Shown here one piece after another: positions 1-64,000 of a stretch of DNA of 64,000 nucleotides. The notes beneath the pieces were generated by a model, which was given only the letters and a program-made list of their open reading frames with translations, was not told the origin of the DNA and searched no databases. The DNA is from an uncultured Fibrobacteraceae bacterium. GTDB taxonomy: Bacteria; Krumholzibacteriota; Krumholzibacteriia; LZORAL124-64-63. The number at the start of each line of letters is the position of its first letter. Positions within the stretch are counted from its first letter, which is position 1. The translations under genes were made by a program, and so were the position numbers. The DNA lies in NCBI GenBank assembly GCA_964524645.1, contig CAZGEC010000009.1, forward strand, positions 7,403-71,402, in the 5' to 3' direction.

Positions 1-2731
1 CGGTGAACCCGAAGATCCGCAGGGCCTTGACCATGTTGGGGCTCATGGGCTCGACCAGGTGCTGCTCCAGCTGGCCGCGGGCGACCAGGTCCTCGTACTC
101 GCGGGGCCGGTCCTCCTTCAGCTCCGCCAGGGGAACGCGTCCCGTGAAGATCACCGGATCCATGGGGAACTTGTCCGGCCGGAAGTGCGTGTTGAAGAAG
201 TGCACCGTGAAGATGAAGCCGGTGGCCAGCAATGCCTCGTCGGAGTGGATGATGGTCGCCACGTTGATGAACCAGCCCGGAAAGATGTGCGTGAAGAATT
301 CCGGGAACCAGAGCATCAGGCCCGAGAAGCCGATCATGCCCACGCCCCAGAAAACCGCGAAGTAGTCGAACTTCTCCCAGTAGGTCCAGCGGCCGTAGCG
401 GGGGCGCGGCCCCATGCCGATGAACCACCGCAGCGTCTGTCCGAACTCCTGCAAGTCGCTCCTCTTCGGCAGCATGGTGTCGGGCCCGGCGAGGAACGCC
501 CGCCAGGACAGATCCGCCTTCCGCTTGCGGTAGAAGATATCGATGATGTGCCGGCCGAAGTAGAAGAAGGTGATCAGCGCGCAGATCCGGTGGATGATTC
601 CCGCGCTCTGGAAGCCGCCCATCACATGGGACAGCCACTGTGCCCAGGGCAGGTACGAGAACTTCAGGGTCATGCCGGTCAGCGCCAGACCCAGGAAGCT
701 GATGATGACGAGGACGTGCAGGTAGCGGGGGAGGCGACCGAAGCGCCGGTACTCGAGGCCGGTCGATTCGCGGCGCAGCTTGCGCACGTGCCGCAGGGCC
801 TGGAACGAGCGGGGCAGCCAGAGCAGCGTGTGGATGCCGAAAAAGGCGAAGGTGCCCACCAGCAGGCCCGTCATCAAGAGCCAGGTCCAGTAGATGAAGG
901 GGTACTTGCGCCGGTCGTGATGGGTGGCGTGGGTCAGGTAGCCCGCGAACTGCCGGTGAGAGCCGGTGTGGCACTGGGCGCAGGTGGCCACGATGTTCTC
1001 GCGGGAAAGGGTCGAGTGCGGATCGTCCGGGGGCAGGATGTTGTGCGATCCGTGGCAGTCCTGGCACTTCGCGGTCTCGGTGTAGCCCAGCTTGACGACC
1101 TTGCCGTGGAAGGTCTCGAAGTAGGAGTCGGTGACCTTGGGATGGCAGTGTCCGCAGGTGTTGACGATCTCGCGCATGAAGCCCGCGGCGTCGGTCCGCG
1201 TGATCTCGTGCGAGGTGTGGCAGTCGTTGCACATGGGCAGCTCCACACCGTCCTCGGCGTGGCCGGTGAAGTGGGTGCTGCCCTGGAAGGTCTCGTAGAT
1301 GCCGCTGTGGCACTTGGCGCAGGTGGTGGCGATGTTGGCCCGGTGGATGCTGGAGTTGCGGTCGCTCTGCGGCAGCTCCTGGTGCGAGGTGTGGCAATCG
1401 GTGCAGGTGGCCGATACGACGAGGCCGCTCTCGCTGAGGGCCTTCCCGTGCACGCTGTGGTTGTAGTTCTCCACGACCCGTTGGACCGGGCCCTTGTAGC
1501 GCAGGTCGGCGAGCCCCCCCTCGCCGTGACATTCGGCGCAGAGGCCGGGGATGTTGCTCTTGTAGGTCGGTGACGCGAGATCGGTCTTCTTCTTGATGGT
1601 GTGCGTGCCGTGACAACGCTCGCAGTCCGGTGCGTCCGGGTCACCACTGGCCTGGAGCTGGCCGTGCGTGCTCGTCTGGTAGGTGGCCACCACCCCGGCG
1701 TGGCAGATGGAGCAGTCGACCTTGGGCACCACCGTGGCGCAAGGTCTGGCGTGGGACGGGGTGGCGCCGGTATGGCACTGGACGCAGGCGACCTGGCGAT
1801 GGGCCGAGTCCTGCAACTCGCCGTCGTCGACGTACAGGCTGGTGGTGGTCCCGTCGTGCTCGACTTGCAGGCCCGGTTCGGCGTGGCAGGACAGGCATTC
1901 CTGGTTGCTCATCCCCTCGCCGTAGAACACCCGGCGGGCCTTGTGAGGCTCGTGGCACTCGACGCAGACGGGGACCTTGTTGGGTTCCTTCTCCCAGAGC
2001 TCACCGCGGATCACCTTCTGGTGCACCTGCTCGATGCGCCCGTGGCAGACCTGGCAGGTCTTGGGCACGTTGTCGCGATAGATGGTCGAGCGCGGATCCG
2101 TGTGCGGCAGCACGTTGTGAGCGGTGTGGCAGTCGGTGCAGACGGCCGAGATGGTCAGGCCGCGCTTGAAAAGCCCCTCGCCATGGATGCTGAAGGAGTA
2201 GTGCGTGAGGATGCTGTCCTGGGGTATGTCGTAGAGCCGGGAGACGGGCGTCCCCTCCTTGTGGCAGCGCCCGCACATGAAGGGGATGTTGAACTTGGTC
2301 ACGCGCGAGGCGTCGTTCGTGGGGGGAAGAATGTCGTGGGCGCCGTGGCAGTCCCAGCAGCGCGGGGCCAGTCTCTCGCCGCGGGCCGCGGCCTGTCCAT
2401 GAAGGCTCTGCCGGTAGACCTCGGCCACGTCGTCGTGGCAGAAGGCGCAGTCCACCGGCGCCAGGTCCTCGGCGTGGGGGAAATCGCTGCCCACCAGGTC
2501 CTGGTGGCAGTCGACGCAGGTCAGGCCCGCCTGGCCGTGGATCGAGCTCTCGTACTTCGGCAGGTCCACGAAGAGCGAGACGACGCGGCCGTCCCGGTTC
2601 GTGGTCAGCTCGGTGTCCTCGTGGCAGACGAGACAGTCCCCGGCCTCCTGGCCGAGGACCCGCGATGCGCCGGAGATCAGCAGCAGGACGACCAGGAGGG
2701 CCGGAAGCCGTGAGAGACGGGAGCGGTTCAT
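1..2731 (-). CDS. Multiheme c-type cytochrome fused to a C-terminal cytochrome b-like membrane domain (CbcL-like). Partial: the C-terminus runs past the window start.
   Basis: Hand translation of the minus strand from ATG 2729-2731: MNRSRLSRLPALLVVLLLISGASRVLGQEAGDCLVCHEDTELTTNRDGRV..., a signal peptide followed by many CxxCH motifs (CLVCH, CVDCH, CAFCH, CWDCH; DCSICH at 1700-1717 is in the same frame). The last residues before position 1 (..LEQHLVEPMSPNMVKALRIFGFT) are heme-free, so the gene continues past the edge. Absent from the ORF track because it is incomplete. Same architecture as 16011..17906. Confidence 0.75.
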   Translation of the reverse strand, partial: MNRSRLSRLPALLVVLLLISGASRVLGQEAGDCLVCHEDTELTTNRDGRVVSLFVDLPKYESSIHGQAGLTCVDCHQDLVGSDFPHAEDLAPVDCAFCHDDVAEVYRQSLHGQAAARGERLAPRCWDCHGAHDILPPTNDASRVTKFNIPFMCGRCHKEGTPVSRLYDIPQDSILTHYSFSIHGEGLFKRGLTISAVCTDCHTAHNVLPHTDPRSTIYRDNVPKTCQVCHGRIEQVHQKVIRGELWEKEPNKVPVCVECHEPHKARRVFYGEGMSNQECLSCHAEPGLQVEHDGTTTSLYVDDGELQDSAHRQVACVQCHTGATPSHARPCATVVPKVDCSICHAGVVATYQTSTHGQLQASGDPDAPDCERCHGTHTIKKKTDLASPTYKSNIPGLCAECHGEGGLADLRYKGPVQRVVENYNHSVHGKALSESGLVVSATCTDCHTSHQELPQSDRNSSIHRANIATTCAKCHSGIYETFQGSTHFTGHAEDGVELPMCNDCHTSHEITRTDAAGFMREIVNTCGHCHPKVTDSYFETFHGKVVKLGYTETAKCQDCHGSHNILPPDDPHSTLSRENIVATCAQCHTGSHRQFAGYLTHATHHDRRKYPFIYWTWLLMTGLLVGTFAFFGIHTLLWLPRSFQALRHVRKLRRESTGLEYRRFGRLPRYLHVLVIISFLGLALTGMTLKFSYLPWAQWLSHVMGGFQSAGIIHRICALITFFYFGRHIIDIFYRKRKADLSWRAFLAGPDTMLPKRSDLQEFGQTLRWFIGMGPRPRYGRWTYWEKFDYFAVFWGVGMIGFSGLMLWFPEFFTHIFPGWFINVATIIHSDEALLATGFIFTVHFFNTHFRPDKFPMDPVIFTGRVPLAELKEDRPREYEDLVARGQLEQHLVEPMSPNMVKALRIFGFT

Positions 2732-3065
2732 GCGCGGCGGGCTCCTGATCCCGGTCGATGTCGGGAAGCTGCGAAACGCCTTGGGCCAGTCTCTTTTGCG
2801 ACCCTGCGGCTGTCAAACCTTCTCACGGTCTGGTCCACCCCGGCGGCCCGCCGATCCTCTGCGGCCGGTGGGGCCTGTTAAAAAACCAACCGAAAAGCTA
2901 GGTCATGGTGCGACTGAATTCAAGCTGTTTCCATAATGATTGATTGTGCCCGCGGGGACATGGCCGTCCCGGCCCCTCGCCGACCCTCTCCCATCTGGCT
3001 GCAGTCTTGCTCCCTTCCCGGTCAGCACAGGAAACCGAACGTTCTCGGGCTCAACAACTTGCAGG

Positions 3066-4472
3066 ATGACAGCCTCGATGCGGCGGACGTTGCAAATCGC
3101 GCTCTCCTGGTGCACTCTTCTTCTCCTCGCACTGCCGGCCGGCGGCCGCGCCGACAGCCATATCGGTCCGAGCCAGCCCGAACCCATCCGCCACGTCATC
3201 CAGCCTGGTGATACGCTGGTGCGCATCGCCGCGCTCTACCGCGACCGCACGGGGCACTATGCCTTGAACGATCTGGTGGCCGATCTGCGGCGCCGGAACG
3301 GTCTCGACTCGGACCTGCTGCGCCCCGGCCGCGAGCTGCTGGTGCCGCTCTGTCCGGCGGAGGAGCCCCCCGCGGTCCGGGAGCCCGTCGCGGGAGGGCG
3401 CGGGCTGCGCGGGATCTACCTGACCGCCCCCTTGTGCGGCAGCACCGCCGTCTTCGACGGCGTGGATCGCTTCGTGATGGTGGGGGGCAACGGCGTGGTC
3501 TTCGACGCCAAGGACATCGACGGCGGGGTCTCGTTTCCCAGCCGGCATCCCCTGGCGAGCTGGGGCAGGGGACGCCGTCACCCGGTCATCTCGGAGCTGG
3601 AGGGGCTGGTGCGGCGTCTCCACGCCCGGCGGCTCTGGGTCGTGGCGCGCATCGCCTGCTTCCTGGACGGTGACCTGGGGCGGGCCCATCCCGAGCTGGC
3701 GCTCACCGACAGCAGCGGTGCGCTCTGGGTTGAACGGGACCAGGTCTGGGTCGATCCGACCTCCCCGGCGGTGCGGAGCTACAACCTGACGCTCGCCTGC
3801 GAGCTGGCCGCCGCGGGAGTCGACGAGATCCAGTTCGACTACGTGCGATTCCCCACCAACGGCTGGCGGGGCGATGGAGGCGGCGACCTGCAGGAGGTGG
3901 CCGCGCGCCGCCGGCGGGTGATCACCGGCTTTCTGCGGGAGGCCGCCCACGCCCTGGCCGCCTACTCCGTGACGCTCTCGGCCGACCTCTACGGCGTCAT
4001 GGGCTGGGAGAGGGTGGCCGATGGCGCTGTCACGGGCCAGGACATAGCTGCCCTCGCCGGCTGCGTGGACGTGCTCTGTCCCATGGTCTACCCGTCGCAC
4101 TACGGACACGGTTTCAGCGGGGTGGCGCGCCCCGGCGATCATCCGGAGCAGTTCGTGGCCGAGGGATGCCGCCGCTTCGTCGACCTGGCCGCCGGTCGGG
4201 CCGTCGTGCGCCCCTGGCTGCAGGCCTTCCCCTTCGGGGCCAGCTCCTACGATGCCCGCTACGTGCGGGATCAGCTGCGGGGCGCCCGCGAGGCCGGTGT
4301 CGAGGGATGGTGCCTCTGGAATCCGGCCAGCCGCTACGAGGTGGCCCTGAACGCCCTGAAGCCGGCCGTCCCCTCCAGCCTCCTCGCTGCGGCCCGCTGG
4401 CGCCTGACCGCAGTGCTGGCCCTGCGGCTCGTGGCCTCGCCGCCGCTCCTGCAGCTCGACCGCGTTCCCTGA
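3066..4472 (+). CDS. Secreted LysM-domain protein with a putative glycoside-hydrolase-like TIM-barrel domain (DUF4015/COG1306-like)
   Basis: Signal peptide MTASMRRTLQIALSWCTLLLLALPAGG. LysM motif IRHVIQPGDTLVRIAALY. The VDEIQFDYVRFP and YPSHYGHGF segments are typical of the GH-like family. Start at ATG 3066 is in frame with track ORF 2940..4472. Confidence 0.6.
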   Translation: MTASMRRTLQIALSWCTLLLLALPAGGRADSHIGPSQPEPIRHVIQPGDTLVRIAALYRDRTGHYALNDLVADLRRRNGLDSDLLRPGRELLVPLCPAEEPPAVREPVAGGRGLRGIYLTAPLCGSTAVFDGVDRFVMVGGNGVVFDAKDIDGGVSFPSRHPLASWGRGRRHPVISELEGLVRRLHARRLWVVARIACFLDGDLGRAHPELALTDSSGALWVERDQVWVDPTSPAVRSYNLTLACELAAAGVDEIQFDYVRFPTNGWRGDGGGDLQEVAARRRRVITGFLREAAHALAAYSVTLSADLYGVMGWERVADGAVTGQDIAALAGCVDVLCPMVYPSHYGHGFSGVARPGDHPEQFVAEGCRRFVDLAAGRAVVRPWLQAFPFGASSYDARYVRDQLRGAREAGVEGWCLWNPASRYEVALNALKPAVPSSLLAAARWRLTAVLALRLVASPPLLQLDRVP

Positions 4473-4629
4473 AGCCGCCCCCGGCCCCTGCTCGCCGCCG
4501 CGCGCTGGACGCTGCCCGCACCCTGTGCCAAGATGCGCCGATGAGAGGAGCCCTTGACCGGGTCGCGATCCCGCGCCAGGTTTGAGCTTCCGCCCCCGGC
4601 CACCCGCCACCCCGACGAGGAACGTTCGC

Positions 4630-6552
4630 GTGCGATCCTACCTGCGCATGCTCGGGCTCATCCGGCCGTACCTGCCGCAGGTCGGGCTCTCGATCCTGTT
4701 CACGATCGTGTTCTCGGTGCTGAGCAGCTTCAGCGTCATGATGATCGAGCCGTTCCTGCGGACCCTCTTCGCGGACAACGTCCCGGTCGCCGCCGCCCAC
4801 CAGACCCAGCCCGTCCCCGCAGCGGCGGCGGCCGCGGACCCTTCCGGCGGAACGATGGCGACGCCGCCCGCCGGGCATGCGGAGCGGTCCGCCGGCGTGC
4901 AACAGAACCTCTCGGCTCCGGAACGGCTCAAGGCCCGGCTCCTGGAGCGCCTGAACCGGTTTCTCATGCGGGGCACGAAATCCCGGACCATCTGGCGGAT
5001 CTGCGTGGTCTTCTTCTTCATCTACCTGATCAAGAACGTGGCGGGCTACCTCGCCGCGGTGCTCATGACCTACGTGGGACAGCGGATCATCAAGAACCTG
5101 CGCGACACGCTGTTCCTCAAGCTGACGCGCCTGCCGCTCTCCTTCTTCCACCGGTATCGCGCCGGAGAGCTGATCAGCCGCGTGACCAACGACGTGCAGA
5201 TCGCCAACAAGTGCGTCAATGTCAGCTTCACCAACCTCGTGCGGGATCCGATCCTCATCCTCGCCTTCCTGATCGTGGCCGTGATCATCAGCTGGAGGCT
5301 GACCCTGCTGGCCGCCGCCGTGCTCCCGCTGACCCTCCTGGTGGTCGTGCAGATCGGCAAGAAGCTGCGCAAGTACAGCCACCGGCAGCAGGAGAAGCTG
5401 GCGAACCTGACCAGCATCCTGCAGGAGACGGTCTACGGGATCCGCGTGGTCAAGGCCTTCGCCATGGAGGCCTTCGCGGGGCGGAAGTTCCTGCGGGAGT
5501 CGGAGCGGCTCTTCCGGGACATCTTCAAGATCGCCCGGATGCAGCAGCTCAGCTCCCCGCTCACCGAGCAGCTGTCGACGGTGGCGGGCCTGTTCATCCT
5601 CTGGTACGGCGGCAACCGGGTCCTGACGGGCGAGGAGCTGGAACCGGGCATGTTCATCCTCTTCTTCGTCTGCATCTTCTCGCTGATCCATCCCATCAAG
5701 GAGCTGAGCCAGGTCAACAACGCCATCCAGGAGGGCATGGCCGCGGCGGACCGCATCTTCCTGGTGCTGGACGCCGAGCCCGAGGTGGGTCCGGAAGCGG
5801 GGCTGGCGGAGCCGGCGGGGATCCGCGGCACCGTGGAGTTCCAGGGGGTGAGCTTCGGCTACCTGCCGGGTGACCCGGTGCTGCGGGACATCGACCTCCG
5901 GGTGGAACCGGGCGAGGTGGTGGCGCTGGTCGGCTCGAGCGGCGCCGGCAAGTCCACCCTGGTCGATCTCATCCCGCGCTTTTACGAGCCGCAGGCCGGG
6001 CGCATCCTGATCGACGGCCGGGACATCCGCGAGATGCGGCTCCAGTCGCTGCGGCAAGCGATGGGGATCGTCACCCAGGAGGTCATCCTCTTCAACGACA
6101 CGGTGCGCGCCAACATCGCCTACGGGCTCGAGGGTGTGCCCGGCGAGGCGATCGAGGCGGCCGCCCGGGCCGCCAACGCGCACGATTTCATCCTGCAGCT
6201 GCCGGAAGGCTACGACACCTACATCGGGGATCGGGGCGTGAAGCTCTCCGGCGGGGAGCGCCAGCGCATCAGCATCGCCCGCGCCGTGCTCAAGAACCCG
6301 CCCATCCTGATCTTCGACGAGGCCACCAGCGCCCTCGATACCGAGTCCGAGCAGCTGGTCCAGGAGGCCATCGACCGCCTGGTGCGGGATCGCACCACCT
6401 TCGTCATCGCCCATCGTCTCTCCACCATCCAGAACGCGGACCGCATCTACGTCCTGCAGGACGGTCGCATCGTCCAGATGGGCAGCCATCGCGAGCTCCT
6501 GGCCGCTGGAGGACTCTACCGTGACCTCTACGAGCTGCAATTCCGTGGCTGA
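4630..6552 (+). CDS. ABC transporter, fused permease/ATPase (MsbA-like lipid/exporter family)
   Basis: Six-TM N-terminal domain. Walker A GSSGAGKST, ABC signature LSGGERQRISIARA, Walker B ILIFDEATSALD. Start is uncertain: GTG 4630 or ATG 4648. A low-complexity Ala/Pro insertion lies in the first periplasmic loop. Confidence 0.85.
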   Translation: MRSYLRMLGLIRPYLPQVGLSILFTIVFSVLSSFSVMMIEPFLRTLFADNVPVAAAHQTQPVPAAAAAADPSGGTMATPPAGHAERSAGVQQNLSAPERLKARLLERLNRFLMRGTKSRTIWRICVVFFFIYLIKNVAGYLAAVLMTYVGQRIIKNLRDTLFLKLTRLPLSFFHRYRAGELISRVTNDVQIANKCVNVSFTNLVRDPILILAFLIVAVIISWRLTLLAAAVLPLTLLVVVQIGKKLRKYSHRQQEKLANLTSILQETVYGIRVVKAFAMEAFAGRKFLRESERLFRDIFKIARMQQLSSPLTEQLSTVAGLFILWYGGNRVLTGEELEPGMFILFFVCIFSLIHPIKELSQVNNAIQEGMAAADRIFLVLDAEPEVGPEAGLAEPAGIRGTVEFQGVSFGYLPGDPVLRDIDLRVEPGEVVALVGSSGAGKSTLVDLIPRFYEPQAGRILIDGRDIREMRLQSLRQAMGIVTQEVILFNDTVRANIAYGLEGVPGEAIEAAARAANAHDFILQLPEGYDTYIGDRGVKLSGGERQRISIARAVLKNPPILIFDEATSALDTESEQLVQEAIDRLVRDRTTFVIAHRLSTIQNADRIYVLQDGRIVQMGSHRELLAAGGLYRDLYELQFRG

Positions 6553-7690
6553 TCCCCAGCGCCCCCTGCGCCTCGTCGTCACCAACACCAGCCGGAGCTG
6601 GGGCGGCAACGAGCACTGGGCGCTGCAGGTGGCGACGGGGCTGGCGGCGCGCGGCCACGCGGTGCTCTTCCTGTGGGGCGAGTCCGTGGTGGGAGAACGG
6701 GTGCGCGCGGCGGGGCTGCCCGAGAGGCGCCTGCGACTGTGGGCGGACGCCGACCTGGCCGGGCTGGCGCGCCTCGCTCGCTGCTGCACGGAACAGCGGG
6801 CCGATGCGCTGATCCTGACCCGCTGGCGGGAGTACCTGCTGGGCGGCCTGGCCGCCCGATTGGCCCGCACCCCGCTGACGGTGCTGCGGCTCGGGCTGCG
6901 GGTGGTGCCCCGGGACGATCTGAAGCGACGGCTCGTCTTCTGCCTGGCCGACCGGATCATCGTCAACGCCGAGGAGGTACGGGCGGCCCTGCTGCAGCGG
7001 CCCTGGATCCCGCCATTCAAGGTCCAGGTGATTCCCAACGGGCTGGACCTGCAGCGCTATCGCCCGGGCGGCGACCGGCGGCCCTTTCGCGCCGAGCTGG
7101 GCCTGCCGCCCGAGGCGCCGCTGGTGATCACCGTGGGTTCGCTGACCCCGCAGAAGGACCACGAGATGATGTTGCAAGCGGCGGCGCACGTGCTGCGGGA
7201 GGCGCCCCGGGTGCATTTCGCCGTGCTGGGGGAGGGTTTCCTGCGCTCCCGGCTGGAGGCTCGGGTGCGCGAGCTGGGACTGGCCGACCGTTTCCACCTG
7301 GTGGGCTTCCGCGAGGACGTGCGACCGGCCCTCGCCGCCGCGGACCTGTTCGTCCTCTCCTCCCAGAACGAGGGGATGGCCCGCGCTCTGCTGGAAGCAC
7401 TCGCCTGCGGCCTGCCGGTCGTGGCGACGGATGTCTCCGGCACGCGCGCGGCGGTGGAGAACGGCCGCAACGGCCTGGTGGTGCCGCCGCGGGATCCCGG
7501 AGGCCTGGCGGCGGCCCTGCTGCAACTGCTCGCGGATCCCGCCGCCCGCCGGCGCTGGGCCCGAACCTCCCGGCGGATCGCCGAGGAGCGCTTCGATGCC
7601 CGCGGCATGCTGGAGCGAACCGAGCAATTCCTGCGCGGATCTCTGGCCGCGAGGCAAAGAGCCATTGAGCGGGCTGCCCCGCTGGACTAG
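6521..7690 (+). CDS. Glycosyltransferase family 4 (RfaG-like)
   Basis: GT4 fold cues (WGGNEHWALQVATGLAARGH.. and EGMARALLEALACGLPVVATDV). The start (GTG 6521 or GTG 6545) overlaps the ABC transporter stop at 6550-6552, suggesting an operon. Confidence 0.75.
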   Translation: MTSTSCNSVADPQRPLRLVVTNTSRSWGGNEHWALQVATGLAARGHAVLFLWGESVVGERVRAAGLPERRLRLWADADLAGLARLARCCTEQRADALILTRWREYLLGGLAARLARTPLTVLRLGLRVVPRDDLKRRLVFCLADRIIVNAEEVRAALLQRPWIPPFKVQVIPNGLDLQRYRPGGDRRPFRAELGLPPEAPLVITVGSLTPQKDHEMMLQAAAHVLREAPRVHFAVLGEGFLRSRLEARVRELGLADRFHLVGFREDVRPALAAADLFVLSSQNEGMARALLEALACGLPVVATDVSGTRAAVENGRNGLVVPPRDPGGLAAALLQLLADPAARRRWARTSRRIAEERFDARGMLERTEQFLRGSLAARQRAIERAAPLD

Positions 7691-7747
7691 AGTGTCTACC
7701 CATCCGTATCGAGAGCAAACCGCAGATAGCACTCCAGGAGGAACTTC

Positions 7748-9247
7748 ATGAGTCTCTTCAGGCGCATTGATGGTGAGACCTGGGCGGAATACGGGCGGCG
7801 GCGCTTCACGATCCTGGCCCGGATCTTCTGGGCCAACGGGATGACCTCGGCTGGATCCATCATCATCGTGGTGACCCTGATCCTCCTGCTGGCGTTCATG
7901 TTCATCCACATCTACGACGTGGTGCTGAGGCGGCCGACTCATCCTTACGTCGGCCTGATCAGCTTCATGGTGCTGCCCGCCCTGATCGCCCTCGGGGCGG
8001 CGCTGGTCGGCGGCGGCCTGCTGCTCCGCCGGTGGCGGCGAAGGCGTGGCGTGCCGGAGCGCGAGCCGCTGCCCCTGGAAGGGGATCGGCTGCTGCGCCG
8101 CGGCGCGGTGATCGGCCTGCTGACGACCGTCTTCCTCGTTCTCTTCGGGACCTTCAGCTACGAGGCGTACCATTACACCGATTCCGTGGGCTTCTGCCTC
8201 AAGATCTGCCACCGGGTGATGCGCCCCGAGGGGGTGGCCTACTCGCGCTCGCCCCACGCCCACGTGGCCTGCGTCGACTGCCACATCGGTCCCGGTGCCT
8301 CCTGGTTCGTCCGCTCCAAGCTGTCGGGGCTGCGCCAGGTGTACGCCGTGCTCACCAACACCTACGATCGTCCCATCCCCGTACCGGTGCAGGACCTGCG
8401 ACCGGCCCGGGAAACCTGCGAGGTCTGTCACTGGCCCGCCAAGTTCCAGGGGGCCAGTCTCCGCATGACCCGGAACTACGAGAGCGACCGCGCGAACACG
8501 CCCACCGTCACGGCCCTGGTGCTGAAGGTCGGCGGCCTGCCGCGACCAGGAGCGCCGGCCACGGGCATCCACTGGCACGTGGACCCGCACAACGAGGTGA
8601 GGTACCTGGCCACCGATCGCGCGCGGCAGGACATCGTGGAGGTCATCCGTGACACTCCCGCCGGCGAGATCCGCTTCGTGCGCGAGGGGGCGGGGGCGGA
8701 CACGACCAAGGGGGAATGGCGCGTCATGGACTGCATCGACTGCCACAACCGCCCCACCCACATCTTCGACAGGCCCGGCGAGGCCGTGGACGCCGCGCTG
8801 GCCGACGGCCTGCTCGACCCGTCGCTGCCCTGGTTGCGCAAGGAAGGTGTGGCCGCTCTGCACGCCGTCACTCCCGGCGGCGCGACGGCTGACAGCGTGC
8901 TGGCCTGGCTCGTGTCCAGCTATCGCCAGGAGCACCCGGACGATCTTCCCGCCGTGCAGGATTCCCTGTCGAGAGCAGCCCAGGTGCTGGCCCGGATCCT
9001 CGAGGACAACGTCTTCCCGCACATGCGGATCACCTGGAACACCTACACCAGCAACATCTGGCACTTCGACGCCGACGGCGACCTGAGCAGCGGCGCCTGC
9101 TTCCGCTGCCACGACGAGGAGCACGTCAGCGCGCAGGGCGAGACCATCAGCCAGGACTGCGATCTCTGCCACACCCTGCTGGCCGATCACGAGGCGGACT
9201 GGACCGGGCTCAAGGGAATCCGGGAGGATTACCTGCGGCATCCCTAG
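7748..9247 (+). CDS. Membrane-anchored multiheme cytochrome c (NapC/NirT- or ImcH-like quinol dehydrogenase candidate)
   Basis: Two N-terminal TM helices (SIIIVVTLILLLAFMFIHIY; LISFMVLPALIALGAALVGGGLLL) followed by CVDCH, CEVCH, CIDCH, CFRCH, CDLCH plus one CxxxCH (CLKICH). AGGAGG RBS upstream. Confidence 0.75.
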   Translation: MSLFRRIDGETWAEYGRRRFTILARIFWANGMTSAGSIIIVVTLILLLAFMFIHIYDVVLRRPTHPYVGLISFMVLPALIALGAALVGGGLLLRRWRRRRGVPEREPLPLEGDRLLRRGAVIGLLTTVFLVLFGTFSYEAYHYTDSVGFCLKICHRVMRPEGVAYSRSPHAHVACVDCHIGPGASWFVRSKLSGLRQVYAVLTNTYDRPIPVPVQDLRPARETCEVCHWPAKFQGASLRMTRNYESDRANTPTVTALVLKVGGLPRPGAPATGIHWHVDPHNEVRYLATDRARQDIVEVIRDTPAGEIRFVREGAGADTTKGEWRVMDCIDCHNRPTHIFDRPGEAVDAALADGLLDPSLPWLRKEGVAALHAVTPGGATADSVLAWLVSSYRQEHPDDLPAVQDSLSRAAQVLARILEDNVFPHMRITWNTYTSNIWHFDADGDLSSGACFRCHDEEHVSAQGETISQDCDLCHTLLADHEADWTGLKGIREDYLRHP

Positions 9248-9294
9248 AATCGCGGCCGGGATGCCGGTCCGGCCGGAAGAAGGCAAGAAGTAAA

Positions 9295-9319
9295 GGGGGA
9301 CGGTCCCGGACCGTCCCCC
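9295..9319. terminator. Bidirectional hairpin between convergent cytochrome genes
   Basis: Inverted repeat gggggacggtc-ccg-gaccgtccccc (11-bp stem) in the 100-nt gap between the 7748..9247 (+) and 9349..11253 (-) genes. Confidence 0.5.
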
Positions 9320-9348
9320 GCGTGCGTGGGTCGAACGCGGTGCCCCGC

Positions 9349-11253
9349 CTACTTGAGCAGCAGCGTGGCCCGGGCCAGCTGCTTCGGCGCCAGCGACAGC
9401 GTGCTCTGCTGCAGGAGCTGTATCGCGTAGAGCGCGTTGTGCACCCCGCGGCTCCCGTCGTACTCCACGAAGAAGTAGTTGTAAGCCGCCTTGCGCTGCG
9501 CGAGGGTCGAGATCGTGATGTCGCCAATCGCGGTCCCGAAGTTGGCCACCAGGGCCGCCCGGTGCGCGGGGCTGTCGCTGGCATCCAGGATGGCGTCATA
9601 CAGGATCGTCAGAAGCCCCTCGACCTCCAGCTGCACGCCCTGGATGACCCCGTTGCCGTCGTAGTCCTCGGTGGCGCCAACCTCCGAGAAGCTCGTCACG
9701 GGTCCGTGGCATTGCGTGCAGGCGTCGAGCCTCGGCTCGAAGCCGTGGCCGGTGTAGACCGGATCGTCCTCCTCGGCCTGCATGTGGCAGGTGACGCAGG
9801 CGTTCTCGATCGTGACGTGGCTGGTGGAGGCGAACGGGAAGCCGGGGGCGACGTCCTCGTAGGCTCCCGTCCCGACCAGCATGTCCGCCTGATCGGAGTG
9901 GTGCGGGCCGAAGTGCTCGTCACCTTCGGTCAGCTGATCCTGGATGTCGGCCGGGCCCCGGCGTCCGTTGTGGCAGGCCATACAGAGTCGGCCCTCCCCA
10001 CCCAGCGACACGACGGTCCCATCCGGCAGGTGCGCGTCCGTGGAGGCGGCGGCGCGCAGCTCGACGTGATTGTCGGTGCCGTGCATGTTGTGACAGATCG
10101 CGCAGGCGAGGGCCGTGACGGAGTCGACGCTGGCCGGGTTCGCGAAGGCAGTGGGATCATTCAGGTAATGGTAGGCGTAGGTGCCGTTGTGGCATTTCTG
10201 GCAGAACGTGAGCCCCAAGGGATCCGTCAGCTCCGTGGAATGGCCATGGGCCGACTCCTGCCACTCCGAGTAGGTCGGATGATGCGGCCCGTTGTGGCAG
10301 ATGCCGCAGAGGGAGGCGTCGATGGTGACCGGCAAGAACGGCATGCCGTTGGATGGGTGCTCGCTGCCGGGACCGTGGCAGTTCTCGCACTGAACACCCC
10401 AGAGAGCCATGATTGGGATGTCGTCGAAGCCGCCGTTGTTGAGGGCCGGGTTGGCGTCGAGACCCTCGCTGCCCACCGTGTGGCAGATCAGGCAGTCGTT
10501 GTTGTTGCCCTGGCCGATGGCCTGCAGGGTCTGCACGGCTTGAGCATGGCTCGTGTTTTCCCAGGTGTCGTAGATGTCCAGGTGGCAGCCGCTGCAGTAG
10601 GCGACTCCCTTGTAGGACGGCTCGTCGGTCGGCGTGTAGGGCAGCACCGTTATCCCGATGCTGGCGGACCGCGTGTCGCCCGCGGCGTTCACCACCACGA
10701 CCTGGACGGTCGCACCGCCGAAGGGCACCGTGTCCGGGGCCTTCCAGACCACCGTGTCGGGTGTCACCTGCGTGAGCGTGCCCGCCGAGGCGGTCCAAGA
10801 ATAGACCAGTCCGCTGCCCACGGAGACGGCCGCGATGGTGCTCTTGTGCGCGATCACCAGCGTGTCCGCGCTGGCCGTCAGCTGCAGGCCGATCTCGACG
10901 CCGATGGCGATGGAGGCCGAGGCCGTCAGGTTGCCGCTCCCGCGGACGGTCACCGTGAGGAGATACACGCCGGGCTGGTCCGGCGCCGTCCAGACGGTCG
11001 AGCTGGCGGAAGCATCCTGGAAGCTGCCAGCGTCGGCGGTCCAGAGATACACCAGGTTCTCGCCGGCGGCGTTCACCGAGATGTTGACCGTTCCGCCCTG
11101 GGCGACGATCTCCTGCGAGGCCGTGATCTCGGAGACGAGAGGCTGGGAGCCGCCCGGCCCGCTGACTTCGTCGTCGTCGTCGTCACATGCCGCGATGGGC
11201 AACACGAGAGCCAGCAGACCCAGCATCAGGAGAGCGAGTTTCCACCTGTGCAT
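9349..11253 (-). CDS. Multiheme (about 9 CxxCH) c-type cytochrome lipoprotein with N-terminal Ig-like/PKD-like repeats (outer-surface cytochrome candidate)
   Basis: Lipoprotein signal MHRWKLALLMLGLLALVLPIAAC followed by an acidic DDDDDE stretch. Two Ig-like repeats (VYLWTADAGSF.. and VYSWTASAGTL..). Motifs CSGCH, CLICH, CENCH, CGICH, CQKCH, CAICH, CMACH, CVTCH, CTQCH. Confidence 0.8.
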   Translation of the reverse strand: MHRWKLALLMLGLLALVLPIAACDDDDDEVSGPGGSQPLVSEITASQEIVAQGGTVNISVNAAGENLVYLWTADAGSFQDASASSTVWTAPDQPGVYLLTVTVRGSGNLTASASIAIGVEIGLQLTASADTLVIAHKSTIAAVSVGSGLVYSWTASAGTLTQVTPDTVVWKAPDTVPFGGATVQVVVVNAAGDTRSASIGITVLPYTPTDEPSYKGVAYCSGCHLDIYDTWENTSHAQAVQTLQAIGQGNNNDCLICHTVGSEGLDANPALNNGGFDDIPIMALWGVQCENCHGPGSEHPSNGMPFLPVTIDASLCGICHNGPHHPTYSEWQESAHGHSTELTDPLGLTFCQKCHNGTYAYHYLNDPTAFANPASVDSVTALACAICHNMHGTDNHVELRAAASTDAHLPDGTVVSLGGEGRLCMACHNGRRGPADIQDQLTEGDEHFGPHHSDQADMLVGTGAYEDVAPGFPFASTSHVTIENACVTCHMQAEEDDPVYTGHGFEPRLDACTQCHGPVTSFSEVGATEDYDGNGVIQGVQLEVEGLLTILYDAILDASDSPAHRAALVANFGTAIGDITISTLAQRKAAYNYFFVEYDGSRGVHNALYAIQLLQQSTLSLAPKQLARATLLLK

Positions 11254-11581
11254 GATACTACCTGCCTGTTCGAGGAAGGAGTCTGGCAGTCGACCCAGGA
11301 AGAGCCCGTTTTCAAATTACCAAGTGCAATACTATGATATTTAGGGGAGCCATGTTCAAGCGAAATCTGCACAGTTAAGAAAACCATAATCAATTGCAAT
11401 TTCTTGTTCTCCAACCAGTTCCCGCAACATTGCCTTGACGGTGGCTTGGAGACCTGCTGTAATTCCCACTAATTGAATATGATCTGTCCCCGCCCCTGAA
11501 ACGACTTTTTCAGACAGCGGTGACACGATAACCTGGATTTGTGCTAGTGTCCAGCGAGATCAGCTGGTTGCGCGGGATGGG
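11254..11581. promoter_or_regulatory. AT-rich divergent promoter region between two cytochrome genes
   Basis: A 328-bp intergenic stretch of markedly low GC in a ~70% GC genome (e.g. ttcaaattaccaagtgcaatactatgatatttagg and cactaattgaatatgatctg), flanked by divergent gene starts. Confidence 0.4.
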
Positions 11582-12766
11582 ATGGTGAGTCCGGGCCAGA
11601 GACCGGAAAGGATGGGTGTCATGATGCGGCTGTCGACCTTCGTGAAATACGGGGCCACTTGCCTGGTGGCAACCCTGCTGCTCGCTGGTTGCGAGAGCGA
11701 TCTCGAGCCCCTGAACCTGCCCAGCGAACTGACGGTGCAGGAGACCTTCGTGGGAGCCGCCAAGTGCAGCGCCTGCCACCCGGGGAAGTACGCCGAGTTC
11801 CTGGAGAGCGGCCACGCCCACATCCTCAACCGCGTCGTGGGCGGGCAGCTGCCCGCCTATCCCTTCCGCGACGAAGTGCCCTTCCCGCTCCTGGCGGCGC
11901 CCGGCGGCAGCTCCGACGATGTGCTCTACGTCGTCGGCGGCTTCGGCTGGAAGGCGAATTTCGTGGGAACGGACGGCTACCTGATCACGGGCGACGCGAC
12001 GCAGTGGGACCTGGAGACGGGGGAGTACGTGGCCTATCATCCCGGCGAGCAGCTGCCCTACGACTGCGGCGCCTGTCACACCACCGGATACTCGCCCACG
12101 GGCCACCAGCTCGGCCTGACGGGGCTGGTGGGGACCTGGACCGAGGACGGAGTCAACTGCGAGGCTTGCCATGGACCGGGCTCCCTGCACGTGCTCAGCC
12201 AGAGCGGGGAGGACATTAACCTGGATCGCAGCAACGCTCTCTGCGCCCGCTGCCACTCGCGGGGCGTGCCGAATCACATCGTCGCTTATCCACCGGACAG
12301 CGAGGGCGACCAGTTCCTCGCGAACTACGGGCAGTTCGACGAGCTGCAGGCCAGTCCGCATCGCAACCTGACCTGTGTGTCCTGCCATGATCCCCATCTT
12401 TCCGCGAAGTTCAGTCCGGAGCAGGCCATCGAGATCTCCTGCACGACCTGCCACGAGGAGATCGAGATCTTCAACACCGGCGGCGGGGCTCACACCTGCG
12501 TGAACTGTCACCTGCCCTTCGCCACCCTGTCGGCGGTGAAGCGTTCGCCGTACCAGGCCGACGTCCGGACCCACATCTTCCGCATCAATCCCTCCGCCGC
12601 TGCCGAGATGTTCTACCAGGAGAACGGAAACTGGTACTCCCATGATTTCCTGACCACCAACTTCACCTGCCTCCGCTGTCACGCTTCCCAGGACCGGCAG
12701 TGGGCGGAGGAACATGCGGACGAGATCCACTCGGGCGAGAAGCGACCGTTCCTCGCGGGGAGGTGA
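11582..12766 (+). CDS. Octaheme c-type cytochrome lipoprotein
   Basis: Lipobox LLLAGCESD. Motifs CSACH, CGACH, CEACH, CARCH, CVSCH, CTTCH, CVNCH, CLRCH. Start may be an internal Met (MMRLSTF..). Confidence 0.8.
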   Translation: MVSPGQRPERMGVMMRLSTFVKYGATCLVATLLLAGCESDLEPLNLPSELTVQETFVGAAKCSACHPGKYAEFLESGHAHILNRVVGGQLPAYPFRDEVPFPLLAAPGGSSDDVLYVVGGFGWKANFVGTDGYLITGDATQWDLETGEYVAYHPGEQLPYDCGACHTTGYSPTGHQLGLTGLVGTWTEDGVNCEACHGPGSLHVLSQSGEDINLDRSNALCARCHSRGVPNHIVAYPPDSEGDQFLANYGQFDELQASPHRNLTCVSCHDPHLSAKFSPEQAIEISCTTCHEEIEIFNTGGGAHTCVNCHLPFATLSAVKRSPYQADVRTHIFRINPSAAAEMFYQENGNWYSHDFLTTNFTCLRCHASQDRQWAEEHADEIHSGEKRPFLAGR

Positions 12767-12769
12767 GCC

Positions 12770-13699
12770 ATGCCCCGGGCTACCACTCCCCAGCGGACCG
12801 CCATGGTCCTCGGCCTGGGCTTGCTGATCGGGTCGGCGCTGAGCGTCTTGGCCGCAGGCTGGACGCCGTACACGTCTCGCCTGACCCCCCCGGCGGGCGC
12901 GAAGCCGGTGGGGACCGAGACGTGCGAGATGTGTCACGACGATGTGGCCGCCTTCTTCGCCGGCACCGCGCACGAGACGGCGATCGTTCCCGGCACCACG
13001 GTGGGGCTCTGCGAGGCCTGCCACGGTCCCGGCAGCCTGCACGTGGATGCCGAGGGTGACGGCCCCATCTTTGGTCCCTCGGTTCTGGGCCAGCTCGTCC
13101 CCGACGAGCGGGCGGCCATGTGCCTGCAGTGCCATCGCGCCCTGGAGGGAGCCTGGTACAACGGTCCTCACGCCGGCACGGATGCCGACTGCGCCGCCTG
13201 CCACACCGACCGTGCCCATTTCGCCCATGGCGCGCAGTCGCCGGGCGCCTTCCGCCGCGGGGCCGACTTCTGCCTGCAGTGCCATCCCGAGAACGCGGCG
13301 GATTTCCGCCTGCAGTACCGGCATCCCGTTCTCACCGGTCAGATGGAGTGCACGGACTGTCACTCTCCCCACGGCACTTCCGATGACCGGGCGGCGTTTG
13401 CCGAAGATGGTCTCGTCTGCCTGCGCTGCCACGCGGAGATGGCGGGTCCGTTCGTCTTCGAGCACGAGCCCACGGCGGACGGGTCCTGCACTGCCTGTCA
13501 CCGGCCCCATGGGTCCCCCAACGACCGGCTGCTCACCCAGGACAGCAACAGTCTCTGCCTGAACTGCCACTACGAGCCGGCCTTTCCCGTGCTTGGAGGC
13601 GTGGATCACGCGGACTTCCTGGCCCAGCGGGCCCGCTGCTACGACTGCCACGCCGAGATCCACGGATCCAACCTGGACCCGAACCTACTCAAGCCCTAG
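12770..13699 (+). CDS. Periplasmic decaheme c-type cytochrome (MtrA/PioA-like)
   Basis: Signal peptide, then 10 CxxCH in 309 aa (CEMCH, CEACH, CLQCH, CAACH, CLQCH, CTDCH, CLRCH, CTACH, CLNCH, CYDCH). RBS gggaggtg upstream. Starts 4 nt after the preceding stop. Confidence 0.8.
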   Translation: MPRATTPQRTAMVLGLGLLIGSALSVLAAGWTPYTSRLTPPAGAKPVGTETCEMCHDDVAAFFAGTAHETAIVPGTTVGLCEACHGPGSLHVDAEGDGPIFGPSVLGQLVPDERAAMCLQCHRALEGAWYNGPHAGTDADCAACHTDRAHFAHGAQSPGAFRRGADFCLQCHPENAADFRLQYRHPVLTGQMECTDCHSPHGTSDDRAAFAEDGLVCLRCHAEMAGPFVFEHEPTADGSCTACHRPHGSPNDRLLTQDSNSLCLNCHYEPAFPVLGGVDHADFLAQRARCYDCHAEIHGSNLDPNLLKP

Positions 13700-13708
13700 G
13701 AGGTCGGC

Positions 13709-15724
13709 ATGGGCAGCTGCAAGGGGATGGGCAAGATGCTGGCAGCGAGGGTCCTCGTGGTCGCGGTGATCCTGCCCGTTGCGGGCGGCGCGCTCGCTGC
13801 CGAGTCGTCCTCCGGTGAGCTTGTTTACGGCACGCCCATCTACCCGTTCTGGTCGGCGCCCGGGGACAGCGTCGGCGTGGCGTCACGCTTGACCTGCGGG
13901 GCCGGACTGCTGGACGACCACGGCCGGGTGGATCGGCTGGCCGAGGACGAGGGGCTGGTGGACAAGGCCTGGGGCCGCCTGCTCTGGGACCGCCGCAACC
14001 TCGTCGGAAAGACCGATCACCTGGTCACCCACGGACAGTTCCGCAGCGACGACGAGATGTCCGGATGGGCCGACGTCCGCTTCAGCCGGACGGGGAAGGC
14101 CGAGTATCGCCTGCGCTACACCCGCCTGCTGGAATACGACGATCGCACCGCCGAGGATCCCTTCCTGCCGGCGGGTGTGGTCGGGGTGATACCGGGCCAC
14201 CCGCTCTTGCGCTGGGATCGCGTGGACTTCGCCTACCGGCGCGAGCTTCGCCCCGGCTGGAATCTGGAGGCCGGCTACGGCTACCTGGCCAAGGACGGCC
14301 GGCGGGCCGGGCTCTCCCGAGGCATTGTGGGGGCCGACCTGCTCTTCGGCCTGCCGGACGCCCTTGAGCGCGCCACCTGGACGCAGCGCGCCTACCTGGC
14401 CGGCGACGTCCTGTCGGGAGGGCTGACCGTGGACTGGCGCCTGAATCTCCAGGCGGACGGCGGCCGCCAGGTCCGGCACAGCACGTCGGCCCTGCCGGCC
14501 ACGCCGGAAGTGATCAGCGAGAGCCGGCGCGCCGCGGAGAACCGGACCTGGAGCCTCAACCTCGGTTCCACCTACACGGCCGGTCCGCGCTGGCTGCTCT
14601 TCGGGAGCTACGATTACCGGCAGCATCGCGCCGAACCGGAGGAGAGCCGCGGTCTGGCCGGCGGCCCGCAGCCGGGCAGCCGCCTCGTGGCGAACGACCT
14701 GGAGGCGGACGCGCGCATCCACACCGGCCTGTTCGGCGTCCTGTATCATCCGCGGCCCTGGTTGCGCGTGCGGCTGGCGGCGCGGCTGCAGAATCTGGAT
14801 CAGGTGAGCCTCGCGACCGCCGGCCGCCTCGACGAGCTGCTGGCCCGCGAGCACGGCAGCCTGGACCGCGAGCGCTTCCGCCAGGCTTACAGCCTGGATC
14901 TGAGCCACAGCGGTTTCCGGAACTCCCGTTACGGGCTGAACTACCGCTACGAGCGGAGCGACGAGCAGACCCACCTGCTGGAACTGGACGAGTACCTGGG
15001 CGGAAACGTCATCCTGCGCGCGCAGCAGAGCGACCGGGATCAGACGGTGCACGATCTGAAGCTCACGGGTCGCCGCCGGCTAGCGCGCGGGTTGTCCCTT
15101 CTGGCGAACCTGGGCTACCGGGCGGAGGACATCGATCAATCCAACGAGATCCGCGGCGGGCTCTACGCCCAGGGGAACCGGAGCTGGGGACGGTGGCGGG
15201 GCGAGATCAAGCTGCGCACGCGTCCGGTGCCGGAGTTCCACTGCGACGCGGGCTACCTCCTGCTGCGCGAGACCTTCGAGCGGGACGATCTGGAGGGCGC
15301 GCGGACGAGCTGGGACGCCGATCGCCTGTTCGCCACGGCGGCCTTCCTGCCCGATCCACGCCTCGCTCTCTACCTGAGCTTCAGCATCGGCTGGGAGGAC
15401 TACGACATCGAGGGAACGCTGCCGGCCGCGGCGAACGATCCGCTCGTCTACAACCCGGTGGAGTACGGGACACGCACCTACCGGCTGGCGCCGGCGGCCG
15501 TGCTGCAGCTGACCAGGAGCCTGTCGCTCGAGGGCGGGTACGAGCGCGTGCGCAACCGGGACTCCGTGGCCAATGATGGGGATCGCTGGCACGCCCGGCT
15601 GAATCAGCGGCTGGCCGAGAGCTGGACGTTGAGCGCCGGCTACCGCCGCTACGACTTCAGCAACCCTTACCGCGACGACTACGCGGCCGATCTGTACACG
15701 CTCTCCGTGACCACGGCGCCCTGA
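13709..15724 (+). CDS. Putative outer-membrane beta-barrel protein (MtrB/PioB-like porin candidate of a porin-cytochrome complex)
   Basis: Signal peptide MGKMLAARVLVVAVILPVAGGALAAE. 671 aa, heme-free, Cys-poor, with alternating hydrophobic/polar strand-like segments rich in Y/R/D/G. Sits immediately downstream of the decaheme gene with an AGGAGG RBS. Lacks the canonical C-terminal aromatic residue, so the assignment is tentative. Confidence 0.45.
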   Translation: MGSCKGMGKMLAARVLVVAVILPVAGGALAAESSSGELVYGTPIYPFWSAPGDSVGVASRLTCGAGLLDDHGRVDRLAEDEGLVDKAWGRLLWDRRNLVGKTDHLVTHGQFRSDDEMSGWADVRFSRTGKAEYRLRYTRLLEYDDRTAEDPFLPAGVVGVIPGHPLLRWDRVDFAYRRELRPGWNLEAGYGYLAKDGRRAGLSRGIVGADLLFGLPDALERATWTQRAYLAGDVLSGGLTVDWRLNLQADGGRQVRHSTSALPATPEVISESRRAAENRTWSLNLGSTYTAGPRWLLFGSYDYRQHRAEPEESRGLAGGPQPGSRLVANDLEADARIHTGLFGVLYHPRPWLRVRLAARLQNLDQVSLATAGRLDELLAREHGSLDRERFRQAYSLDLSHSGFRNSRYGLNYRYERSDEQTHLLELDEYLGGNVILRAQQSDRDQTVHDLKLTGRRRLARGLSLLANLGYRAEDIDQSNEIRGGLYAQGNRSWGRWRGEIKLRTRPVPEFHCDAGYLLLRETFERDDLEGARTSWDADRLFATAAFLPDPRLALYLSFSIGWEDYDIEGTLPAAANDPLVYNPVEYGTRTYRLAPAAVLQLTRSLSLEGGYERVRNRDSVANDGDRWHARLNQRLAESWTLSAGYRRYDFSNPYRDDYAADLYTLSVTTAP

Positions 15725-16010
15725 CCGGCCCGGGCCCGAAGCGGTGCGAGAATGGGGAGCCTGCAAGGTTCCCATACCGAAAGGGATGCAGCGCCCGCTC
15801 TGCCAGGAATTCCTTCAATGGCTTTCATTTAGGTCGAAGTCGGGCTTGCTTCCGTGGCTCGCCTGTTGCGCTTTTTAGCGACTGATTGATGGTCCGCGAG
15901 CCCGTCTTGCCTCCCTGGGGGCACAACAAATGAGACTTGCGGGGCAGCAGCGGCCCACGTCATCGGTGCGGGGACGGGGCGGAGCCGGTGCCCGGGAAGG
16001 GACCAGGAGC

Positions 16011-17906
16011 ATGCACCTCTGCTGGCGGATCCTGCTCTGCATGCTGCTGCTGGGACTCGGGGCCGAACAGGCCGCCGGGGAGAGCTTCACCGGCGAGGAC
16101 TGTGCCGCTTGCCATACGGGCTCCGGCGGTGACCCGCCGGAGGTGACGGCGGCCGACCTGGCGGGCGGTGTGCACGAGGGGCTGGACTGCACCGATTGCC
16201 ACGCCGGGATCGAGGAACTGCCGCACGCGGAGGCGCTGCCCGCCGCCGACTGCGGATCCTGCCATGCGGAGGTGGAGGAGACCTACCGGCAGCACGGGCG
16301 CGGCAAGGTGGGCGTTTCCCCCTTCGTGCCGGGCTGCGCCGATTGCCATGGCACCCACCGGATCCTGGCCATCCTGGACCGGGATTCCCCGGTGCATCCT
16401 CTCAACCTGCCGGGGACCTGCGGCCGCTGCCACGAGGACCAGACGTTCACCGAGCAGCTGAGCATCAAGTTCAAGCACCCCATCCGCGTCTACGAGCAGA
16501 GCGTGCACGGCCGCGCCACGGCCGGCGGCATCCACACGGCGGCTACCTGCAACGACTGCCACTCCACCGGCGGCTCGGCCCACATGATCCTGCCGCCCGG
16601 CGACTCCCGCTCCACCATCAACCACTTCAACATCCCCTACACCTGCGGCCAGTGCCACAACGGCATCGAACAGGACTACTGGGAAGGGATCCATGGCGAG
16701 CTGACTGCGCGCGGCGAGGTGGACTCGCCCACCTGCACGCACTGCCACGGGGAGCACGGCATCCTGCCCACGGCGGATCCACGCTCCCCGGTCAGTCCCT
16801 ACCGCCTGGCCGAAGCGACCTGCGCACCCTGTCACGAATCGGCGGCCCTCAACGAGAAGTACGACCTGCCCACCGGCCGGCTGCAGTCCTTCGTGGATTC
16901 CTACCACGGGCTGAAGAGCAAGGCCGGGGACAAGACCGTGGCCAACTGCGCTTCCTGCCATGGCGCCCACCGCATCCTGCCGGCGGCGGACCCGACCTCG
17001 TCCATCAATCCGCGGAACCTCCCGATCACCTGCGGCGCCTGCCATCCCGGCATCTCGCCCGACATCGCGCGGACGCCCATCCACGCTACCGCCACCGGCC
17101 TGCGCACGGGCTGGCCGCACTTCTTCCGGCTGCTCTACATCTGCCTGATCGTGGTGGTCATCGGCGGCATGGTGCTGCACTGGCTCATCGATCTCTTCCG
17201 GCAGATCCGCAACGTCCTGCAGGAGCGGCCCCAGGTACGTCGCATGGAGGCGGACGAGGTGATCCAGCACACGCTGCTGGCGGTCGCCTTCACGGTTCTG
17301 GTGATCACCGGCTTCTCGCTGCGTTTCCACGACGCCTGGTGGACCAACCTGCTCTTCGGCCGGGAGGGCGGCTACGCGGTCCGCGGCATCATCCACCGGG
17401 TCGCGGGGGTCCTGCTGCTCCTGGGAGGGCTATGGCACCTGCTGTTCCTTTTCACCGAGCGCGGGCGCGGCTTCGTGCGCGACATGCGGCCGCAGGCGGG
17501 GGACGTGCGACAGTTCTTCCAGATGATCCGCTACAACCTGGGGCGCACCGACGAGCAGCCGCAGATGGGCCGCTTCTCCTACGTGGAGAAGGCGGAGTAC
17601 TGGGCCCTGGTCTGGGGCACCGTGGTCATGGGGATCACCGGTCTCTTCCTGTGGTTCGAGAACCTCGCGGTCCGTCTCTTTCCCAAGGGTCTGCTGGACG
17701 TCTTCCTGGTCATCCACTACTACGAGGCCTGGCTCGCCTTCCTGGCGATTCTCATCTGGCACATGTACGCCACGGTCTTCAGCCCGCGCGTCTACCCCAT
17801 GAACCCCTCCTGGCTGACCGGCCGGATGCCGCGCCGCATGTACGAGGAGGAGCATCCGGGAGCCCTGCCGGAAGCGGCGCCGAGCAGGGAGCCGGACCCC
17901 GAATAG
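16011..17906 (+). CDS. CbcL-like protein: N-terminal multiheme (about 11 CxxCH) cytochrome c fused to a C-terminal diheme cytochrome b-like (HydC/FdnI-like) membrane domain
   Basis: Signal peptide MHLCWRILLCMLLLGLGAEQAAG. Motifs CAACH, CTDCH, CGSCH, CADCH, CGRCH, CNDCH, CGQCH, CTHCH, CAPCH, CASCH, CGACH. Then 4-5 TM helices with conserved His (HWLIDLF.., HTLLAVAF.., HRVAGVLLLLGGLWH.., VIHYYEAW..). ATG 16011 is in frame with track ORF 15930..17906. Confidence 0.8.
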   Translation: MHLCWRILLCMLLLGLGAEQAAGESFTGEDCAACHTGSGGDPPEVTAADLAGGVHEGLDCTDCHAGIEELPHAEALPAADCGSCHAEVEETYRQHGRGKVGVSPFVPGCADCHGTHRILAILDRDSPVHPLNLPGTCGRCHEDQTFTEQLSIKFKHPIRVYEQSVHGRATAGGIHTAATCNDCHSTGGSAHMILPPGDSRSTINHFNIPYTCGQCHNGIEQDYWEGIHGELTARGEVDSPTCTHCHGEHGILPTADPRSPVSPYRLAEATCAPCHESAALNEKYDLPTGRLQSFVDSYHGLKSKAGDKTVANCASCHGAHRILPAADPTSSINPRNLPITCGACHPGISPDIARTPIHATATGLRTGWPHFFRLLYICLIVVVIGGMVLHWLIDLFRQIRNVLQERPQVRRMEADEVIQHTLLAVAFTVLVITGFSLRFHDAWWTNLLFGREGGYAVRGIIHRVAGVLLLLGGLWHLLFLFTERGRGFVRDMRPQAGDVRQFFQMIRYNLGRTDEQPQMGRFSYVEKAEYWALVWGTVVMGITGLFLWFENLAVRLFPKGLLDVFLVIHYYEAWLAFLAILIWHMYATVFSPRVYPMNPSWLTGRMPRRMYEEEHPGALPEAAPSREPDPE

Positions 17907-17933
17907 GGCCGGGAGCGCGAGAGCGCCGCCGCC

Positions 17934-17968
17934 GTGCGGCCGCCGGGATCCCGGCGGCCGCACGCTTT
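17934..17968 (+). terminator. Rho-independent terminator after the CbcL-like gene
   Basis: GC hairpin gtgcggccgccggga-tc-ccggcggccgcac followed by gcttttc. Confidence 0.6.
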
Positions 17969-18074
17969 TCGGGACCTTGCAAGACCAGATTTCGGTCAAT
18001 CTCCCGCGGCGACCGGCCGATAAGGAGGAGGGGAAAGAACGGACGAGACTGCACCGGCTGAAAACTCAACCCGG

Positions 18075-21000
18075 ATGGATGTGATGGCGGTCATCGAACA
18101 GCTGCTCTACGGCTATCATGCGGAGTCGGGCCAGCCGGGTCGCACGCTGCTGGCACGCTCCCCCGGCGTGTCACAGGAGTGTGCCGCGGAGATCATCCGC
18201 TACTGCGAGGCCTGGGGCGGCATCCCCGTGGGTCACAGCTTCCGGCCCGCCCTGCTCTCGTTCCCGCTCCAGGGCGGCATACCTTCGCTGCCGGGTCGGC
18301 TCTTTGCGGTGATCCGCATCGCCGCCGCCAGCGAGGACGGGCGGGGAGCCGAGAAGCTGTCCGTCGGCCAGCTTCTGGAACTCGAATCTGCCGGCGTTCC
18401 GTCGGACGACTCGCCCGTGGTGGCGCCGATTCCTCTCTTCCACGCGGTGGTCCTCAGCGAGAGCGATTTCGCCGCCTTCGGCGAGAATCCCTACGCGCTG
18501 GCCCTCGAGAACATCTTCCTGGACCGCTGGGCACCCGGCCTCATCCTGGACCGACGCGAGGTGCACCCCGCTTCACTGGCTCCCCTGGTCTCACCGCTGC
18601 CCACCGAGAGCGACGTGGACCTGATCGGGGAGGCCCTGCGCCAGTACTTCGCGAAGGGCAAGCTGATCCTGCCGCTGACGGCGAGCGACGAGCAGAGCGA
18701 TCGCTTCCTGGCGCTGCTCGTGGCGGCGCTGCCGCTGCGCCTGAAGCGGGGGCTGCGCTTCGCCTCCTTCGCCGTGAGCGACGCCAACAGCTACACGCTC
18801 GCTGCCATCTACCGCGAGGGCCAGTCCTTCCGCGGCTGGCAGCGCCTGCTGATGGCCCACCTGCCGGGCACCATGAATCAGGAGGCGGAGCGTTACCTGG
18901 CCGCCGTGAAGCAGACGCTGGCCAGGAGCGACCTGCTCGGGCTGGAGAAGCTGAGCCGCCAGAACCTGGGGGAGATCCGGCTGCAGGCCGAGAAGCCGGC
19001 GGCCTCCTCACCGGGAGTGCTCGCGGCCACCATCACGTCTCGCGCTGCACCGGCGCCCGCGCCCACGCCCTGGGCCGCGGCGACCAGCGTGGCGCGGACC
19101 CCGAACGTCGGGCGGGGCCGGCCCGGCAGCAAGCCGGCCGCCCGGACGGGCTCCCACCGCCGTCCGGCTCGACGCCGCCCGGCCCGCCTGCCTGCAGGGC
19201 GCCGCCCGTCCTTTGCCTTCCTGATCGCCATGGTCCTGGTGCTGCTCCTCGCCGGGGCGGCCTACCTGCTCGGCACCCATGGGGGGAAGTGGTTCGCTGC
19301 ACGGCCGGCCGAGGAGGAGGAGACCGCCGGCGCCTCGCTGCTGGGTGTGATCGACGTCGGGGCTCTCTACGAAGCGGAGCTGAACGGCTTCCTGGATGCC
19401 CAGCTCGGCCAGGGAGGGAAGGCCAGCAGCAAGGGGGCGGCCAAGGCCCTTTCCGCCCTGCGGATCGGCGCCGCGGAGGATCTGGGACAGCAGGCCCGGC
19501 TGTTCGTGGACCTGGCGCACGAGGGGATCCAGCTGCCGGCCCGGCCGGAACGCGAAAAGGAGCGGCTGCAGGCGTTGGCCCAGCGCGGCGCTGTGATCGA
19601 GCACGAGATGCAGCGGCTGCTGCTGGCCTATTATGCCTTCGACAGCGGGATCCTCTGGCGCGATCTCGGTGACCTGGAGGAGCGGCGCCTCCAGGCTCGC
19701 TACGATTCGCTGGCACGTCGCCAGGGGGAGGCGCTGGCCAGGATCAGCCAGGAAATGGCCCTGACGGACGTGATGCCGGCCCTTCACGCGGCCAGCATGG
19801 AGGCTACGGGCATGTCGCAGCTCGTGACCCAGTTCTCGCGCAAGGAACGCGACCGCTCCTGGGTCGAAACGACCGAGAAGGCGGCGCAATCCCTGTCCGG
19901 GCATCGCCTGGCCCCGGGCACCGCGGCCTACCGGACCAGCGCCTTCCTGATGATCCGGTTGAAGCGCGCCGAGGACAGCGCCGGTTTCGGCCGGCTGGCC
20001 TTCGCCCGCGACTACGAGCAGCAGATCTGGCTGCCGGCAACCGTGCGGGAGATCCTGCCCGCCATGCGTAGCCATGCCGCCCGTTTCGGTAAGGAGGGCG
20101 TCCCGCCGCTCTTCACCGCCACGGTGGCCTTTTACGACGACCTGGAGCGCGTGCCCCAGGTGCTGGCGGCCGGATCCTCGGCCGAGATGTACGGCCTGAT
20201 CCGCAAGCTGGCCGACAGCCGGGCGCTGGCCTTCGATCCGGCGACCTACCAGGATCACGTGGATCGGCTGCGCACGGCGGCCGTGGCCGTTCTGCACGGT
20301 CGCGGGACCAATCCGCACGATCTGCCTTCCAACCTCTTCCCGGCCGGCGACCGCGAGACCACCCTGGCCTTCCTGCAGCTGTGTCGCAGCGGCGCCGCTG
20401 CCGAGGAGTGGGGGGAGGTGGCGAACCTGACCAGCGTGCCTTTCTTCGCCCGCTGGGCCGCCGCCGAGGCGCAGGCGGCCCGCCAGGCCCGGGTGCGCCT
20501 GCAGGGGAACTTCGACGAGGTCTACCGGGATCTCGGCCGCGCGGCTTCCAGCCTCGCCGGTCTCGCCGCCGCCGGCCAGGACTGGACGGGTTCCTACTTG
20601 AGCCTCCGCAAGGACGTGATCAGGGCGCTCGCGACCTATCGCACGCAGCTCGCGGGGGACTCCGGGCGCAGCGCGCAGCTGGCCCGACTGGAGGCCCTGG
20701 CGGCCCGTCTGGACAGTCCGCTGCCGCTGGTGCTGAAGGCCGTGACGGTCCGGCTGGGGGCCGGAGCCCTGACGGAGCCGACCCAGGTGATCCTGGAACT
20801 CCTGGCCGAGGACGGCCGCTCCCTCCTCCGCACGCCGGCCTTCGCGGTGGGCCCGTCCGCCCCCGCCGGCACGGGCTGGGTCGGCACCCAGGATCTGGAT
20901 CTCCAGATCCAGGTCCGGGCGGGCGAACGCCTGCGGGCCGTGCTCCAGCGCGCCGACGATCAGTCGGCGCTGCTGGTCACCACCTACGAGGCCGAGGGTG

Positions 21001-21152
21001 AAGCGGCCGTGCCCGGCGCCCTGACCCGCCCCTGCTGCGGCTCCGCCTCCGAGCCCGGCACGGATCCGGCGGAGGTCCCGGGCAGCGTCGCCTTCCGGCT
21101 GGACGAGGCGACCTGGCGCCAGCTGCAGATCCCGCTGCCCATCACCGAGTGA
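18075..21152 (+). CDS. Large hypothetical bitopic membrane protein (1025 aa)
   Basis: About 330-aa N-terminal globular region (MDVMAVIEQLLYGYHAESGQPGRTLLARSPGVSQE..), then a Pro/Ala/Arg-rich low-complexity linker, a single TM helix FAFLIAMVLVLLLAGAAYLLG, and a ~640-aa mostly helical C-terminal region. No recognisable catalytic motif. Confidence 0.55.
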   Translation: MDVMAVIEQLLYGYHAESGQPGRTLLARSPGVSQECAAEIIRYCEAWGGIPVGHSFRPALLSFPLQGGIPSLPGRLFAVIRIAAASEDGRGAEKLSVGQLLELESAGVPSDDSPVVAPIPLFHAVVLSESDFAAFGENPYALALENIFLDRWAPGLILDRREVHPASLAPLVSPLPTESDVDLIGEALRQYFAKGKLILPLTASDEQSDRFLALLVAALPLRLKRGLRFASFAVSDANSYTLAAIYREGQSFRGWQRLLMAHLPGTMNQEAERYLAAVKQTLARSDLLGLEKLSRQNLGEIRLQAEKPAASSPGVLAATITSRAAPAPAPTPWAAATSVARTPNVGRGRPGSKPAARTGSHRRPARRRPARLPAGRRPSFAFLIAMVLVLLLAGAAYLLGTHGGKWFAARPAEEEETAGASLLGVIDVGALYEAELNGFLDAQLGQGGKASSKGAAKALSALRIGAAEDLGQQARLFVDLAHEGIQLPARPEREKERLQALAQRGAVIEHEMQRLLLAYYAFDSGILWRDLGDLEERRLQARYDSLARRQGEALARISQEMALTDVMPALHAASMEATGMSQLVTQFSRKERDRSWVETTEKAAQSLSGHRLAPGTAAYRTSAFLMIRLKRAEDSAGFGRLAFARDYEQQIWLPATVREILPAMRSHAARFGKEGVPPLFTATVAFYDDLERVPQVLAAGSSAEMYGLIRKLADSRALAFDPATYQDHVDRLRTAAVAVLHGRGTNPHDLPSNLFPAGDRETTLAFLQLCRSGAAAEEWGEVANLTSVPFFARWAAAEAQAARQARVRLQGNFDEVYRDLGRAASSLAGLAAAGQDWTGSYLSLRKDVIRALATYRTQLAGDSGRSAQLARLEALAARLDSPLPLVLKAVTVRLGAGALTEPTQVILELLAEDGRSLLRTPAFAVGPSAPAGTGWVGTQDLDLQIQVRAGERLRAVLQRADDQSALLVTTYEAEGEAAVPGALTRPCCGSASEPGTDPAEVPGSVAFRLDEATWRQLQIPLPITE

Positions 21153-21289
21153 GCCACCGCCCGAAAGCAGCGGGGAGTCCGGCGGCAGCCGAACTCCCCG
21201 CTGCGCTTCCCTCTGCAACTCTTCCCGCGCGCGTGCGTAGATCCCGGCAGGCCGACCCGATCGCGACCGCATCAGGAGGAAGAACCGTG

Positions 21290-21889
21290 ATGGGAAAGAT
21301 CCCGCCCGCGCCGGCCGTCCTGCCGGCCTGCATGCTGATGCTCCTGGCCGCCCCCGCGCTGGCTGGCGCGCCCGACCGGGAAGACCCCGCCGGAATCGTC
21401 ATCACCGAGGACGGCGAGAACCTGATCCTGCGGCTCGACGAGAGACGCTGGCTCCGCATCAGGGAGGAAGACGGCGACGGCCGTGGTCAGACCGTGGAGA
21501 TCGATCTCTCACAGCTCGGTGCCGTGGTCCAGGACGCCATGGACGAGGTGCAGCAGGCTCTCCGCGGTCTCGACGAGCTGCAGCTCGATCTCCGCCTGGG
21601 CGCGGACCAGAACAGCATCCGGATCTTCGACGACCAGGACGAGGTCTTCCTGGACCTGGGGGACATGATCTCCGAGATCACCGGCAGCATCGCCGAATCT
21701 CTCGGCAATATGGACTGGGAGGGCACCCTCGACCGTGACGGGTTGCGCGAGCTGCGGCACGCGCAGCGCCTGCGGGACCGGCGGGACCAGGATCGCCGGG
21801 AGCTCGAAGAGAGCATCGAACAGATGAAGGATGAGATCGCGCGGCTGCAGCGGGAGCTGCGGCGGCTGCGCCAGCGCGATCGCCACTGA
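21290..21889 (+). CDS. Secreted acidic coiled-coil protein, hypothetical
   Basis: AGGAGGA RBS 9 nt upstream of ATG 21290. Signal peptide MGKIPPAPAVLPACMLMLLAAPALAGA. Acidic middle region and C-terminal heptad-rich segment (ELEESIEQMKDEIARLQRELRRLRQRDRH). Confidence 0.55.
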   Translation: MGKIPPAPAVLPACMLMLLAAPALAGAPDREDPAGIVITEDGENLILRLDERRWLRIREEDGDGRGQTVEIDLSQLGAVVQDAMDEVQQALRGLDELQLDLRLGADQNSIRIFDDQDEVFLDLGDMISEITGSIAESLGNMDWEGTLDRDGLRELRHAQRLRDRRDQDRRELEESIEQMKDEIARLQRELRRLRQRDRH

Positions 21890-21914
21890 TCGCGGCCGCC
21901 CCGCCGTGCCCGGG

Positions 21915-22646
21915 TCAGTCCTCCGGCGCGGGCGCGGCGAGGGGCAGCGCGAGCAGCTCCCGCGGGTCCCGGATGGTCCAGTCCGCCGCCGCGAACTCCT
22001 CCGGCGCGCCGAATCCGTAGAGACAGCCCACCGTCCTGGCTCCGGCACGCCGGCCCGCCTCGATGTCGTGGACCCGGTCGCCGATCACGACCGAACCCGG
22101 GAAGCGGTCGGCGATGTGCCGCACGATGCCGGCCTTGCTGCGGGCCAGGCGCCGGCGCACGGCCAGCTCGAGCGAGAGGGTCTCGGAGAAGAAGCGGCGC
22201 AGCCGATGGGCCGCCACGACGGCCTCGAAGTACGGAGCGTTGGCGTTCGAGATCAGGGAGAGGGGATGCCCGCGAGCCGCCAGCTCGCTCAGCGTCTTCT
22301 CGGCGCCCGCATAGAGTTCCGTCTCGCCGCGCTGCAAGGCCGCCAGCTCGGCGCGGGTCGAGCGGACCTCGAACTCGCCGATGAACCGATCCTGGATCTC
22401 CTCCGGCACCGTGCGCAGGTCGCAGGCCTCGCGATAGAAGGCGGGAGTCGGCAGGCCGATGGCCGCGGCGATGCGTCGCCGGTCGCGGCGCGGCACGGGC
22501 AGGTCGAAGTGCCGGTAAGCGGCGTCCAGCCCCTCGCCGACCGCGTCGATGACGGCATCCCGCGCATCGAGCAGGGTCCCGTCCATGTCGAAGATGAGGA
22601 CGACCTCCCGGGGTGGGTGGGCCGCCCCCGCTTCACTGCTCCGCAT
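21915..22646 (-). CDS. HAD-superfamily hydrolase (phosphoglycolate phosphatase-like)
   Basis: HAD motif I (VVLIFDMDGTLLD), motif II (LISNAN) and motif IV (IGDRVHDIEAG). Start ATG 22644-22646 overlaps the 3' end of the upstream SelW-like gene by 14 nt; an alternative start is at 22667. Confidence 0.7.
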   Translation of the reverse strand: MRSSEAGAAHPPREVVLIFDMDGTLLDARDAVIDAVGEGLDAAYRHFDLPVPRRDRRRIAAAIGLPTPAFYREACDLRTVPEEIQDRFIGEFEVRSTRAELAALQRGETELYAGAEKTLSELAARGHPLSLISNANAPYFEAVVAAHRLRRFFSETLSLELAVRRRLARSKAGIVRHIADRFPGSVVIGDRVHDIEAGRRAGARTVGCLYGFGAPEEFAAADWTIRDPRELLALPLAAPAPED

Positions 22647-22857
22647 CGAGGATGGCAAAGATCTCATCGTCCTCAGGAAATCGGTTCTGCTTCCTCTTGG
22701 AGAAGGTGAGCCGCCCGTTCACGACGACCTCGAACACGCCTCCACCGGAGGGGATCAGCTCCGGGGTGATCCCGTAACGATCCCGGATGCGTGCCGCCAG
22801 ACCTGCGGCACGTGGTTCGTAGTTTCAGACCCTGCAGTACTCGATGGAGATTTCCAC
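22633..22857 (-). CDS. SelW/Rdx-family selenoprotein (in-frame UGA = Sec at 22825..22827)
   Basis: Minus-strand translation from GTG 22855-22857, with a GGGAGGAA RBS 5' of it: (M)EISIEYCRVUNYEPRAAGLAARIRDRYGITPELIPSGGGVFEVVVNGRLTFSKRKQNRFPEDDEIFAILDAEQ*. A CxxU redox motif sits in an IEYC context, and GG(G)FEV.V.G.L.SK....FPE is the hallmark of bacterial SelW-like/Rdx proteins. Not in the ORF track because of the internal TGA. Lies in the 240-nt gap between HAD and tdh, on the same strand. Confidence 0.6.
22790..22812 (-). promoter_or_regulatory. Candidate bacterial SECIS hairpin
   Basis: On the mRNA, 13 nt 3' of the UGA: cgugccgc-aggucug-gcggcacg, an 8-bp stem with a 7-nt loop containing GGU, at the spacing expected for a bSECIS. 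Confidence 0.4.
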
Positions 22858-22908
22858 GGCTTCCTCCCGCTGCAGCGCAGATCCGCCGCCGTCCGGCGGC
22901 TCGCGGCC

Positions 22909-23889
22909 TCACCTGTAGAGCGTGCCCGCCGCCTTGCGTTTCTTCAGGTGTTCGAGCATGTCCCGGGTCATGCCGTCCAGATCCCAGCGGGGCCGCCAGC
23001 CCCACTCCTCGCGTGCGGCGGAGTCGTCGATCGAATTGGGCCACGAGTCCGCGATCTTCTGGCGGTCGTCGGGCTCGTAGGAGACCTCGAAGCCGGGAAC
23101 GTACTTGCGGATGGCGGCGGCTAGCTCGCCCGCCGTGAAGCTCATGGCCGCGTGATTGAAGTCGCAATGGTGCCGCAGCTTGCCGAAATCGGCCTCGGCC
23201 AGCTGGATGGTGCCGGCGATGGCATCGGGCATGTACATCATGGGCAGCCTGGTGTCCTCGCGCACGAAGCAGGTGTAGCGCCCCTTGTCCACGGCCTCGT
23301 AGTAGATGGCCACGGCGTAGTCCGTGGTTCCCCCGCCCGGCAGGGTCTCGTAGGAGATGATACCCGGATAGCGGAGCCCCCGCACGTCGAGGCCGAAGCG
23401 GCGGACGTAGTAATCGCCCAGCAGCTCGCCGCACACCTTGGTGACGCCGTACATGGTGGTCGGCTTGAGCACGCTCTCCTGCGGGGTGGCGTCCAGAGGG
23501 ACCCCGGCGCCCCAGACGGCGATGGAGCTGGGGATGACGATGCGCGCCATCTCGTACTTGAGGCCCAGCTCGAGGATGTTGAGCGTGCCGTCCATGTTGA
23601 CCCTCCAGCAGAGCTGGGGGTTCTTCTCGCCGACGGCGGAGAGGATGGCGGCCATGTGGTAGACCGTATCGATGGCGTACTTCTTCACGATCTCCTCGAC
23701 GCTCGCGATGCTGGTGACGTCGATGAAGTGGAAGGGTCCCGAATCCCGCAGCTCGGCGGAGGGCTCGGTCTTGCGGCCGGTGGCGATCACGTTCTCGGCG
23801 CCGAAGCGGCGACGCAGCTCCAGGGTCAGTTCCGAGCCGATCTGGCCCACGGCCCCGGTCACCAGGATCTTTTTCATCTCTTTCTTCAT
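22909..23889 (-). CDS. tdh: L-threonine 3-dehydrogenase (NAD-dependent epimerase/dehydratase family)
   Basis: MKKEMKKILVTGAVGQIGSEL Rossmann motif. YxxxK-type SDR-extended fold. Divergently paired with kbl. Start chosen at the Met just before the GxxGxxG motif. Confidence 0.8.
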   Translation of the reverse strand: MKKEMKKILVTGAVGQIGSELTLELRRRFGAENVIATGRKTEPSAELRDSGPFHFIDVTSIASVEEIVKKYAIDTVYHMAAILSAVGEKNPQLCWRVNMDGTLNILELGLKYEMARIVIPSSIAVWGAGVPLDATPQESVLKPTTMYGVTKVCGELLGDYYVRRFGLDVRGLRYPGIISYETLPGGGTTDYAVAIYYEAVDKGRYTCFVREDTRLPMMYMPDAIAGTIQLAEADFGKLRHHCDFNHAAMSFTAGELAAAIRKYVPGFEVSYEPDDRQKIADSWPNSIDDSAAREEWGWRPRWDLDGMTRDMLEHLKKRKAAGTLYR

Positions 23890-24109
23890 CGCCCCGCTCT
23901 CCTTTGCTGTCCCCCGCCTGTGCTCCGGACCGTCGCTGGACCCCGGAATGTAGTGGCCCCGGAAGTCGGAATCAACCCCGTAGAAGGGCGGCGCCCGCCG
24001 GCGTCCCGCCGCCGGCTCTTGACGCCGCCAGCGGCGCGGTCTATGGTATCCTCTCTTGCCGCAAGTCCGCAGCCGGCAATTCGTTGAGGACCCTGCCCAA
24101 GGAGCAGCC

Positions 24110-25351
24110 ATGTACGGGAAGATGAAGGAAGATCTGATCAAGGAACTCGCCGAGGTTCGTCAGGCGGGGCTCTATAAGGAGGAGCGGTACATCCATGGTC
24201 CCCAGGGGGCGGACATCGACGTCGAGTACCCCGAGCGGGCTCCCACCCAGGATGTCATCAACTTCTGCGCCAACAACTACCTCGGCCTGTCCAGCCATCC
24301 GCAGGTGCTCGAGGCGGCCCACACCGGGTTGAAGTCGCACGGCTACGGCATGTCCTCGGTGCGCTTCATCTGCGGTACGCAGGACATTCACCGCCAGCTG
24401 GAGCAGAAGATCTCCGCCTTCCTCGGCACCGACGACACCATCCTCTACTCGTCCTGCTTCGATGCCAACGGCGGCCTGTTCGAGGTCTTCCTGAAGGCCG
24501 AGGATGCCATCATCACCGACGCCCTGAACCACGCTTCCATCATCGACGGCATCCGTCTGAGCAAGGCCCAGCGCTACATCTACCAGCACAACGACATGGC
24601 CGACCTGGAGGCCAAGCTCAAGGAGGCCGAGGGAGCCCGCTACCGCCTGGTCATGACCGACGGCGCCTTCTCCATGGACGGCACCATCGCCCAGCTGGAC
24701 AAGATCTGCGACCTGGCCGAGAAGTACGACGCCCTCGTGGCCTGCGACGACAGCCATTGCACGGGCTTCCTGGGCAAGAAGGGCCGCGGCACGCACGAGT
24801 ACCGCAACTGCATGAAACGCGTCGACATCATCACCAGCACCCTGGGCAAGGCGCTGGGCGGAGCTTCCGGGGGCTTCACCTCGGGCCGCAAGGAGATGAT
24901 CGAGATGTTGCGCCAGCGCTCCCGGCCGTACCTGTTCTCGAACAGCCTGGCCCCCGTGGTGGTGCGCGCGGCCATCCAGGTCGTGGACATGCTCACCGAG
25001 ACGACGACGCTGCGCGACAAGCTGGAGTGGAACACCAAGTACTTCCGCGAGAAGATGACCGCGATCGGCTACGGCATCAAGCCGGGTGACCATCCCATCG
25101 TGCCGATCATGCTCTACAACGCCAAGCTGTCCCAGGACATCGCACGCGACATGTACTACGAGGGCATCTACGTGATCGGCTTCTTCTACCCGGTCGTGGC
25201 CAAGGGCCTGGCGCGGATCCGCGTCCAGCTCTCGGCCGCCCACGAGAAGGAGCACCTAGACAAGGCCATCGCCGCGTTCGAGAAGGTGGGCGGGAAGTAC
25301 GAGATCCTCGGCAAGACCAAGGACCAGATCATCGCCAAGTACGGCGAGTGA
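24110..25351 (+). CDS. kbl: 2-amino-3-ketobutyrate CoA ligase (glycine C-acetyltransferase)
   Basis: PLP-dependent class II aminotransferase motifs ([20 protein letters not shown] with the PLP lysine). [28 protein letters not shown] is a typical Kbl N-terminus. Divergent from tdh. Confidence 0.9.
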
Positions 25352-25377
25352 ATCCGGTGGCGGTCGGCCGGGAGCGG

Positions 25378-25407
25378 CAGGAAGGGCCCGCGCGCGGGCC
25401 CTTCCTC
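25378..25407. terminator. Bidirectional terminator hairpin between the convergent kbl and parA-like genes
   Basis: aggaagggcccgc-gc-gcgggcccttcct, a 13-bp perfect stem. Confidence 0.5.
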
Positions 25408-25448
25408 ATCGCCGAGCGCCTGACGGCGAGCGGCGGCCCGGACGCCCC

Positions 25449-26687
25449 TCAATGGTAACGGCCGTCGGCCTCGCGCTTGAGCCCCCAGCGCGGCTCGTCA
25501 CACTCGGCGTCGTCCCAGTCCTTCCCTTCCTCCTCCGCGAGCAGCTCGTCCAGGGACACCAGCTCGGGGACCTCCTCGCTCTCCAGGCCGCCGGAGAGGG
25601 CTCCGCTCGCCGCGGCTGAGGAGCGCAGCTCCGCCAGCAGATGCTCCATGCCGCGGGCGGAGCCAGCCTCGCGTGTCACCATGTCCCGCTCCTCGGTCGT
25701 CGCCTGATCGCGCTCCCGCTCATGTTCCGCCGCGGCGGCCTTCTGCGCGGCCGCGATGCGCCGCATGACCTGGCGGGCCATCAGCTCGTCCATCAGGTCG
25801 AAGTAGGCGCGGCTGCCGGCCGATCTGCGGTCGTAGATCACGGCCGGCTTGCCGCGCAGGGCCATCTCGGCCAGGCGGGTGGTCCGCGGGATGCTGGCGT
25901 TCAGGAGCTGTCCGGCATGGTCCTCGCTCACCCGCTCGGTCACGTGTCTGCTCATGCGCGTCCGCGCGTTGACCATGGTCAGGAACAGACCTTCCAGCCG
26001 CAGGCCGCTCCGGGACCGGGCGGAACCGGCCGGCGCGGTCTCGGCGTAGGCCGCCTCCTCGAAGGTGCGGATGAACTCCAGCAGGCGCGAGATGGAGATC
26101 CGGCAGAGCTCCTCCGCCTGGACGGGCACCAGATAGCTCTGGGAGGCGAGCAGCGCGGCCCGGGTGCAGGCGTTCATTCCGGGCGGACAGTCGATGAGGA
26201 TGGTGTCGTAGAGGTTGCGGGCGCGATCGATCTCGCTCACGAAGGTGTCGACTTTCTGCTCCATGTACCGCAGGTAGGTTTCTTCCTGGGCGAGGGTCTG
26301 GATGTTGGGCGTCACGAAGAAGAGGTTCTTCAGGGGCGTGGTGTACGCCATATGGATCAGGGGAGTGCCCTGCTCGAACATGTCGATCAGGCCACCGTCC
26401 AGATCCTCGGAATCGTAGCCCAGGGTACGGGCCACGCCGCACTGGGAGTCCACGCCCACGATCAGGACCGAGTGTCCGGAGAGGGCCAGAGCGGCGCCCA
26501 GGTTGACCGCCGAGGTGGTTTTGCCGACGCCGCCTTTCCGGCTCACCAGGCAGATGACCCGTGCGGAGAGGGTGTTCCAGGGAGTGCCCCGTTTCGGCTG
26601 CGGGGAGCCGGCGTCGCCGCCTTCGTTGCTGGTCTGCGAGGGCTCTGCGAGCCCGGATTCCACATCCTGTGGATCGTTGTCCTGCAT
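25449..26687 (-). CDS. ParA/MinD-family P-loop ATPase with a long acidic C-terminal extension
   Basis: Deviant Walker A VSRKGGVGKTTSAVNLGAAL. 412 aa with a ~130-aa C-terminal tail that ends acidic (EEEGKDWDDAECDEPRW). No partner parB nearby. Confidence 0.7.
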   Translation of the reverse strand: MQDNDPQDVESGLAEPSQTSNEGGDAGSPQPKRGTPWNTLSARVICLVSRKGGVGKTTSAVNLGAALALSGHSVLIVGVDSQCGVARTLGYDSEDLDGGLIDMFEQGTPLIHMAYTTPLKNLFFVTPNIQTLAQEETYLRYMEQKVDTFVSEIDRARNLYDTILIDCPPGMNACTRAALLASQSYLVPVQAEELCRISISRLLEFIRTFEEAAYAETAPAGSARSRSGLRLEGLFLTMVNARTRMSRHVTERVSEDHAGQLLNASIPRTTRLAEMALRGKPAVIYDRRSAGSRAYFDLMDELMARQVMRRIAAAQKAAAAEHERERDQATTEERDMVTREAGSARGMEHLLAELRSSAAASGALSGGLESEEVPELVSLDELLAEEEGKDWDDAECDEPRWGLKREADGRYH

Positions 26688-26940
26688 GGCAGCATCTCCT
26701 TCCAGCGATGAGCAGTGCCTCGTGCCATGGTTTTGAGGTTCGGAAAGGCGGATTTATAGCAGGGCTGAGGGGGATGCTCAAGCTCAATCTGCTGGATTCC
26801 GCCCCCGGCTTTCCCGGGGCCCGCAAATCGCATTTGTGCATCGCGTTCGACCCATTAACTTTCAGGGCAGCACGGCACCGGCGGCGGACGGGAGTCGGGG
26901 CCGCAGGCGCGCATCCGAGGTGCCGGAGGAGGCGAGAACC

Positions 26941-27423
26941 GTGGCGAGGACCGAGAAGATCGCCGTTGGCGGCATGCTGCAGACGCGGGGGCTGGTGCTG
27001 ATCCAGGTGCTGGGAGCCCGCAAGGGTCCCGGGGTGGCCGGACGGACCCTTTCGACCCTGGGGCGCAACGGCATCAACGTGATCGGCGTCGCGTCCTTTG
27101 CCGATATCCACGAGCTCGGCAACATCTGCTTCGCCATCAACAAGGACGACCTCGACCAGGCGCTGGGGCTGCTGCAGACCATCAAGGAGGAGATCCGCGC
27201 CGAGAAGATCGACTACCTGCGCAACTGCTGCTCGGTCTCCATCTATGGCCCGCACTTCAGCGAGCGGCCTTCCATCGCCGGCCGCATGTTCGACGCCATC
27301 GCCGAGGCCGGCATCGACATCCACATGATCAGCACCTCGATCTCCACGGTCTCCTGCGTCATCGCCGAGGAGCGGTTGCAGGCCGCGGTGGAGAAGCTGA
27401 AGGACTACTTCCTCGTGCCTTAG
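26941..27423 (+). CDS. Tandem ACT-domain regulatory protein (aspartokinase C-terminal-like)
   Basis: Two ACT-like beta-alpha-beta-beta-alpha-beta units (LIQVLGARKGPGVAGRTLSTLGRNGINVIGV.. and VSIYGPHFSERPSIAGRMFDAIAEAGIDIHMIS). Start GTG 26941 or ATG 26974. Confidence 0.55.
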   Translation: MARTEKIAVGGMLQTRGLVLIQVLGARKGPGVAGRTLSTLGRNGINVIGVASFADIHELGNICFAINKDDLDQALGLLQTIKEEIRAEKIDYLRNCCSVSIYGPHFSERPSIAGRMFDAIAEAGIDIHMISTSISTVSCVIAEERLQAAVEKLKDYFLVP

Positions 27424-27489
27424 CCCCTGGATCGTGCGTGCCTGGGCCGGGCCGGCCGCCGGCGAGGTGCTGATCCGCCCGGGATTCCC

Positions 27490-29160
27490 TCAGTAGCGGA
27501 ATCCGCTCGCGCCGATGAACTCCCGCAGCAGGGACGTCGGGGGCACCTGGGCCGAATCGATGGGCAGCAGCAGGGTCAGCAGCTCGACCAGGCTCCGGGC
27601 GCGACCGTAGTTGGGATCGTCGGGATCCACGGCGGCCAGGCGCGGCTCGGCCCACAGCTTCAGGACGCTCAGCTCGTACGCCAGCCCCGAGTTGAAGAAG
27701 ATGTCGGCGTTCTGCTGGTTGGGGAAGACGTACATCTCCTCGCCCCGGCGGACCTTGGGCCAGCGGCGCAGGGTCTCGGCCGCCGTGTAGCCGCGGAACT
27801 GGGCGTCGCGCACGATCCGGCGGAAGAGGCGGGTCAAGGTGGTGTGGATGTAGCTGTGGTTGTCGATGTTCATGTGACAGAGCGCCGAGACGTAGACGTG
27901 CAGCTTGTGCCGGGGGGCGATGGCGGGCGTGAGCGCCGGATCGAGGGCGTGGATGCCCTCGACGATGAGCGGATCGCCGGGGCGCAGGATCACCGGTTTA
28001 TCCTGCAGCTGGCCGTTCCCGCTGTGGAAGTCGTAGCGCGGCAGCTGCACCGGCTGACCTGCCATGAGCTTCTGCAGGTGCTCGTTGAAGAGGTCGATGC
28101 GGATGGCGCCGAGGGACTCGTAGTCGAAGTCCCCGTCGGCGTCCCGGGGCGTGGATTCGCGGTCCACGAAGTAGTCGTCCAGGGAGAGGGCGAAGGGATG
28201 GAAGCCCAGGACGCGCAGCTGAACGGCCAGCCGCTTGGCGAAGCTGGTCTTGCCCGAGCTGGAGGGCCCCGCCACCAGGACCAGGCGCCCGTCCCCGGGC
28301 AGCTCGCGCACCGCCTGGGCGCTGTTCACGATGACCCGCTCGTGCCGGGCCTCGCAGATCTGGATCAGCTCGGCGGCCCGTCCCTCCACCACGTAGTGAT
28401 TCAGGGAGCCCACGTCGTGGATTTCCAGCCAGTACATCCAGCGGGAGTACTCGCGCAGCGACTGCAGGAGCTTCGGCTGCGGCTCGAAGGCGGGCAGGGT
28501 CCCCGGATCACCCGCGAGGCTCGGCAGCAGGATGAAGCCCGGAGGCTCGGGCAGGAGCCGGAAAGCGTGCACGTGACCGGTCGCGGGCAGCTGCAGGCCG
28601 TAGAACAGGTGCTCGGTGCCTTCCATCCGGAACAGGGTCACGGTGTCCCGCCGCAGGTAGCGCGCCGTCCGGTAGCTGGTTTCCCGGCCCCGGCTCCGCA
28701 TCAGGCGCAGCAGCTCGCGCATCCCGTAGAGCCGCGGGGTCAGCGGTAGATTCTTGGCGATGAGCTGGCGCATCCGCACCTCGAGACCTTGCACCTCCTC
28801 GGCGGAGAGGGCCTGATCGCGCCGCAGCTCGCAGTAGATCCCGCTGCCGTAGCTGAAGTCGATGATCAGGTCGTGCGAGGGGAAGAGCTCCTCGGAGGCG
28901 GCCGCCAGCACGAAGCAGAGGGTCCGCAGCGAGGTGGAGTGGGCCTCCGGGTCGCTCAGCCGGATCAGCTCGATCCGTTCCCCGCCCCAGAGATGCTCGG
29001 CCAGATGGGTACGGCGGCCGTTGATCACGGCCAGGACCACCGGATCGGGGCCCCAGATGTCCTCGCCCCCGTCCCGCCGGAGGAGGTCGTGCAGGGCCAT
29101 GCCCGCCGTGATATCCCGCTTGCTGCCGTCGATCTCGACCCAGGGTTTTTCCTCGAGCAT
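27490..29160 (-). CDS. Uridine/cytidine kinase-family nucleoside kinase fused to an N-terminal TGS-like domain
   Basis: P-loop VLVAGPSSSGKTSFAKRL. The PRK/Udk fold follows ~250 aa of TGS/ThrRS-N-like sequence. Confidence 0.7.
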   Translation of the reverse strand: MLEEKPWVEIDGSKRDITAGMALHDLLRRDGGEDIWGPDPVVLAVINGRRTHLAEHLWGGERIELIRLSDPEAHSTSLRTLCFVLAAASEELFPSHDLIIDFSYGSGIYCELRRDQALSAEEVQGLEVRMRQLIAKNLPLTPRLYGMRELLRLMRSRGRETSYRTARYLRRDTVTLFRMEGTEHLFYGLQLPATGHVHAFRLLPEPPGFILLPSLAGDPGTLPAFEPQPKLLQSLREYSRWMYWLEIHDVGSLNHYVVEGRAAELIQICEARHERVIVNSAQAVRELPGDGRLVLVAGPSSSGKTSFAKRLAVQLRVLGFHPFALSLDDYFVDRESTPRDADGDFDYESLGAIRIDLFNEHLQKLMAGQPVQLPRYDFHSGNGQLQDKPVILRPGDPLIVEGIHALDPALTPAIAPRHKLHVYVSALCHMNIDNHSYIHTTLTRLFRRIVRDAQFRGYTAAETLRRWPKVRRGEEMYVFPNQQNADIFFNSGLAYELSVLKLWAEPRLAAVDPDDPNYGRARSLVELLTLLLPIDSAQVPPTSLLREFIGASGFRY

Positions 29161-29346
29161 ATCGGTGGCGTCCTCCCTGCGCGGTCACCGGCCGCGCGGG
29201 CCCAGGTTAGCAGAGTCGTGGCGGGCGTACAACGCACGCCCTATTGTATGGAGCGGGTTTGCCTGTGGACAACCCGCGCTACGGCTTGATATTGTGCCGG
29301 TCGCTGTGCTGGCGCAATGCTCATCTTCAGGCAAGGAGTGGCATCT

Positions 29347-30396
29347 ATGTACGGGATTGTCGGATACGGCTCGTACGTCCCCCGCTATCGGATCCGGGCC
29401 GAGGACATTGCCCGCCAGTGGGGGGCCGACGCCGAGGCCTACAAGAAGGGACTGCTGCTCGAGGAGAAGACGGTTCCCGGGCCCGACGAGGACACCATCA
29501 CCATCTCCGTGGCGGCCGCCCGGTACGCCCTGCAGCGGGCCGGCATCGATCCGCAGGAGATCGGCGCCTGTTACATCGGCTCCGAGAGCCATCCCTACGC
29601 GGTCAAGCCGTCGGGAACGGTCGTGATCGATGCCCTGGGTCTCGGCCCGGTGTGCCACGTGGCCGACTTCGAGTTCGCCTGCAAGGCCGGCACCGAGGCC
29701 ATGTTCGTGGCCTACTCGCACGTCAAGGCCGGCGAGATGAAGTACGCTCTCGGCATCGGCGCCGACACCAGCCAGGGAGCTCCGGGAGACGCGCTCGAAT
29801 ACACCGCCTCGGCCGGTGGCGCCGCCTACATCATGGGCGGTGACAACGTGGCGGCCGAGATCGTCTACACCTACTCCTACACGTCCGATACGCCCGACTT
29901 CTGGCGACGGGAGGGGGAGTTCTATCCCCGTCACGCCGGCCGCTTCACCGGGGAACCCGCTTACTTCCACCATGTCCTGAACGCCACGCGGGGCATCCTG
30001 GAGCTGAGCAGCATGAAGCCCGAGGATTTCCGCTTCGCCGTCTTCCACATGCCGAACGGCAAGTTCCCGCTGCGCGCCGGCAAGATCCTGGGATTCCGGC
30101 AGGAACAGCTGGAACAGGGCTGGGTGGTGAACCTGATGGGCAACACCTACTCCGGCTCCTCGCCCACCGGTCTGGCAGCCTGCCTCGACGTGGCCAAGCC
30201 GGGGGATCAGATCCTGGTCACCTCCTTCGGCAGCGGCGCGGGGTCGGACTCCTTCATCATCCGTTGCACCAAGCGCCTGGCCGAGATCCAGAGGAAGGCG
30301 CCGGCGGTCCGCGATCAGCTGGCCGATCGGCGCATCCACCTCGACTACGGCAAGTACGTGGCCTACCGCGGCAAGATCCGCATGAACGTCACCTAG
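29347..30396 (+). CDS. Hydroxymethylglutaryl-CoA synthase (archaeal/bacterial type)
   Basis: [16 protein letters not shown].. N-terminus. Active-site Cys segment [19 protein letters not shown]. Confidence 0.8.
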
Positions 30397-30410
30397 GGAA
30401 GGGGGGAAGC

Positions 30411-31568
30411 ATGAGAGACGTCGCTGTTGTCGGTGTCGGCATGACGAAGTTCGGCGAGCTGTGGGAGACCCCCTTGCGCGATCTCTTCGCCGAGGCCGCC
30501 CTTGCCTGCCTGAAGGACGCCGGGGTCGAGCGCGGGGAGGTCCAGTCCGCCTACATCGGCTGCATGTCCGGCGGGTTGTTCGTGGGACAGGAGCACCTGG
30601 CCTCGATCCTCTGCGATTACGCCGGCTTGAATCCCATGGCCGCCACCAGGGTCGAGTCCGCCTGCGCCTCCGGGGGCGCCGCCTTCCGCGCCGCCTGGCT
30701 GGAAGTGGCCAGCGGAGCCAGCGATTTCGTGCTGGCCGGCGGCGTGGAGAAGATGAACGACGGGGCCGATGCCACCTACTGTCTGGCCACCGCGGCGGAT
30801 CAGGAGTACGAGGTCTACCACGGGGTCACCTTCCCGGGCCTCTACGCCATGATCGCCAACGCCCACATGCACAAGTACGGCACCACCCCCCAGCAGCTGG
30901 CCGCCGTCGCGGTCAAGAACCACCACAACGGGACGATGAATCCCCACGCGCAGTTCTCGATGGAGATCAACATCGAGACGGTCCTGAAGGCGGTGCGCGT
31001 GGCCGAGCCGCTGGGTCTGTTCGATTGCTCTCCGGTCACCGACGGTGCGGCGGCTCTGCTGCTCTGCCCCGTGGAGGTGGCGAAGGAGCTCGGCAAGCCC
31101 CTCGTGAAGATCCTGGGCGCGGGAGCCGCCACCGATACCATCGCCCTGCACGACCGGGCCGACCTGGCCGCGATTCCCGTGGTGGGCCGGGCCGCGCAGA
31201 GGGCGTACGAGATGGCGGGGGTCAAGCCCAAGGACGTCGACTTCTGCGAGGTCCACGACTGCTTCACCATCGCGGAGATCGTCTGCACCGAGGAGCTGGG
31301 CCTGTTCGAACGCGGTCGGGGCGGGCCGGCGGCGGCCGAGGGCCTGACCGCCCTGGACGGCAAGCGGCCCGTGAATCCCTCCGGCGGGCTGAAGAGCAAG
31401 GGCCATCCGGTCGGCGCGACGGGCTGCGCGCAGCTCGTGGAGGTCTACCAGCAGCTGACCGGGCGCGCCGGCAAGCGGCAGATCAAGAGTCCGCGCCTCG
31501 GGCTGGCCCAGAACATGGGCGGTTCCGGCGGCAGCGCCACGGTGCACATCCTGGAGGTGAACCGATGA
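30411..31568 (+). CDS. Acetyl-CoA C-acetyltransferase (archaeal-type thiolase)
   Basis: [17 protein letters not shown]-terminus. Catalytic Cys in ESACASGG, with a C-terminal His/Cys segment. Confidence 0.85.
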
Positions 31569-31960
31569 TCAGCCCGAGGTACCACCGGGAAATCCCCCAG
31601 CGCTACCGTCTGGAGGCGGCCAAGTGCACGGGCTGCGGCAAGGTTCTTTTCCCGCCGCGCAAGATCTGTCCCCAGTGCGGGGGGGAGGCGTTTGCGCCGA
31701 CGGTCCTGCCGACCCGCGGCAAGGTCGTCACGCATACCACGATCTGGATCCCCCCGGCGGCCTTCGAGGACCAGAAGCCTTACGTGGTGGCCGTCGTCGA
31801 GCTGGAGAACGGCGTGCGCCTGACCTGCATGGTCGCCGACGCGCCGCCCGACGAGGTCACCATCGGCACCCCGGTCGAACTGATCTTCCGCCGGATCCAG
31901 AAGGAGTCCGCGTGGGGGGTCCTGCAGTACGGCTACAAGGCCCGGGTCATTCCGGCCTGA
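31565..31960 (+). CDS. DUF35 zinc-ribbon/OB-fold protein (scaffold of the archaeal thiolase/HMGCS complex)
   Basis: [20 protein letters not shown] Zn ribbon plus OB-fold. Start overlaps the thiolase stop (ATGA), indicating translational coupling. Confidence 0.8.
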
Positions 31961-31966
31961 GCGCCG

Positions 31967-31999
31967 GAACCGGCCGGATCCTTCCGGTTCCAGCGTTGC
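31967..31999. terminator. Hairpin between the convergent DUF35 and FmdB genes
   Basis: ggaaccgg-ccggatcctt-ccggttcc. Confidence 0.35.
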
Positions 32000-32062
32000 C
32001 AGTGAAGGGCGCCGCGGGCTCGTGCCCGCAGCGCCTGTCCGCGGTCGGGATGATCGCTGCGC

Positions 32063-32374
32063 TCAGTCCTGGCCCGAGCCGTCCGGCTTGATCTTGGGAG
32101 CGGGCTGCTCGGTCTTCCCGGGCTTCTCGTCGCCGGCCGCCGGGCTCGTGGCCGTGTTTCCACTGGTGGTACTGCTGGACGGGCCTGGCCTTACCTTGCG
32201 GGAATCGGTGGCGTAGAAGCCGGAACCCTTGAAGACCACGCCGACGCCGTTACCGACCAGGCGCCGGACCTTGCCCCGGCACTGCGGACAGCGTCGCCGG
32301 GGTGGATCGCTGATGCTCCGGAATTCCTCGAAGACGTTGCCGCACTTCAGACACTCGTACTCGTACGTGGGCAT
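32063..32374 (-). CDS. FmdB-family zinc-ribbon protein with a low-complexity C-terminal tail
   Basis: MPTYEYECLKCGNVFEEF...RRCPQCRG is the FmdB/CxxC..CxxC ribbon. Start at MPTYEY (32374) rather than the upstream Met in the track. Confidence 0.65.
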   Translation of the reverse strand: MPTYEYECLKCGNVFEEFRSISDPPRRRCPQCRGKVRRLVGNGVGVVFKGSGFYATDSRKVRPGPSSSTTSGNTATSPAAGDEKPGKTEQPAPKIKPDGSGQD

Positions 32375-32602
32375 GCTCTTGCACTCCTTGCGGGGGACGC
32401 CGGGCACTCCGTCTCCGATCCGAAATAAACGCCTGTTGCGTCCCGGCGTCGGGGTTCTAATATCGCTCCACGGTTCCATCGGCGCCAGCCCTTAGGCTCC
32501 GGCAGCCGGATGGCGCCGCGGCGATGGCAATTTCTGCCGGATGGCTTATATCACCTTGGACGACGGTTCCTGCGAAACCCACGCCAGGAAAGGAAGGTCG
32601 TG

Positions 32603-33625
32603 ATGGCGATACGACTGGGAATCATGGGCTTCGGCCGGCTAGGCCGGAACATGTTCCGCATCGCGTACGACAACCCGGATTTCGACTTCGTCGCGGTCAG
32701 CGACGTCGCGGACATCGAATCCCTGCGCTACCTGCTGCAATACAGCACCATCGAGGGGCGCTTCGCCGCGGAAGTCAAGCGGGAGGGCTCCTACCTGGTG
32801 GTGGGACCGCAGCGCACGCGGGTCCTGAAAGGGGCGCACCCCCGCGACATTCCCTGGGACGTGCTCGGGGTGGACGTCGTGCTCGAGGCCACGGGGCAGT
32901 TCCGACACCGCGCTGAACTGCAGTACCACCTGGACGGGGGTGCCAAGCGGGTCATCCTCTCGACGCCGGCCCTCGACGCCATCGACCGCATGGTGGTCAA
33001 TGGCGTGAATGACCGGGAGCTGACCGCCGCGGATCGGATCATCTCGGGCGGCAGCAGCTCCTGCCACGCGCTAGCGCTGGTCCTGAAGATCCTCCACGAG
33101 AAGGTGGGGGTGCGGCGAGCCTTCATGACCACGGTCCACGCCTACACCAGCGATCAGCAGCTGAGCGACACCGCCAAGCCCAGCCTGCGCTGGAGCCGCT
33201 CTGCCGCCCAGAACATCATCCCCAACCATAGCTGGGCGCCGCAGGCCGTGGCCGAAATCCTGCCGGCCCTGAGGGGCAAGATCTCCGGCATGGCGTTGAA
33301 CGTGCCCGTGCCCGCCGGCTCCAACATCGACCTGGTGAGCGAGCTGGAGAAGCCGCTGTCCGTGGACGAGGTCAACACGATCTTCCGGGAAGCCGCCGCG
33401 GGTCCCTACCGGGGGCTGGTGGCCTACACGGACGAGCCCATCGTCTCCAGTGACGTCGTCGGCAACTCCGCCTCGGTCCTGTTCGACGCCCAGGCGACGC
33501 TCTCCCTCGGCAACGGCATGATCAAGACGGTGGGCTGGTACGACAACGGCTGGGGTTTCGCGTACCGGATGCTGGAGCTGGCCCAGCTGCTGGGTCGGAC
33601 CATCGAGTCGCAGGAGGTGGCGTGA
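32603..33625 (+). CDS. GAPDH-family dehydrogenase, divergent paralog (catalytic-site variant)
   Basis: NAD-binding MAIRLGIMGFGRLGRN and TTVHAYTSDQ (His176) are conserved. Where the canonical SNASCTTNC would be, the sequence reads SGGSSSCHA, so Cys149 is replaced by Ser and a Cys is shifted +2. Confidence 0.7.
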   Translation: MAIRLGIMGFGRLGRNMFRIAYDNPDFDFVAVSDVADIESLRYLLQYSTIEGRFAAEVKREGSYLVVGPQRTRVLKGAHPRDIPWDVLGVDVVLEATGQFRHRAELQYHLDGGAKRVILSTPALDAIDRMVVNGVNDRELTAADRIISGGSSSCHALALVLKILHEKVGVRRAFMTTVHAYTSDQQLSDTAKPSLRWSRSAAQNIIPNHSWAPQAVAEILPALRGKISGMALNVPVPAGSNIDLVSELEKPLSVDEVNTIFREAAAGPYRGLVAYTDEPIVSSDVVGNSASVLFDAQATLSLGNGMIKTVGWYDNGWGFAYRMLELAQLLGRTIESQEVA

Positions 33626-34626
33626 TGAGAGTCGCGATCAACGGTTTCGGACGGATCGGCAGGGCCGTCTTCCGCCTCCTGAACAGCAAGGAGAACGTGA
33701 ACGTCGTCGCTGTAAACGACATCGCCGATCCCGCCGCCCTGGCCTACCTGCTGCGTCATGACACGGTGATGGGCCCCTTCCAGGGGTACGCCGAGATTGA
33801 GGGCGACCTCATGAAGACCCGCAACCAGCAGGTCAAGATGCTGCAGGTGGCGGATCCTCACGCGCTTCCCTGGCGCACGCTGGAGGCCGATTACGTCATC
33901 GAGTCCACCGGACGCTTCCGCAAGCGGGATCAGATCGCCACCCACCTGGAAGCCGGCGCGAAGAAGGTGCTGCTCACGGTGCCCGCCAAGGACGAGATCG
34001 ACGCCACCATCGTGATGGGCGTGAACGAGCACGAGCTGAAACCCGAGCACAAGATCGTCTCCAACGCCTCCTGCACGACGAACTGCCTGGCCCCGCTGGC
34101 CTATGTCCTGGATGCTGCCTTCGGCATCGAATACGGTCTGATGACCACCGTGCACGCCTACACCAACGACCAGCGCCTGGCCGATGTGCCGCATTCGGAC
34201 TGGCGGCGCGGGCGCTCGGCCGCAGAAAACATCATCCCCACGACCACCGGGGCCGCCCGTGCCGTGGGCAAGGTCCTGCCCCAGCTGAAGGGCAAGCTGG
34301 ATGGGATGGCCATGCGGGTGCCCATCCCCGATGGATCCATCGTGGACCTCGTCTCGGTTATGAAGCAGGAAGTAACGACGCAACAGGTCAAAGCGGCCGT
34401 GCGCGAGGCGGCCGGGACGGATCGCTTCCGCCGCATCTTGCGCTACTCCGAGGACCCGCTGGTCTCGAGCGACATCGTGGGGGATCCGCACTCATCCGTC
34501 TTCGACGCCAGCTACACCCAGGTGGTCGACGGCACCATGTTGAAGACCATCTCCTGGTACGACAACGAGTGGGGTTACTCCAACCGGGTGGTGGACCTGC
34601 TGGAGCTGATGGACTCCCTGGCCTGA
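33625..34626 (+). CDS. gap: Glyceraldehyde-3-phosphate dehydrogenase, type I
   Basis: MRVAINGFGRIGR, SNASCTTNCLAP, TTVHAYTNDQ, WYDNEWGYS. Start overlaps the upstream stop (TGATG). Confidence 0.9.
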   Translation: MRVAINGFGRIGRAVFRLLNSKENVNVVAVNDIADPAALAYLLRHDTVMGPFQGYAEIEGDLMKTRNQQVKMLQVADPHALPWRTLEADYVIESTGRFRKRDQIATHLEAGAKKVLLTVPAKDEIDATIVMGVNEHELKPEHKIVSNASCTTNCLAPLAYVLDAAFGIEYGLMTTVHAYTNDQRLADVPHSDWRRGRSAAENIIPTTTGAARAVGKVLPQLKGKLDGMAMRVPIPDGSIVDLVSVMKQEVTTQQVKAAVREAAGTDRFRRILRYSEDPLVSSDIVGDPHSSVFDASYTQVVDGTMLKTISWYDNEWGYSNRVVDLLELMDSLA

Positions 34627-34774
34627 GAAGGACGGGGAGCGGACCGGAGCGGGGGGTGCCGGCGGCAGGCCGGCCGCCTCCGCCTGCGCGGCGAGCGGAG
34701 CTACAGGCCATAATTTCGCAATAATCATATTTATATATATTTTGTTATTTCAGTCGACGCGTCGGGCGCTCGCT

Positions 34775-34802
34775 TGATAGAAACACATGCCTGTGGTAGA
34801 AT
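34775..34802 (+). promoter_or_regulatory. Near-consensus sigma70 promoter for secreted paralog A
   Basis: TTGATA -35 box, 17-bp spacer, then extended -10 TGgTAGAAT, inside an AT-rich island (ataatcatatttatatatattttgttattt). Confidence 0.5.
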
Positions 34803-34936
34803 AGCTGGAGCCGCTGGGGGAGAGGGAGTTGCCAGGAGGAATGCCGGATCCGGCTCCACACAGGCCGCTGCCGCAGGGTGCCCCGAGACGCATGTCTTCC
34901 CCCCGCGCGGCGGCAACACGCTGGGAGGTGCAACCC

Positions 34937-35671
34937 ATGCCCTTGCGAAGGACTCTGGTTCTCACGTGCTGCTGCGTCCTGGTGGCGTCCGGTGCCCTGG
35001 CCGGGAAGACACTTCACGTGCAGCGGCTGTCGGACGTCGAGGCGACGCTGCAGGCGAACGGGGGCCCGACCCGGCAGGATTGCCAGGTGGGCAACCTGAA
35101 CGTGCCCACCTACGCGATCACGGACTGGGCCTTCGGCGCCGAGGGGTACAAGTACCTCTTCCGGGCGCCGGCCACCTGTTCCTGTCCGGTGGGCTTTCGC
35201 CTGGACAGCATTCACCTGCTCATGCAGTTCGGTCCGGAGGACGTGCCCGTCGGCTTCGACGCCTTTGTCGACCTGGAGGAAGCGGTCTGGGACGACCTGA
35301 GCGGCTGCTACCTGCCGGGCGCCGAGCTGTGCACCTCGCTGGTCTACACGGTGCAGATCGATGCGGAGGGGCTGTTCGACATCTCCCTGCCCATCTTGGA
35401 GCAGTGCCAGTGCGCCGCCATCGGCTTCTGGTACTTCCTCTCCTTCCACTTCGTGAGCGAGTTCGGCGCGTCGGGACGTCCGGACCTGGTGGCCGACGGC
35501 ATGCCGCTGGGATGCCGTAGCTGGAACGACTACGGTTTCGGCTGGCAGGACCTGGTGAGCGATTTCGATTGGCCGGGCGAGATCCTGATGTACGCCGATG
35601 CGGCCTGCTGCGAGATCCCGGTGAGCGCCGAGCCGGGCACCTGGGGCAGCGTCAAGAGCCTTTACCGCTGA
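34937..35671 (+). CDS. Secreted Cys/Trp-rich protein, paralog A of a 3-member family with a conserved ...GSVKSLYR C-terminus
   Basis: GGAGGTG RBS. Signal peptide MPLRRTLVLTCCCVLVASGALAG. Shares the internal motifs G(F/Q)WG.., DY.F.W.D.. and the C-terminal GTWGSVKSLYR with 37183..37947 and 38194..38946. Confidence 0.65.
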   Translation: MPLRRTLVLTCCCVLVASGALAGKTLHVQRLSDVEATLQANGGPTRQDCQVGNLNVPTYAITDWAFGAEGYKYLFRAPATCSCPVGFRLDSIHLLMQFGPEDVPVGFDAFVDLEEAVWDDLSGCYLPGAELCTSLVYTVQIDAEGLFDISLPILEQCQCAAIGFWYFLSFHFVSEFGASGRPDLVADGMPLGCRSWNDYGFGWQDLVSDFDWPGEILMYADAACCEIPVSAEPGTWGSVKSLYR

Positions 35672-35757
35672 TACCGAGCCGGTCGGCCCCGACCTGAGAG
35701 CGAGGCGGGTGGGGAACTGCGCTCCCCGCCCGCGTCCGTCCGGAGTCCCGGCCCCGT

Positions 35758-36951
35758 TCAGGGGCCGACGTGCGCGGGCCGGAAGATGCCGAAGGCGCTC
35801 GTGAAGCCGTGCAAGTGAGTCGTTCCGCTCACCGGACCGATCTCCCCGTTGCAGAAGAAGCCGCCCAGAGGCACCTCGCCCAGGTGGGCACGAAAGCGGT
35901 TCGTGTCGTGATCGGGTACACCGTAGAGATGGAGCCCGCGTCCCAGACAGGAGAATAGCAGGGCGCCAGCCGCGGTCGGGGCGTCCGGATTCTCGGCGTA
36001 GCGGCGGAGCAGGTTCTCCAGATCCTCGGCCGAGGTCGCCGCGTCCCTCACGTGGAACTGCACCGTCTGTCCCTCCCGCAGCAGCTCGCCGACGACGAGG
36101 GCTCTGCTCTCGGTCTCCAGGCCCACGACATTGCGGATCAGGAACTCGCCAGGGCGCGGAGACGCGACGAACTCGTCCGTGAGCAAGCCCAGAAAGAGGG
36201 CCTGAGAGGCGAGTTTCCGGTCCCGGGCCGAAAGCCGGGGGACCAGGCTCTTGAGAGCCTCGAGGGCGGGCCGGCCGTCCAGCTCCAGCAGCAGGTTGCC
36301 GCGACAGCGGGTGATGTGCTGCGGCTGGCCGATGGGCCGACAGCCCTGAGCGACGATGGTGGTGATGTCGATGTTCCCGCTCAGGGCCAGGCCCACGGCT
36401 CCGGCCCGCTGCACGGCGTGGTCGACGAAGAGTAGATTCTCGCCGGGGCGCGTGGCACCGCTGGCCAGTCCGCCGATCTTGCGCCCGCTCGGATAGGCGT
36501 AGTCCAGCCCGGCCAGCAACCGGGGCACCGTGCAGCTGAACGGGTCGGCCAGGATCAGGAAGTGGGGCTGCGGTGTGGCGGGGATGCCGAGCGCATCCGT
36601 CCAGGCCCGCGGGCCGGCGTCGTCATCCGGCAGCCGTTCGTCGGTCAGCCCGAAGGGCGACACGGACACCCCGGGCAGCTCGGCGGCCACGAGCGATACC
36701 GCAGGACGCTGCTCGATCTCGTGAGCGCCGCCGATGACCCCCCCCGCCGTGCAGCCCAGCAGGTGGATGCACGGCAGCTCATCGCGCAGGAGAGCCGGTG
36801 CCTCGGTCAGGTCCGCCGCGTATTGCCCGGAGACGAAGAGAACGGCCAGGTCCACCGGATTCACCGGGAGGGCCGAGTGTATCGAGGCGGCGGCGCTGGC
36901 CACGGCCTCGGCCAGGCGGGATTGGTTGGCAATGGCCGACGCCCAGTTCAT
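35758..36951 (-). CDS. FIST-domain sensor protein (FIST_N + FIST_C)
   Basis: The C-terminal GGFFCNGEIGP motif is typical of the FIST C-domain. No TM segment or output domain. Start at MNWASAIANQ. Confidence 0.7.
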   Translation of the reverse strand: MNWASAIANQSRLAEAVASAAASIHSALPVNPVDLAVLFVSGQYAADLTEAPALLRDELPCIHLLGCTAGGVIGGAHEIEQRPAVSLVAAELPGVSVSPFGLTDERLPDDDAGPRAWTDALGIPATPQPHFLILADPFSCTVPRLLAGLDYAYPSGRKIGGLASGATRPGENLLFVDHAVQRAGAVGLALSGNIDITTIVAQGCRPIGQPQHITRCRGNLLLELDGRPALEALKSLVPRLSARDRKLASQALFLGLLTDEFVASPRPGEFLIRNVVGLETESRALVVGELLREGQTVQFHVRDAATSAEDLENLLRRYAENPDAPTAAGALLFSCLGRGLHLYGVPDHDTNRFRAHLGEVPLGGFFCNGEIGPVSGTTHLHGFTSAFGIFRPAHVGP

Positions 36952-37094
36952 TCCTCGCTCCCTGCGGGCCTGGCCGACGAGTTCCGGGTTCGATCCCCCA
37001 TTATAGTGCATTTCCCGGGGGCGGCCGCCGTCCCGGGGCGGCCAGGGTTGCCGGTGGCGATTTTTTACATATTATTCTGATCCAGGGCGGGGTA

Positions 37095-37124
37095 GTTGAC
37101 AGAAGGTCCGCTCTGTGGGACAAT
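37095..37124 (+). promoter_or_regulatory. Near-consensus sigma70 promoter for paralog B
   Basis: TTGACA, 17 bp, then extended -10 TGgGACAAT. An AT-rich island (ttttttacatattattctg) lies upstream. Confidence 0.5.
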
Positions 37125-37182
37125 CTTGATTGTCGTATTCCGATGGGGACAACCCGAGTTCCGTGTGCGAGGGGGATCCAAG

Positions 37183-37947
37183 ATGCGCGCATTGTTGCTC
37201 ATGATGCTGGTCGGGCTGCTCCTGGCGGCCGTGCCGGTGTCGGCCGCTGGCCCTCTGACCGCGGTGGACACCGGCAAGAGTACGCTGGCTGTTCCGGCGG
37301 CCAAGGTGAGCGACCTGGAAGTCTGGTGCCAGATGCCCGAGCTGACGGACTGGGCCAAGATCGCCAGCCAGATCGACACCGCCTATCCATTCGACGCCGG
37401 TGCGGCCGATGACTACGAGTCGCCCACGGACTACGCGATCACCGAGATCAAGTGGTGGGGTGGCCAGTGGAACTACGACGGCTATCCTGGAGCGGCACCA
37501 CCCTGTACGCCCGATTACTTCGTCATCACCTTCTACATGTACGACGGTTGTGCGCCGCCGAATCCGGCTCCCGTGGCACCCGACTACCTCCCGCAGAATT
37601 ACTTCCACCAGGAAGTGCTCACGATGTGGGACGAGACGGTGCTGGATCCGGGCTACGATCTCCGCGAGTACCGCGCCAACATCGGCCCGGTGCTGCAGGA
37701 CGCCGATCGCACGTACTGGATCGAGATCCAGGCGGGGCTGAACTTCGATTCCTGCGGTCAGTGGGGCTGGTTGACCACGCTGGATCCCGCCTGGGGCTGC
37801 CTCTTGCAGCGCGGCTTCCCGGTGCTGGGCCAGCCGTACTGGTCGGGCGACCCGGATGACAACGGCGTCGCCTTCTGCCTGTACTCGGATCGGACCGTGG
37901 CCGCACAGGGCCAAACCTGGGGAGCGATCAAGAACCTTTACCGGTGA
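37183..37947 (+). CDS. Secreted Cys/Trp-rich protein, paralog B (C-terminal QTWGAIKNLYR)
   Basis: Signal peptide MRALLLMMLVGLLLAAVPVSAAG. Roughly 60% identical to paralog C across QIDTAYPFD, WWGGQWN, PDYFVITFY.YDGC.PP.PAPVAPDYLP.NY, GPVLQDA, TYWIEIQAGLNF, GQWGWL, QRGFPVLG.PYW, AFCLYSD. Confidence 0.7.
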   Translation: MRALLLMMLVGLLLAAVPVSAAGPLTAVDTGKSTLAVPAAKVSDLEVWCQMPELTDWAKIASQIDTAYPFDAGAADDYESPTDYAITEIKWWGGQWNYDGYPGAAPPCTPDYFVITFYMYDGCAPPNPAPVAPDYLPQNYFHQEVLTMWDETVLDPGYDLREYRANIGPVLQDADRTYWIEIQAGLNFDSCGQWGWLTTLDPAWGCLLQRGFPVLGQPYWSGDPDDNGVAFCLYSDRTVAAQGQTWGAIKNLYR

Positions 37948-38105
37948 TCGACGGCCAGAGGCTTCAGGTTGGCGGCGAGGGACCCGGATCCCTCGCCGCC
38001 GCCTTGTTTTTGATTTTATATTCCCAAATAGATTATATCGTGAGCGCCCGCGGGTCGGCGAGGGGGCCGTCGCGATATCGGGGCATCTCTATAAGCTCAA
38101 ATTGA

Positions 38106-38133
38106 TTGACAAATTATCCTGTTTGTGGATAGA
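38106..38133 (+). promoter_or_regulatory. sigma70-like promoter for paralog C
   Basis: TTGACA, 17 bp, then tgtGGATAGAGT. Same TGTGG-then-minus-10 arrangement as the other two. AT-rich island upstream (ttgtttttgattttatattcccaaatagattatatcg). Confidence 0.45.
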
Positions 38134-38193
38134 GTCAACTCCAGTGCGGCAGAGTCTGCATGTCCACCGATGTATGCTAGAAAGGAGCCCACC

Positions 38194-38946
38194 ATGCGCA
38201 GTATGAGAATGCTTCTGGTTTCGGTCGTCTTGCTCGCCGTCGCTGCCGGTCCGGCGCTGGCCGTCGATATCACCGGGGTGCAGACCGGTACGAGCGACAG
38301 CCATGCCTCCTACACGACGGGCGTGCGCGACATCACGGTCTGGTGCCAGGTGCCCGAGCTGGTGGACTGGGCCAAGCTCTCGAGCCAGATCGACACCGCC
38401 TATCCCTTCGACTCGGGATGTGCCGAGGACTACGTGTCCGCGACGGATTACGCGCTCACCTACGTGCAGTGGTGGGGCGGCAACTGGAACTTCAGCACCC
38501 TGGCCCAGCCCGATTACTTCGTGATCACCTTCTACCAGTACAGCGGCTGCACGCCGCCCGATCCGGCCCCGGTGGCGCCGGACTACCTGCCGAACAACTA
38601 CTACTACCAGACGATCGTCACCGACTACTCCGTGGTCACCCTGGATGCCGCCAACTCCATTTACGAGTACGGCGCCGACATCGGTCCGGTCCTGCAGGAC
38701 GCGGGGGCGACCTACTTCATCGAGATCCAGGCCGGCCTGATCTTCAACCCCTACGGACAGTGGGGCTGGTTGTCCACCTCCGATCCGCGCTACGGCTGCC
38801 GTATCCAGCGCGGTTTCCCCTTGCTGGGCAACCCCTACTGGTATCCCGACCCGGACTACAACGGAACTGCGTTCTGCCTCTACAGCGACCAGTCCGTGGC
38901 CACGCAGGCCGAGACCTTCGGCGCGGTCAAGAGCCTGTACCGGTAG
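38194..38946 (+). CDS. Secreted Cys/Trp-rich protein, paralog C (C-terminal ETFGAVKSLYR)
   Basis: AAAGGAG RBS. Signal peptide MRSMRMLLVSVVLLAVAAGPALA. See paralog B. Confidence 0.7.
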   Translation: MRSMRMLLVSVVLLAVAAGPALAVDITGVQTGTSDSHASYTTGVRDITVWCQVPELVDWAKLSSQIDTAYPFDSGCAEDYVSATDYALTYVQWWGGNWNFSTLAQPDYFVITFYQYSGCTPPDPAPVAPDYLPNNYYYQTIVTDYSVVTLDAANSIYEYGADIGPVLQDAGATYFIEIQAGLIFNPYGQWGWLSTSDPRYGCRIQRGFPLLGNPYWYPDPDYNGTAFCLYSDQSVATQAETFGAVKSLYR

Positions 38947-39137
38947 TCGCCGCCATCGTCGCACACCACGAGCGGAGAGGCCCCCGGCCTCTCCGCTCGC
39001 TGCGATGGCACCGCGGGGACGGGGCCGCAATTTCGCGGGGACACGGAATCTTGTATACTTAGGCCCGGATGCTCTGGCGGCGGCCGCGCATCGACGCGCT
39101 GGTCGCCGAACTCCCGCGACCGTGAACCTGGCGCACC

Positions 39138-41192
39138 ATGCCGGGGAGGCTGATGCCCGTGACCCGTCCCTGCCAGCTCTCGATCCTCGCCGCGCTCCTG
39201 CTGCTCGGTGCCGCCCTGCCGGCGGGCGGCATACCGGTGCCCCTGGCGCCCGTTTCCAATGCCGCGCCCACCAATCCTGCACGCGCGCGGCGGCAAGCCC
39301 GCTACCTCGAGGCGGAGACCAAGATTCGCCGGGGCGCCGAATGGGCTCTCGCCGGGAAGAGCGCCGCCGGCGCCAAGACCGCGAACATGGACCTCTACGA
39401 CGTGCTCCACTACGACATCGACCTGGCGCTGAATCCCGCAACCCGGCAGCTCACGGGCTCGGTGACCACCACCGCGCGGGTGACGGGTGCGACCTTGACG
39501 GTGCTGGACCTCTACCTGCGGGCCAACATGGCGATCGGCTCCGCGCTGTCCGGCGGCAGTCCGACCACCTACAGCCGCGCCGGGGACGTCCTGAGCGTGG
39601 ATCTCGACCGGACCTATGCCGCGGGCGAGCAGGTGACGGTGCGGATCGATTACAGCGGCGATCCGGAGGGGAGTGCCTTCGACTGGGGCCAGCACGGCGG
39701 CCAGCCGTTGATCTGGACGCTGAGCGAGCCCTTCGGGGCTCGTGACTGGTGGCCCTGCAAGGATCTGAACTCGGACAAGGCCGATTCGGTGGACCTGCAC
39801 GTCACGGTGCCGGCGGGGCTGATCGTGGCCTCCAACGGCCTGCTGGTCGCGGCGGTGGACCACGGCGCCACCCGCACCTTTCACTGGCACGAGAGCCATC
39901 CCATCGCCACCTACCTGGTGAGCCTCGCCATTCATCCCTACGCTACCTTCTCCGGCTGGTACCACTACGCGCCCGGCGACTCCATGGAGCTGCAGTACTA
40001 CGTCGTGCCCGACCGCCTCGCCCAGTCCCAGGCCGCCTACGCCCCGGTCCCGGACATGCTGGCGGCCTTCGCGGGCGGCTTCGGGGAGTACCCCTTCGTC
40101 ACGGAGAAGTACGGCCATGCCCACTTCGGCTGGGGCGGGGGCATGGAGCACCAGACCCTCACCAGCCTGTACTACGGCGCCTACAGCGAGGGGGTCATCG
40201 CTCACGAGCTGGCCCACCAGTGGTGGGGCGACCTGGTGACCTGCGCCGACTTCCATCACATCTGGCTGAACGAGGGCTTCGCCACCTGGGCGGAGGCCTA
40301 CTGGCGCGAGCAGAACGAGGGGATGGCCGCCTACCACGACGAGATGGCGGACGCGGCCTACTGGGGTCCCGGCACCATCTACGTGGAAGACACCTCGAGC
40401 TTCGGCGCCATCTTCGACTTCGACCTGAGCTACCAGAAGGCCTCGTGGGTGGTGCACATGCTGCGGCACGTGCTGGGGGACGCGGACTTCTTCGCCGCCC
40501 TGCTGGCCTACCGGGAGCAGTACGCCTACGGGAGCGCCACCACCGAGCAGTTCCGCGACGTCTGCGAAGACGTCTCGGGCCAGGACCTGGATGTCTTTTT
40601 CCAGCAGTGGATCTACGGCGAGTACTTCCCGCAGTATCGTTACAGCTGGTACGCCGCGCCCGCGGGGGATTCGACCAGGGTGAGCCTCCTGGTGCAACAG
40701 GTGCAGACCGCGGCCGGCCTCTTCCGGATGCCGCTGGACGTGCGCGTCACGACCGACGAGGGGGTTTTCCCCTTCGCGGTGCAGAACGGCGAGCTGGCGC
40801 GGGCCTACGCCCTGAACGTGGCGGGCATGGTCCAGCAGGTGGAACTGGATCCCGAGCACTGGGTGCTCGCGACCGTCACCCAGGGGACGGTGGATGCGCC
40901 GGTGCTCGCCCGGCTGCGCCCGCGGCTGCTGCCGGCTTACCCCAATCCCTTCAATCCGGCGACCACGGTCCGCTTCGAGCTGCCCGCCCCCCAGGAGATC
41001 GCCCTGCGCCTGTACGATCTGCAGGGCCGCCTGGTACGCACGCTGGCGGCGGGGAGCTACGGTGCGGGTCCGCACGCACTGCCCTGGGACGGCACCGACG
41101 ACACCGGGCGCCGGGTCGCCTCGGGGACCTACGTCCTGCGCCTGGAGGCCGGCAAGACCCTGGCCGCCAGCAAGTTGACCCTGCTCAAGTGA
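39138..41192 (+). CDS. M1-family zinc aminopeptidase (aminopeptidase N-like) with a T9SS-type C-terminal sorting domain
   Basis: HELAHQWWGD...LNEGFATWAE is the HExxH(x18)E motif. GAMEN-like GGMEH. C-terminal PNPFNPATTVRFELP...YDLQGRLVRTL...WDGTDDTGRRVASGTYVLRL...LTLLK matches the Por_Secre_tail/FlgD-Ig-like domain. Confidence 0.85.
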   Translation: MPGRLMPVTRPCQLSILAALLLLGAALPAGGIPVPLAPVSNAAPTNPARARRQARYLEAETKIRRGAEWALAGKSAAGAKTANMDLYDVLHYDIDLALNPATRQLTGSVTTTARVTGATLTVLDLYLRANMAIGSALSGGSPTTYSRAGDVLSVDLDRTYAAGEQVTVRIDYSGDPEGSAFDWGQHGGQPLIWTLSEPFGARDWWPCKDLNSDKADSVDLHVTVPAGLIVASNGLLVAAVDHGATRTFHWHESHPIATYLVSLAIHPYATFSGWYHYAPGDSMELQYYVVPDRLAQSQAAYAPVPDMLAAFAGGFGEYPFVTEKYGHAHFGWGGGMEHQTLTSLYYGAYSEGVIAHELAHQWWGDLVTCADFHHIWLNEGFATWAEAYWREQNEGMAAYHDEMADAAYWGPGTIYVEDTSSFGAIFDFDLSYQKASWVVHMLRHVLGDADFFAALLAYREQYAYGSATTEQFRDVCEDVSGQDLDVFFQQWIYGEYFPQYRYSWYAAPAGDSTRVSLLVQQVQTAAGLFRMPLDVRVTTDEGVFPFAVQNGELARAYALNVAGMVQQVELDPEHWVLATVTQGTVDAPVLARLRPRLLPAYPNPFNPATTVRFELPAPQEIALRLYDLQGRLVRTLAAGSYGAGPHALPWDGTDDTGRRVASGTYVLRLEAGKTLAASKLTLLK

Positions 41193-41376
41193 TACCTGCC
41201 GCGGACGCTTGTCCCCGGTTCCGGGCCGCAACCTGTCGTTCCCCAAAACTGCGGGTTGTGCTACAATGCCCGCGGGGAGGACTTCGTCTGCCGCGGCAAC
41301 GGATTCTGCATAGCCAGGAACGCGCGTCGCGCCATCCGGTCCGGGGTCCCGCGACCCCATGAGAAAGGGTCCTGCA

Positions 41377-44300
41377 ATGAAGAGATTCGCCGTTTTCGCT
41401 CTTCTCCTGTCGCTGCTGGCCGGCGCCGTCGCCGCCCGTGCGGGCGAGCTGACTCCCGGCTTGCAGGAGCAGATGCGCGGTCTCGCCGACAATGACGAGC
41501 TGAAGGTGCTCGTGGTCATGAAGGACCGCGTCGACATCGGTGCCCTGGACTGGGAGCTGCACCAGGCCAAGGTGCCGCGCTCGCTACGCCACCAGCGCGT
41601 CCTGGAAAGCCTCCAGGCTGCAGCCGAGCGCGCGCAGGCCGACCTGCTGGCCGATCTGACGAGCAAGCAGGGAGCCGGCGGCGTGCGTGGCTGGACGCCC
41701 CACTGGATCGTCAATGGCGTGGTGGTGCGGGCAACCGTCGCGGCCATCCGCGAGCTGGCGGCGCGACCGGACGTCGAGCGCATCGAGGCGGATCTCGTGG
41801 TGGAGCTGATCGAACCCGTGGCCCAGGCCGCGGCCAAATCGGACAAGGGCATCGGCCTCTGCGACGGCGTGCACGCCGTCCAGGCGGACCGCGTCTGGCG
41901 GGAGCTCGGCGTCACCGGCGTTGGAGCGATCGTGGGCAACCTGGATACCGGCGTGGACGGAAGCCACCCCGCCTTCTCCGCGCGCTGGCGCGGGCACTTC
42001 GCGCCGGCGGAGCAGTGCTGGCTGGATGCGGCCGACTTCGGCGATCCCACGCCCGTGGACCACCACTATCATGGCACCCACGTCATGGGCACCATGACCG
42101 GCCTGGCCCCCGATGACACCATCGGTATCGCGCCCGGGGCGCTGTGGATCGCCAGCAACGTGATCAACCAGGGAACCGGCAGCGAGTTCGACAACGACGT
42201 CATCGCCAGCCTGGAGTGGATGGCGGACCCCGACGGGAACCCGGCCACCCTGGACGACGTGCCTGACGTGGTGCAGAACAGCTGGGGCGTGAACGAGGGC
42301 TTCAGCGGTTACTACGACTGCGACAGCCGCTGGTGGGACGCCATCGATGGTTGCGAGGCGGCGGGGGTGGTCCTGACCTGGTCGGCAGGCAACGAGGGCG
42401 AAGACGGCCCCATGACCATGCGCAGCCCCGCCGATCGGGCGGCCTCGCCCACCAACGCCTTCAGCGTGGGCTCGACGATCCGCGTGCCGCCGTACACGAT
42501 CAGCAGCTTCTCCAGCCGCGGGCCCTCGGGTTGCGGCGGTGAGTACGCCACGAAGCCCGAGGTGGTCGCGCCCGGCAGCGACATCTACAGCGCCCAGCCG
42601 GGCGGCGGCTACCAGTACCTGAGCGGCACCTCCATGGCCGGGCCCCACGTGGCCGGCGTGGTGGCGCTCATGCGCAGCGCCAATCCCGACGTAGACGTGA
42701 TCACCGTCAAGGAGATCCTGATGGCCACGGCCACGGATCTGGGCCCGGCCGGCGAGGAGAACACCTACGGACACGGTCTCGTCAATGCCTACGAGGCGGT
42801 GCTGGCGGTGATGGGCGGCCTCGGTGCCGTCGAGGGAACGGTCACCGACGCCAGCACGAGCCTGCCCCTGGCCGGTGTGCTGGTGCGTGACGTGGGCGGG
42901 TACAATACCCGCACCACCGGCGCCGACGGAGCCTACAGCATGGTGCTGACCGCCGGCGACCACACCCTGTCCTTCAGCGCCTTCGGCTACCTGGGCGACT
43001 CCAGGGTGTTCAGTCTGGCCGAGGCGGAGACGCTCACGTTGGACGTGGCCCTGGCGCCGGCGCCGACCGCCACGCTCTCCGGTCACGTCTACGATCCGGA
43101 AGGGGATCCGGTCGCGGGCGCCACGGTCACGGTGCTCGATACACCCCTGACGCCCGCGGTGACCGATCCGTCCGGCTACTACGAGATCGTCATGCCGACG
43201 GGGGCGACCTACGAGGTGCGCGCCCGCGCCAACGGTCTCGGCGCCGAGCAGGTCACCGTGGTCTTCGACGGCGACCTCGAGCAGGACTTCCACCTGCCCA
43301 TTCTCTACGCCGAGGACTTCGAGAGCGGCAACTTCCTCGTCTTCCCCTGGGAGATGAGCGGCGTCGCCGACTGGGTCATCGATACAGCCGATCCGTACGA
43401 GGGGGCCGATTGCGCCAAGTCCGGCGCCATCAGTCACAACCAGGAAACGGTCATGTCCGTGACCCTGGACGTCGTGGCGGGAGGCGATATCAAGTTCTAC
43501 TACAAGGTCTCTTCCGAGAGCGGCTACGACTACCTGCGCTTCTTGATCGACGGCTCCGAGGCCCAGAGCTGGTCCGGCACGGTGGCCTGGGCCCTCGCCA
43601 CCTTCCCCGTGGACGTGGGGACGCACACCTTCACCTGGAAGTACACCAAGGACGGCTCGGTCTCCAGCGGCAGCGACGCCGCCTGGGTGGACTTCGTCGA
43701 GTTCCCGACCATCGTCCCACCGCAGTATCCGCAGATGATCTGCTCGCCGCTGAGCTTCGAGGTCACCCTCGCCCCCGGGTCCTCGATGACCCGGCTGCTG
43801 TCCCTGGCCAACCACGGCGGGGCGGCTCTCGATTTCCTGGCCACGGTGGCCGAGGCCGTCAAGTCGCGGCCCGTTGCGACGGTCGGCAAGCCGGCCCCGG
43901 AGCTGCCCAAGGATGCGGTCGACACGCGGCCGGGCGTCGCCGCCGAGAAGGGAGCCGGCGGTCCTGATGAGTTCGGGTATTACTGGAAGGACAGCGACGA
44001 GCCGGGCGGACCGTCCTACGACTGGGTCGAGATCAACGGTGTCGGCAGTGTGGTCGGGTCCGGCGACGACTCCAACCACGGGCCCTTCGACATCGGTTTC
44101 CCCTTCCAGTACTACGGCGACTTCTACAGCAGCGTCCGGGTCTGCACCAACGGCTGGGTTTCCTTCACCTCCAGCTCCACCAGCTACACCAACAACCCGA
44201 TCCCGAACGCCGGCGATCCGAACAACCTGCTCGCCATCTTCTGGGACGACCTGAATCCCAACGACGGCGGCACCATCTACTACTACCAGGACACGGCGAA

Positions 44301-45039
44301 CGAGCGGTTCATCGTGGAATGGGACGGGGTGCCCCACTACTCGACCAGCCACAACGGGCCGCCGGTGACCTTCGAGGTGATCCTGAACATCGACGGCAGC
44401 ATCGTCTACCAGTACCAGACGACGGCCATCGTCAACGAGTGCACGGTCGGCATCGAGGACGCCGCGGGGGCCGACGGCCTGCAGGTGGTCTTCGATGCCG
44501 CCTACCTGCACGACGACCTGGCCATCCGCTTCGCCGCCGAGTCGCCCGTGCCCTGGCTGAGCCTGGATCAGCAGATCGGCACGGTGCCCCCCGGCGGCAA
44601 GCTCGATCTGCATGTCTTCTTCGACGCCGCGGACATGGCCGCGGGCAGCTATGCCGCCCGGATCCTGCTCGCCAGCAACGATCCCTCGGTCATCGCCATG
44701 GAGATCCCCGTGACCCTCCTGGTGGACGACCTCTCGGCGGCCGGAGAGGGGAGCATCCCGGAGATCATGACCCTGGAGACGCCTTACCCCAACCCGTTCA
44801 ATCCGCAGACGATCATTCCCTTCCGCCTGCCGCAGACCATGCGGGTGGAGCTGCGGATCTACGACCTGGCCGGACGCCTGGTTCGCACCCTGATCGACGG
44901 CCCGCGCGCGGCCGGCCCGAACCAGATCCTCTGGGACGGCACCGATGCCCGGGGTCGCTCCGTGGCCTCGGGTACCTACTACGCCCGCTTGATCGCCGGC
45001 GAGCAGGTCCAGGTGCGTCCCCTGGTCCTGGTGCGCTAG
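41377..45039 (+). CDS. Subtilisin-like (S8) serine protease, large multidomain, with a T9SS-type C-terminal sorting domain
   Basis: Catalytic triad DTGVD, HGTHVMGT, GTSMAGPHVAGV. Additional carboxypeptidase-regulatory-like/beta-sandwich modules. C-terminal PYPNPFNPQT..IYDLAGRLVRTL..WDGTDARGRSVASGTYYARL..LVLVR. Alternative start at 41359. Confidence 0.85.
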   Translation: MKRFAVFALLLSLLAGAVAARAGELTPGLQEQMRGLADNDELKVLVVMKDRVDIGALDWELHQAKVPRSLRHQRVLESLQAAAERAQADLLADLTSKQGAGGVRGWTPHWIVNGVVVRATVAAIRELAARPDVERIEADLVVELIEPVAQAAAKSDKGIGLCDGVHAVQADRVWRELGVTGVGAIVGNLDTGVDGSHPAFSARWRGHFAPAEQCWLDAADFGDPTPVDHHYHGTHVMGTMTGLAPDDTIGIAPGALWIASNVINQGTGSEFDNDVIASLEWMADPDGNPATLDDVPDVVQNSWGVNEGFSGYYDCDSRWWDAIDGCEAAGVVLTWSAGNEGEDGPMTMRSPADRAASPTNAFSVGSTIRVPPYTISSFSSRGPSGCGGEYATKPEVVAPGSDIYSAQPGGGYQYLSGTSMAGPHVAGVVALMRSANPDVDVITVKEILMATATDLGPAGEENTYGHGLVNAYEAVLAVMGGLGAVEGTVTDASTSLPLAGVLVRDVGGYNTRTTGADGAYSMVLTAGDHTLSFSAFGYLGDSRVFSLAEAETLTLDVALAPAPTATLSGHVYDPEGDPVAGATVTVLDTPLTPAVTDPSGYYEIVMPTGATYEVRARANGLGAEQVTVVFDGDLEQDFHLPILYAEDFESGNFLVFPWEMSGVADWVIDTADPYEGADCAKSGAISHNQETVMSVTLDVVAGGDIKFYYKVSSESGYDYLRFLIDGSEAQSWSGTVAWALATFPVDVGTHTFTWKYTKDGSVSSGSDAAWVDFVEFPTIVPPQYPQMICSPLSFEVTLAPGSSMTRLLSLANHGGAALDFLATVAEAVKSRPVATVGKPAPELPKDAVDTRPGVAAEKGAGGPDEFGYYWKDSDEPGGPSYDWVEINGVGSVVGSGDDSNHGPFDIGFPFQYYGDFYSSVRVCTNGWVSFTSSSTSYTNNPIPNAGDPNNLLAIFWDDLNPNDGGTIYYYQDTANERFIVEWDGVPHYSTSHNGPPVTFEVILNIDGSIVYQYQTTAIVNECTVGIEDAAGADGLQVVFDAAYLHDDLAIRFAAESPVPWLSLDQQIGTVPPGGKLDLHVFFDAADMAAGSYAARILLASNDPSVIAMEIPVTLLVDDLSAAGEGSIPEIMTLETPYPNPFNPQTIIPFRLPQTMRVELRIYDLAGRLVRTLIDGPRAAGPNQILWDGTDARGRSVASGTYYARLIAGEQVQVRPLVLVR

Positions 45040-45142
45040 CTTTTCGGCCTTCCCCCGGGAGCCCGCCGGCGCTAACGTCGTCGGCGGGCTCCCGCCCGCC
45101 GGATCTCCTCGCTCACGGGAGGCCGTCCTGCTCTACCTGATC

Positions 45143-46012
45143 GTGGCATCCTTGCTGTGGTCCTTCTCCTTCGGCCTGATCAAGGGGAACCTGAGCGGCT
45201 ACGATCCCCTGCTCGTCGCCTTTCTGCGCCTGGCGATCTCGGCGGCGGCTTTCCTGCCCTGGCTCCTGCGGACCCGGGTGGCGCCGGGACTGGCTGGCCG
45301 GGCGGCCGCGCTCGGGGCGCTGCAGTTCGGGACGATGTACGCCCTCTACATCGCTTCCTATCGCTACCTGCCGGCCTACGGGGTGGCCTTCTTCACCATC
45401 TTCACGCCTCTCTACGTCGTGCTCCTGGACGATCTCGCCCGCCGGCGCTGGGCCTCCCGCCACCTGCTGGCGGCCCTGCTGGCCGTGGCGGGCGGCGGCC
45501 TCGTGCTGGCGCGCGCGGCGACGGGAGGAAGCGCGGTGACCGGCGTCGTCCTGCTCCAGGGAGCCAACCTCTGCTTCGCGGCCGGCCAGCTCGGCTATCG
45601 CCATCTCGTGCGCGGCGCGGGGGTCGCTCGTCCGCCGGAGGCCGCGCTGCTGGGATGGATGTATCTTGGGTCCGTGGCCTGGACCGGGCCGCTGGCCCTC
45701 GTGCTCGGCCGGGGCGGCGCGCCAGGGGGTGGCGGCGCCTGGCTGGTCCTGCTCTACCTGGGCCTCGTGCCCACCGGACTCGGCTTCTACCTGTGGAACA
45801 AGGGCGCCGCCCGCGCGACGGCCGGCGCGCTGGCGGTCTGCAACAACCTGAAGATCCCGCTGGCCGTGCTGGTGGCCTGGCTGGTCTTCGGCGAGAAGGC
45901 CGCCTACGTGCGCGTCCTCGCCGCTCTGGTGATCATCGTGGCCGCCCTGTTCGTCGCCAACGTCCGCAGTCCCGTGGAGGAATCTGATCGTCTCGGTGCG
46001 GGAGGGAATTGA
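45143..46012 (+). CDS. EamA/DMT-family transporter
   Basis: Ten predicted TM helices in two EamA repeats. The true start is probably upstream of GTG 45143 ([11 protein letters not shown] looks like TM1) and may be non-ATG. Confidence 0.7.
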
Positions 46013-46013
46013 C

Positions 46014-47594
46014 ATGGTGGATCTGTCCTATCTGGGTATCGCGAACGTCGACGAGATCTTTCACAACCTGTCCACGCCGGCTCTCGTGGAGGAGGCGGTC
46101 CGCCGGCGGGAAGGCCACCTGGCGCACCTGGGGCCGCTGGTCACCCGCACCGGCCACTACACCGGCCGCTCGGCCGAGGACAAGTTCGTGGTGCGCGAGC
46201 CTGGCAGCGAGGAGAGGATCTGGTGGGGGCAGCACAACAAGCCGATGGAGCCGGAGCACTTCGAACGTCTCAGGATCCGCCTGCAGGCCTACCTGCAGGG
46301 ACGCGATGTCTTCGTCCAGGATTGCTACGCGGGGGCTGATCCCGAGTACCGCCTGCGAGTGCGGGTCCTCACCGAGACCGCCTGGCACAACATGTTCGTC
46401 CGCAACATGTTCATCCGGGAGCTGGACCGGGACGTCCTGGAGAAGTTCGAGCCGGACTTCACGGTCCTGCACTGCCCCAACTTCCAGGCCATCCCCGCGC
46501 TCGACAACACGCACAGCGAGGCCTTCATCCTCCTGAACTTCGGCGAGCGCAGCGTCGTCATCGGCGGCACCAGCTACGCCGGCGAGATCAAGAAATCCAT
46601 CTTCACGGTCATGAACTACCTGCTGCCCCAGCGCGGCGTGCTCGGCATGCACTGCTCGGCCAACAGAGGCGCCGGCGGCGACGTCGCCCTCTTCTTCGGT
46701 CTTTCCGGGACCGGCAAGACCACCCTCTCCTCGGAGGCCGACCGCGCCTTGATCGGCGACGACGAGCACGGCTGGAGCGACCGGGGCATCTTCAACTTCG
46801 AGGGGGGATGCTACGCCAAGGTCATCCGCCTTTCGGCGGAGGCGGAACCGGAGATCTACGAGACCACGCGGCGCTTCGGCACCATCCTCGAGAACGTGGC
46901 CATGCATTCGCAGACGCGGCACATCGACCTGGACGATGCCACGCTGGCCGAGAACACCCGCGCCGCCTATCCGATCACCCACCTGCCGAACATCGTGGAG
47001 GAGGGCCGGAGCGATCATCCGCACAACATCGTCCTGCTGACCGCCGACGCCTTCGGCGTCCTGCCGCCCATCGCCAGGCTCACCCCCGCCCAGGCCATGT
47101 ACCATTTCCTGTCCGGTTACACGGCCAAGGTGGCGGGCACGGAGCGAGGGATCACCGAGCCGAAGGCCACCTTCAGCGCCTGCTTCGGCGCGCCGTTCAT
47201 GGCCCTTCACCCCACGGTCTACGCCGATCTGTTCGGCAAGAAGATCGCCAAGCACGCCGCGAACTGCTGGCTGGTGAACACCGGCTGGACCGGCGGGCCT
47301 CACGGCACCGGGCATCGCATGGAAATCCGCCACACCCGGGCCATGCTGCGGGCCGCGCTCTCCGGACAGCTGGACGACGTGGGCTACCTGACCGATCCCA
47401 TCTTCAAGGTGGCGGTGCCGCAGCACTGCCCCGAGGTCCCGGCGGAGGTGCTGCAGCCGCGCGAGACCTGGCGGGACAAGGCGGCCTACGACGCGAAGGC
47501 GCGGGAGCTAGCCGGTCGCTTCGCCGAGAACTTCGCGCACTTCGCCACCGAGGCCTCGCCCGAGGTGCAGGCGGCGGGCCCGGTGGTGGGCTGA
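46014..47594 (+). CDS. pckA: Phosphoenolpyruvate carboxykinase (ATP)
   Basis: [11 protein letters not shown] kinase-1a loop, other PckA-specific segments, GGAGGG RBS. Confidence 0.9.
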
Positions 47595-47619
47595 TCCCGC
47601 CGCCGGCCACGACGACGGA

Positions 47620-47650
47620 GGGCGCGGCCCCCGCGGCCGCGCCCTCCCGT
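47620..47650. terminator. Bidirectional hairpin between convergent pckA and the prolyl oligopeptidase gene
   Basis: ggagggcgcggcc-cccgc-ggccgcgccctcc. Confidence 0.45.
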
Positions 47651-47672
47651 GAACCGGCAGCCCCGCCGCGCA

Positions 47673-49814
47673 TCAGTCCAGCTTCATCTCCAGCACCTTG
47701 CTCAGGAAGGCGTAGCGATCGGCCGTCTCCTGGATGATCATGGCCGTCGGCTTGCCGCCCCCGTGTCCGCTCTTGGTCTGGATGCGGATCAGGATCGGGG
47801 CGTCCCCGGCCTGGGCCGCCTGCAGGCGCGCGGCGTACTTGAAGCTGTGCGCCGGCATCACGCGATCATCGTGATCGGCGGTGGTCACCATCACGGCCGG
47901 GTACTTCTTGCCCGGTGCGATGTTGTGGTACGGCGAGTAGGCGTAGAGGGTGGGGAACATGTCCGGATCCTCGCTGCTGCCGTAGTCCGAGACCCAGGCC
48001 CAGCCGATGGTCCACTTGTGGAAGCGCAGCATGTCCATCACGCCCACAGCCGGTATGGCGGCGCCAAACAGCTCCGGACGCTGGTTGACCACGGCCCCCA
48101 CGAGCGTGCCCCCGTTGGAGCCGCCGTAGACGGCCAGCTTCGGCGTCGAGGTGTAGCCCTCCCGGATCAGGTACTCGGCGGCGGCGATGAAGTCGTCGAA
48201 GACGTTCTGCTTGTGCTTGAGCATGCCGGCCTCGTGCCACGTCTCGCCGTACTCGCCGCCGCCCCGCAGGTTGGCGGAGGCGAAGATCCCGCCCATCTCC
48301 AGCCAGGGCAGCAGGCCGGTGCTGAACTGCGGACCCAGGGGTATGTTGAAGCCGCCGTATCCGTACAGGATGGTGGGGCTGCTGCCGTCCCGGACCAGGT
48401 CCTTGCGGTGCACGATGAACATGGGAATCCGCGTGCCGTCCTTGCTGTGGTAAAACACCTGCTCGGTCTGGTAGCGGCTGAAGTCGAAGTCGATCTCCGG
48501 CTTGCGGAAGAGCGTGCTCGTTTCCGTGGCGAAGTCGTAGTGATAGATCTCCGAGGGATTCAGGTACGACGTGAAGACGTAGTAGGTGTCGGCGTCCTCG
48601 CGCCGGCCGGCGAAGCCCCCCACGCTGCCCAGCCCGGGCAGGGGGATCTCGCGCAGGAAGCTGCCGTCCAGGGCGTAGATGCGCACCTTGTTGACGACGT
48701 CGTGCATGGTGGTCAGCACGAAGCTGTCGTTCAGCATGGTGGCGCTTTCCAGCGGGTCTTCGCCCTCCGGGATCAGCGTTCGCCAGTTCGCGCGGTCCGG
48801 CCGCGCGGTGTCGATGGCGATCAGGCGGCTTCGGGGAGCGTCGAGATCGGTCTTGAAGTAGAAGACGCCGCCGTCATTGCCCACGAACTCGTAGCTGGCG
48901 TCGCAGTCGTTCAGCAGTTCCACGATCCGGCCGGATGGATCCTGCAAGTCCTTGTAATAGATGCGGTTCTCGGTGGCAGTTCCTTGCCAGACGTGCAGGA
49001 TCAGGTAGCGGCCGTCCTCGCTGACCCCGGCGCCGAAGCCCCAGTCCTTGTGATCGGGGCGCTCGTAGACGAGCCGGTCCTCGCTCTGGGGCGCGCCCAC
49101 CTCGTGCAGATAGACCTTCTGGTAGTAGTTGGCGTCCTCCAGCGCGTCGCCCTCCCGCGGCTCGTCGTAGCGGCTGTAGTAGAATCCCGAGGCGTCCGGG
49201 AGCCAGGCGGCCCCGGAGAACTTGCTCCACTCTACCTCGTCCGGCAGATCCGAGCCGGTGTCCACCCGGCGCACGTACCAGGTCTGCCAGTCCGAACCGC
49301 TGACGTTCTTGGCCCAGGCCAGGAGTTCGCCGTCCTCGCTCACGCTGAGTCCGCCCAGGGAGACCGTGCCGTCCTCGGACAGCCCGTTGGGATCCAGGAG
49401 CACGCGCGGCTCGCCTTCGCCGTCCTGGACGTAGAGGACGGCCTGGGGCTGCAGCCCGTCGTTCTTGAAGAAGAAGGTGTGGCCGGCCTTCTTGAAGGGC
49501 GTGCTGTAGCGCGTGTAGTCCCACAGCTCGGTCAGGCGCTGCTTGATCTTCTCCCGGGCGGGGATTCCCTCCAGGAAGCCGAAGGTCAGCGTGTTCTCGG
49601 CCGCGACCCAGGCCCGGGTCTGGTCGGAATCCACATCCTCCAGCCAGCGGTAGGGATCGGCGACCTTGGTGCCGTGGTAGTCGTCCACCTGGTCGACCTT
49701 CGCGGTCTCCGGGTAGAGGATGCCGCCGGATCCGGCGGCGAGCGAGCCGGGGGTCACGATCGCCCCTGCGATGAACAGGGTGGCCAGGGCGACAGCAAAC
49801 CGGGTCCTGAGCAT
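47673..49814 (-). CDS. Prolyl oligopeptidase (S9A) with signal peptide
   Basis: N-terminal beta-propeller, then an alpha/beta hydrolase domain with GGSNGG (Ser nucleophile) and a conserved Asp/His region. Signal peptide [27 protein letters not shown]. Confidence 0.85.
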
Positions 49815-49971
49815 GGGAGCCTCCTTCGACGGACGAGCATCGGGATCCTCGCACTAGATGGCTGCCGGGGCGGGAATTCGCAAGATGGTAGTATAGCCCA
49901 CGGGAGCGGCTTGCACCAGCCGCGGATTGTCCTTCCCGCCGGCCGGCGGCCGGTGCTACCTTGCAGGCAGC

Positions 49972-50667
49972 ATGAGGCCGAGCGAGCTGCAGGTCCTCTA
50001 CGAGGACAACCATCTGCTGGGGGTCGTCAAGCCGGCGGGCCTGCTGGTGCAGGGCGATCGCACGGGCGATCAGACGCTGCTGGAGATCGCCAAGGCCTGG
50101 CTCCGGCGGCGTTACGGCAAGCCGGGTCGCGTCTATCTGGGCCTAGTCCACCGCCTGGATCGTCCGGTTTCGGGCGTCGTGCTGTTCGCGCGCACCTCGA
50201 AGGCGGCCGGACGCCTGGCGAAGCAGTTCCGGGAAGGATCGGTTCGCAAGCTCTACTGGGCCGTGGCGGCGGGCGTCCCCGCACCGCCGGAGGGCGAGGC
50301 GGAGGCCTGGCTGGCCGGGCAGGCGGACGGGCGCGGCAGGACCCGCGCCGCCCTGCAGGCCTTCCCGGGAGCCCGCCAGGCGCGGCTCCGCTACCGGACG
50401 CTCGAGCGAGCCCCCGGAGCGGCCTGGCTCGAGGTGGAGCCCCTCACGGGGCGACGCCATCAGATCCGCGTCCAGCTGGCCCTGCTGGGTCACCCGATCC
50501 TGGGCGACACGAAGTACGGCGGACCACGGTGGTCGGCGGATCGCCGGATAGCCTTGCACGCGAAGTCTCTGGAGGTGGTCCATCCGGTGCGGGACCAGAA
50601 GGTCCTGCTGGTGGCGCCGCCGCCAGCCGACTGGCCCTGGCCGCCGCCGCAGGCGGGCGCGGGATAG
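49972..50667 (+). CDS. RluA-family pseudouridine synthase
   Basis: HRLDRPVSGVVLFA is the catalytic Asp motif. No S4 domain. Confidence 0.8.
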   Translation: MRPSELQVLYEDNHLLGVVKPAGLLVQGDRTGDQTLLEIAKAWLRRRYGKPGRVYLGLVHRLDRPVSGVVLFARTSKAAGRLAKQFREGSVRKLYWAVAAGVPAPPEGEAEAWLAGQADGRGRTRAALQAFPGARQARLRYRTLERAPGAAWLEVEPLTGRRHQIRVQLALLGHPILGDTKYGGPRWSADRRIALHAKSLEVVHPVRDQKVLLVAPPPADWPWPPPQAGAG

Positions 50668-50676
50668 GAGGAGCGC

Positions 50677-51336
50677 ATGCACACGACGAGACGGCGTACC
50701 CGGCGCCGGCGGCGGCGAGCCGTCCCGTGGCGGGCCGCCCTGCTGGTCGCCGTCCTGCTCGGCATGGGCGGCTGCGGCGCGGGCGACGTCGAGATCGCGG
50801 ACGGGCAGAGGCACCGGGGTGACATCACGCTCGCGGTGGGAAACGTGGACATCGGCAGCGACTGCATCGTCGAGGGTGGGGTATCGCTCCAGGCCGGGAA
50901 CGTCGACGTGGGTGATCGCACCCTGATCGAGGGGCCCGTCCAGGTCAAGCACGGGAACGTGGTCCTGCAGGAGGACGTTCAGGTCCCGGCCGTCACCGTG
51001 ATCGGCGGGACGATCGAGCTGGGCCGGGGCACGGTCGTGACCGGGCCCGTGCGGCTGACCAGCGGTCTGGTGAAGATCGGTGGAGCGCGGGTCGGCGGGC
51101 AGGTGCAGCTCGTCCGGGGCCGGCTGGAGGTGGACCGCGGCAGCGTGCTGGAGATGGGGCTGCGCGCCGTCAATCCCGGTTCCTCGCTGCGGGATTCCAC
51201 GTACGTTGTTATCAAGTCCGGAGCGCGCGTCGCGGGTACCGTGGAGGTCAGCGGTTCCGCACGCCTGATCGTCGAAACCGGAGCCGACACCGGCGAGGCC
51301 GATTTCACGGGAATCGCGCCCGGGGGCGGGCCGTGA
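50677..51336 (+). CDS. Putative lipoprotein with beta-helix-like repeats (bactofilin/DUF4097-like)
   Basis: Signal peptide plus LLGMGGC. Repeated G.V..G/V.V..G 20-22-aa units. Confidence 0.45.
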   Translation: MHTTRRRTRRRRRRAVPWRAALLVAVLLGMGGCGAGDVEIADGQRHRGDITLAVGNVDIGSDCIVEGGVSLQAGNVDVGDRTLIEGPVQVKHGNVVLQEDVQVPAVTVIGGTIELGRGTVVTGPVRLTSGLVKIGGARVGGQVQLVRGRLEVDRGSVLEMGLRAVNPGSSLRDSTYVVIKSGARVAGTVEVSGSARLIVETGADTGEADFTGIAPGGGP

Positions 51337-51397
51337 ACGACGGCGGCCCGCGCCCCGTGCCGATCCCCGGACTCCGCGGCGATAGGAAGGAGACGAC

Positions 51398-51901
51398 TTG
51401 CCCACACCGATCCGAGTTTCTCTCGTCTTGGCCTGCCTCGCCCTGGCGGTGACGGCCCCGGCCCGGGACGTCCGGGCCGCCGCGGCCGAGGACGGCATCG
51501 GTTGGCTCTCCTATCGAGACGGGCGAGCGAGGGCTCTCGAGTCGGGTCAGCTCCTGCTGGTCAACTTCACGGCCGACTGGTGCGTCTACTGCCGCAAGAT
51601 GAAGAAGGAGACCTACACCGATCCCGCCGTGATCGCCTTCGTGCAGGAGCATTTCGTGCCGGTGATGGTGGACACGCAGCGGGAGCAGCAGATCGCCGCG
51701 GAGTTCTACGTGCGGGGCCTGCCCACGATCTGGTTCCTGACCAGTGACGGGCAGCGCATCACGAACCTGCCCGGCTACGTCGACGCGCCGATGTTCCTGC
51801 AGGTCCTGCGCTACATCGCCAGCGGCAGCTACGAGCAGATGGATTTCAAGACCTTCCTCGATGCGGAGGACACACCCGCCGGCGGGGACACGGACGGATG
51901 A
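51398..51901 (+). CDS. Periplasmic thioredoxin-fold protein (WCxxC)
   Basis: Signal peptide. FTADWCVYCRKM is a CxxC active site in a thioredoxin-like context. Confidence 0.6.
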   Translation: MPTPIRVSLVLACLALAVTAPARDVRAAAAEDGIGWLSYRDGRARALESGQLLLVNFTADWCVYCRKMKKETYTDPAVIAFVQEHFVPVMVDTQREQQIAAEFYVRGLPTIWFLTSDGQRITNLPGYVDAPMFLQVLRYIASGSYEQMDFKTFLDAEDTPAGGDTDG

Positions 51902-53019
51902 TCCAGGTCGACGTGACGATCGTGGGGGGCGGCATGGTGGGCTGCGCCGTCGCCGCCGAATCCGCCCGCCGCGGCCTGCAGACGGTTCTGCTGGAGAAGG
52001 AACCCCGCCTCGCCTGCGGGGTCACCGCGCGCAACAGCGAGGTGGCCCACGGCGGCATGTACTATCCCACGGGCACTCTCAAGGCCCGCTTCTGTGTGCG
52101 CGGACGCCGCCTGCTCCAACAGTTCTGCGCCGAGGCCGGCGTGGAGTATCAGGAGACGGGCAAGCTCATCGTGGCCGTCGAGCCGGGTGAGGAGCCGGAG
52201 CTGGAGCGGCTGCTGGCCCTGGGACAGGCCAACGGGGTCGAGGATCTGCGGCTGCTCGGTGCGGCCGAGCTGGCGGGCCTGGAACCCCGCGTGCGCGCCG
52301 TGGCCGCCCTCTTCTCGCCCCGCACCGGCATCCTCGACGCCGAGGGGGCGGCGCGCGCCTACGGCGCCCTGGCGGCCGAGCGGGGCGCCCAGGTGCTGAC
52401 CGGGGCCGAGGCGTCCGGTCTCGCCCCGGATCGTGATGGCTGGCGCGTGGACGTGACGGCCGGCCGCCGGGAAAGCTGGTCGCACGCGAGCCGCTGGGTG
52501 GTGAACGCCGCCGGCCTGAACGCCGACCGGGTGGCCGAGCTGGCGGGCCTGGACGTGGATGCGCTGGGGCTGCGCCAGCACTGGGTCAAGGGCAGCTACT
52601 TCGCCGTCAGCCCGGCCAGAGCGGGCATGATCCGGCATCTCGTCTATCCCGTGCCGCCGGCCGACGGTTCCAGCCTGGGCGTCCACGTCTGCCTGGACCT
52701 GGCCGGTCAGCTGCGCCTCGGGCCGGATCTCGAACCGCTGGCGGAACGCCGCGAGGACTACGCGGTCGATGCGGATCGTCGGCACCATTTCTATGCGGGG
52801 GCGGTCCGCTTCCTGCCCTTCCTGCAGGAGGAGGAGCTGACCCCCTCCATGGCGGGCATCCGGCCCAAGCTGGCCACCCATGCCTTCGTCGACTTCGCCG
52901 TGAGAAGGGAGGAGGGAGACCTGGCGGGTCTGATCAACCTGATCGGGATCGACTCTCCGGGCCTGACCTCCGGGCCGGCTCTGGCCGAGTACGTGGGCAT
53001 CCTTCTCGAGGGGCGCTGA
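51898..53019 (+). CDS. FAD-dependent oxidoreductase, L-2-hydroxyglutarate oxidase/dehydrogenase-like
   Basis: VTIVGGGMVGCAVAAE is the FAD-binding GxGxxG motif. LhgO/YgaF-like length. ATGA overlap with the upstream gene. Confidence 0.7.
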   Translation: MIQVDVTIVGGGMVGCAVAAESARRGLQTVLLEKEPRLACGVTARNSEVAHGGMYYPTGTLKARFCVRGRRLLQQFCAEAGVEYQETGKLIVAVEPGEEPELERLLALGQANGVEDLRLLGAAELAGLEPRVRAVAALFSPRTGILDAEGAARAYGALAAERGAQVLTGAEASGLAPDRDGWRVDVTAGRRESWSHASRWVVNAAGLNADRVAELAGLDVDALGLRQHWVKGSYFAVSPARAGMIRHLVYPVPPADGSSLGVHVCLDLAGQLRLGPDLEPLAERREDYAVDADRRHHFYAGAVRFLPFLQEEELTPSMAGIRPKLATHAFVDFAVRREEGDLAGLINLIGIDSPGLTSGPALAEYVGILLEGR

Positions 53020-53050
53020 GCGCCGCCCGTCACCAGCCGAAGGGATCGCC

Positions 53051-53434
53051 ATGAAGGAGTACCTGAAGATCTCGCTGCTGCCCAAGGATACCAACATGTA
53101 CGGCTCCATCTTCGGCGGCGTGATCATGTCTCATCTCGACCTGGCGGGCGCGCACTGCGCCCGCGATTTCTACACGAACCGCTTCGTGACCAAGTTCATC
53201 CACGAGATGAGCTTTCTGCATCCCGTCTACGTGGGGGACCTGGTCGTCTACAACGCCGCGATCATCAAGGTCGGGCGCACCTCCGTGACGGTGCACGTGC
53301 AGGCGGAGGCGGAGCGGCTCGGCACCAAGGAGCTGCAACGGGTCACGGAGGCCCGGCTGGTGTACGTGGCCGTGGACGAGCAAGGTCGCAAGACTCCTCT
53401 CGTGTCGCGCGAGGGCATCCCGCCCCCGGCGTGA
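53051..53434 (+). CDS. Acyl-CoA thioesterase, hotdog fold (YciA-like)
   Basis: NMYGSIFGGVIMSHLDLAG hotdog motif, about 125 aa. Confidence 0.7.
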   Translation: MKEYLKISLLPKDTNMYGSIFGGVIMSHLDLAGAHCARDFYTNRFVTKFIHEMSFLHPVYVGDLVVYNAAIIKVGRTSVTVHVQAEAERLGTKELQRVTEARLVYVAVDEQGRKTPLVSREGIPPPA

Positions 53435-53450
53435 CCGTCCACCGCCCGGC

Positions 53451-54248
53451 GTGAGAGGGCAACGGAGGGGCCCCGTGTGGGAATACCTGCTGCTGATCCC
53501 CGCGATCGTCCTGTGCTGCCGCAGCATGGCAGCTCGCCGGCGGGCCCGGCGTCTGCTGCGCGAGACGCGTCCCGCCTGGCGGCGCTGCTACAGCCGCCGC
53601 AGCTTCCTGCGCCTGGGAGCGGGGGTGCTGGCCGCCGGTGTCCTGGCCTACAGCGGCGCCGACGAGGCCGTGGAGAGCTGGCACGCCCGCGCGGTGAGAG
53701 GCCGGATCAGCGACGCCCTGGCCACCCTGGGCAAGGTCTGGGGCGAGCGGGTCTGGTTCGGGGTCTGGGCCCTGCTGGCCGCCCTGGATGCCACCCTGCG
53801 CAGCAGCCCTCTCAGCCGCTGGGGCCGCGAGTCCTTCGTGGCCACGCTGGTGGGACTGCCCCTGCTCTGGACCACCCAGCGCGTTCTGGGCGGCGCACGG
53901 CCCGGAGCGCAGCCGCGGGGCCCGCGCTGGCGGCTGCTGGCCGATGACAAGTCGGCGTCCGGCCACGCCTTCATGGCCGCTGTGCCCTGGCTCACCCTGG
54001 CCCAGCGGCAGGGCGGATCGCTCGCGCGGATCCCGGCCCGCATCGCCTCCCTGCTGGGCGGCTGGTCGCGCCTGAACGACCGTATGCACTACCCGTCGCA
54101 GATCCTGCTGGGCTACCTGATCGCCTGGTCGGCGGTCGACGCCGCCCGCAAGGCGCGCGAGGAGAGGGAGGCGGGCGTGGCGGCCGTGACGCCGGCACCG
54201 GCCGCGGACGGCGATCCGCAGGTGGCCGCGCTGCCTCCGGAGTGCTGA
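53451..54248 (+). CDS. PAP2-family membrane phosphatase
   Basis: KSASGHAF and SRLNDRMHYPSQ match the PSGH and SRxxxxxHxxxD phosphatase motifs. Multiple TM helices. Confidence 0.6.
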   Translation: MRGQRRGPVWEYLLLIPAIVLCCRSMAARRRARRLLRETRPAWRRCYSRRSFLRLGAGVLAAGVLAYSGADEAVESWHARAVRGRISDALATLGKVWGERVWFGVWALLAALDATLRSSPLSRWGRESFVATLVGLPLLWTTQRVLGGARPGAQPRGPRWRLLADDKSASGHAFMAAVPWLTLAQRQGGSLARIPARIASLLGGWSRLNDRMHYPSQILLGYLIAWSAVDAARKAREEREAGVAAVTPAPAADGDPQVAALPPEC

Positions 54249-54260
54249 CGCGGGCAGGGC

Positions 54261-55508
54261 CTACTTCACCAGGGTCATGCGCCCGCTGCCGGTCCCGTCG
54301 CAGGTCACCAGACGGTAGAGGTAGATGCCCGAGGGCACCGGATCGCCGGCGGTCGTCGTGCCGCGCCAGGTGAGGGCCTGCAGGCCCGCCACGGCCACGA
54401 ACTCACGGTCGAAGACGCGGCGGCCGGTCAGGTCGTAGATGGTCAGGCTCGCCGGTCCCGACCGCACGGTCGCGAACGTGATGCTGGTGGCGGGATTGAA
54501 CGGGTTCGGATGGTTGCCCAGCAGCGTGAAGGCCGGCGCCTCGGGCACGGGGCTGAGATCCGGCTCGTCCATGCTCCAGACGTCCCCGTTGACCGTGTAC
54601 TCACCGTAGCCGTCGGTGCTGATCACGATGTGGCCGTTCACCACGGTCAGGTCCGCGGCCGGCAGGGTCCCGCCCGAGCCGGGCTCGGTCTGGTACACGT
54701 AGGCGCCGTAGGCGACCAGGCGGTCGAGAGTTTGCTGGTGGGGGTGGCCGTAGGAGTTGTTGCCCACCGAGATGATCGCGACCTCGGGGCGGGTCGCGTT
54801 CAGGAAGTTGGCGTTGCTGCTGGTGTAGGAACCGTGGTGGTTCACCTGGTAGACCTCGAGATCGCCGAGTTCCGGTCCCACGCTGCTCTCGATGTCGCGG
54901 TACGTGCTGTTGTTGATGCCGCTCAGGTCCCCCGCCTGCACGAAGTCGAAGTCTCCGCATTCCACGAGCAGGGTGACGCAGTAGTCGTTCTCCTCGTCGT
55001 CGAATGGGGGAGACAGCACGCCGTTCCCGTTGACCGCATAGCAGGTGGCCGTGACACCGTCTCCGAGGTCGATCACCTGGCCGTCCGTGATCGTGTGCCG
55101 CTTGGGCGCGACGGTGGCCGCGTAGGAGCTGTAGGTGGCGGTGGTGTAGCTCCAGCCACGATCGTAGACCGCCTCGTTGACACCCCGTGCCTGGTAGACC
55201 TCGTCCAGCCCGCCGATGTGGTCGGCGTGGTAGTGGCTGGCCACCATGTAGTCCACGGGCCCGATGCCGAGCGAGGCGAGGTAGGGCACGATGGTGCCCA
55301 GCCCCTTGCCGTTGTCCCCGCCGTCGAAGAGCAGGGTCCGGCCGCTGGACGAGATCACCAGGGTGGCGTCGCCCTGCCCCACGTCGAGGCAGTGGATGGT
55401 GACGCTGGCCATGGCGGTCGCGGCCAGCAGCAAGGGGAACAGGCCTAGCAGCCAGGCTGTTCGCAGCCGAGGGATTCGGGGACTGTCCAACGGGCGCACG
55501 GATGTCAT
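54261..55508 (-). CDS. Secreted MBL-fold metallo-hydrolase (ComEC-like beta-lactamase domain) with a T9SS-type C-terminal sorting domain
   Basis: IHCLDVGQGDATLV...SHYHADHIGG is the HxHxDH motif. Signal peptide. C-terminal NHPNPFNPATSITF..IYDLTGRRV..GIYLYRL..MTLVK. Confidence 0.75.
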   Translation of the reverse strand: MTSVRPLDSPRIPRLRTAWLLGLFPLLLAATAMASVTIHCLDVGQGDATLVISSSGRTLLFDGGDNGKGLGTIVPYLASLGIGPVDYMVASHYHADHIGGLDEVYQARGVNEAVYDRGWSYTTATYSSYAATVAPKRHTITDGQVIDLGDGVTATCYAVNGNGVLSPPFDDEENDYCVTLLVECGDFDFVQAGDLSGINNSTYRDIESSVGPELGDLEVYQVNHHGSYTSSNANFLNATRPEVAIISVGNNSYGHPHQQTLDRLVAYGAYVYQTEPGSGGTLPAADLTVVNGHIVISTDGYGEYTVNGDVWSMDEPDLSPVPEAPAFTLLGNHPNPFNPATSITFATVRSGPASLTIYDLTGRRVFDREFVAVAGLQALTWRGTTTAGDPVPSGIYLYRLVTCDGTGSGRMTLVK

Positions 55509-55591
55509 GGGAGGACCACCTTGTCGAGCAATGAGAACGCCCTGCCATTTAGCTGTGCCTAATATATTAACATCTTCCGGAGCGTAAAGAA

Positions 55592-55617
55592 AGGAGCCGG
55601 TCTTGCAACCGGCTCCT
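55592..55617 (-). terminator. Rho-independent terminator after the citrate synthase gene
   Basis: aggagccggt-cttgca-accggctcct; on the minus strand it is followed by a T-rich run. Confidence 0.45.
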
Positions 55618-55641
55618 GTCCCGCGAGCGGTGGCGGGGGCT

Positions 55642-56916
55642 CTACGGCACGTTCTTCTTTATCCAGTTCGTGGGCACGGACTTGGGCCGCTCGATGGGTG
55701 TGCCGATGGCCCGGTTGACGATCAGCTGGGAGCACATGCCCATGGCCCGGGAGATCGAGAAGAGCACCGTGTAGTAGGAGAACTCCCGCATCCCGTAGTG
55801 ATGGAGCAGGGCGCCGGAGCCCGCGTCCACGTTGGGCCAAGGATTCTTGGCCTTGCCCTGCTTCTTGAGGACCTCCGGCACGATAGTGAAGACCTGATCC
55901 ACCATCTTCATGACCGGGTCCTTGGGGAAGTGCTTCATGCCGAAGTCGCGGAAGGCCGTGAAACGCGGGTCGGTCACGCGCAGCACAGCGTGGCCGTAGC
56001 CGGGGATGACCTTGCCGCTGTTCAGGGTGTCCCAGGCGAACTTCTCCAGCTGCTCGTTGGTCGGCTCACCCTTGAACTTCTTCCGCAGGTCCAGGATCCA
56101 GTTCAGGCACTCCTGGTTGGCCAGGCCGTGCAGCGGGCCCGCCAGCCCGTTGAGGCCGGCCGCGACGGCGTAGTAGGGATCGGAGAGGGCCGAGCCCACC
56201 GTGTGGCAGACGTGCGCGGAGACGTTGCCGCCCTCGTGGTCGCAGTGCAGCACCAGGTAGAGGCGCATGCAGTCGGCGAACTCCCCCTTGGGATCCTTGA
56301 TGCCGAGCATGTGCGCGTAGTTCTTCGCCCAGTCCAGCCCCGGCTTCGGGGCGATGCGCTTGCCCTTCTTGAAACGCAGGCGATAGATGCCGGCGGCCAG
56401 GGTCGGCAGCTTCGCCAGCAGGTTCAGGGAATCCTCGAGGGTGGGCTTCCAGTAGTCGGTCTTCGGCATGCCCTTGTTGTAGGCCTTGACGAACTCGGAT
56501 TCCTTCTGCATGACCAGGATGCCGGTGTTGAACATGCACATGGGATGCGACGTGGCCGGCATCCCCTCCAGGACCTTCCACACGTAGGCGGGCACCTTGG
56601 CGCGCGCCGCCCAGTCCTTCTGCAGCGCCCGCCGGGAGCTGGCGTCCGGCAGCTCGCCGGTGCAGAGCAGGTAGAAGATGTCCTCGGGAGTCTTGTCGGT
56701 CAGCTCGCCGATCGGGATGTCACGGACCAGCAGGCCGCGGTCGGGAGGGACCTCGGAGGTGTCGCAGACCATGCACTTGACACCGCGCATGCCGCCGTAG
56801 GCCTGGGCCACGGTGCACTCGCTCAGGACCTTGTTGCCCTTCTCGCTGATGACGGCGCGGATCTCGTCCCGCCATACGGGGATTTTCTTGGCCAGGATCG
56901 CCTGCAGCTTTGCCAT
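55642..56916 (-). CDS. gltA: Citrate synthase
   Basis: Full-length CS with the conserved His/Asp region (GYGHAVLR, HCDHEGGNVSAH). GGAGGAG RBS. Start at MAKLQAIL. Confidence 0.9.
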   Translation of the reverse strand: MAKLQAILAKKIPVWRDEIRAVISEKGNKVLSECTVAQAYGGMRGVKCMVCDTSEVPPDRGLLVRDIPIGELTDKTPEDIFYLLCTGELPDASSRRALQKDWAARAKVPAYVWKVLEGMPATSHPMCMFNTGILVMQKESEFVKAYNKGMPKTDYWKPTLEDSLNLLAKLPTLAAGIYRLRFKKGKRIAPKPGLDWAKNYAHMLGIKDPKGEFADCMRLYLVLHCDHEGGNVSAHVCHTVGSALSDPYYAVAAGLNGLAGPLHGLANQECLNWILDLRKKFKGEPTNEQLEKFAWDTLNSGKVIPGYGHAVLRVTDPRFTAFRDFGMKHFPKDPVMKMVDQVFTIVPEVLKKQGKAKNPWPNVDAGSGALLHHYGMREFSYYTVLFSISRAMGMCSQLIVNRAIGTPIERPKSVPTNWIKKNVP

Positions 56917-57174
56917 ATCGTCTCCTCCGCGGGTCCGGGTCATCATTCAGGGGGCCGCCGCGGGCGGCCACCCGCCAATGTTCGAAGTTTCGCCATGCTA
57001 GTAAGAGCACGTTAAGAAATCAACAACTTCCTGGCCGGCCCGCCCATTTTTCAATGCGCGAGCACCACCACGCTGGCGAAACGTCATCCAGGCATTACTA
57101 TTGAGGGAGAAAGCAATGCAGCGAAGTCTTTGCCCGATGGCGGGTTCCGCGCCGGCCGTCAGGGGGAGGAGGCC

Positions 57175-57705
57175 ATGAGCGACGAAGTCAAGCTGTGTGT
57201 GGAGATCTTGGACCGGGCCATCGAGTTCGAGGAGGAGGGCATGCGCTTCTTCACCGAGCGTTCCGAAGGTGCGCCCTCGGCCCTGGAGCGTAACGTCTTC
57301 CGCTCCCTGGCCAAGGACGAGGCCGGCCACAAGGCCCACCTGGTGAAGCTGCGGACCGATCTGCTCCGGACCAACCAGATCGATTCGCTGACCCAGGAGG
57401 ATCACGAGCACCGGACCGCGCGCCAGATCTTCGAGAAGGCGCTGGAGGAGGCCGCGGATCCCTACCAGCCGGAGGCCGCGGAGCTGGAGATCCTCAAGGG
57501 GGCCCTGGAGGTGGAGCGGCGCGGATACCGGATGTACTCGGAGGCCGCCGCGAAGATGGACTCGGTCCGGGCGCGCGACCTGTTTCGGCACCTCGCCTCC
57601 GAGGAGCAGAATCACTACCAGCTCATTCACAACACCTACGAGTACATGTCCAGCCCCGAGGACTGGAACGGGTTCGACGAGAGCCCCATGCTGGACGGCG
57701 GCTAG
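57175..57705 (+). CDS. Ferritin-like diiron protein (rubrerythrin/erythrin-like)
   Basis: Two E(x)nExxH-like motifs (KDEAGHKAH, SEEQNHYQL) in a four-helix-bundle context. Confidence 0.6.
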   Translation: MSDEVKLCVEILDRAIEFEEEGMRFFTERSEGAPSALERNVFRSLAKDEAGHKAHLVKLRTDLLRTNQIDSLTQEDHEHRTARQIFEKALEEAADPYQPEAAELEILKGALEVERRGYRMYSEAAAKMDSVRARDLFRHLASEEQNHYQLIHNTYEYMSSPEDWNGFDESPMLDGG

Positions 57706-57775
57706 CCGCCTGCCGGGATTCCGCACTGCCGGCCGCCTCCCGCGGGGCGGCCGGTTTCGCGCGAGGGGAGACCTC

Positions 57776-58825
57776 TTGAGCAGCGACCGACGCACCGCCC
57801 GCGATTTCTTCCGCGGCGTGATTGCGCTGGCGGCCATGGCCACCGGAGGCAACCTGCCCTACCGCCGGCTCTGCCGCGAGTACGGTGCCGACCTGACCTG
57901 CAGCGAGATGATCGTGGCCGACAAGCTGGTGCGCGGCAGCCGCGCTGAGCGGCCGCTCCTGCGTCGGCACGCGAGCGAGGAGACCTTCGGCATCCAGCTC
58001 TGCGGGCGGTCCCCCGCGGTCATGGCGGCGGCGGCCCGGCTCGCCGCCGCGCAGGGAGCCCGCTTCGTCGATCTGAACTTCGGCTGCCCCATCGATCTGG
58101 TGGTCAGGCGCGGTGCCGGCTCTGCCCTGCTCAAGCGGCCGCGGAAGCTGGCGGAGATCGTGGCGGCCGTGCGGGAGGCGGTGGACCTGCCGCTCGCGGT
58201 GAAGATCCGGCTGGGCTGGTCGGAGCAGACCATCAACGCCGTGACCGTGGCCCGCTGCGTGGCCGAGGCCGGCGCCGACGCCATCGCCGTGCACGGCCGC
58301 ACCCGCGAGCAGCGTTACCGTCGCAGCGCGGACTGGGCGGCCATCGCGGAGGTGGCCAAGGCGGTGCCGATCCCCGTGCTCGGCAACGGGGACATCCTGA
58401 CGCCCTGGGATCTCTCGCGCTGCCTGGAGGGCACCGCCATCAGCTCCGTGCTGGTGGCGCGCGGCGCCCTGATCAAGCCCTGGATCTTCCGCGAGCTCAA
58501 GGCGGGGCGTCCCCTCGATCCGGACGTGCCGGCGCGCTGGACGATCATGCGGCGCTACTACGAGTACGCCAGCGAGTACTTCGGGGAGGACGAGAAGGGC
58601 CAGGGACGGGTCCGGCGCTTCCTGCTCTGGCACCTGGGATTCTGGCACCGCCATCGCGCCTGGACGGAGGCCGAGTTCACCGCCGCTCGCCCCGCGGCCC
58701 TCATCCAGCAGCGCGCCGCCTCGCCGGAAGCCGACGGGGACGCGTCGCTGCTGGCCAGCGCCGATCCCGCCGACCACGAGCGCATCTGGCAGCGGCTGCT
58801 TGACAGGGACTATCCCGCCGCCTAA
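57776..58825 (+). CDS. dus: tRNA-dihydrouridine synthase
   Basis: TIM-barrel Dus motifs (LNFGCP, catalytic Cys, AVHGRTREQ). Apparent TTG start. Confidence 0.8.
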   Translation: MSSDRRTARDFFRGVIALAAMATGGNLPYRRLCREYGADLTCSEMIVADKLVRGSRAERPLLRRHASEETFGIQLCGRSPAVMAAAARLAAAQGARFVDLNFGCPIDLVVRRGAGSALLKRPRKLAEIVAAVREAVDLPLAVKIRLGWSEQTINAVTVARCVAEAGADAIAVHGRTREQRYRRSADWAAIAEVAKAVPIPVLGNGDILTPWDLSRCLEGTAISSVLVARGALIKPWIFRELKAGRPLDPDVPARWTIMRRYYEYASEYFGEDEKGQGRVRRFLLWHLGFWHRHRAWTEAEFTAARPAALIQQRAASPEADGDASLLASADPADHERIWQRLLDRDYPAA

Positions 58826-58844
58826 GCTCGTCCGGCTGACAGTC

Positions 58845-59035
58845 CCACCCTCTCCGGGTGGGCGGCCCGGCCGATCCCTCGGAAGTCCGGTGCGAATCCG
58901 GCGCGGCCCCGCCACTGTGAGCGGTGACGAAAGCTGCAGGAGAGCCACTGGTCACCCGGCGTCACCGCCGGAACCGGGAAGGCGCAGCGAGTAGGACGAC
59001 CCGCGAGCCAGGAGACCGATCCCGGGCCCGATTGC
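58845..59035 (+). promoter_or_regulatory. Cobalamin (B12) riboswitch
   Basis: GGTGCGAATCCGGCGCGGCCCCGCCACTGTGA matches the conserved GGTGnnAAnTCC...CCCGCCACTGT core. GAGCCAGGAGACCGATCC matches the B12 box (GCCAGGAGACCkGCC). Sits directly upstream of a TonB-dependent receptor. Confidence 0.7.
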
Positions 59036-59062
59036 CACGACCTTCGCGGGCGAGGTGCGGCA

Positions 59063-61159
59063 ATGGCGGTCTCCACCGCTGTTTCGACTTCCGGAGCCGG
59101 TCTTCTGCGGGCAGCTCTTCCCCTCGCCTGCTGGTTGCTGCCGGGCAGCCTCTGGCTTGCGGCCGGCGACGTCCGGGCCGCCCCGGAGCCGATCTTCGAC
59201 GGCGGCGTGACCGATACCATCGTCGTCAGCGCGACCCGCCCCCTGACCCTGAGCTTTCCCGTGGCGCCGGCGGTGGTCACGGTGGTGCCCCTGGAGGAGG
59301 GGACCGGCGGCGCGGACCTGGCCGAGCTGCTGGAGCAGGTGGCCGGCCTGCAGATCCGCCGCTACGGCGGGCTGGGGGCTCAGGCGCTGCCCTCCATCCG
59401 GGGCTCGACCGCCGCCCAGGTGGCCATCCTGGTGGACGGTGTACCCCTGGCCGATGCCCAGGACGGCGCCGTGGACCTGGCCGACCTGCCCCAGGAGCGC
59501 TTCGCCAGGGCGGAGATCTACCGGGGGCTCGTGCCGGCCGCGACAGGTGGGCCGGGGGGCGCGGGCGCCATCAACCTGGTGACGCGCGAGGCGGCCGCGG
59601 GCAGCTCCCTGCGCCTCTTCACAGGCTCCTTCGGCGACCTGGGAGGCCGAATCTCCCACGATGCGCTGCTCGCGGGCGGTCGCCTGCGGCACCAGCTGAC
59701 CCTGCACGGGCGGCGCAGCGACCTGCGCTATCCCTTCCTGGATCACAACCAGACCCTGCACGATGAGAGCGACGACCGGGAACGAACCCGACGGAACGCC
59801 CAGTTCGCGGAGTACGGGGGCTTCCTGACCGAGGACTGGGATCCCGCCGGCCTGCGCTTGCAGGCCAGGGCGGGTTACCTACGGCGCGACGGCGGGCGGC
59901 CGGGACCGCTGGGTCACGAGAGCCCCCATGCCGCGGTCCGCCGGCAGCGCGGCGACGGTCACCTGAGCCTCCAGACGGCGAGCGGCCTGGTGCGTCTGGA
60001 CCTGATGGCCAGCAGCTGCGAGGAAAGGCTGCACGACGACCTGCAGGAGGTGGGCTGGGATCCCGCGGGCACCGTCCGCAGCCTGTCCAGCGAGATCTAC
60101 GCGCGCGGAGTGCTGGCGCCCCGGCTGGCCTTGCCGTGGTCCGGCCGCGACGGGCGCGAAGCCGAGCTGCAGCTGCGGGCCGGGCTGGACGGCCGGCGCC
60201 AGTGGTACCGCGAATCGCTGAACGGCGAGACGGATCCGCTGCGGGCGCGCACGAGCGTGACCGCCTTCGCGGAGGCGGACCTGGAGCTTCCGGCCACACG
60301 GCTCGTGCTCACACCGGGCTGGCGCTGGACGCGCGCCGAGGACAACTTCCCCGCGCTCGTCCCGCCCTGGATGCCCTGGCTCGAGGAGGAACCCCTGGCC
60401 GAACCGCACGTCGTGCAGGCGGTCACCCCGTCGCTCGGCGCGGTGTGGGAGGCGGTGCCGGGCCGCCTGCAGGCGGTCGCCCACGCCGCGCGCAACGTGC
60501 GCCTGCCCACCTGGGTCGAGCTGTTCGGGCACCGCGGCGGGATCGACGGCAACCGCGAGCTGCGACCCGAGACCATAAAGTCCTGGGATGCGGGCCTGCA
60601 GTGGCGTGATCCCCTGGAGGGCACACGCCTGCGGCTGGTCTACTTCCAGGTGCGCACCGCGGACGCGATTCTCTTCATCCAGAACAGCCAGCGCACCAGC
60701 CAGGCCTGGAACTTCGGGGCCGTTCGGACGAGCGGGGTGGAGCTGGAAGGCGCCCGCCGACTCCCCGGGAGGCTGCGCTCGACCCTGAACCTGACCTGGC
60801 AGCGGGCCCGCGACGACGGCCCCGATCCCGCCTATCACGGCAAGGAGCTGCCGTTTCTGCCGTCCCTGGAGGGCCGCCTCGCCCTGGACGCCTACTGGGG
60901 GGCCTGGCAGCCCGGCCTGGCGCTGACCTTCGAGGGGCACAACTTCCGCGATCGTTACAACGCGGTCGAGGAACGAGCGCCCCCCCGCACCCTGCTCAAC
61001 CTCAAGCTGGCCCGTAACTGGAGCCTGCCGGGGCGAGGCGGCGGGCGGCTGCTGACGCTGACCGCCGAGCTGATCAACACCACCGACAACGCGGTCTACG
61101 ACGTGGAGGGCTATCCCCTGCCGGGGCGCAGCTACCGTTTCTCCTGCTACCTGCGCTGA
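59063..61159 (+). CDS. TonB-dependent outer-membrane receptor (BtuB-like)
   Basis: Signal peptide. Plug domain (DTIVVSATR.., IRGSTAAQVAILVDGVPL). 22-strand barrel length. Follows the B12 riboswitch. Confidence 0.8.
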   Translation: MAVSTAVSTSGAGLLRAALPLACWLLPGSLWLAAGDVRAAPEPIFDGGVTDTIVVSATRPLTLSFPVAPAVVTVVPLEEGTGGADLAELLEQVAGLQIRRYGGLGAQALPSIRGSTAAQVAILVDGVPLADAQDGAVDLADLPQERFARAEIYRGLVPAATGGPGGAGAINLVTREAAAGSSLRLFTGSFGDLGGRISHDALLAGGRLRHQLTLHGRRSDLRYPFLDHNQTLHDESDDRERTRRNAQFAEYGGFLTEDWDPAGLRLQARAGYLRRDGGRPGPLGHESPHAAVRRQRGDGHLSLQTASGLVRLDLMASSCEERLHDDLQEVGWDPAGTVRSLSSEIYARGVLAPRLALPWSGRDGREAELQLRAGLDGRRQWYRESLNGETDPLRARTSVTAFAEADLELPATRLVLTPGWRWTRAEDNFPALVPPWMPWLEEEPLAEPHVVQAVTPSLGAVWEAVPGRLQAVAHAARNVRLPTWVELFGHRGGIDGNRELRPETIKSWDAGLQWRDPLEGTRLRLVYFQVRTADAILFIQNSQRTSQAWNFGAVRTSGVELEGARRLPGRLRSTLNLTWQRARDDGPDPAYHGKELPFLPSLEGRLALDAYWGAWQPGLALTFEGHNFRDRYNAVEERAPPRTLLNLKLARNWSLPGRGGGRLLTLTAELINTTDNAVYDVEGYPLPGRSYRFSCYLR

Positions 61160-61180
61160 GCGCGCGAAAGGACGGATCCC

Positions 61181-62605
61181 ATGGGCAAGCACCGCCTCCA
61201 ATCCGTCGCCCTGCTGTCCCTGCTGCTGCTCGGGGCCGTCGCGGCCCGGGCCGACTGGGACGAGTTCGTTCTGCTGACCAGCGACTACAGCACTGTGGGC
61301 TATGTCTGTTCCGTGCAGCGAGCGAGTCCCTGGACCCTCGCCATCGACCTCGAGGACATCCACCACGATGCCAGGGCACGCTGGCATGCGGGCCTCTACT
61401 ACGTGGTCAACGGCGGCGACGCCAGCAACCTGCAGATCATCGATCCGGCCGCCGGCTACCAGACGATCCGGCAGTTCAGCCTGGGCGCCGGCCGCGGCCC
61501 TTACGACATCGCCTTCCGCGAGGACGGGATCGCCTTCGTCTCCTGCTACGACACGCCGGAGCTGCTGAAGGTGGACGTGCAGGGCGGCCACGTGCTGGAC
61601 AGCTACTCGACGGCCCCCTGGGCCGACGCGGACGGGATCCCCGAGACCGGCTGGATGCAGGCGGTCGGCAACCGGCTGTTCGTCACCTGCCAGCGGCTGG
61701 ATCGCAACAGCTGGTACACCCCGGCCGGCAGCGGCTGTCTGCTCGTCTTCGACATGGCAGCCGAGGCGTGGGTGGATGCTGTCCCGACCACGCCCGAGAT
61801 CGACCCGGTCGCGCTGGGCGGCGAGGATCCCTACCCGCAGCTCGAGCTGAGCCGGGATCGCACGCAGCTGCGCGTGGGCTGCACGGGCTGGTACGGGCTG
61901 CTCGACGGGGGGATCGAGGTGGTAGACCTGGACGGCCTGACCAGCCTGGGCTTCGAGATCGACGAGGCGGAGCTGGGAGGCGACCTGCTGGACTTCGAGC
62001 GCGTGGGGACGGGCGACGTCTGGGTCGTCGTCAGCGATCCCAGCTTCCGGACCTCGATCCGCCGCCACGTCCGCGACATCCCCGGTGTGGAGGTCCTATA
62101 CCAGTCGGCGACCTATGGACCGGTCGACATCGCCTGCGACGGGGCCAGCCACGTGTACGCCTGCGACCGCACGCCGGGCCACGCCGGCCTGCGGGTCTTC
62201 GCGGCCGACAGCGGGGCTCAGCTGACCGCCGCGCCCATCTTCACGGGTCTGCCGCCGGCCTGGGCCGTGCTGCCGGTCGACGAGGCCCTCACCGCGGTGC
62301 CGCCCGGCGGCTCGCCGCCTCCGGAAGCCCGGCTGGTGCTGGAAGCTCCCTGGCCCAATCCGGCCAACCCCTTGCTGCAGCTGCGCCTGCGCGGACCAGC
62401 CGGTACGGCCGTACCCCTGCGCATCTACGACCTGCGCGGCCGCCTCCTGCGCACCGCCCTGGTGAGTCTGGATGCCGGAGGACAGGGGACCTACGTGTTC
62501 GACGGCCGGGACGACCGGGGCCGGCCCGTGCCCTCGGGCGTCTACCAGGCTCGGGCGGGAGAGGGGCCGGGAGCGGCGGCTCGCCGCTTCACCCTGGCGC
62601 GCTAG
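61181..62605 (+). CDS. Secreted YncE/YVTN-like beta-propeller protein with a T9SS-type C-terminal sorting domain (BtuG-like candidate)
   Basis: Signal peptide MGKHRLQSVALLSLLLLGAVAARA. Repeated propeller blades (YYVVNGGDASNLQIIDPAAG.., NRLFVTCQRLD..). C-terminal PWPNPANP...IYDLRGRLLRTA...SGVYQAR..FTLAR. Confidence 0.65.
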   Translation: MGKHRLQSVALLSLLLLGAVAARADWDEFVLLTSDYSTVGYVCSVQRASPWTLAIDLEDIHHDARARWHAGLYYVVNGGDASNLQIIDPAAGYQTIRQFSLGAGRGPYDIAFREDGIAFVSCYDTPELLKVDVQGGHVLDSYSTAPWADADGIPETGWMQAVGNRLFVTCQRLDRNSWYTPAGSGCLLVFDMAAEAWVDAVPTTPEIDPVALGGEDPYPQLELSRDRTQLRVGCTGWYGLLDGGIEVVDLDGLTSLGFEIDEAELGGDLLDFERVGTGDVWVVVSDPSFRTSIRRHVRDIPGVEVLYQSATYGPVDIACDGASHVYACDRTPGHAGLRVFAADSGAQLTAAPIFTGLPPAWAVLPVDEALTAVPPGGSPPPEARLVLEAPWPNPANPLLQLRLRGPAGTAVPLRIYDLRGRLLRTALVSLDAGGQGTYVFDGRDDRGRPVPSGVYQARAGEGPGAAARRFTLAR

Positions 62606-62690
62606 AGCGGCGGCGCAATCTGGCCATGCCAGCGGCCCGGGAAGCTGCTACCATGATCCGGCGAGCCAGGACCCAGCACGGGGAGCGATC

Positions 62691-63338
62691 ATGGCCAGGA
62701 TCTACACGCGTACCGGGGACCGGGGCGAGACGTCCCTGTTCGACGGGACCCGCACGGCCAAGTCCGACGAACGGGTCGATCTCTACGGCGAGCTGGACGA
62801 GCTGAACAGCCATCTCGGTCTCTGCGCGGAGCGGCTCCTGCGGGATAGCCGCGCCGGCGAGGTTGCCGCGGACGCGCGGGAAGGGAACGTGCAGGAGTCG
62901 CGCCTGCAGCTCTCCCTGCTGGCCTCCGCCCTGCTCACCCTGCAGAACGATCTCTTCGCGATGGGCGCGATCCTGGCCGACCCGCCGCGCTGCCGGGAGC
63001 TGGCGGACAGCGGTGGCCCGCTACCCTTCGACGCCGGGCCCCTGGAGAAGATGATCGACGGGATGCAGGACGAGCTGCCGCCGCTCCGGTCCTTCATCCT
63101 GCCCAGCGGCTCCGTGAACGCGGCGGCCCTGCACGTGGCGCGGACCGTCTGCCGCCGCGTCGAGCGGAAGGCCGTGGGTCTGTCCCGCCGCCAGCCGCTG
63201 CCGGCCCGGATCCTCGTCTACCTGAACCGCCTGAGCGATTACCTCTTCGTCGCCGCCCGCTGGGCCAACCATGTCCTGGGCCGGCCGGAAGCGACCTGGC
63301 CTCCCGCCGGGGAATCGCAGGAGGATCCCGCCCCGTGA
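62691..63338 (+). CDS. ATP:cob(I)alamin adenosyltransferase, PduO type
   Basis: MARIYTRTGDRGETSLFDG is the PduO-type N-terminal signature. Confidence 0.85.
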   Translation: MARIYTRTGDRGETSLFDGTRTAKSDERVDLYGELDELNSHLGLCAERLLRDSRAGEVAADAREGNVQESRLQLSLLASALLTLQNDLFAMGAILADPPRCRELADSGGPLPFDAGPLEKMIDGMQDELPPLRSFILPSGSVNAAALHVARTVCRRVERKAVGLSRRQPLPARILVYLNRLSDYLFVAARWANHVLGRPEATWPPAGESQEDPAP

Positions 63339-64000
63339 CGTCTGCGACCCCGGAGCGTCCCGTGCAGCGTGTCACGGCCCGCGAGCGCAACATCCTGCTC
63401 GTCACCGGGGTGGCGCACTTCCAGGCCCATCTCTACATGCTGGTCTTTCCCTCGCTGGCCCTGGCCCTGCGCACGGCCTTCGACCTGCCCCTGGACCAGG
63501 TGCTGGCGATCAGCTTCTGGATGTACCTGCTCTACGGGCTGGGAGCATTGCCGAGCGGCATCATCACCGATCTCTGGCGCCCGCGCGGCATGCTGGCGAT
63601 CTGCCTGCTGGGGATGGGGGCCTGCGCGCTGGCCGCCTCGCGGGCGGGGAGCCTGGGCCACCTGCGCTGGTCGCTGGCCGGCCTGGGACTGTTCGCCAGC
63701 ATCTACCATCCCGCCGGCATGGCCCTGATCAGCCGCGGGGTGGCCCGGCGCGGCTGGGCCCTCGGCGTCAACGGGGTCTGCGGCAACCTGGGCGTCGTGG
63801 CGGCACCCCTCCTGACGGGGCTGCTGGCCGTGGCTCTCGGCTGGCGCGCCGCCTATCTCGTCCTGGCCGCGCCGGCCCTGATCGGCGGGGTGCTGGTCCT
63901 CTGCCTGGATATCTCGGGAGAGGTGGAACCGCATATCCCGGTGCCGGCCGACCGCCGCACGCAGGGTCGGCGCGTGTTCTACTTCGCCCTGCTCTGCATG
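63335..64000 (+). CDS. MFS transporter (partial, continues beyond window end)
   Basis: GTG start overlaps the pduO stop. Several TM helices (LLVTGVAHFQAHLYMLVFPSLALAL..). No stop codon before position 64000. Confidence 0.55.
   Translation, partial: MTSATPERPVQRVTARERNILLVTGVAHFQAHLYMLVFPSLALALRTAFDLPLDQVLAISFWMYLLYGLGALPSGIITDLWRPRGMLAICLLGMGACALAASRAGSLGHLRWSLAGLGLFASIYHPAGMALISRGVARRGWALGVNGVCGNLGVVAAPLLTGLLAVALGWRAAYLVLAAPALIGGVLVLCLDISGEVEPHIPVPADRRTQGRRVFYFALLCM

What the first reader, a model, noticed from the sequence alone, without database searches (positions are those of the whole stretch)
22633..22857. Hidden SelW/Rdx-like selenoprotein gene with in-frame UGA and SECIS-like hairpin, overlapping the start of a HAD hydrolase gene
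In the apparently non-coding 240 nt between the HAD hydrolase and tdh genes (minus strand), reading through a TGA at 22825-22827 gives a 74-aa protein. It carries a CRVU (CxxU) motif in an IEYC context and the GGGVFEV.V.G.L..SK....FPE core of bacterial SelW-like proteins. A GGGAGGAA RBS precedes a GTG start. An 8-bp hairpin lies 13 nt 3' of the UGA, as expected for a bacterial SECIS. The gene's last 14 nt overlap the ATG of the downstream HAD gene in another frame. Stop-to-stop ORF finders, including the supplied track, miss this gene, and it implies the organism has Sec-insertion machinery.
Basis: seen in the sequence. Interest (0 to 1): 0.75.

Follow-up and report, generated by a model that had tools for sequence, protein, structure and literature searches.

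The report
Unannotated SelW-like selenoprotein gene
This is a real but ordinary member of a long-known family of small bacterial selenium-containing redox proteins; gene finders cut it to a fragment because its selenocysteine is encoded by a UGA "stop" codon.

Summary
On the minus strand, 22857..22633 encodes a 74-residue protein, (M)EISIEYCRV-U-NYEPRAAGL...DAEQ, with an in-frame TGA at 22827-22825. With U replaced by C it matches Pfam Rdx end to end (E=1.3e-17) and passes NCBI's curated "SelT/SelW/SelH family (seleno)protein" model. All 81 related loci I recovered also carry TGA at that codon. These come from Planctomycetota, Desulfobacterota, Acidobacteriota, Gemmatimonadota, Krumholzibacteriia and other groups. 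True CxxC homologues also exist. The hairpin at 22812-22790 sits 20 nt from the UGA to its loop and has a GGUCU-containing loop. It shares the 9-mer GCAGGUCUG with the E. coli fdhF SECIS, and its stem shows compensatory changes at synonymous sites (0 of 500 shuffles reach the observed covariation). The 10 codons before the TGA show coding periodicity. TGA is otherwise the main stop codon here. Public gene calls on a 99.5%-identical JGI contig (identical at this locus) hold only the 34-aa C-terminal fragment. Two points remain open. No selA, selB, selD or tRNA-Sec lies in the 64 kb, so the Sec machinery is inferred. The HAD start is ambiguous, giving an overlap of 14, 26 or 35 nt. Bacterial SelW-like selenoproteins have been described since 2005, so this is a new member of a known kind and of low interest.

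The parts
22633..22857 (-). selW-like (Rdx family) selenoprotein gene, 74 codons plus terminal TGA
   Evidence: Translation. Pfam PF10262 E=1.3e-17, profile 1-73 of 74. NCBIfam NF041051 92.9 bits (cut-off 88) and TIGR02174 54.8 bits (cut-off 34.2). 81 orthologous loci.
22861..22868 (-). Shine-Dalgarno-like GGGAGGAA, 3 nt before the GTG start
   Evidence: Read directly. An SD-like motif is present upstream of the homologous start in 71 of 79 relatives.
22855..22857 (-). GTG start codon
   Evidence: First canonical start after the in-frame upstream stop. The homologous position is a start codon in all 79 relatives (ATG 69, GTG 8, TTG 2).
22825..22836 (-). CxxU redox motif (TGC AGG GTC TGA = C-R-V-Sec); the Sec codon TGA is at 22825-22827
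   Evidence: TGA at the homologous codon in 82 of 82 sequences. It aligns with the second Cys of CxxC in true Cys homologues and in solved structures 2ljk and 2fa8.
22790..22812 (-). bacterial SECIS hairpin: 8-bp stem CGUGCCGC/GCGGCACG with apical loop AGGUCUG (22798-22804)
   Evidence: Fold. Covariation 0.181 against 0.062 in shuffles, 0 of 500. Shares the 9-mer GCAGGUCUG with the E. coli fdhF SECIS. Only exact match to the family consensus in the window.
22633..22635 (-). terminal TGA stop of selW, with no SECIS-like hairpin after it
   Evidence: The downstream fold has z = -0.73 and an apical loop (ACCCA) without G. Homologues end at the same place, at 72-74 aa.
21915..22667 (-). HAD-family hydrolase gene whose 5' end overlaps the selW 3' end by 14, 26 or 35 nt. 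Start candidates: ATG 22667, TTG 22658, ATG 22646
   Evidence: Pfam Hydrolase/HAD_2. Weak phosphoglycolate-phosphatase-like NCBIfam hits below cut-off. Junction comparison. JGI calls the 243-aa form starting at ATG 22646.
   Evidence: Pfam Epimerase. No NCBIfam model is passed. The 'tdh' label rests on adjacency to kbl (glycine C-acetyltransferase, TIGR01822 643.9 bits).

Best explanation
A small (74-aa) SelW-like thioredoxin-fold selenoprotein gene, in which the UGA at 22827-22825 is recoded as selenocysteine. Proposed mechanism:
1. Translation starts at GTG 22857, downstream of an SD site.
2. As the ribosome reaches the UGA at codon 11, the hairpin at 22812-22790 lies just downstream in the mRNA. 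It presents a GGUC-containing apical loop to the Sec-specific elongation factor SelB, which is carrying Sec-tRNA(Sec).
3. Sec is inserted. The ribosome then melts and translates the hairpin, which encodes RAAGLAAR, and stops at the second UGA (22635-22633), which has no such hairpin.
4. The product carries a CxxU motif that most likely cycles between selenol/thiol and selenenylsulfide as a thiol-dependent oxidoreductase.
5. The gene is probably co-transcribed with the upstream dehydrogenase and translationally coupled to the overlapping HAD hydrolase.

Shown here: gene, frame, family, conserved UGA, and a hairpin under selection. Inferred: SelB binding, actual Sec insertion in this organism, redox activity and operon structure.
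For: - Family membership across the TGA: Pfam Rdx E=1.3e-17 over profile 1-73 of 74. NCBIfam equivalog NF041051 and TIGR02174 both score above their cut-offs. PDB sequence hits to MIEN1 2ljk (1.6e-9), bacterial 2fa8/3dex/2p0g and mouse SelW 2npb, with the U aligned to the second Cys of CxxC.
- Conserved TGA: present at the homologous codon in 82 of 82 sequences from many phyla. True CxxC homologues exist, and database 'CxxW' forms are TGA read as Trp.
- The part upstream of the TGA is coding: entropy by codon position is 0.89/0.69/1.42, against a flat 1.8 before the start. A start codon is present in all 79 relatives.
- SECIS: 20 nt from the UGA to the loop, within the published 16-37 nt range (PMC10778597). 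The loop is small and contains G (PMC1088965). The loop region is identical to E. coli fdhF over 9 nt.
- Covariation: the stem pair joining two Ala wobble positions is C-G 49, U-A 17, G-C 4, U-G 4, A-U 2. The covariation score beats 500 of 500 shuffles and every slid register. Third-position entropy falls in the hairpin codons.
- TGA is the normal stop in this organism: 27 of 41 candidate genes end in TGA, including selW itself.
- The locus is identical in an independent JGI assembly.
- Bacterial SelW-like CXXU selenoproteins are established (PMC1088965, PMC1794560).
Against: - No selA, selB, selD or tRNA-Sec lies in the 64-kb window or next to selW in any of the 81 related loci. The decoding machinery of this organism is therefore unverified.
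- No second selenoprotein candidate was found in the window.
- Hairpin stability alone is not distinguishable from shuffled GC-rich sequence.
- No Rfam family matches the hairpin.
- The window is the only one of 77 distinct sequences with A instead of C at the loop-closing position, giving a 7-nt loop where the family has a 5-nt loop.
- The retrieval of relatives used the peptide YEPRAAGL, which the SECIS itself encodes. This biases the sample toward Sec forms.
Confidence: 0.93

Rival explanations
1. Pseudogene or relic: a former CxxC gene with a nonsense mutation, or a selenoprotein gene stranded in a lineage that has lost the Sec machinery, so translation stops after 10 residues.
For: No Sec machinery was found in the window. 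The window's SECIS is the only one lacking the loop-closing C-G pair.
Against: TGA is present in 82 of 82 orthologues, so it is not a private mutation. The frame, start codon, SD site, full-length Rdx match and an 8-bp hairpin with three extra basal pairs are all intact. The locus is identical in a second assembly. Sixty-four kb is a small fraction of a genome, and the machinery is not linked to selW in any relative either.
Confidence: 0.04
2. The only product is the annotated 34-aa ORF (22737..22633) or another internal-start product. The upstream similarity would then be non-functional.
For: This is what the gene callers report. About half of the database representatives are similarly truncated calls.
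Against: A 34-aa fragment lacks the CxxU motif and the N-terminal half of the domain. The family profiles match from residue 2. Codon periodicity and a conserved start codon exist upstream of the TGA. The truncated calls begin at different residues, which is what an annotation artefact would produce.
Confidence: 0.02
3. SECIS-independent read-through or reassigned UGA: UGA is read as Trp, Gly or Cys by a suppressor or an alternative genetic code, and the hairpin merely reflects the conserved peptide RAAGLA.
For: Some database entries translate this codon as Trp.
Against: Those 'W' entries have TGA in their DNA. In this window 27 of 41 candidate genes end in TGA, so UGA is a stop here. The stem covaries at synonymous third positions, which peptide conservation cannot explain.
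Confidence: 0.01

Closest known systems
Bacterial SelW-like selenoproteins (Pfam Rdx PF10262; NCBIfam TIGR02174 'CXXU_selWTH' and NF041051 'SelT/SelW/SelH family (seleno)protein')
   Same: About 70-75 aa; N-terminal IEYCxxU motif; GGxFEV...FSK...RFPE core; in-frame UGA followed directly by an in-ORF hairpin with a GGUCU loop. The family was the most abundant selenoprotein family in the Sargasso Sea data and is reported in Geobacter, Desulfotalea, Desulfotomaculum and Symbiobacterium (PMC1088965, PMC1794560).
   Different: Nothing fundamental. The best identity to any GTDB representative genome is 71%. The hairpin has A in place of the loop-closing C and three extra basal pairs. The 3' end overlaps a HAD gene, seen only in the closest relatives.
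E. coli fdhF SECIS, the experimentally characterised bacterial SECIS
   Same: A hairpin inside the ORF immediately 3' of the UGA. The 9-mer GCAGGUCUG spanning the apical loop is identical.
   Different: GGUC begins at nt 25 from the U of UGA, against nt 22 in fdhF, which is one codon further. The window has 8 contiguous pairs, whereas fdhF's predicted stem is shorter and interrupted. From my own knowledge, fdhF has a bulged U17 that contributes to SelB recognition; the window's predicted stem shows no bulge.
Mammalian selenoprotein W (PDB 2npb) and MIEN1/C17orf37 (PDB 2ljk)
   Same: The same Rdx domain, with CxxU (SelW) or CxxC (MIEN1) at the equivalent position.
   Different: Eukaryotic Sec insertion uses a SECIS in the 3' UTR rather than inside the ORF (PMC1088965). 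Sequence similarity is modest (E=1.6e-9 and 8e-3).

Membership tests
Rdx / SelW-like protein family | Full-length match to the family profile above the curated threshold | tested here: met
   PF10262 64.2 bits (cut-off 22.6), profile 1-73 of 74. TIGR02174 54.8 bits (cut-off 34.2) and NF041051 92.9 bits (cut-off 88).
Rdx / SelW-like protein family | CxxC or CxxU redox motif near the N-terminus | tested here: met
   C8-R-V-U11. It aligns with CEPC of 2ljk and CTQC of 2fa8 and with CxxC in 11 representative homologues.
Rdx / SelW-like protein family | Thioredoxin-like fold | not tested
The fold is inferred from sequence matches to solved members.
Bacterial SECIS element | Stem-loop inside the ORF immediately downstream of the UGA, with 16-37 nt between the UGA and the apical loop (PMC10778597) | tested here: met
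   12 nt to the stem and 20 nt to the loop.
Bacterial SECIS element | Small apical loop containing a conserved G (PMC1088965) | tested here: met
   Loop AGGUCUG. The family loops are GGUCU in 58 of 77, AGUUU in 9 and GGGCU in 7. The window's loop region matches fdhF over the shared 9-mer GCAGGUCUG.
Bacterial SECIS element | Structure conserved by compensatory change among orthologues | tested here: met
   92% of cells are paired. The pair at columns 21 and 33 uses C-G, U-A, G-C, U-G and A-U. Covariation 0.181 against 0.062, 0 of 500 shuffles, and it collapses when partners are slid.
Bacterial SECIS element | Binds SelB and directs Sec insertion | not testable with these tools
   Needs binding or reporter assays.
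Bacterial SECIS element | Match to a curated RNA family model | tested here: not met
   No Rfam hit at the gathering threshold or at E<=10. I did not check whether Rfam holds a model for this in-ORF SECIS type, so this weighs little.
Sec-decoding trait of the host organism | selA, selB, selD and tRNA-Sec (selC) present in the genome | not testable with these tools
   None in the 64-kb window by ARAGORN, by Pfam on about 47 candidate genes, or by tblastn with E. coli SelA/B/D. The rest of the genome is not available.

The most novel reading that the evidence does not exclude
In this lineage, selW is translationally coupled to the overlapping HAD-family phosphatase. The overlap is conserved in the window, L001 and L003; L006 has a 4-nt GTGA overlap. 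This would make the two a functional pair, for example a selenoprotein that redox-regulates or services a phosphatase, and would give a first handle on the unknown function of bacterial SelW. Separately, the window's unique SECIS (7-nt loop, loop-closing pair lost, three basal pairs gained) could reflect drift tolerated by a SelB with relaxed specificity.
Probability: 0.08. Interest if true: 0.4.

Novelty: new member of a known kind. Interest (0 to 1): 0.15.

Why it matters
The practical value is in annotation. The public gene call at this locus is a meaningless 34-aa fragment. About half of the 150 best database representatives of this family are similarly truncated, and others carry a spurious Trp at the Sec position. 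Correcting the call marks this uncultured, GC-rich bacterium as a probable selenium user. It belongs to the FCB-type group and is closest to MAGs labelled Fibrobacteraceae and Krumholzibacteriia. The comparative set also gives a clean example of an RNA structure constraining synonymous sites within a coding region. It does not reveal a new mechanism or a new family.

Tried and rejected
- Rfam, at gathering threshold and at E<=10 on the locus: no SECIS family hit, only noise.
- Single-sequence fold significance: z = -1.1, uninformative in 68% GC sequence.
- Word-indexed protein search with the U-to-C protein: one hit only, a 45-aa truncated call.
I used the exact 63 residues after the UGA for the search. 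No fold model was made.
- Exact look-up of the 34-aa fragment: not on record. The source was traced through Kbl instead.
- tRNA-Sec near selW in relatives: none. The surprisingly low tRNA count (2 in 1.24 Mb) was confirmed by an independent ARAGORN run.
- SelA, SelB and SelD from E. coli by tblastn against the window and all loci: nothing.
- Other in-frame-TGA candidates in the window: five, all antisense shadows or ordinary gene junctions. The abutting same-frame ORFs are back-to-back genes, each with its own RBS and ATG.
- Tdh-SelW read-through fusion: tdh's TGA is in frame with selW and is followed by a GCCGCC-GGAC-GGCGGC hairpin. Rejected, because in L003 tdh ends in TAG, lies in another frame, and has a different hairpin.
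- Conserved neighbour analysis across 82 loci: no partner is shared across phyla, only lineage-level synteny.
- Sigma-70 promoter and intrinsic terminator scan: nothing on the minus strand around selW.
- Literature search for the GGUCU loop in SelB structural papers: nothing useful.

Full report
**What is in the sequence.** On the minus strand, GTG 22857-22855 is preceded by GGGAGGAA (22868-22861). It opens a frame that reads V/M-EISIEYCRV, then TGA (22827-22825), then NYEPRAAGLAARIRDRYGITPELIPSGGGVFEVVVNGRLTFSKRKQNRFPEDDEIFAILDAEQ, and ends at TGA 22635-22633. GTG 22857 is the first canonical start after the upstream in-frame stop. A mechanical ORF list shows only the 34-aa piece at 22633..22737. 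The hairpin CGUGCCGC-AGGUCUG-GCGGCACG occupies 22812-22790. There are 12 nt between the UGA and the stem and 20 nt between the UGA and the loop.

**Is it more than chance?** With U written as C, the 74-mer matches Pfam Rdx (PF10262) at E=1.3e-17 over profile positions 1-73 of 74, so the match runs across the TGA. It also passes two curated NCBI models: NF041051 "SelT/SelW/SelH family (seleno)protein" (92.9 bits, cut-off 88) and TIGR02174 "CXXU_selWTH". PDB sequence hits include MIEN1 (2ljk), bacterial Rdx proteins (2fa8, 3dex, 2p0g) and mouse SelW (2npb). In the alignments, the U position falls on the second Cys of their CxxC. The family SECIS consensus GCNGCNGGTCTGGCNGC has a single exact match in 64 kb, at 22793-22809 on the minus strand. 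The hairpin's thermodynamic stability is not significant on its own in this 68% GC DNA (z = -1.1), and Rfam has no matching model.

**Comparative evidence for the TGA.** A scan of one genome per GTDB species returned 291 confirmed relatives, of which the best 80 were kept. One further JGI contig came from the protein search. All 82 sequences, the window included, have TGA at the homologous codon, within a conserved I-E-Y-C-x-x-U-N-Y-E-P-R-A-A-G-L context. The sample is biased toward Sec forms, because one retrieval pattern was the SECIS-encoded peptide YEPRAAGL. I therefore also ran an exhaustive HMMER search with the exact 63 residues after the UGA. Among the best 150 representatives:
- about half are truncated calls that start after the TGA;
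- about 25 show "CxxW", and I verified for P0007 that the DNA has TGA followed by a hairpin;
- 11 are true CxxC proteins;
- a clade of longer proteins has CxxG, CxxS or CxxA, and the Gly was verified as real for P0005.

The Sec codon therefore sits where relatives have a redox Cys.

**The upstream piece is translated.** Across 78 distinct sequences, the nine codons between the start and the TGA have per-position entropies of 0.89, 0.69 and 1.42. The 30 nt before the start are flat at 1.82, 1.76 and 1.78. All 79 relatives have a start codon at the homologous position (ATG 69, GTG 8, TTG 2), and 71 have an SD-like motif.

**The hairpin is under selection as RNA.** In 77 distinct 48-mers, the six-pair stem (columns 19-24 with 30-35) is paired in 92% of cells. 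The pair at columns 21 and 33 joins the third positions of two Ala codons, where any base is synonymous. It occurs as C-G 49, U-A 17, G-C 4, U-G 4 and A-U 2, with one mismatch. The covariation score is 0.181 against 0.062 for shuffles (0 of 500 reach it), and it collapses when the 3' partners are slid. Third-position entropy drops to 0.82 in the hairpin codons, compared with 1.26-1.77 in the flanking codons. The family loop is GGUCU in 58 of 77 sequences. The window is the only sequence with A at the loop-closing position, which gives AGGUCUG, and the only one with three additional basal pairs.

Compared directly with E. coli K-12 fdhF (Sec codon 140), the window shares the 9-mer GCAGGUCUG across the apical loop. 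GGUC starts at nt 25 in the window and nt 22 in fdhF. [quoted passage not shown]

**UGA is otherwise a stop here.** Of 41 candidate genes, 27 end in TGA, 14 in TAG and none in TAA. selW itself ends in TGA, and no SECIS-like element follows that stop. Recoding is therefore local and depends on the hairpin. It is not a property of the genetic code in this organism.

**Sec machinery.** ARAGORN finds no tRNA in the window. Pfam scans of about 47 candidate genes and tblastn with E. coli SelA, SelB and SelD find nothing in the window or in 1.24 Mb of related loci. The machinery is therefore simply not linked to selW. No second selenoprotein candidate is present in the window. That this organism decodes Sec is an inference from the intact, conserved recoding signals.

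**Context.** The order on the minus strand is dehydrogenase ("tdh", 22909-23889), a 51-nt spacer, selW, then an overlapping HAD hydrolase. kbl is divergent at 24110-25351. The same kbl, tdh, selW, HAD order occurs in L003, a MAG labelled Fibrobacteraceae, with Tdh 86% and Kbl 88% identical. The HAD gene follows selW only in the four closest relatives.

The HAD start is ambiguous. ATG 22667, TTG 22658 and ATG 22646 are all in frame. Only the TTG is conserved in L001 and L003. L006 overlaps by 4 nt (GTGA), and L002 has a 10-nt gap. JGI calls the ATG 22646 form.

Across all 82 loci, no neighbour is shared between phyla. A set of Krumholzibacteriia, Gemmatimonadales and unclassified MAGs shares a block made of a ParA-like gene, selW, and a convergent pair of proteins with no Pfam match. 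No sigma-70 promoter or intrinsic terminator is detected on the minus strand here.

**Provenance and annotation status.** JGI metagenome 3300031692, contig Ga0315536_1003610, is 99.5% identical over 4.3 kb and identical at the selW locus. Its gene calls include only the 34-aa Rdx fragment.

**Comparison with what is known.** SelW-like is an established bacterial selenoprotein family with a CXXU motif. It was the most abundant family in the Sargasso Sea selenoproteome, with 48 Sec and 7 Cys forms. It is recorded in Geobacter sulfurreducens, Desulfotalea psychrophila, Desulfotomaculum reducens, Symbiobacterium thermophilum and others, and Sec has been proposed as its ancestral state (PMC1088965, PMC1794560). 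NCBI maintains a curated "(seleno)protein" model for it. This gene meets every defining feature I could test. The fold and actual Sec insertion were not tested.

**Verdict.** This is a new, previously mis-annotated member of a well-known family that uses a well-known mechanism. Interest is low.

Noticed in passing
window 22885-22911 (minus strand): The tdh stop is a TGA in the same frame as selW (18 codons, no stop between). It is followed 10 nt later by a GCCGCC-GGAC-GGCGGC hairpin (22900-22885) that resembles the family SECIS stem. In L003, tdh ends in TAG, lies in another frame, and has a different stem-loop, so this looks coincidental.
   Followed up: yes
window 18075-21889 (plus strand): A 1025-aa ORF (18075-21152) and a 246-aa ORF (21149-21889) have no Pfam match. 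Homologues of this pair lie convergent to selW in about 10 related MAG loci, including L003, L004, L005, L008, L009 and L025.
   Followed up: partly
window 21240-21258: The window has 19 nt that are absent from the otherwise 99.5%-identical JGI contig L088. The indel lies inside the 246-aa ORF and is not a multiple of three. JGI calls a 199-aa product there, so one of the two assemblies has a frameshift or a real strain variant.
   Followed up: no
window 58881-59016 (plus strand) and downstream to 63338: A cobalamin riboswitch (Rfam RF00174, 76.5 bits) lies directly upstream of a TonB-dependent receptor (58928-61159). A FlgD_ig-domain protein and a cobalamin adenosyltransferase (62466-63338) follow.
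   Followed up: no
window 2-17906: A cluster of six multihaem cytochrome c genes (cytochrome c7/c3, MtrC/MtrF-like, NapC/NirT-like). One is fused to a cytochrome b561 domain (15879-17906). This suggests an extracellular or periplasmic electron-transfer module.
   Followed up: no
window 32429-34626 (plus strand): Two adjacent glyceraldehyde-3-phosphate dehydrogenase paralogues.
   Followed up: no
proteins P0004, P0005, P0016, P0026, P0039 and similar; loci L084, L085: A clade of longer (100-150 aa) Rdx-like proteins has an N-terminal extension, a C-terminal FYHV motif, and Gly, Ser or Ala where the Sec or Cys would be. The Gly is a real codon in P0005. These appear to be non-CxxC relatives of SelW-like proteins.
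   Followed up: partly
protein P0007 / L083 249-467, and about 25 other database representatives: Public protein collections hold SelW-like entries with Trp at the Sec position. The DNA has TGA followed by a hairpin, so the gene caller read the TGA as Trp.
   Followed up: yes
window 20018-20034 (plus strand): A one-mismatch match to the family SECIS consensus (GCAGCAGATCTGGCTGC, a palindrome) lies inside the 1025-aa ORF. That ORF runs 18075-21152 with no internal stop, so there is no in-frame TGA upstream of the match; it is probably chance.
   Followed up: partly
L068, L069, L071 (Desulfobulbaceae), SECIS region: The amino-acid change Ala to Ser (GCC to UCC) in the 5' arm is accompanied by Ala to Gly (GCG to GGG) in the 3' arm. 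This keeps a U-G pair, so it is a compensatory change at non-synonymous sites.
   Followed up: partly

What the first reader, a model, noticed from the sequence alone, without database searches (positions are those of the whole stretch)
34700..38946. Three paralogous secreted Cys/Trp-rich proteins with a conserved C-terminal ...G(A/S)(I/V)K(S/N)LYR tail, each behind its own strong promoter
ORFs 34937..35671, 37183..37947 and 38194..38946 encode roughly 250-aa signal-peptide proteins sharing long conserved blocks (QIDTAYPFD, WWGG.WN, PDYFVITFY, PAPVAPDYLP.NY, TY.IEIQAGL.F, GQWGWL, QRGFP.LG.PYW, AFCLYSD). Their last residues are nearly identical: GTWGSVKSLYR, QTWGAIKNLYR, ETFGAVKSLYR. Each gene is preceded by a conspicuously AT-rich island in a 70% GC genome, holding a near-consensus -35 (TTGACA or TTGATA), a 17-bp spacer, a TGTGG element and a -10 box, which suggests duplicated high-expression promoters. 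The conserved terminal KxLYR could be a novel C-terminal sorting or anchoring signal. The family resembles nothing I can name. The TonB receptor in this window ends ..CYLR, which raises the question of whether a terminal aromatic-Leu/Tyr-Arg is an outer-membrane targeting signature in this organism.
Basis: seen in the sequence. Interest (0 to 1): 0.7.

Follow-up and report, generated by a model that had tools for sequence, protein, structure and literature searches.

The report
New C-terminal tag on secreted proteins
Three small secreted proteins in this window end in the same ten-residue tail, which also caps at least 60 unrelated secreted protein families across the Bacteroidota-Fibrobacterota-Gemmatimonadota group of bacteria, so it looks like an undescribed address label for the cell envelope.

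Summary
The three ORFs, their signal peptides, their shared ...[ST][WF]Gx[VI]KxLYR-stop tails and their three near-consensus sigma-70 promoters are real. "Three paralogues" is only partly right. P2 and P3 are 60% identical and match Pfam DUF7901. P1 shares only its last 16 residues with them.

The tail is not peculiar to this window. A DNA pattern for it hit at least 119 loci in species-representative genomes (about 17 expected by chance), and every hit sat directly before a stop codon. The proteins fall into about 60 BLAST-unrelated families. 88% have signal-peptide-like N-termini, against 24% of background ORFs.

Nearly all labelled genomes are Eisenbacteria, Krumholzibacteriota, Latescibacterota, Fibrobacterota, Gemmatimonadota, Ignavibacteria or Kapaibacteria, or Bacteroidota.

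In distant DUF7901 relatives the same position holds a PEP-CTERM signal, a T9SS type A domain or a dockerin. AlphaFold2 puts the tail outside the fold, as a short low-confidence helix. No Pfam model, NCBIfam model or paper describes it.

Best reading: a modular, strictly C-terminal sorting or anchoring tag without a transmembrane segment. Its receptor is unknown and its function is untested.

The TonB-dependent receptor (CYLR) and the epimerase (GTLYR) lack the motif core, so those resemblances are coincidental.

The parts
34937..35671 (+). P1: a 244-aa secreted Cys-rich (13 Cys) beta-sandwich protein. Its family is weakly related to DUF7451. It ends ...CCEIPVSAEPGTWGSVKSLYR.
34937..35002 (+). 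Predicted Sec signal peptide of P1 (MPLRRTLVLTCCCVLVASGALA | GK).
   Evidence: Read from the sequence. The cleavage site is placed by eye from the AxA rule; no dedicated predictor was run.
35639..35671 (+). C-terminal tail of P1 (TWGSVKSLYR) plus stop codon.
   Evidence: Pattern match. AF2 models the tail as a detached helix at residues 236-243; pLDDT is below 50 for residues 233-240.
34774..34802 (+). Promoter of P1: TTGATA, 17 nt, TG-extended TAGAAT. An AT-rich island (about 34705-34760) lies upstream. The 5' leader is about 130 nt.
   Evidence: GC falls to 0.41.
37183..37947 (+). P2: a 254-aa secreted Trp/Tyr-rich DUF7901 protein ending ...QTWGAIKNLYR.
   Evidence: Pfam DUF7901 scores 35.5 bits against a cut-off of 24. 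It is 60% identical to P3. Family alignment is A1.
37915..37947 (+). C-terminal tail of P2 (TWGAIKNLYR) plus stop codon.
   Evidence: AF2 models it as a helix at residues 243-252 with low confidence.
37096..37124 (+). Promoter of P2: TTGACA, 17 nt, TG-extended GACAAT. An AT-rich stretch lies at about 37060-37085.
37970..38011 (+). Intrinsic terminator after P2 (13-bp GC-rich stem followed by a T run). It makes P2 and P3 separate transcription units.
38106..38135 (+). Promoter of P3: TTGACA, 18 nt, TAGAGT. It can also be read as a 17-nt spacer with TG-extended ATAGAG.
38194..38946 (+). P3: a 250-aa secreted DUF7901 protein, paralogue of P2, ending ...ETFGAVKSLYR.
   Evidence: Pfam DUF7901 scores 23.5 bits, just under the cut-off of 24.
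38914..38946 (+). C-terminal tail of P3 (TFGAVKSLYR, with F in place of the usual W) plus stop codon.

Best explanation
The three genes encode abundant, Sec-exported, single-domain beta-sandwich proteins, probably binding modules. Each carries the same modular 10-residue C-terminal tag, [ST]-W-G-x-[VI]-K-x-[LM]-[YF]-[RK]-COOH. A Pro/Thr/Glu-rich linker, roughly P-[VT]-[PAS]-[TV]-E-x-x, often precedes it.

Proposed mechanism:
1. After export and folding, the flexible linker presents the tag.
2. The tag forms a short amphipathic helix, with Ser/Thr as N-cap, a W/V/L/Y hydrophobic face, and K and R beside it.
3. The tag, with its free carboxyl end, is bound by a conserved envelope component specific to the FCB group and allied phyla.
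4. That component delivers the protein to the outer membrane or cell surface, or holds it there.

In function the tag stands in for PEP-CTERM, the T9SS C-terminal domain or dockerin anchors. In architecture it differs from all of them: it has no transmembrane segment, no Arg cluster and no Ig-like domain.

What is shown:
- the motif is modular;
- it is restricted to the C-terminus;
- it goes with signal peptides;
- it has a restricted taxonomic range;
- it is interchangeable with known anchors;
- it lies outside the predicted fold.

What is inferred:
- the helical shape (low-confidence prediction);
- the existence and identity of a receptor or processing enzyme;
- the final location of the proteins.
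For: 1. Two unrelated families in the window keep the tail in all of their homologues.

I estimate about 17 by chance. All matches precede TAA, TAG or TGA.

3. In six-frame translations of all loci plus the window, 137 of 139 motif occurrences are followed directly by a stop codon, and the other two by one extra residue. About 16 of these hits were not selected by the DNA pattern, so they test terminal position without selection bias.

4. 123 tail proteins fall into 60 families with no BLAST similarity once the tail is masked. Cargo domains are typical of the extracytoplasmic space:
   - lamin-tail domain;
   - LamG;
   - right-handed beta-helix and pectate-lyase-like;
   - NHL/SGL;
   - cupredoxin;
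   - M10 peptidase.

5. N-termini look like signal peptides in 51 of 58 tail proteins, against 87 of 370 background ORFs (p = 2e-21). Some are lipoproteins with a Cys-Gly-Asp-Asp-Asp start.

6. Taxonomy: 68 of the 70 loci with a phylum-level label are FCB-group phyla, Eisenbacteria, Krumholzibacteriota or KSB1.

7. "Choice of anchor". Among the best 150 of 610 DUF7901 relatives:
   - about 48 end in the tail;
   - 20 end in PEP-CTERM, of which 13 reach TIGR02595;
   - 2 end in a T9SS type A domain;
   - at least 16 end in dockerin-like modules.
   In alignment A6 the tail directly replaces the PEP-CTERM segment after the same last domain strand. Five of 35 relatives hit NCBIfam "choice-of-anchor R".

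8. AF2 leaves the tail unpacked, as a terminal helix, in both models. The helical hydrophobic moment is 0.46-0.59.

9. Tails of different families within one genome are more alike at the variable positions than tails from different genomes: 2.98 against 2.37 of 6 positions, permutation p of about 0.008. This fits co-evolution with a shared partner.

10. The motif meets five of the seven criteria Haft uses to recognise small C-terminal sorting signals (10.1101/2023.06.07.544157, read).
Against: - No receptor, sortase or conserved neighbouring gene was found.
- The tail lacks the transmembrane helix and Arg cluster that define every characterised small sorting signal.
- The helix prediction is low-confidence, and ten residues is short.
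- There is no experimental localisation for any member.
- The within-genome similarity signal is modest and is driven largely by one genome bin.
It also required a CGN Arg codon, so counts and taxonomic range are lower bounds and may be skewed towards high GC.
Confidence: 0.6

Rival explanations
1. Self-sufficient membrane or lipopolysaccharide anchor. The tail would be an in-plane amphipathic helix, like the C-terminal membrane-targeting sequences of MinD and FtsA or the PBP5 anchor. It would stick the protein to a lipid surface with no dedicated receptor or enzyme.
For: Both AF2 models predict a helix. W/V/L/Y form a hydrophobic face flanked by K and R, and the hydrophobic moment is 0.46-0.59. 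There is no transmembrane segment, and no partner gene was found.
Against: W, G and K are invariant and the terminal position is strict across several phyla. That is tighter than lipid-binding helices need, since those conserve a pattern rather than a sequence. The sharp restriction to one bacterial lineage is unexpected for a generic lipid binder. Some carriers are already lipoproteins.
Confidence: 0.18
2. Minimal type IX secretion signal. The tail would be an extremely reduced T9SS C-terminal domain that still engages PorV or SprA for export across the outer membrane.
For: The taxonomic range matches that of T9SS-type domains. T9SS-CTD proteins are the commonest neighbouring family (32 of 119 loci), and several lie in the window itself. 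Both kinds of terminus end hydrophobic-hydrophobic-basic. Shortened CTDs of 43-55 aa exist, and 22 residues sufficed for Hbp35 (PMC11969387).
Against: There is no hit to TIGR04183 or PF18962. Motifs B and D (GxY) are absent. Ten residues cannot form the two to three beta-strands of even the shortest known CTD. The tail is predicted as a helix, not a strand. Canonical CTDs are kept on other cargo in the same genome.
Confidence: 0.12
3. Docking or assembly peptide. The tail would be a dockerin-like handle or subunit-subunit contact that attaches many different modules to one abundant scaffold (an S-layer, sheath or fibre), rather than a trafficking signal.
For: The cargo are mostly small non-enzymatic binding modules. 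The strong promoters suggest abundant structural proteins. Dockerins occupy the same position in DUF7901 relatives.
Against: No candidate scaffold or cohesin-like partner was found near any locus. This rival overlaps the "anchoring" half of the main explanation and cannot be separated from it by sequence alone.
Confidence: 0.08
4. Covalent or non-covalent peptidoglycan tether, or a proteolysis tag. The aromatic-basic C-terminus recalls the ...YRK end of Braun lipoprotein, which L,D-transpeptidases link to peptidoglycan, and it recalls tail-specific protease degrons.
For: The tail ends in [YF][RK], and the Lys at position -5 is invariant. The comparison with Lpp rests on textbook knowledge and was not tested here.
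Against: The terminal residue is Arg in most cases, not the Lys that is cross-linked in Lpp. In both protein-homologue alignments it is mostly R, with K the usual alternative. The figure cannot come from the DNA-pattern loci, because that pattern required an Arg codon. Tail-specific proteases prefer non-polar ends. A degron on strongly expressed proteins from 60 families is hard to rationalise.
Confidence: 0.03

Closest known systems
PEP-CTERM / exosortase sorting signals (TIGR02595) and the other small "tripartite" C-terminal signals (LPXTG, PGF-CTERM, GlyGly-CTERM, MYXO-CTERM)
   Same: Strictly C-terminal and modular. It occurs several times per genome, on signal-peptide proteins with no other similarity to each other. 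In DUF7901 relatives it occupies exactly the position of PEP-CTERM, and the Pro/Thr/Glu linker of the tail aligns with the VPEP motif.
   Different: There is no hydrophobic transmembrane segment and no Arg cluster. The invariant residues (W, G, K) lie in the part that replaces the transmembrane helix. No TIGR02595 hit and no exosortase-like gene were seen nearby. The taxonomic range also differs: PEP-CTERM occurs mainly in Pseudomonadota, Cyanobacteriota and Verrucomicrobiota, according to 10.1101/2023.06.07.544157.
T9SS type A C-terminal domain (TIGR04183 / PF18962, here in its FlgD_ig-like form)
   Same: The same bacterial lineages and the same genomes, and the same kind of cargo (secreted enzymes and binding modules). 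Both end hydrophobic-hydrophobic-basic. A T9SS CTD replaces the tail in some DUF7901 relatives (P0193).
   Different: The CTD is a 43-100 aa beta-sandwich with motifs B, D and E. The tail is 10-17 aa, is predicted helical, and is invisible to the CTD models.
C-terminal amphipathic membrane-targeting helices (MinD, FtsA, PBP5)
   Same: A short terminal amphipathic helix with aromatic and basic residues.
   Different: Those act on the cytoplasmic face (MinD, FtsA), or are about 18-20 residues long (PBP5). They conserve a physicochemical pattern, not a sequence, and are not shared by dozens of unrelated families.
NCBIfam "choice-of-anchor" domains (e.g. choice-of-anchor R, NF041539) and Pfam DUF7901
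   Same: P2 and P3 belong to DUF7901. Relatives of that domain weakly hit choice-of-anchor R and show the defining behaviour: one domain with alternative C-terminal anchors.
   Different: P2 and P3 themselves do not reach any NCBIfam model. The anchor they use is not among the catalogued ones.

Membership tests
Small tripartite C-terminal sorting signals (criteria listed by Haft, 10.1101/2023.06.07.544157, section 5) | [quoted passage not shown] | tested here: met
   137 of 139 motif occurrences end at the stop codon; the other two have one extra residue.
Small tripartite C-terminal sorting signals (criteria listed by Haft, 10.1101/2023.06.07.544157, section 5) | [quoted passage not shown] | tested here: met
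   Three in this 64-kb window. Nine in three loci of the genome bin JBJXGV. Four in 8 kb of L051.
Small tripartite C-terminal sorting signals (criteria listed by Haft, 10.1101/2023.06.07.544157, section 5) | [quoted passage not shown] | tested here: inconclusive
   W, G and K are invariant, but they lie in the terminal ten residues. The upstream P-[VT]-[PAS]-[TV]-E is conserved only 30-40%.
Small tripartite C-terminal sorting signals (criteria listed by Haft, 10.1101/2023.06.07.544157, section 5) | Strongly hydrophobic segment long enough for a transmembrane helix | tested here: not met
   The whole signal is 10-17 residues, with K and R inside it; mean hydrophobicity is about 0.
Small tripartite C-terminal sorting signals (criteria listed by Haft, 10.1101/2023.06.07.544157, section 5) | Cluster of 2-5 basic residues at the end | tested here: not met
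   There is a single terminal R or K.
Small tripartite C-terminal sorting signals (criteria listed by Haft, 10.1101/2023.06.07.544157, section 5) | Most carriers have an N-terminal signal peptide | tested here: met
   88% against 24% of background ORFs, using a crude predictor, p = 2e-21.
Small tripartite C-terminal sorting signals (criteria listed by Haft, 10.1101/2023.06.07.544157, section 5) | Many carrier pairs share no similarity other than the signal | tested here: met
   60 BLAST families among 123 proteins with the tail masked. P1 against P2/P3.
PEP-CTERM (TIGR02595) | Match to the PEP-CTERM model | tested here: not met
   No NCBIfam hit for P1-P3 or for ten other tail proteins. The model does hit the PEP-CTERM relatives of DUF7901.
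T9SS type A sorting domain (TIGR04183 / PF18962) | Beta-sandwich C-terminal domain of about 43-100 aa with motifs B, D and E; match to the models | tested here: not met
   No hits for the tail proteins, whereas neighbouring window genes do hit. The known minimal length is taken from PMC11969387.
Outer-membrane beta-barrel C-terminal insertion signal (beta-signal) | Last strand of a beta-barrel ending in an aromatic residue | tested here: not met
   The P1 model is a soluble beta-sandwich, not a barrel. The terminal residue is R or K, and the tail is predicted helical.
Pfam DUF7901 (PF25470) | Score above the Pfam gathering threshold | tested here: met
   P2 scores 35.5 bits against a cut-off of 24. 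P3 scores 23.5 bits, just below, but is 60% identical to P2. P1 has no hit.
Pfam DUF7451 (PF24248) | Match to the model | tested here: inconclusive
   P1 itself has no hit. Eight of 27 family members hit, best E = 1.5e-6. The precomputed tables list it for most homologues.
NCBIfam choice-of-anchor R (NF041539) | Match to the model | tested here: inconclusive
   Five of 35 DUF7901 relatives hit, best E = 2.6e-5, below the cut-off. P2 and P3 do not hit.

The most novel reading that the evidence does not exclude
The tail is the address label of a protein-sorting route that has not been described. It would be a non-membrane-spanning C-terminal signal, read by a dedicated and still unidentified envelope machine shared by Bacteroidota, Ignavibacteria, Fibrobacterota, Gemmatimonadota, Latescibacterota, Eisenbacteria and Krumholzibacteriota.

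One concrete and testable sub-case: the tail is the missing substrate signal of the orphan Bacteroidota exosortase XrtF. [quoted passage not shown] I give that sub-case only about 0.05, because the tail has no transmembrane segment.
Probability: 0.3. Interest if true: 0.85.

Novelty: new variant of a known kind. Interest (0 to 1): 0.65.

Why it matters
C-terminal sorting signals such as LPXTG, PEP-CTERM and the T9SS domain have each led to a sorting machine and to a way of predicting the surface proteome. This tail marks dozens of protein families in phyla that are abundant in soils, sediments and wastewater. Most of these phyla are uncultured, and their envelope biology is almost unknown.

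If the tail is a sorting or anchoring signal, three things follow:
1. It gives a simple sequence rule for finding surface or outer-membrane-associated proteins in these lineages.
2. It points to a missing receptor or enzyme that phylogenetic profiling could find.
3. It shows that such signals need not contain a membrane-spanning segment.

A small Fn3-like protein with the tail occurs in cultured Hymenobacter and Adhaeribacter, so the idea can be tested experimentally.

Tried and rejected
1. Searching the 5.8-billion-protein collection with a profile of the tail alone. A 40-aa alignment (A5) gave only 19 candidates, all short fragments, so it yielded no census.

2. Conserved gene neighbourhoods. 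All-against-all clustering of 3,765 ORFs from 119 loci found no family linked to tail genes other than T9SS-CTD proteins and local synteny. The contexts of P0009 and P0046 share nothing. Six proteins near tail genes, five polytopic membrane proteins and one adjacent ORF, are not exosortases or proteases.

4. AFDB Foldseek search: that library was not available.

5. PDB by sequence: no relatives of either family.

6. Rfam on 34500-39200: nothing, so there is no known RNA element in the long P1 leader.

7. Literature. No paper contains the motif strings or the DUF names, and there is nothing on sorting signals in these phyla.

8. Rejected: a conserved DNA element rather than a peptide. Codons differ between copies, and the motif persists in genomes of very different sequence.

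9. Rejected: the chance resemblances of the TonB-dependent receptor (CYLR) and the epimerase (GTLYR).


Full report
THE OBSERVATION

The window is 68.5% GC. It holds three + strand ORFs at the stated coordinates: P1 at 34937-35671 (244 aa), P2 at 37183-37947 (254 aa) and P3 at 38194-38946 (250 aa). Each starts with a basic then hydrophobic N-terminus ending in an AxA-like site. I read this by eye, because no signal-peptide predictor was available. Each is preceded by a purine-rich ribosome-binding site.

The proteins end in TWGSVKSLYR, TWGAIKNLYR and TFGAVKSLYR, directly before the stop codon. P2 and P3 are 60% identical over 231 residues. P1 aligns with either of them only over the last 16 residues. 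A profile-profile comparison of the mature domains finds nothing. So there are two families here, not three paralogues.

The promoter observation holds. The consensus scan finds 5 sigma-70-like sites in 34500-39200 against 0.4 expected. The three best (10 of 12 matches) lie upstream of the three genes. They share a TGTGG element that supplies an extended -10 TG. They sit in or next to local dips to 41-50% GC. A clean intrinsic terminator follows P2 (37970-38011). The genes are therefore separate, probably strongly expressed, transcription units. A FIST-domain gene on the opposite strand separates P1 from P2.

WHAT THE PROTEINS ARE

P2 matches Pfam DUF7901 (35.5 bits, cut-off 24), and P3 scores just below the cut-off. 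P1 has no Pfam or NCBIfam hit, but 8 of 27 family members touch DUF7451 weakly.

Both families are rare. There are 12 clusters for P2 and 34 for P1 among 5.8 billion proteins. All are annotated as hypothetical proteins from metagenomes.

THE TAIL IS A MODULE

In both family alignments the last ten residues are the most conserved part shared between the families: [ST]WGx[VI]Kx[LM][YF][RK].

I back-translated this into WCNTGGGGNNNNRTNAARNNNMTNTWYCGNTRR. The pattern occurs twice in the window, against 0.00 in shuffles. My own estimate for uniform base composition is about 17 chance hits.

Several results show that these are real tails:
- All 123 matches are followed by TAA, TAG or TGA.
- A six-frame search of all loci plus the window for the peptide, with no requirement about what follows, gave 139 hits. 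Of these, 137 end at a stop codon and 2 have one extra residue. About 16 of them were not selected by the DNA pattern.
- With the last 20 residues masked, 123 tail proteins fall into 60 BLAST-unrelated families.
- The recognisable cargo domains are lamin-tail, LamG, right-handed beta-helix or pectate-lyase-like, NHL/SGL, cupredoxin and M10 metallopeptidase. All are typical of exported proteins.
- A crude signal-peptide score is positive for 88% of tail proteins, against 24% of other ORFs in the same loci (p = 2e-21).
- Some carriers are lipoproteins that begin Cys-Gly-Asp-Asp-Asp. One locus has seven of these in tandem (L059).

Upstream of the ten-residue core there is a weaker signature, roughly (C)(C/G)-P-[VT]-[PAS]-[TV]-[ER]-x-x. 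A 140-aa family made of an Fn3-like domain plus ...V(K/R)RTWGSIKAMFR occurs in Bacteroidota, Ignavibacteria, Kapaibacteria and KSB1. It includes cultured Adhaeribacter terrigena and Hymenobacter artigasi.

WHERE IT OCCURS

Of the 70 loci whose record names a phylum-level group:
- 26 are Eisenbacteria;
- 9 are Fibrobacteraceae or Fibrobacter;
- 7 are Krumholzibacteriota;
- 5 are Latescibacterota;
- 4 are Gemmatimonadota;
- 10 are Kapaibacterium or Ignavibacteria;
- 5 are Bacteroidota;
- 1 is Chlorobiaceae and 1 is KSB1;
- 2 are bins labelled "uncultured Alphaproteobacteria". Both carry the small Ignavibacteria/Bacteroidota-type family, and I suspect the labels are wrong, though I did not check.

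The other 49 loci are labelled only "bacterium". NCBI places most of the named phyla in the FCB group. Eisenbacteria and Krumholzibacteriota are unplaced there, but phylogenomic studies usually group them with FCB (my own knowledge).

The pattern required a CGN Arg codon, so low-GC genomes are under-sampled. Seven IMG/VR contigs also carry genuine tails.

WHAT THE TAIL MOST LIKELY DOES

The strongest functional clue comes from distant relatives of P2 and P3. A profile of the family found 610 proteins among 1.84 billion representatives. Among the best 150:
- about 48 end in the tail or a close variant;
- 20 are single-domain proteins of the same length (200-282 aa) that end in a PEP-CTERM signal, of which 13 reach TIGR02595;
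- 2 end in a T9SS type A domain (P0193 scores 38 bits);
- at least 16 end in dockerin-like modules (P0118 matches the GC-type dockerin model);
- others have a C-terminal hydrophobic anchor.

In alignment A6 the tail begins exactly where the PEP-CTERM segment begins, right after the last conserved strand (...AFxLxG). The tail's P-V/T-E linker falls on the VPEP motif. Five of these relatives weakly match NCBIfam "choice-of-anchor R". That name was coined for domains that appear with alternative C-terminal anchors.

By the same logic the tail is another anchor choice. It meets five of the seven criteria that Haft lists for recognising small C-terminal sorting signals:
1. it is terminal;
2. it occurs several times per genome;
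3. it has invariant residues;
4. its carriers have signal peptides;
5. its carriers are otherwise unrelated.

It fails the two criteria that define the classical tripartite design: a transmembrane helix and an Arg cluster.

AF2 does not pack the tail against either domain. It draws the tail as a short terminal helix after a low-confidence linker. On a helical wheel, W, V/I, L and Y/F share one face, with K and R beside it. Ser/Thr would be the N-cap. The hydrophobic moment is 0.46-0.59.

Tails of different families in one genome resemble each other at the variable positions more than tails from different genomes do (p of about 0.008). One bin, for example, has Gly at position -4 in eight of its nine tails (the ninth has Cys), across six BLAST families. 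This fits a shared partner that co-evolves with the tails, but the signal is modest.

My best explanation (confidence 0.6) is a modular sorting or retention tag that an FCB-specific envelope component reads at the free C-terminus.

RIVALS

1. An autonomous lipid- or LPS-binding helix (0.18). The helix prediction and the lack of a partner gene favour it. The sequence-level invariance and the lineage restriction count against it.
2. A drastically reduced T9SS signal (0.12). Its appeal is that T9SS-CTD proteins share the same genomes. They are the commonest neighbouring family, and in the window they include the M1 and S8 peptidases, a metallo-beta-lactamase and a multihaem cytochrome. However, the shortest documented CTDs still have 43-55 residues and motifs B, D and E (PMC11969387). 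The CTD models do not see the tail.
3. A dockerin-like docking peptide for a common scaffold (0.08).
4. A peptidoglycan tether or a degron (0.03).

COMPARISON WITH WHAT IS KNOWN, AND NOVELTY

No Pfam-A or NCBIfam (release 20) model covers the tail in any of the 23 tail proteins scanned. Full-text searches for the motif strings, for the DUF names and for sorting signals in these phyla found nothing.

The tail works like a PEP-CTERM or T9SS anchor, in the sense that it occupies the same position on the same kind of cargo. It is not a member of either family, because their defining features were tested and not met.

I rate it a new variant of a known kind: C-terminal sorting signals, in a form without a membrane-spanning segment.

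The most novel reading not excluded is a dedicated, undiscovered sorting machine (probability about 0.3). One speculative candidate is the orphan exosortase XrtF of Bacteroidota, whose substrates are unknown (PMC10936215). The lack of a transmembrane segment makes that unlikely (about 0.05).

LIMITS

- No localisation data exist for any member.
- Signal peptides were judged with a home-made score.
- The genome scan was truncated and biased by codon choice.
- The helix is a low-confidence prediction.
- No partner was identified.

Noticed in passing
window 1-17906: A dense cluster of multihaem c-type cytochrome genes. It includes MtrC/MtrF-like, NrfB-like and doubled-CXXCH proteins and one fusion to a cytochrome b561 domain, which suggests an extracellular or periplasmic electron-transfer module. 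ORF 13709-15724 (671 aa), inside the cluster, has no Pfam hit.
   Followed up: partly
window 9349-11253(-), 39138-41192, 41359-45039, 54261-55508(-), 61181-62605: Five proteins end in a FlgD_ig-like or T9SS type A C-terminal domain, with termini such as ...KLTLLK...PLVLVR and ...MTLVK. They are a multihaem cytochrome, an M1 aminopeptidase, an S8 subtilase, a metallo-beta-lactamase-fold protein and an unknown protein. The organism therefore uses two different C-terminal signals side by side.
   Followed up: partly
window 32510-33625 and 33622-34626: Two tandem glyceraldehyde-3-phosphate-dehydrogenase-like genes lie directly upstream of P1, with the stop of the first overlapping the start of the second. 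I identified them from the translations and did not scan them against families.
   Followed up: no
window 59063-61159: The TonB-dependent receptor ends ...SYRFSCYLR, with a terminal Arg instead of the usual terminal aromatic residue. It does not contain the tail motif. Whether outer-membrane barrels of this lineage generally end in a basic residue was not examined.
   Followed up: no
window 18075-21152: A 1025-aa ORF with coding-like GC3 has no Pfam hit.
   Followed up: no
proteins P0074, P0077, P0089, P0101, P0113, P0115, P0122 (DUF7901 relatives): A different recurring C-terminus...F(E/L)R(L/I)F..FP.AFP(L/I)LR.LLG(L/Y), sits where the tail or PEP-CTERM sits in other relatives. It may be another uncatalogued C-terminal signal.
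   Followed up: no
L016 (JAJRWB010000043.1), protein ending at locus position 1437 on the - strand: This lipoprotein is an internal tandem duplication. The first copy ends in an internal ...AQWGALKAMFR and the second in the terminal ...ASWGSVKGLFR. It is a rare internal relic of the tail.
   Followed up: no
L059 1649-6975 (JBJXGV010000065.1): Seven tandem paralogues, most of them lipoproteins starting ...LGCGDDD, carry the tail or near-variants such as TWGGLKCLFR and TWGQIKLLFSP. The acidic run after the lipobox Cys resembles the Bacteroidota lipoprotein surface-export signal (my own knowledge; not tested).
   Followed up: partly
L123-L129 (IMG/VR contigs): Seven contigs classed as viral encode proteins with genuine tails. 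Whether these are phage genes or host DNA in proviral calls was not checked.
   Followed up: no
L045 4062-4919 and L076 1736-2539: A TauE/SafE-like membrane protein gene lies next to the lamin-tail-domain tail protein in two loci, L045 and L076. The identification is by eye from the sequence; the L045 protein was listed for scanning but was not included in the family scan. This is probably local synteny rather than a functional link.
   Followed up: partly

What the first reader, a model, noticed from the sequence alone, without database searches (positions are those of the whole stretch)
58845..64000. B12 riboswitch controlling a btuB-like receptor, a beta-propeller (BtuG-like candidate), a PduO adenosyltransferase and an MFS transporter
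A clear cobalamin riboswitch (GGTG..AA.TCC core plus the B12 box GCCAGGAGACCG) precedes a TonB-dependent receptor. Next comes a secreted 7-bladed-propeller-like protein. In Bacteroides, the surface B12-capturing lipoprotein BtuG is a beta-propeller encoded next to btuB; here the analogous protein carries a T9SS sorting domain instead of a lipobox. The operon continues into a PduO-type adenosyltransferase and an MFS transporter that may act as an inner-membrane corrinoid importer in place of BtuCD.
Basis: partly seen in the sequence, partly recalled or inferred. Interest (0 to 1): 0.6.

Follow-up and report, generated by a model that had tools for sequence, protein, structure and literature searches.

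The report
B12 uptake operon with secreted BtuG-like propeller
An uncultured high-GC bacterium (probably Krumholzibacteriota) has a vitamin B12 riboswitch in front of an outer-membrane B12 receptor and a distant relative of BtuG, the Bacteroides surface B12-capture protein; here the relative carries a C-terminal secretion tag instead of a lipid anchor, which suggests that BtuG-type capture extends well beyond Bacteroidota.

Summary
A cobalamin riboswitch (RF00174, 76.5 bits) lies at 58881-59016. It is followed on the + strand by a TonB-dependent transporter, a 474-aa secreted protein, a PduO adenosyltransferase and a truncated MFS permease.

The 474-aa protein models confidently (pLDDT 90.6) as a propeller plus an Ig-like C-terminal domain. 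All its best propeller-only PDB matches are BtuG structures (TM 0.70-0.78). Its wider family links to BtuG's Pfam family DUF5074 by sub-threshold hits and by profile-profile comparison (97% probability).

Among 80 related species genomes, every locus with enough upstream sequence (70 of 70) has the riboswitch. 77 of 80 have the transporter directly upstream. Two loci have the riboswitch directly in front of the propeller gene alone.

None of 49 close homologues has a lipobox. The tail is homologous to three other tails in this window that pass the T9SS type A sorting-domain model.

A profile search finds 3,235 clusters. Many are lipoproteins without the tail, and the three fetched loci with such lipoproteins carry the riboswitch (two with an adjacent transporter).

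The MFS-importer idea is weak: the permease is in only 8 of 80 loci, and none of four distant homologues sampled has a B12 context.

Verdict: a new variant of a known kind; B12 binding is untested.

The parts
58881..59016 (+). Cobalamin riboswitch aptamer (RF00174); B12 box GCCAGGAGACCG at 59007-59018
   Evidence: 76.5 bits, E 6e-18, model positions 47-167; sequence. Homologous riboswitches lie at the same position in relatives.
59011..59074 (+). Putative expression platform. GGAGACCG (59011-59018, the 3' half of the B12 box) is complementary to CGGTCTCC (59067-59074), just after the ATG at 59063. No terminator is present.
   Evidence: the MFE fold pairs these segments, but the whole-region z-score is not significant; no terminator-like site. 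Translational control is inferred, and the direction of the switch is not resolved.
59063..61159 (+). BtuB-type TonB-dependent transporter, 698 aa; TonB box DTIVVSA at residues 51-57
   Evidence: Plug + barrel; the E. coli BtuB plug is among the best PDB sequence hits (2e-11). AF2 pLDDT 83.7; the best PDB fold match is B. thetaiotaomicron BtuB1 from the BtuB1G1 complex (8blw_A, E 7e-32, TMt 0.83). The protein is below the BtuB equivalog cut-offs.
61181..61249 (+). Sec-type (signal peptidase I) signal peptide of the propeller protein, residues 1-23 (…AVAARA/DW); no cysteine
   Evidence: the sequence has no lipobox, and none of 49 homologues has one. N-terminal helix with low pLDDT.
61250..62284 (+). 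BtuG-like beta-propeller domain, residues about 24-368 (about seven blades); family signature FADADGxPE (residues 147-155 of the window protein, which reads WADADGIPE)
   Evidence: AF2 pLDDT 90.6; the best propeller-only matches are BtuG1/2/3 (TMt 0.70-0.78, rmsd 3.6-4.6 A); sub-threshold DUF5074 hits in relatives; hhalign 97% against BtuG3; riboswitch and transporter linkage.
62285..62353 (+). Flexible linker, residues about 369-391
   Evidence: pLDDT below 50 at residues 369-381.
62354..62605 (+). C-terminal Ig-like beta-sandwich: FlgD_ig / T9SS type-A-like sorting domain (residues about 392-474 plus the stop codon)
   Evidence: FlgD_ig 27.8 bits (cut-off 27). TIGR04183 17.6 bits (cut-off 23). 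PorZ CTD 1.2e-4; 33-45% identical to the tails of three other window proteins that pass TIGR04183.
62691..63338 (+). PduO-type ATP:cob(I)alamin adenosyltransferase, 215 aa
   Evidence: PF01923 1.5e-51; TIGR00636 162.7 bits (cut-off 108); downstream of the propeller in 43 of 80 related loci.
63335..64000 (+). MFS permease, truncated by the window end; a GTG start overlaps the PduO stop codon (GTGA)
   Evidence: The full-length orthologue in L001 is 410 aa with PF07690. The gene is present in only 8 of 80 related loci. Substrate unknown.

Best explanation
This is a corrinoid (vitamin B12) scavenging locus repressed by a cobalamin riboswitch.

Proposed mechanism:
1. When cellular cobalamin is low, the leader allows expression, probably at the level of translation because no terminator is present.
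2. Two proteins that work as a pair are made. One is a BtuB-type TonB-dependent outer-membrane transporter. The other is a roughly seven-bladed beta-propeller that is a remote homologue of the Bacteroides B12-capture protein BtuG.
3. The propeller is exported by Sec. Its C-terminal T9SS-type sorting domain then takes it across the outer membrane, instead of the N-terminal lipid anchor that Bacteroides BtuG uses. After removal of the sorting domain it is either tethered to the cell surface or released.
4. Outside the cell it binds corrinoids on a conserved polar and acidic face and hands them to the transporter, probably by capping the barrel like BtuG.
5. TonB energises import into the periplasm.
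6. The PduO enzyme encoded downstream adenosylates the imported corrinoid to the coenzyme form.
7. The MFS permease is a lineage-specific addition of unknown substrate.

Shown computationally: the riboswitch, the gene order, the folds, the remote homology to BtuG, the export signals, and the invariant linkage of riboswitch, transporter and propeller across many species.

Inferred: B12 binding, lid formation, surface location, and the direction and mode of the switch.
For: Riboswitch: RF00174 at 76.5 bits.

Transporter: TonB box DTIVVSA, close to E. coli BtuB's DTLVVTA (sequence; the E. coli motif is from my own knowledge). The best fold match is B. thetaiotaomicron BtuB1, followed by XusA, BtuB3, E. 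coli BtuB, PqqU and BtuB2.

Propeller fold: AF2 pLDDT 90.6. After two multi-domain hits driven by the Ig-like tail, ranks 3-15 of the PDB Foldseek list are all BtuG-family structures: BtuG1/2/3 chains and 3dsm, which Wexler et al. use as the BtuG2 structure. The clean superpositions have TMt 0.70-0.78. XusB follows at about 0.6. The viral-library propellers listed stay below 0.6.

Homology:
- BtuG3 is Pfam DUF5074 (4.4e-20).
- Family member P0428 hits DUF5074 at 1.3e-5, and DUF5074 is the commonest Pfam hit in the family (7 of 53 members).
- hhalign of the family against BtuG3 gives 97.2% probability, E 3.4e-11, over 309 columns. The CTD-type subfamily alone gives 50%, E 1.6e-4.

Context:
- All 5 metagenome loci have riboswitch, then transporter, then propeller.
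- In 80 species genomes, 70 of 70 loci with at least 2.3 kb upstream have the riboswitch. The 8 weakest hits were confirmed by Rfam at 55-101 bits. The transporter is directly upstream in 77 of 80.
- In L076 and L088 the riboswitch sits directly in front of a stand-alone propeller gene.
- Loci with lipoprotein-type relatives (L088, L093, L094/L095) also carry the riboswitch, with an adjacent transporter in L093 and L094/L095. L093 continues into btuF-like, ABC ATPase and FecCD genes.

Export: none of 49 homologues has a lipobox. The CTD is homologous to tails in this window that pass TIGR04183.

PduO.
Against: - No biochemical evidence exists that any member of this family binds a corrinoid.
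- The window protein itself has no DUF5074 hit and is only 12-13% identical to BtuG in the structural alignments. Profile searches against PDB sequences put BtuG chains at only E 0.04-0.12.
- The 97% hhalign figure includes aligned signal-peptide and lipobox columns and rests on a low-diversity BtuG3 alignment.
- The mapping of BtuG B12-contact residues is only approximate. Two consensus positions (N106, Q108) are Gly and Tyr in the window protein.
- The propeller's own CTD is below the TIGR04183 cut-off.
- No T9SS machinery gene was found among the about 42 window ORFs scanned against Pfam or NCBIfam, out of about 45 with coding-like composition. T9SS is described in the literature as limited to Bacteroidetes (PMC11611037).
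- A transporter-propeller complex could not be modelled with the tools available.
- The inner-membrane step is unidentified.
Confidence: 0.75

Rival explanations
1. Secreted 'corrinophore' variant. After T9SS export and removal of the sorting domain, the propeller is released into the medium. There it captures corrinoids at a distance and returns them to the transporter, as haemophores do for haem, rather than acting as a tethered lid.
For: The protein has a signal-peptidase-I signal and a T9SS-type tail but no lipid anchor. A roughly 20-residue disordered linker separates the propeller from the tail. Two species carry the propeller gene behind its own riboswitch with no adjacent transporter (L076, L088). 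From my own knowledge, many T9SS type A cargos in Flavobacteria are released as soluble proteins.
Against: The transporter is adjacent in 77 of 80 loci with tight spacing (21 nt here), which suggests a stoichiometric partnership as in BtuBG. The transporter's best fold match is the lid-bearing BtuB1. From my own knowledge, type A tails in Porphyromonas lead to surface attachment through anionic LPS. The stand-alone copy in L088 is a lipoprotein, so it is anchored.
Confidence: 0.2
2. The propeller is a transporter accessory that does not itself bind B12. It could be a structural cap, an assembly factor, or an enzyme that processes corrinoid-carrying material before uptake.
For: Sequence identity to BtuG is very low and the B12-contact residues are not clearly conserved. 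Beta-propellers are functionally diverse. Sources label the family YncE-like or NHL.
Against: The strict B12-riboswitch linkage includes two loci where the riboswitch controls the propeller alone. BtuG structures are the specific best fold matches. Invariant Asp, Asn and Gln positions align at or next to BtuG's corrin-binding residues (residues from PMC13616437). No catalytic family is hit.
Confidence: 0.12
3. The MFS permease is the inner-membrane corrinoid importer, replacing BtuCD.
For: Its start codon overlaps the PduO stop codon, so it is probably co-translated within the B12 locus. The same arrangement recurs in L001 and in 8 of 80 species. No btuFCD genes recur near these loci. Two distant homologues sit directly after a TonB-like gene. 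From my own knowledge, some MFS-type permeases import ferric siderophores downstream of TonB-dependent receptors.
Against: The gene is absent from about 90% of related loci, which must therefore use another importer. None of four more distant homologues has a cobalamin riboswitch or B12 genes nearby. There are only generic MFS hits, and some sources label relatives as fosmidomycin-resistance-like. Absence of btuCDF elsewhere in the genome was not tested. I found no described MFS cobalamin transporter.
Confidence: 0.12

Closest known systems
BtuB-BtuG vitamin B12 uptake complexes of Bacteroides thetaiotaomicron (BtuG = Pfam DUF5074; PDB 8blw, 8bmx, 8p98, 8bai)
   Same: - A cobalamin riboswitch is followed by a BtuB-type transporter and then a propeller gene immediately downstream.
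- The fold is a seven-bladed-type propeller, TM 0.70-0.78 to BtuG1/2/3.
- The family is remotely homologous to DUF5074.
- The transporter's best structural match is BtuB1 from the BtuB1G1 complex.
- Some relatives are fused to, or sit next to, a second accessory domain, as in BtuG-BtuH fusions.
   Different: - The protein has no N-terminal lipid anchor. It has a signal-peptidase-I signal plus a C-terminal T9SS-type Ig-like sorting domain, so any tether would be at the C-terminus.
- Identity is only about 12-13%, and the window protein does not reach the DUF5074 threshold.
- The host is not Bacteroidota; record titles name Krumholzibacteriota and Eisenbacteria.
- No btuFCD, btuH or btuJ genes are in the locus; PduO is present instead.
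- B12 binding is untested.
XusA-XusB xenosiderophore system of Bacteroides (PDB 9gbc, 9hqk)
   Same: It pairs a TonB-dependent transporter with a surface beta-propeller partner. XusA is the second-best fold match to the transporter, and XusB follows the BtuG structures as a match to the propeller.
   Different: XusB matches less well (TMt about 0.6). The locus is under a cobalamin riboswitch, not iron control. XusB belongs to DUF4374 and is a lipoprotein.
T9SS type A cargo proteins (TIGR04183 / Por_Secre_tail), e.g. PorZ of Porphyromonas gingivalis
   Same: The layout is an N-terminal Sec signal, a functional domain, a linker and a roughly 80-residue C-terminal Ig-like sandwich. The profile hits the PorZ CTD (1.2e-4). 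Three paralogous tails in this window pass TIGR04183.
   Different: This protein's tail is below the model's cut-off and scores better as FlgD_ig. The host phylum is outside Bacteroidota. T9SS machinery was not shown.
E. coli btuB riboswitch and BtuB
   Same: An RF00174 leader sits before the receptor gene, apparently with translational control. The TonB boxes are nearly identical (DTIVVSA against DTLVVTA).
   Different: E. coli has no extracellular capture protein. Here the receptor is translationally close-coupled to a propeller gene.

Membership tests
Cobalamin riboswitch (Rfam RF00174) | Covariance-model score at or above the gathering score | tested here: met
   76.5 bits against 31.5, E 6e-18. 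Only model positions 47-167 are matched.
Cobalamin riboswitch (Rfam RF00174) | B12 box and a position in the 5' leader of a B12-related gene | tested here: met
   GCCAGGAGACCG lies at 59007-59018, 45 nt before the transporter ATG. The same arrangement occurs in 70 of 70 testable related loci.
BtuB-type TonB-dependent B12 transporter | Plug domain, 22-strand barrel and TonB box | tested here: met
   PF07715 and PF00593. AF2 barrel with pTM 0.85. DTIVVSA at residues 51-57.
BtuB-type TonB-dependent B12 transporter | Passes the curated BtuB equivalog models (TIGR01779, NF007926) | tested here: not met
   83.8 bits against a cut-off of 599.7, and 66.1 against 836. Only the plug region aligns.
BtuB-type TonB-dependent B12 transporter | Closest solved structures are BtuB | tested here: met
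   8blw_A (BtuB1) ranks first. BtuB3, E. coli BtuB and BtuB2 are in the top 7, but the margins over other transporters are small.
BtuB-type TonB-dependent B12 transporter | Transports cobalamin | not testable with these tools
   Inferred from the riboswitch only.
BtuG (Pfam DUF5074, PF16819) | Seven-bladed beta-propeller fold superimposable on BtuG | tested here: met
   TMt 0.70-0.78, rmsd 3.6-4.6 A to 8bai, 8bn0, 8bmy, 8ptd and 8okv. These are the best propeller-only hits.
BtuG (Pfam DUF5074, PF16819) | Sequence membership: Pfam gathering score | tested here: not met
   The window protein has no DUF5074 hit. The best family member reaches 24.8 bits against 27.2. 7 of 53 relatives hit at E 0.01 or better.
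BtuG (Pfam DUF5074, PF16819) | Detectable remote homology by profile-profile comparison | tested here: inconclusive
   97.2% probability, E 3.4e-11, for the broad family against BtuG3, but signal-peptide columns are included. The CTD-type subfamily alone gives 50%, E 1.6e-4.
BtuG (Pfam DUF5074, PF16819) | Encoded next to btuB under a cobalamin riboswitch | tested here: met
BtuG (Pfam DUF5074, PF16819) | N-terminal lipoprotein anchor (lipobox cysteine) | tested here: not met
   None of 49 close homologues has a lipobox. Many more distant tail-less family members do have one.
BtuG (Pfam DUF5074, PF16819) | Conserved corrin-contacting residues (BtuG2 E55, Q93, N107, S131, S195, Q219) | tested here: inconclusive
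   In the hhalign alignment N107 matches the conserved N77. The others fall at or next to conserved D35, D63, N106 and Q171/R172. The alignment is uncertain, and the window protein differs from the family consensus at two of these positions (residues from PMC13616437).
BtuG (Pfam DUF5074, PF16819) | High-affinity corrinoid binding; lid on BtuB | not testable with these tools
   The attempt to model a complex failed.
T9SS type A sorting domain (TIGR04183 / PF18962) | Passes the model's cut-off | tested here: not met
   TIGR04183 17.6 bits against 23. PF18962 12.8 bits against 27. FlgD_ig 27.8 bits against 27.
T9SS type A sorting domain (TIGR04183 / PF18962) | C-terminal roughly 80-residue Ig-like sandwich after a linker, with an N-terminal Sec signal; homologous to bona fide CTDs | tested here: met
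   The tail is 33-45% identical to the M1-peptidase, S8-peptidase and MBL tails in this window, which score 35.8, 31.0 and 27.7 bits on TIGR04183. 34 of 49 homologues hit PF18962 at E 1 or better, best 1.5e-6.
T9SS type A sorting domain (TIGR04183 / PF18962) | T9SS machinery (PorK/L/M/N, Sov/SprA, PorU, PorV) encoded in the genome | not tested
   None was seen in the about 42 window ORFs scanned.
PduO-type ATP:cob(I)alamin adenosyltransferase | Passes PF01923 and TIGR00636 | tested here: met
   175.3 bits (cut-off 24) and 162.7 bits (cut-off 108).
Inner-membrane cobalamin importer (functional class) | Consistent genomic linkage of the MFS to B12 regulons | tested here: not met
   The MFS is in 8 of 80 related loci. 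None of 4 distant homologues has a riboswitch.

The most novel reading that the evidence does not exclude
BtuG-type extracellular B12 capture is not a Bacteroidota speciality. It belongs to a very large, unannotated protein family (3,235 clusters at 50% identity) spread over several phyla.

The family comes in two export forms. One is a lipoprotein. The other, seen here, is exported through a T9SS-type C-terminal sorting domain in Krumholzibacteriota and Eisenbacteria. In the second form the propeller may work as a C-terminally tethered lid or even as a released 'corrinophore'.

This would also imply working T9SS-type secretion of nutrient-capture proteins outside Bacteroidota.
Probability: 0.55. 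Interest if true: 0.7.

Novelty: new variant of a known kind. Interest (0 to 1): 0.6.

Why it matters
Published work states that BtuG homologues are found only in Bacteroidetes (PMC6143338) and that lid-capped TonB-dependent transporters seem exclusive to that phylum (PMC10404256; bioRxiv 10.1101/2023.03.17.533168). One suggested reason is that other diderms cannot export lipoproteins to the cell surface.

This locus suggests a different picture. The same capture module exists in uncultured environmental phyla. Here the surface-export problem appears to be solved by a C-terminal secretion tag.

If the protein binds corrinoids, three things follow:
- The known range of high-affinity B12 scavenging would widen to soils, sediments and wastewater communities.
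- Annotators would gain a marker for a large unannotated family in B12 regulons.
- Researchers would have a natural test of whether a BtuG-like lid can work with a C-terminal tether, or untethered.

It also gives a concrete cargo for studying T9SS-like secretion outside Bacteroidota.

Tried and rejected
1. Modelling the transporter-propeller complex. The two ORFs are in the same frame, so I tried a read-through fusion as one chain. With the stop replaced by Gly, MAFFT misaligned the transporter homologues onto the propeller part, giving 16-22% identity instead of 45-58%. I abandoned the attempt, so no interface evidence was obtained.

3. An exact-sequence look-up of the window's own propeller protein found no contig on record.

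4. Profile searches of the propeller against PDB sequences gave no significant hit. BtuG chains were 9 of the top 14 but at E 0.04-0.12, next to WD40 proteins and regucalcin. Homology could not be shown that way. It needed the broader family alignment and a BtuG3 sequence recovered from gut metagenome loci.

5. MFS as a B12 importer. Four distant homologues were examined. Two follow a TonB-like gene and two are in unrelated contexts. None has a cobalamin riboswitch.

6. I looked for btuFCD or other recurrent B12 genes around 80 related loci by all-against-all clustering. Only the transporter, the propeller, DusB, PduO and backbone synteny recur.

7. The whole-leader fold energy is no better than shuffled sequence (z = 0.73), so the proposed start-codon pairing is only a lead.

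8. Literature searches linking BtuG, DUF5074, Krumholzibacteriota or Eisenbacteria with T9SS or B12 capture found nothing relevant.

Full report
**Observation.**
The window is 68% G+C. Rfam places a cobalamin riboswitch (RF00174) at 58881-59016 on the + strand, with 76.5 bits against a gathering score of 31.5 (E 6e-18).

Four + strand genes follow:
- 59063-61159: a 698-aa TonB-dependent transporter with Plug and barrel domains.
- 61181-62605: a 474-aa protein whose only Pfam hit is FlgD_ig at residues 402-459.
- 62691-63338: a PduO-type adenosyltransferase (PF01923, 1.5e-51; TIGR00636 above its cut-off).
- 63335 onward: an MFS permease cut by the window end. It is 65% identical to a complete 410-aa MFS_1 protein in a syntenic locus.

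The gaps are 21 nt, 85 nt and a GTGA overlap. No terminator-like site was found. The genes upstream are unrelated: dusB, a ferritin-like gene and citrate synthase.

**The leader.**
There is no intrinsic terminator between the aptamer and the ATG. The 3' half of the B12 box (GGAGACCG, 59011-59018) is perfectly complementary to CGGTCTCC at 59067-59074, just after the start codon, and the MFE fold pairs them. This suggests control of translation initiation, as at E. coli btuB. However, the fold energy of the whole region is no better than that of shuffled sequence (z = 0.73). I could not tell which conformer is the ligand-bound one, so this step is inferred.

**The transporter.**
- It does not reach the curated BtuB equivalog cut-offs (83.8 against 599.7 bits).
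- Its TonB box, DTIVVSA at residues 51-57, is almost that of E. coli BtuB (DTLVVTA, from my own knowledge).
- E. coli BtuB is among the best PDB sequence hits through the plug domain (2e-11).
- An AF2 model (pLDDT 83.7, pTM 0.85) has as its best PDB match BtuB1 of the B. thetaiotaomicron BtuB1-BtuG1 complex (8blw_A, E 7e-32, TMt 0.83, rmsd 3.7 A). XusA, BtuB3, E. coli BtuB, PqqU and BtuB2 follow.

The margins over other transporters are small, so the B12 assignment rests mainly on the riboswitch.

**The 474-aa protein.**
With an alignment of 49 homologues, the AF2 model has pLDDT 90.6. Its parts are:
- a signal peptide (residues 1-23);
- an all-beta propeller (about 24-368);
- a disordered linker (369-381, pLDDT below 50);
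- a C-terminal beta-sandwich (about 392-474).

In the Foldseek search of the PDB, the first two hits are multi-domain proteins matched with poor rmsd: an archaeal YVTN propeller plus PKD protein, and PorZ. Ranks 3-15 are all BtuG-family structures: BtuG1, BtuG2 (BT1954), BtuG3 (BT2095), and 3dsm, which Wexler et al. use as the BtuG2 structure. The clean superpositions have TMt 0.70-0.78 and rmsd 3.6-4.6 A over about 360 columns, at 12-13% identity. Next comes XusB, the xenosiderophore-binding lid, at TMt about 0.6.

**Is it homologous to BtuG, or only similar in fold?**
- Profile searches against PDB sequences were not significant. BtuG chains were 9 of the top 14 but at E 0.04-0.12.
- I recovered full-length BtuG3 from human-gut metagenome loci. 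It belongs to Pfam DUF5074 (4.4e-20).
- A profile of the propeller domain alone, searched against 1.84 billion representative proteins, found 3,235 clusters at E 1e-3 or better and 796 at 1e-30 or better.
- Many of the best hits are 365-400 aa, lack the C-terminal domain, and start with a clear lipoprotein signal, for example VIAGC, FATGC and VFVACGDDDDDD.
- One of them, P0428, hits DUF5074 at 1.3e-5 (24.8 bits; cut-off 27.2). DUF5074 is the commonest Pfam hit in a sample of 53 family members (7 of 53 at E 0.01 or better).
- hhalign of that sample (with the window domain as first sequence) against BtuG3 gives 97.2% probability, E 3.4e-11, over 309 columns. The CTD-type subfamily alone gives 50%, E 1.6e-4, over 203 columns.

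The higher figure is inflated by aligned signal-peptide and lipobox columns, and the BtuG3 alignment has little diversity. I therefore read this as probable remote homology, not proof.

BtuG2's corrin-contacting residues are E55, Q93, N107, S131, S195 and Q219, with W194 lining the pocket (PMC13616437, PMC10404256). All are conserved in BtuG3 at an offset of 11. In the alignment:
- N107 matches the conserved N77 of the family.
- The others fall at or next to conserved D35, D63, N106 and Q171/R172.
- The family signature ADADGxPE aligns with BtuG3 TMETGSTE.

The register is uncertain, and the window protein departs from the family consensus at two of these positions.

**Genomic context in relatives.**
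This is the strongest evidence.
- Five metagenome loci with homologues of 35-55% identity lie in at least four different neighbourhoods. All have riboswitch, then transporter, then propeller.
- A scan of one genome per species found 273 genomes with a relative. The best 80 carry titles naming Krumholzibacteriia or Krumholzibacteriota, Eisenbacteria, a few Gemmatimonadales, and many 'uncultured Fibrobacteraceae', a label I suspect is an automatic mislabel.
- An nhmmer search with the riboswitch alignment hit 70 of the 80, always on the + strand and (except in L076 and L088) about 2.2-2.7 kb upstream. All ten misses are contigs with less than 2.3 kb upstream, so 70 of 70 testable loci are positive.
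- The eight weakest hits were confirmed by Rfam at 55-101 bits.
- The transporter is directly upstream in 77 of 80. One exception is a cut contig.
- In the other two exceptions (L076, L088) the riboswitch lies directly in front of a stand-alone propeller gene. This ties the propeller itself to B12, not merely to the transporter.
- Loci with lipoprotein-type relatives behave the same way. L094 and L095 (titled as a Deltaproteobacteria MAG) and L093 have riboswitch, then transporter, then propeller. L093 continues into btuF-like, ABC-ATPase and FecCD genes.

**Export signal.**
- None of 49 close homologues has a lipobox. All have signal-peptidase-I-type signals.
- The C-terminal domain scores 27.8 bits on FlgD_ig (cut-off 27) but only 17.6 on TIGR04183 (cut-off 23).
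- It is 33-45% identical to the tails of three other secreted proteins in this window, with shared PNPxNP, YDLxGR and SGxY motifs. These are an M1 peptidase, an S8 peptidase and a metallo-beta-lactamase-fold protein. Their tails pass TIGR04183 at 35.8, 31.0 and 27.7 bits.
- The family profile hits the PorZ CTD (1.2e-4), and 34 of 49 homologues hit Por_Secre_tail at E 1 or better.

So the tail is a T9SS type-A-like sorting domain by paralogy. The export route is therefore inferred.

The existence of a form with a tail that directs proteins across the outer membrane is itself an argument that the family acts outside the cell, as BtuG does. In a propeller the N- and C-termini usually lie in the same blade, so a C-terminal tether would emerge near where BtuG's N-terminal lipid-anchored hinge does. 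This last point is inference.

**PduO and the MFS.**
- PduO lies downstream in 43 of 80 loci, all with 39% or higher propeller identity. In several loci a small opposite-strand SpoIIAA-like gene intervenes, so co-transcription is not general.
- The MFS occurs in 8 of 80 loci, always after PduO.
- More distant MFS homologues (44-50% identity) in other phyla show no cobalamin riboswitch. Two follow a TonB-like gene and two are in unrelated contexts.
- Clustering of all neighbouring ORFs shows no recurrent btuFCD.

The MFS-importer idea is therefore neither excluded nor supported.

**Comparison with what is known.**
- Wexler et al. found BtuG homologues exclusively in Bacteroidetes by BlastP (PMC6143338).
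- Abellon-Ruiz et al. concluded that lipoprotein-capped transporters seem exclusive to Bacteroidetes (PMC10404256).
- Price noted that lids are virtually all in Bacteroidota and guessed that other diderms lack the surface-lipoprotein export machinery (bioRxiv 10.1101/2023.03.17.533168).
- I found no paper in the library linking BtuG or DUF5074 to T9SS or to these phyla.

The locus works like BtuBG but fails two membership criteria for BtuG proper: the Pfam threshold and the lipoprotein anchor. I file it as a new variant of a known kind: a BtuG-like family with an alternative export and anchoring mode and a much wider distribution.

**Verdict.**
Confidence that this is a riboswitch-controlled B12 uptake pair with a BtuG-like extracellular partner is about 0.75. 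Corrinoid binding, lid formation and the secretion route remain to be shown. Interest 0.6.

Noticed in passing
window 2-17906: A cluster of at least six multihaem c-type cytochrome genes: 2-2812 (-), 7730-9247, 9349-11316 (-), 11483-12766, 12767-13699, and 15879-17906, which is fused to a cytochrome b561 domain. Several hit MtrC/MtrF-like domain models, so this may be an extracellular electron-transfer locus. The ORFs at 13700-15724 (674 aa) and 18024-21152 (1042 aa) have no Pfam hit.
   Followed up: no
window 39126-41192, 41314-45039, 54261-55508 (-): An M1 peptidase, a 1241-aa S8 subtilase and a metallo-beta-lactamase-fold protein all end in the same FlgD_ig / T9SS type A sorting domain as the propeller. 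This tail therefore looks like a general export tag in this genome.
   Followed up: partly
L033:4852-5628 and L032:6423-7199; P0436 residues 493-708; P0493: In two related loci a 258-aa secreted protein with no Pfam hit lies between the propeller and PduO. It is 35% identical (E 4e-26) to the C-terminal domain of P0436, a lipoprotein-propeller fusion encoded in L093 in a riboswitch, transporter, propeller, btuFCD-like locus. This gene-fusion link recalls BtuG-BtuH fusions and marks a candidate second corrinoid-binding module. It also has a weak hit to the Leptospira LIC_13355 lipoprotein family.
   Followed up: partly
L076:4486-6368 and L088:4670-6026: Two species have a cobalamin riboswitch directly upstream of a stand-alone propeller gene with no adjacent transporter. 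The L088 copy is a 384-aa lipoprotein without the C-terminal tail.
   Followed up: yes
proteins P0374-P0506: The propeller family is very large: 3,235 clusters at 50% identity with E 1e-3 or better. Pfam and NCBIfam do not annotate it. Many members are lipoproteins with acidic residues after the cysteine. P0361 is a tandem double propeller. P0420 and P0412 carry large extra domains.
   Followed up: partly
L089:5383-7233 and L090:5382-7221: In two loci (L089 from a Deltaproteobacteria-labelled MAG, L090 unlabelled), homologues of the MFS permease (about 45% identical) sit immediately downstream of a TonB C-terminal-domain gene. This hints at a link to TonB-dependent uptake in general, but there is no B12 riboswitch.
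   Followed up: partly
L026, L027, L033, L036, L045, L047 (e.g. L036:6162-6590, - strand): A conserved small SpoIIAA-like (STAS) gene on the opposite strand is inserted between the propeller and PduO in several Krumholzibacteriia loci.
   Followed up: no
window 58845-58880; also L004 and L093: The window's riboswitch matches only Rfam model positions 47-167. The 5' part of the model is not matched, although a GC-rich hairpin (CCACCC…GGGTGG) lies just upstream. L004 and L093 show the same partial match, while most relatives match positions 1-189.
   Followed up: no
window 32429-33625 and 33454-34626: Two tandem glyceraldehyde-3-phosphate dehydrogenase paralogues.
   Followed up: no
L093:4079-4211: Two Acido-Lenti-1 sRNA matches on opposite strands lie just upstream of the cobalamin riboswitch of the lipoprotein-fusion locus.
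   Followed up: no
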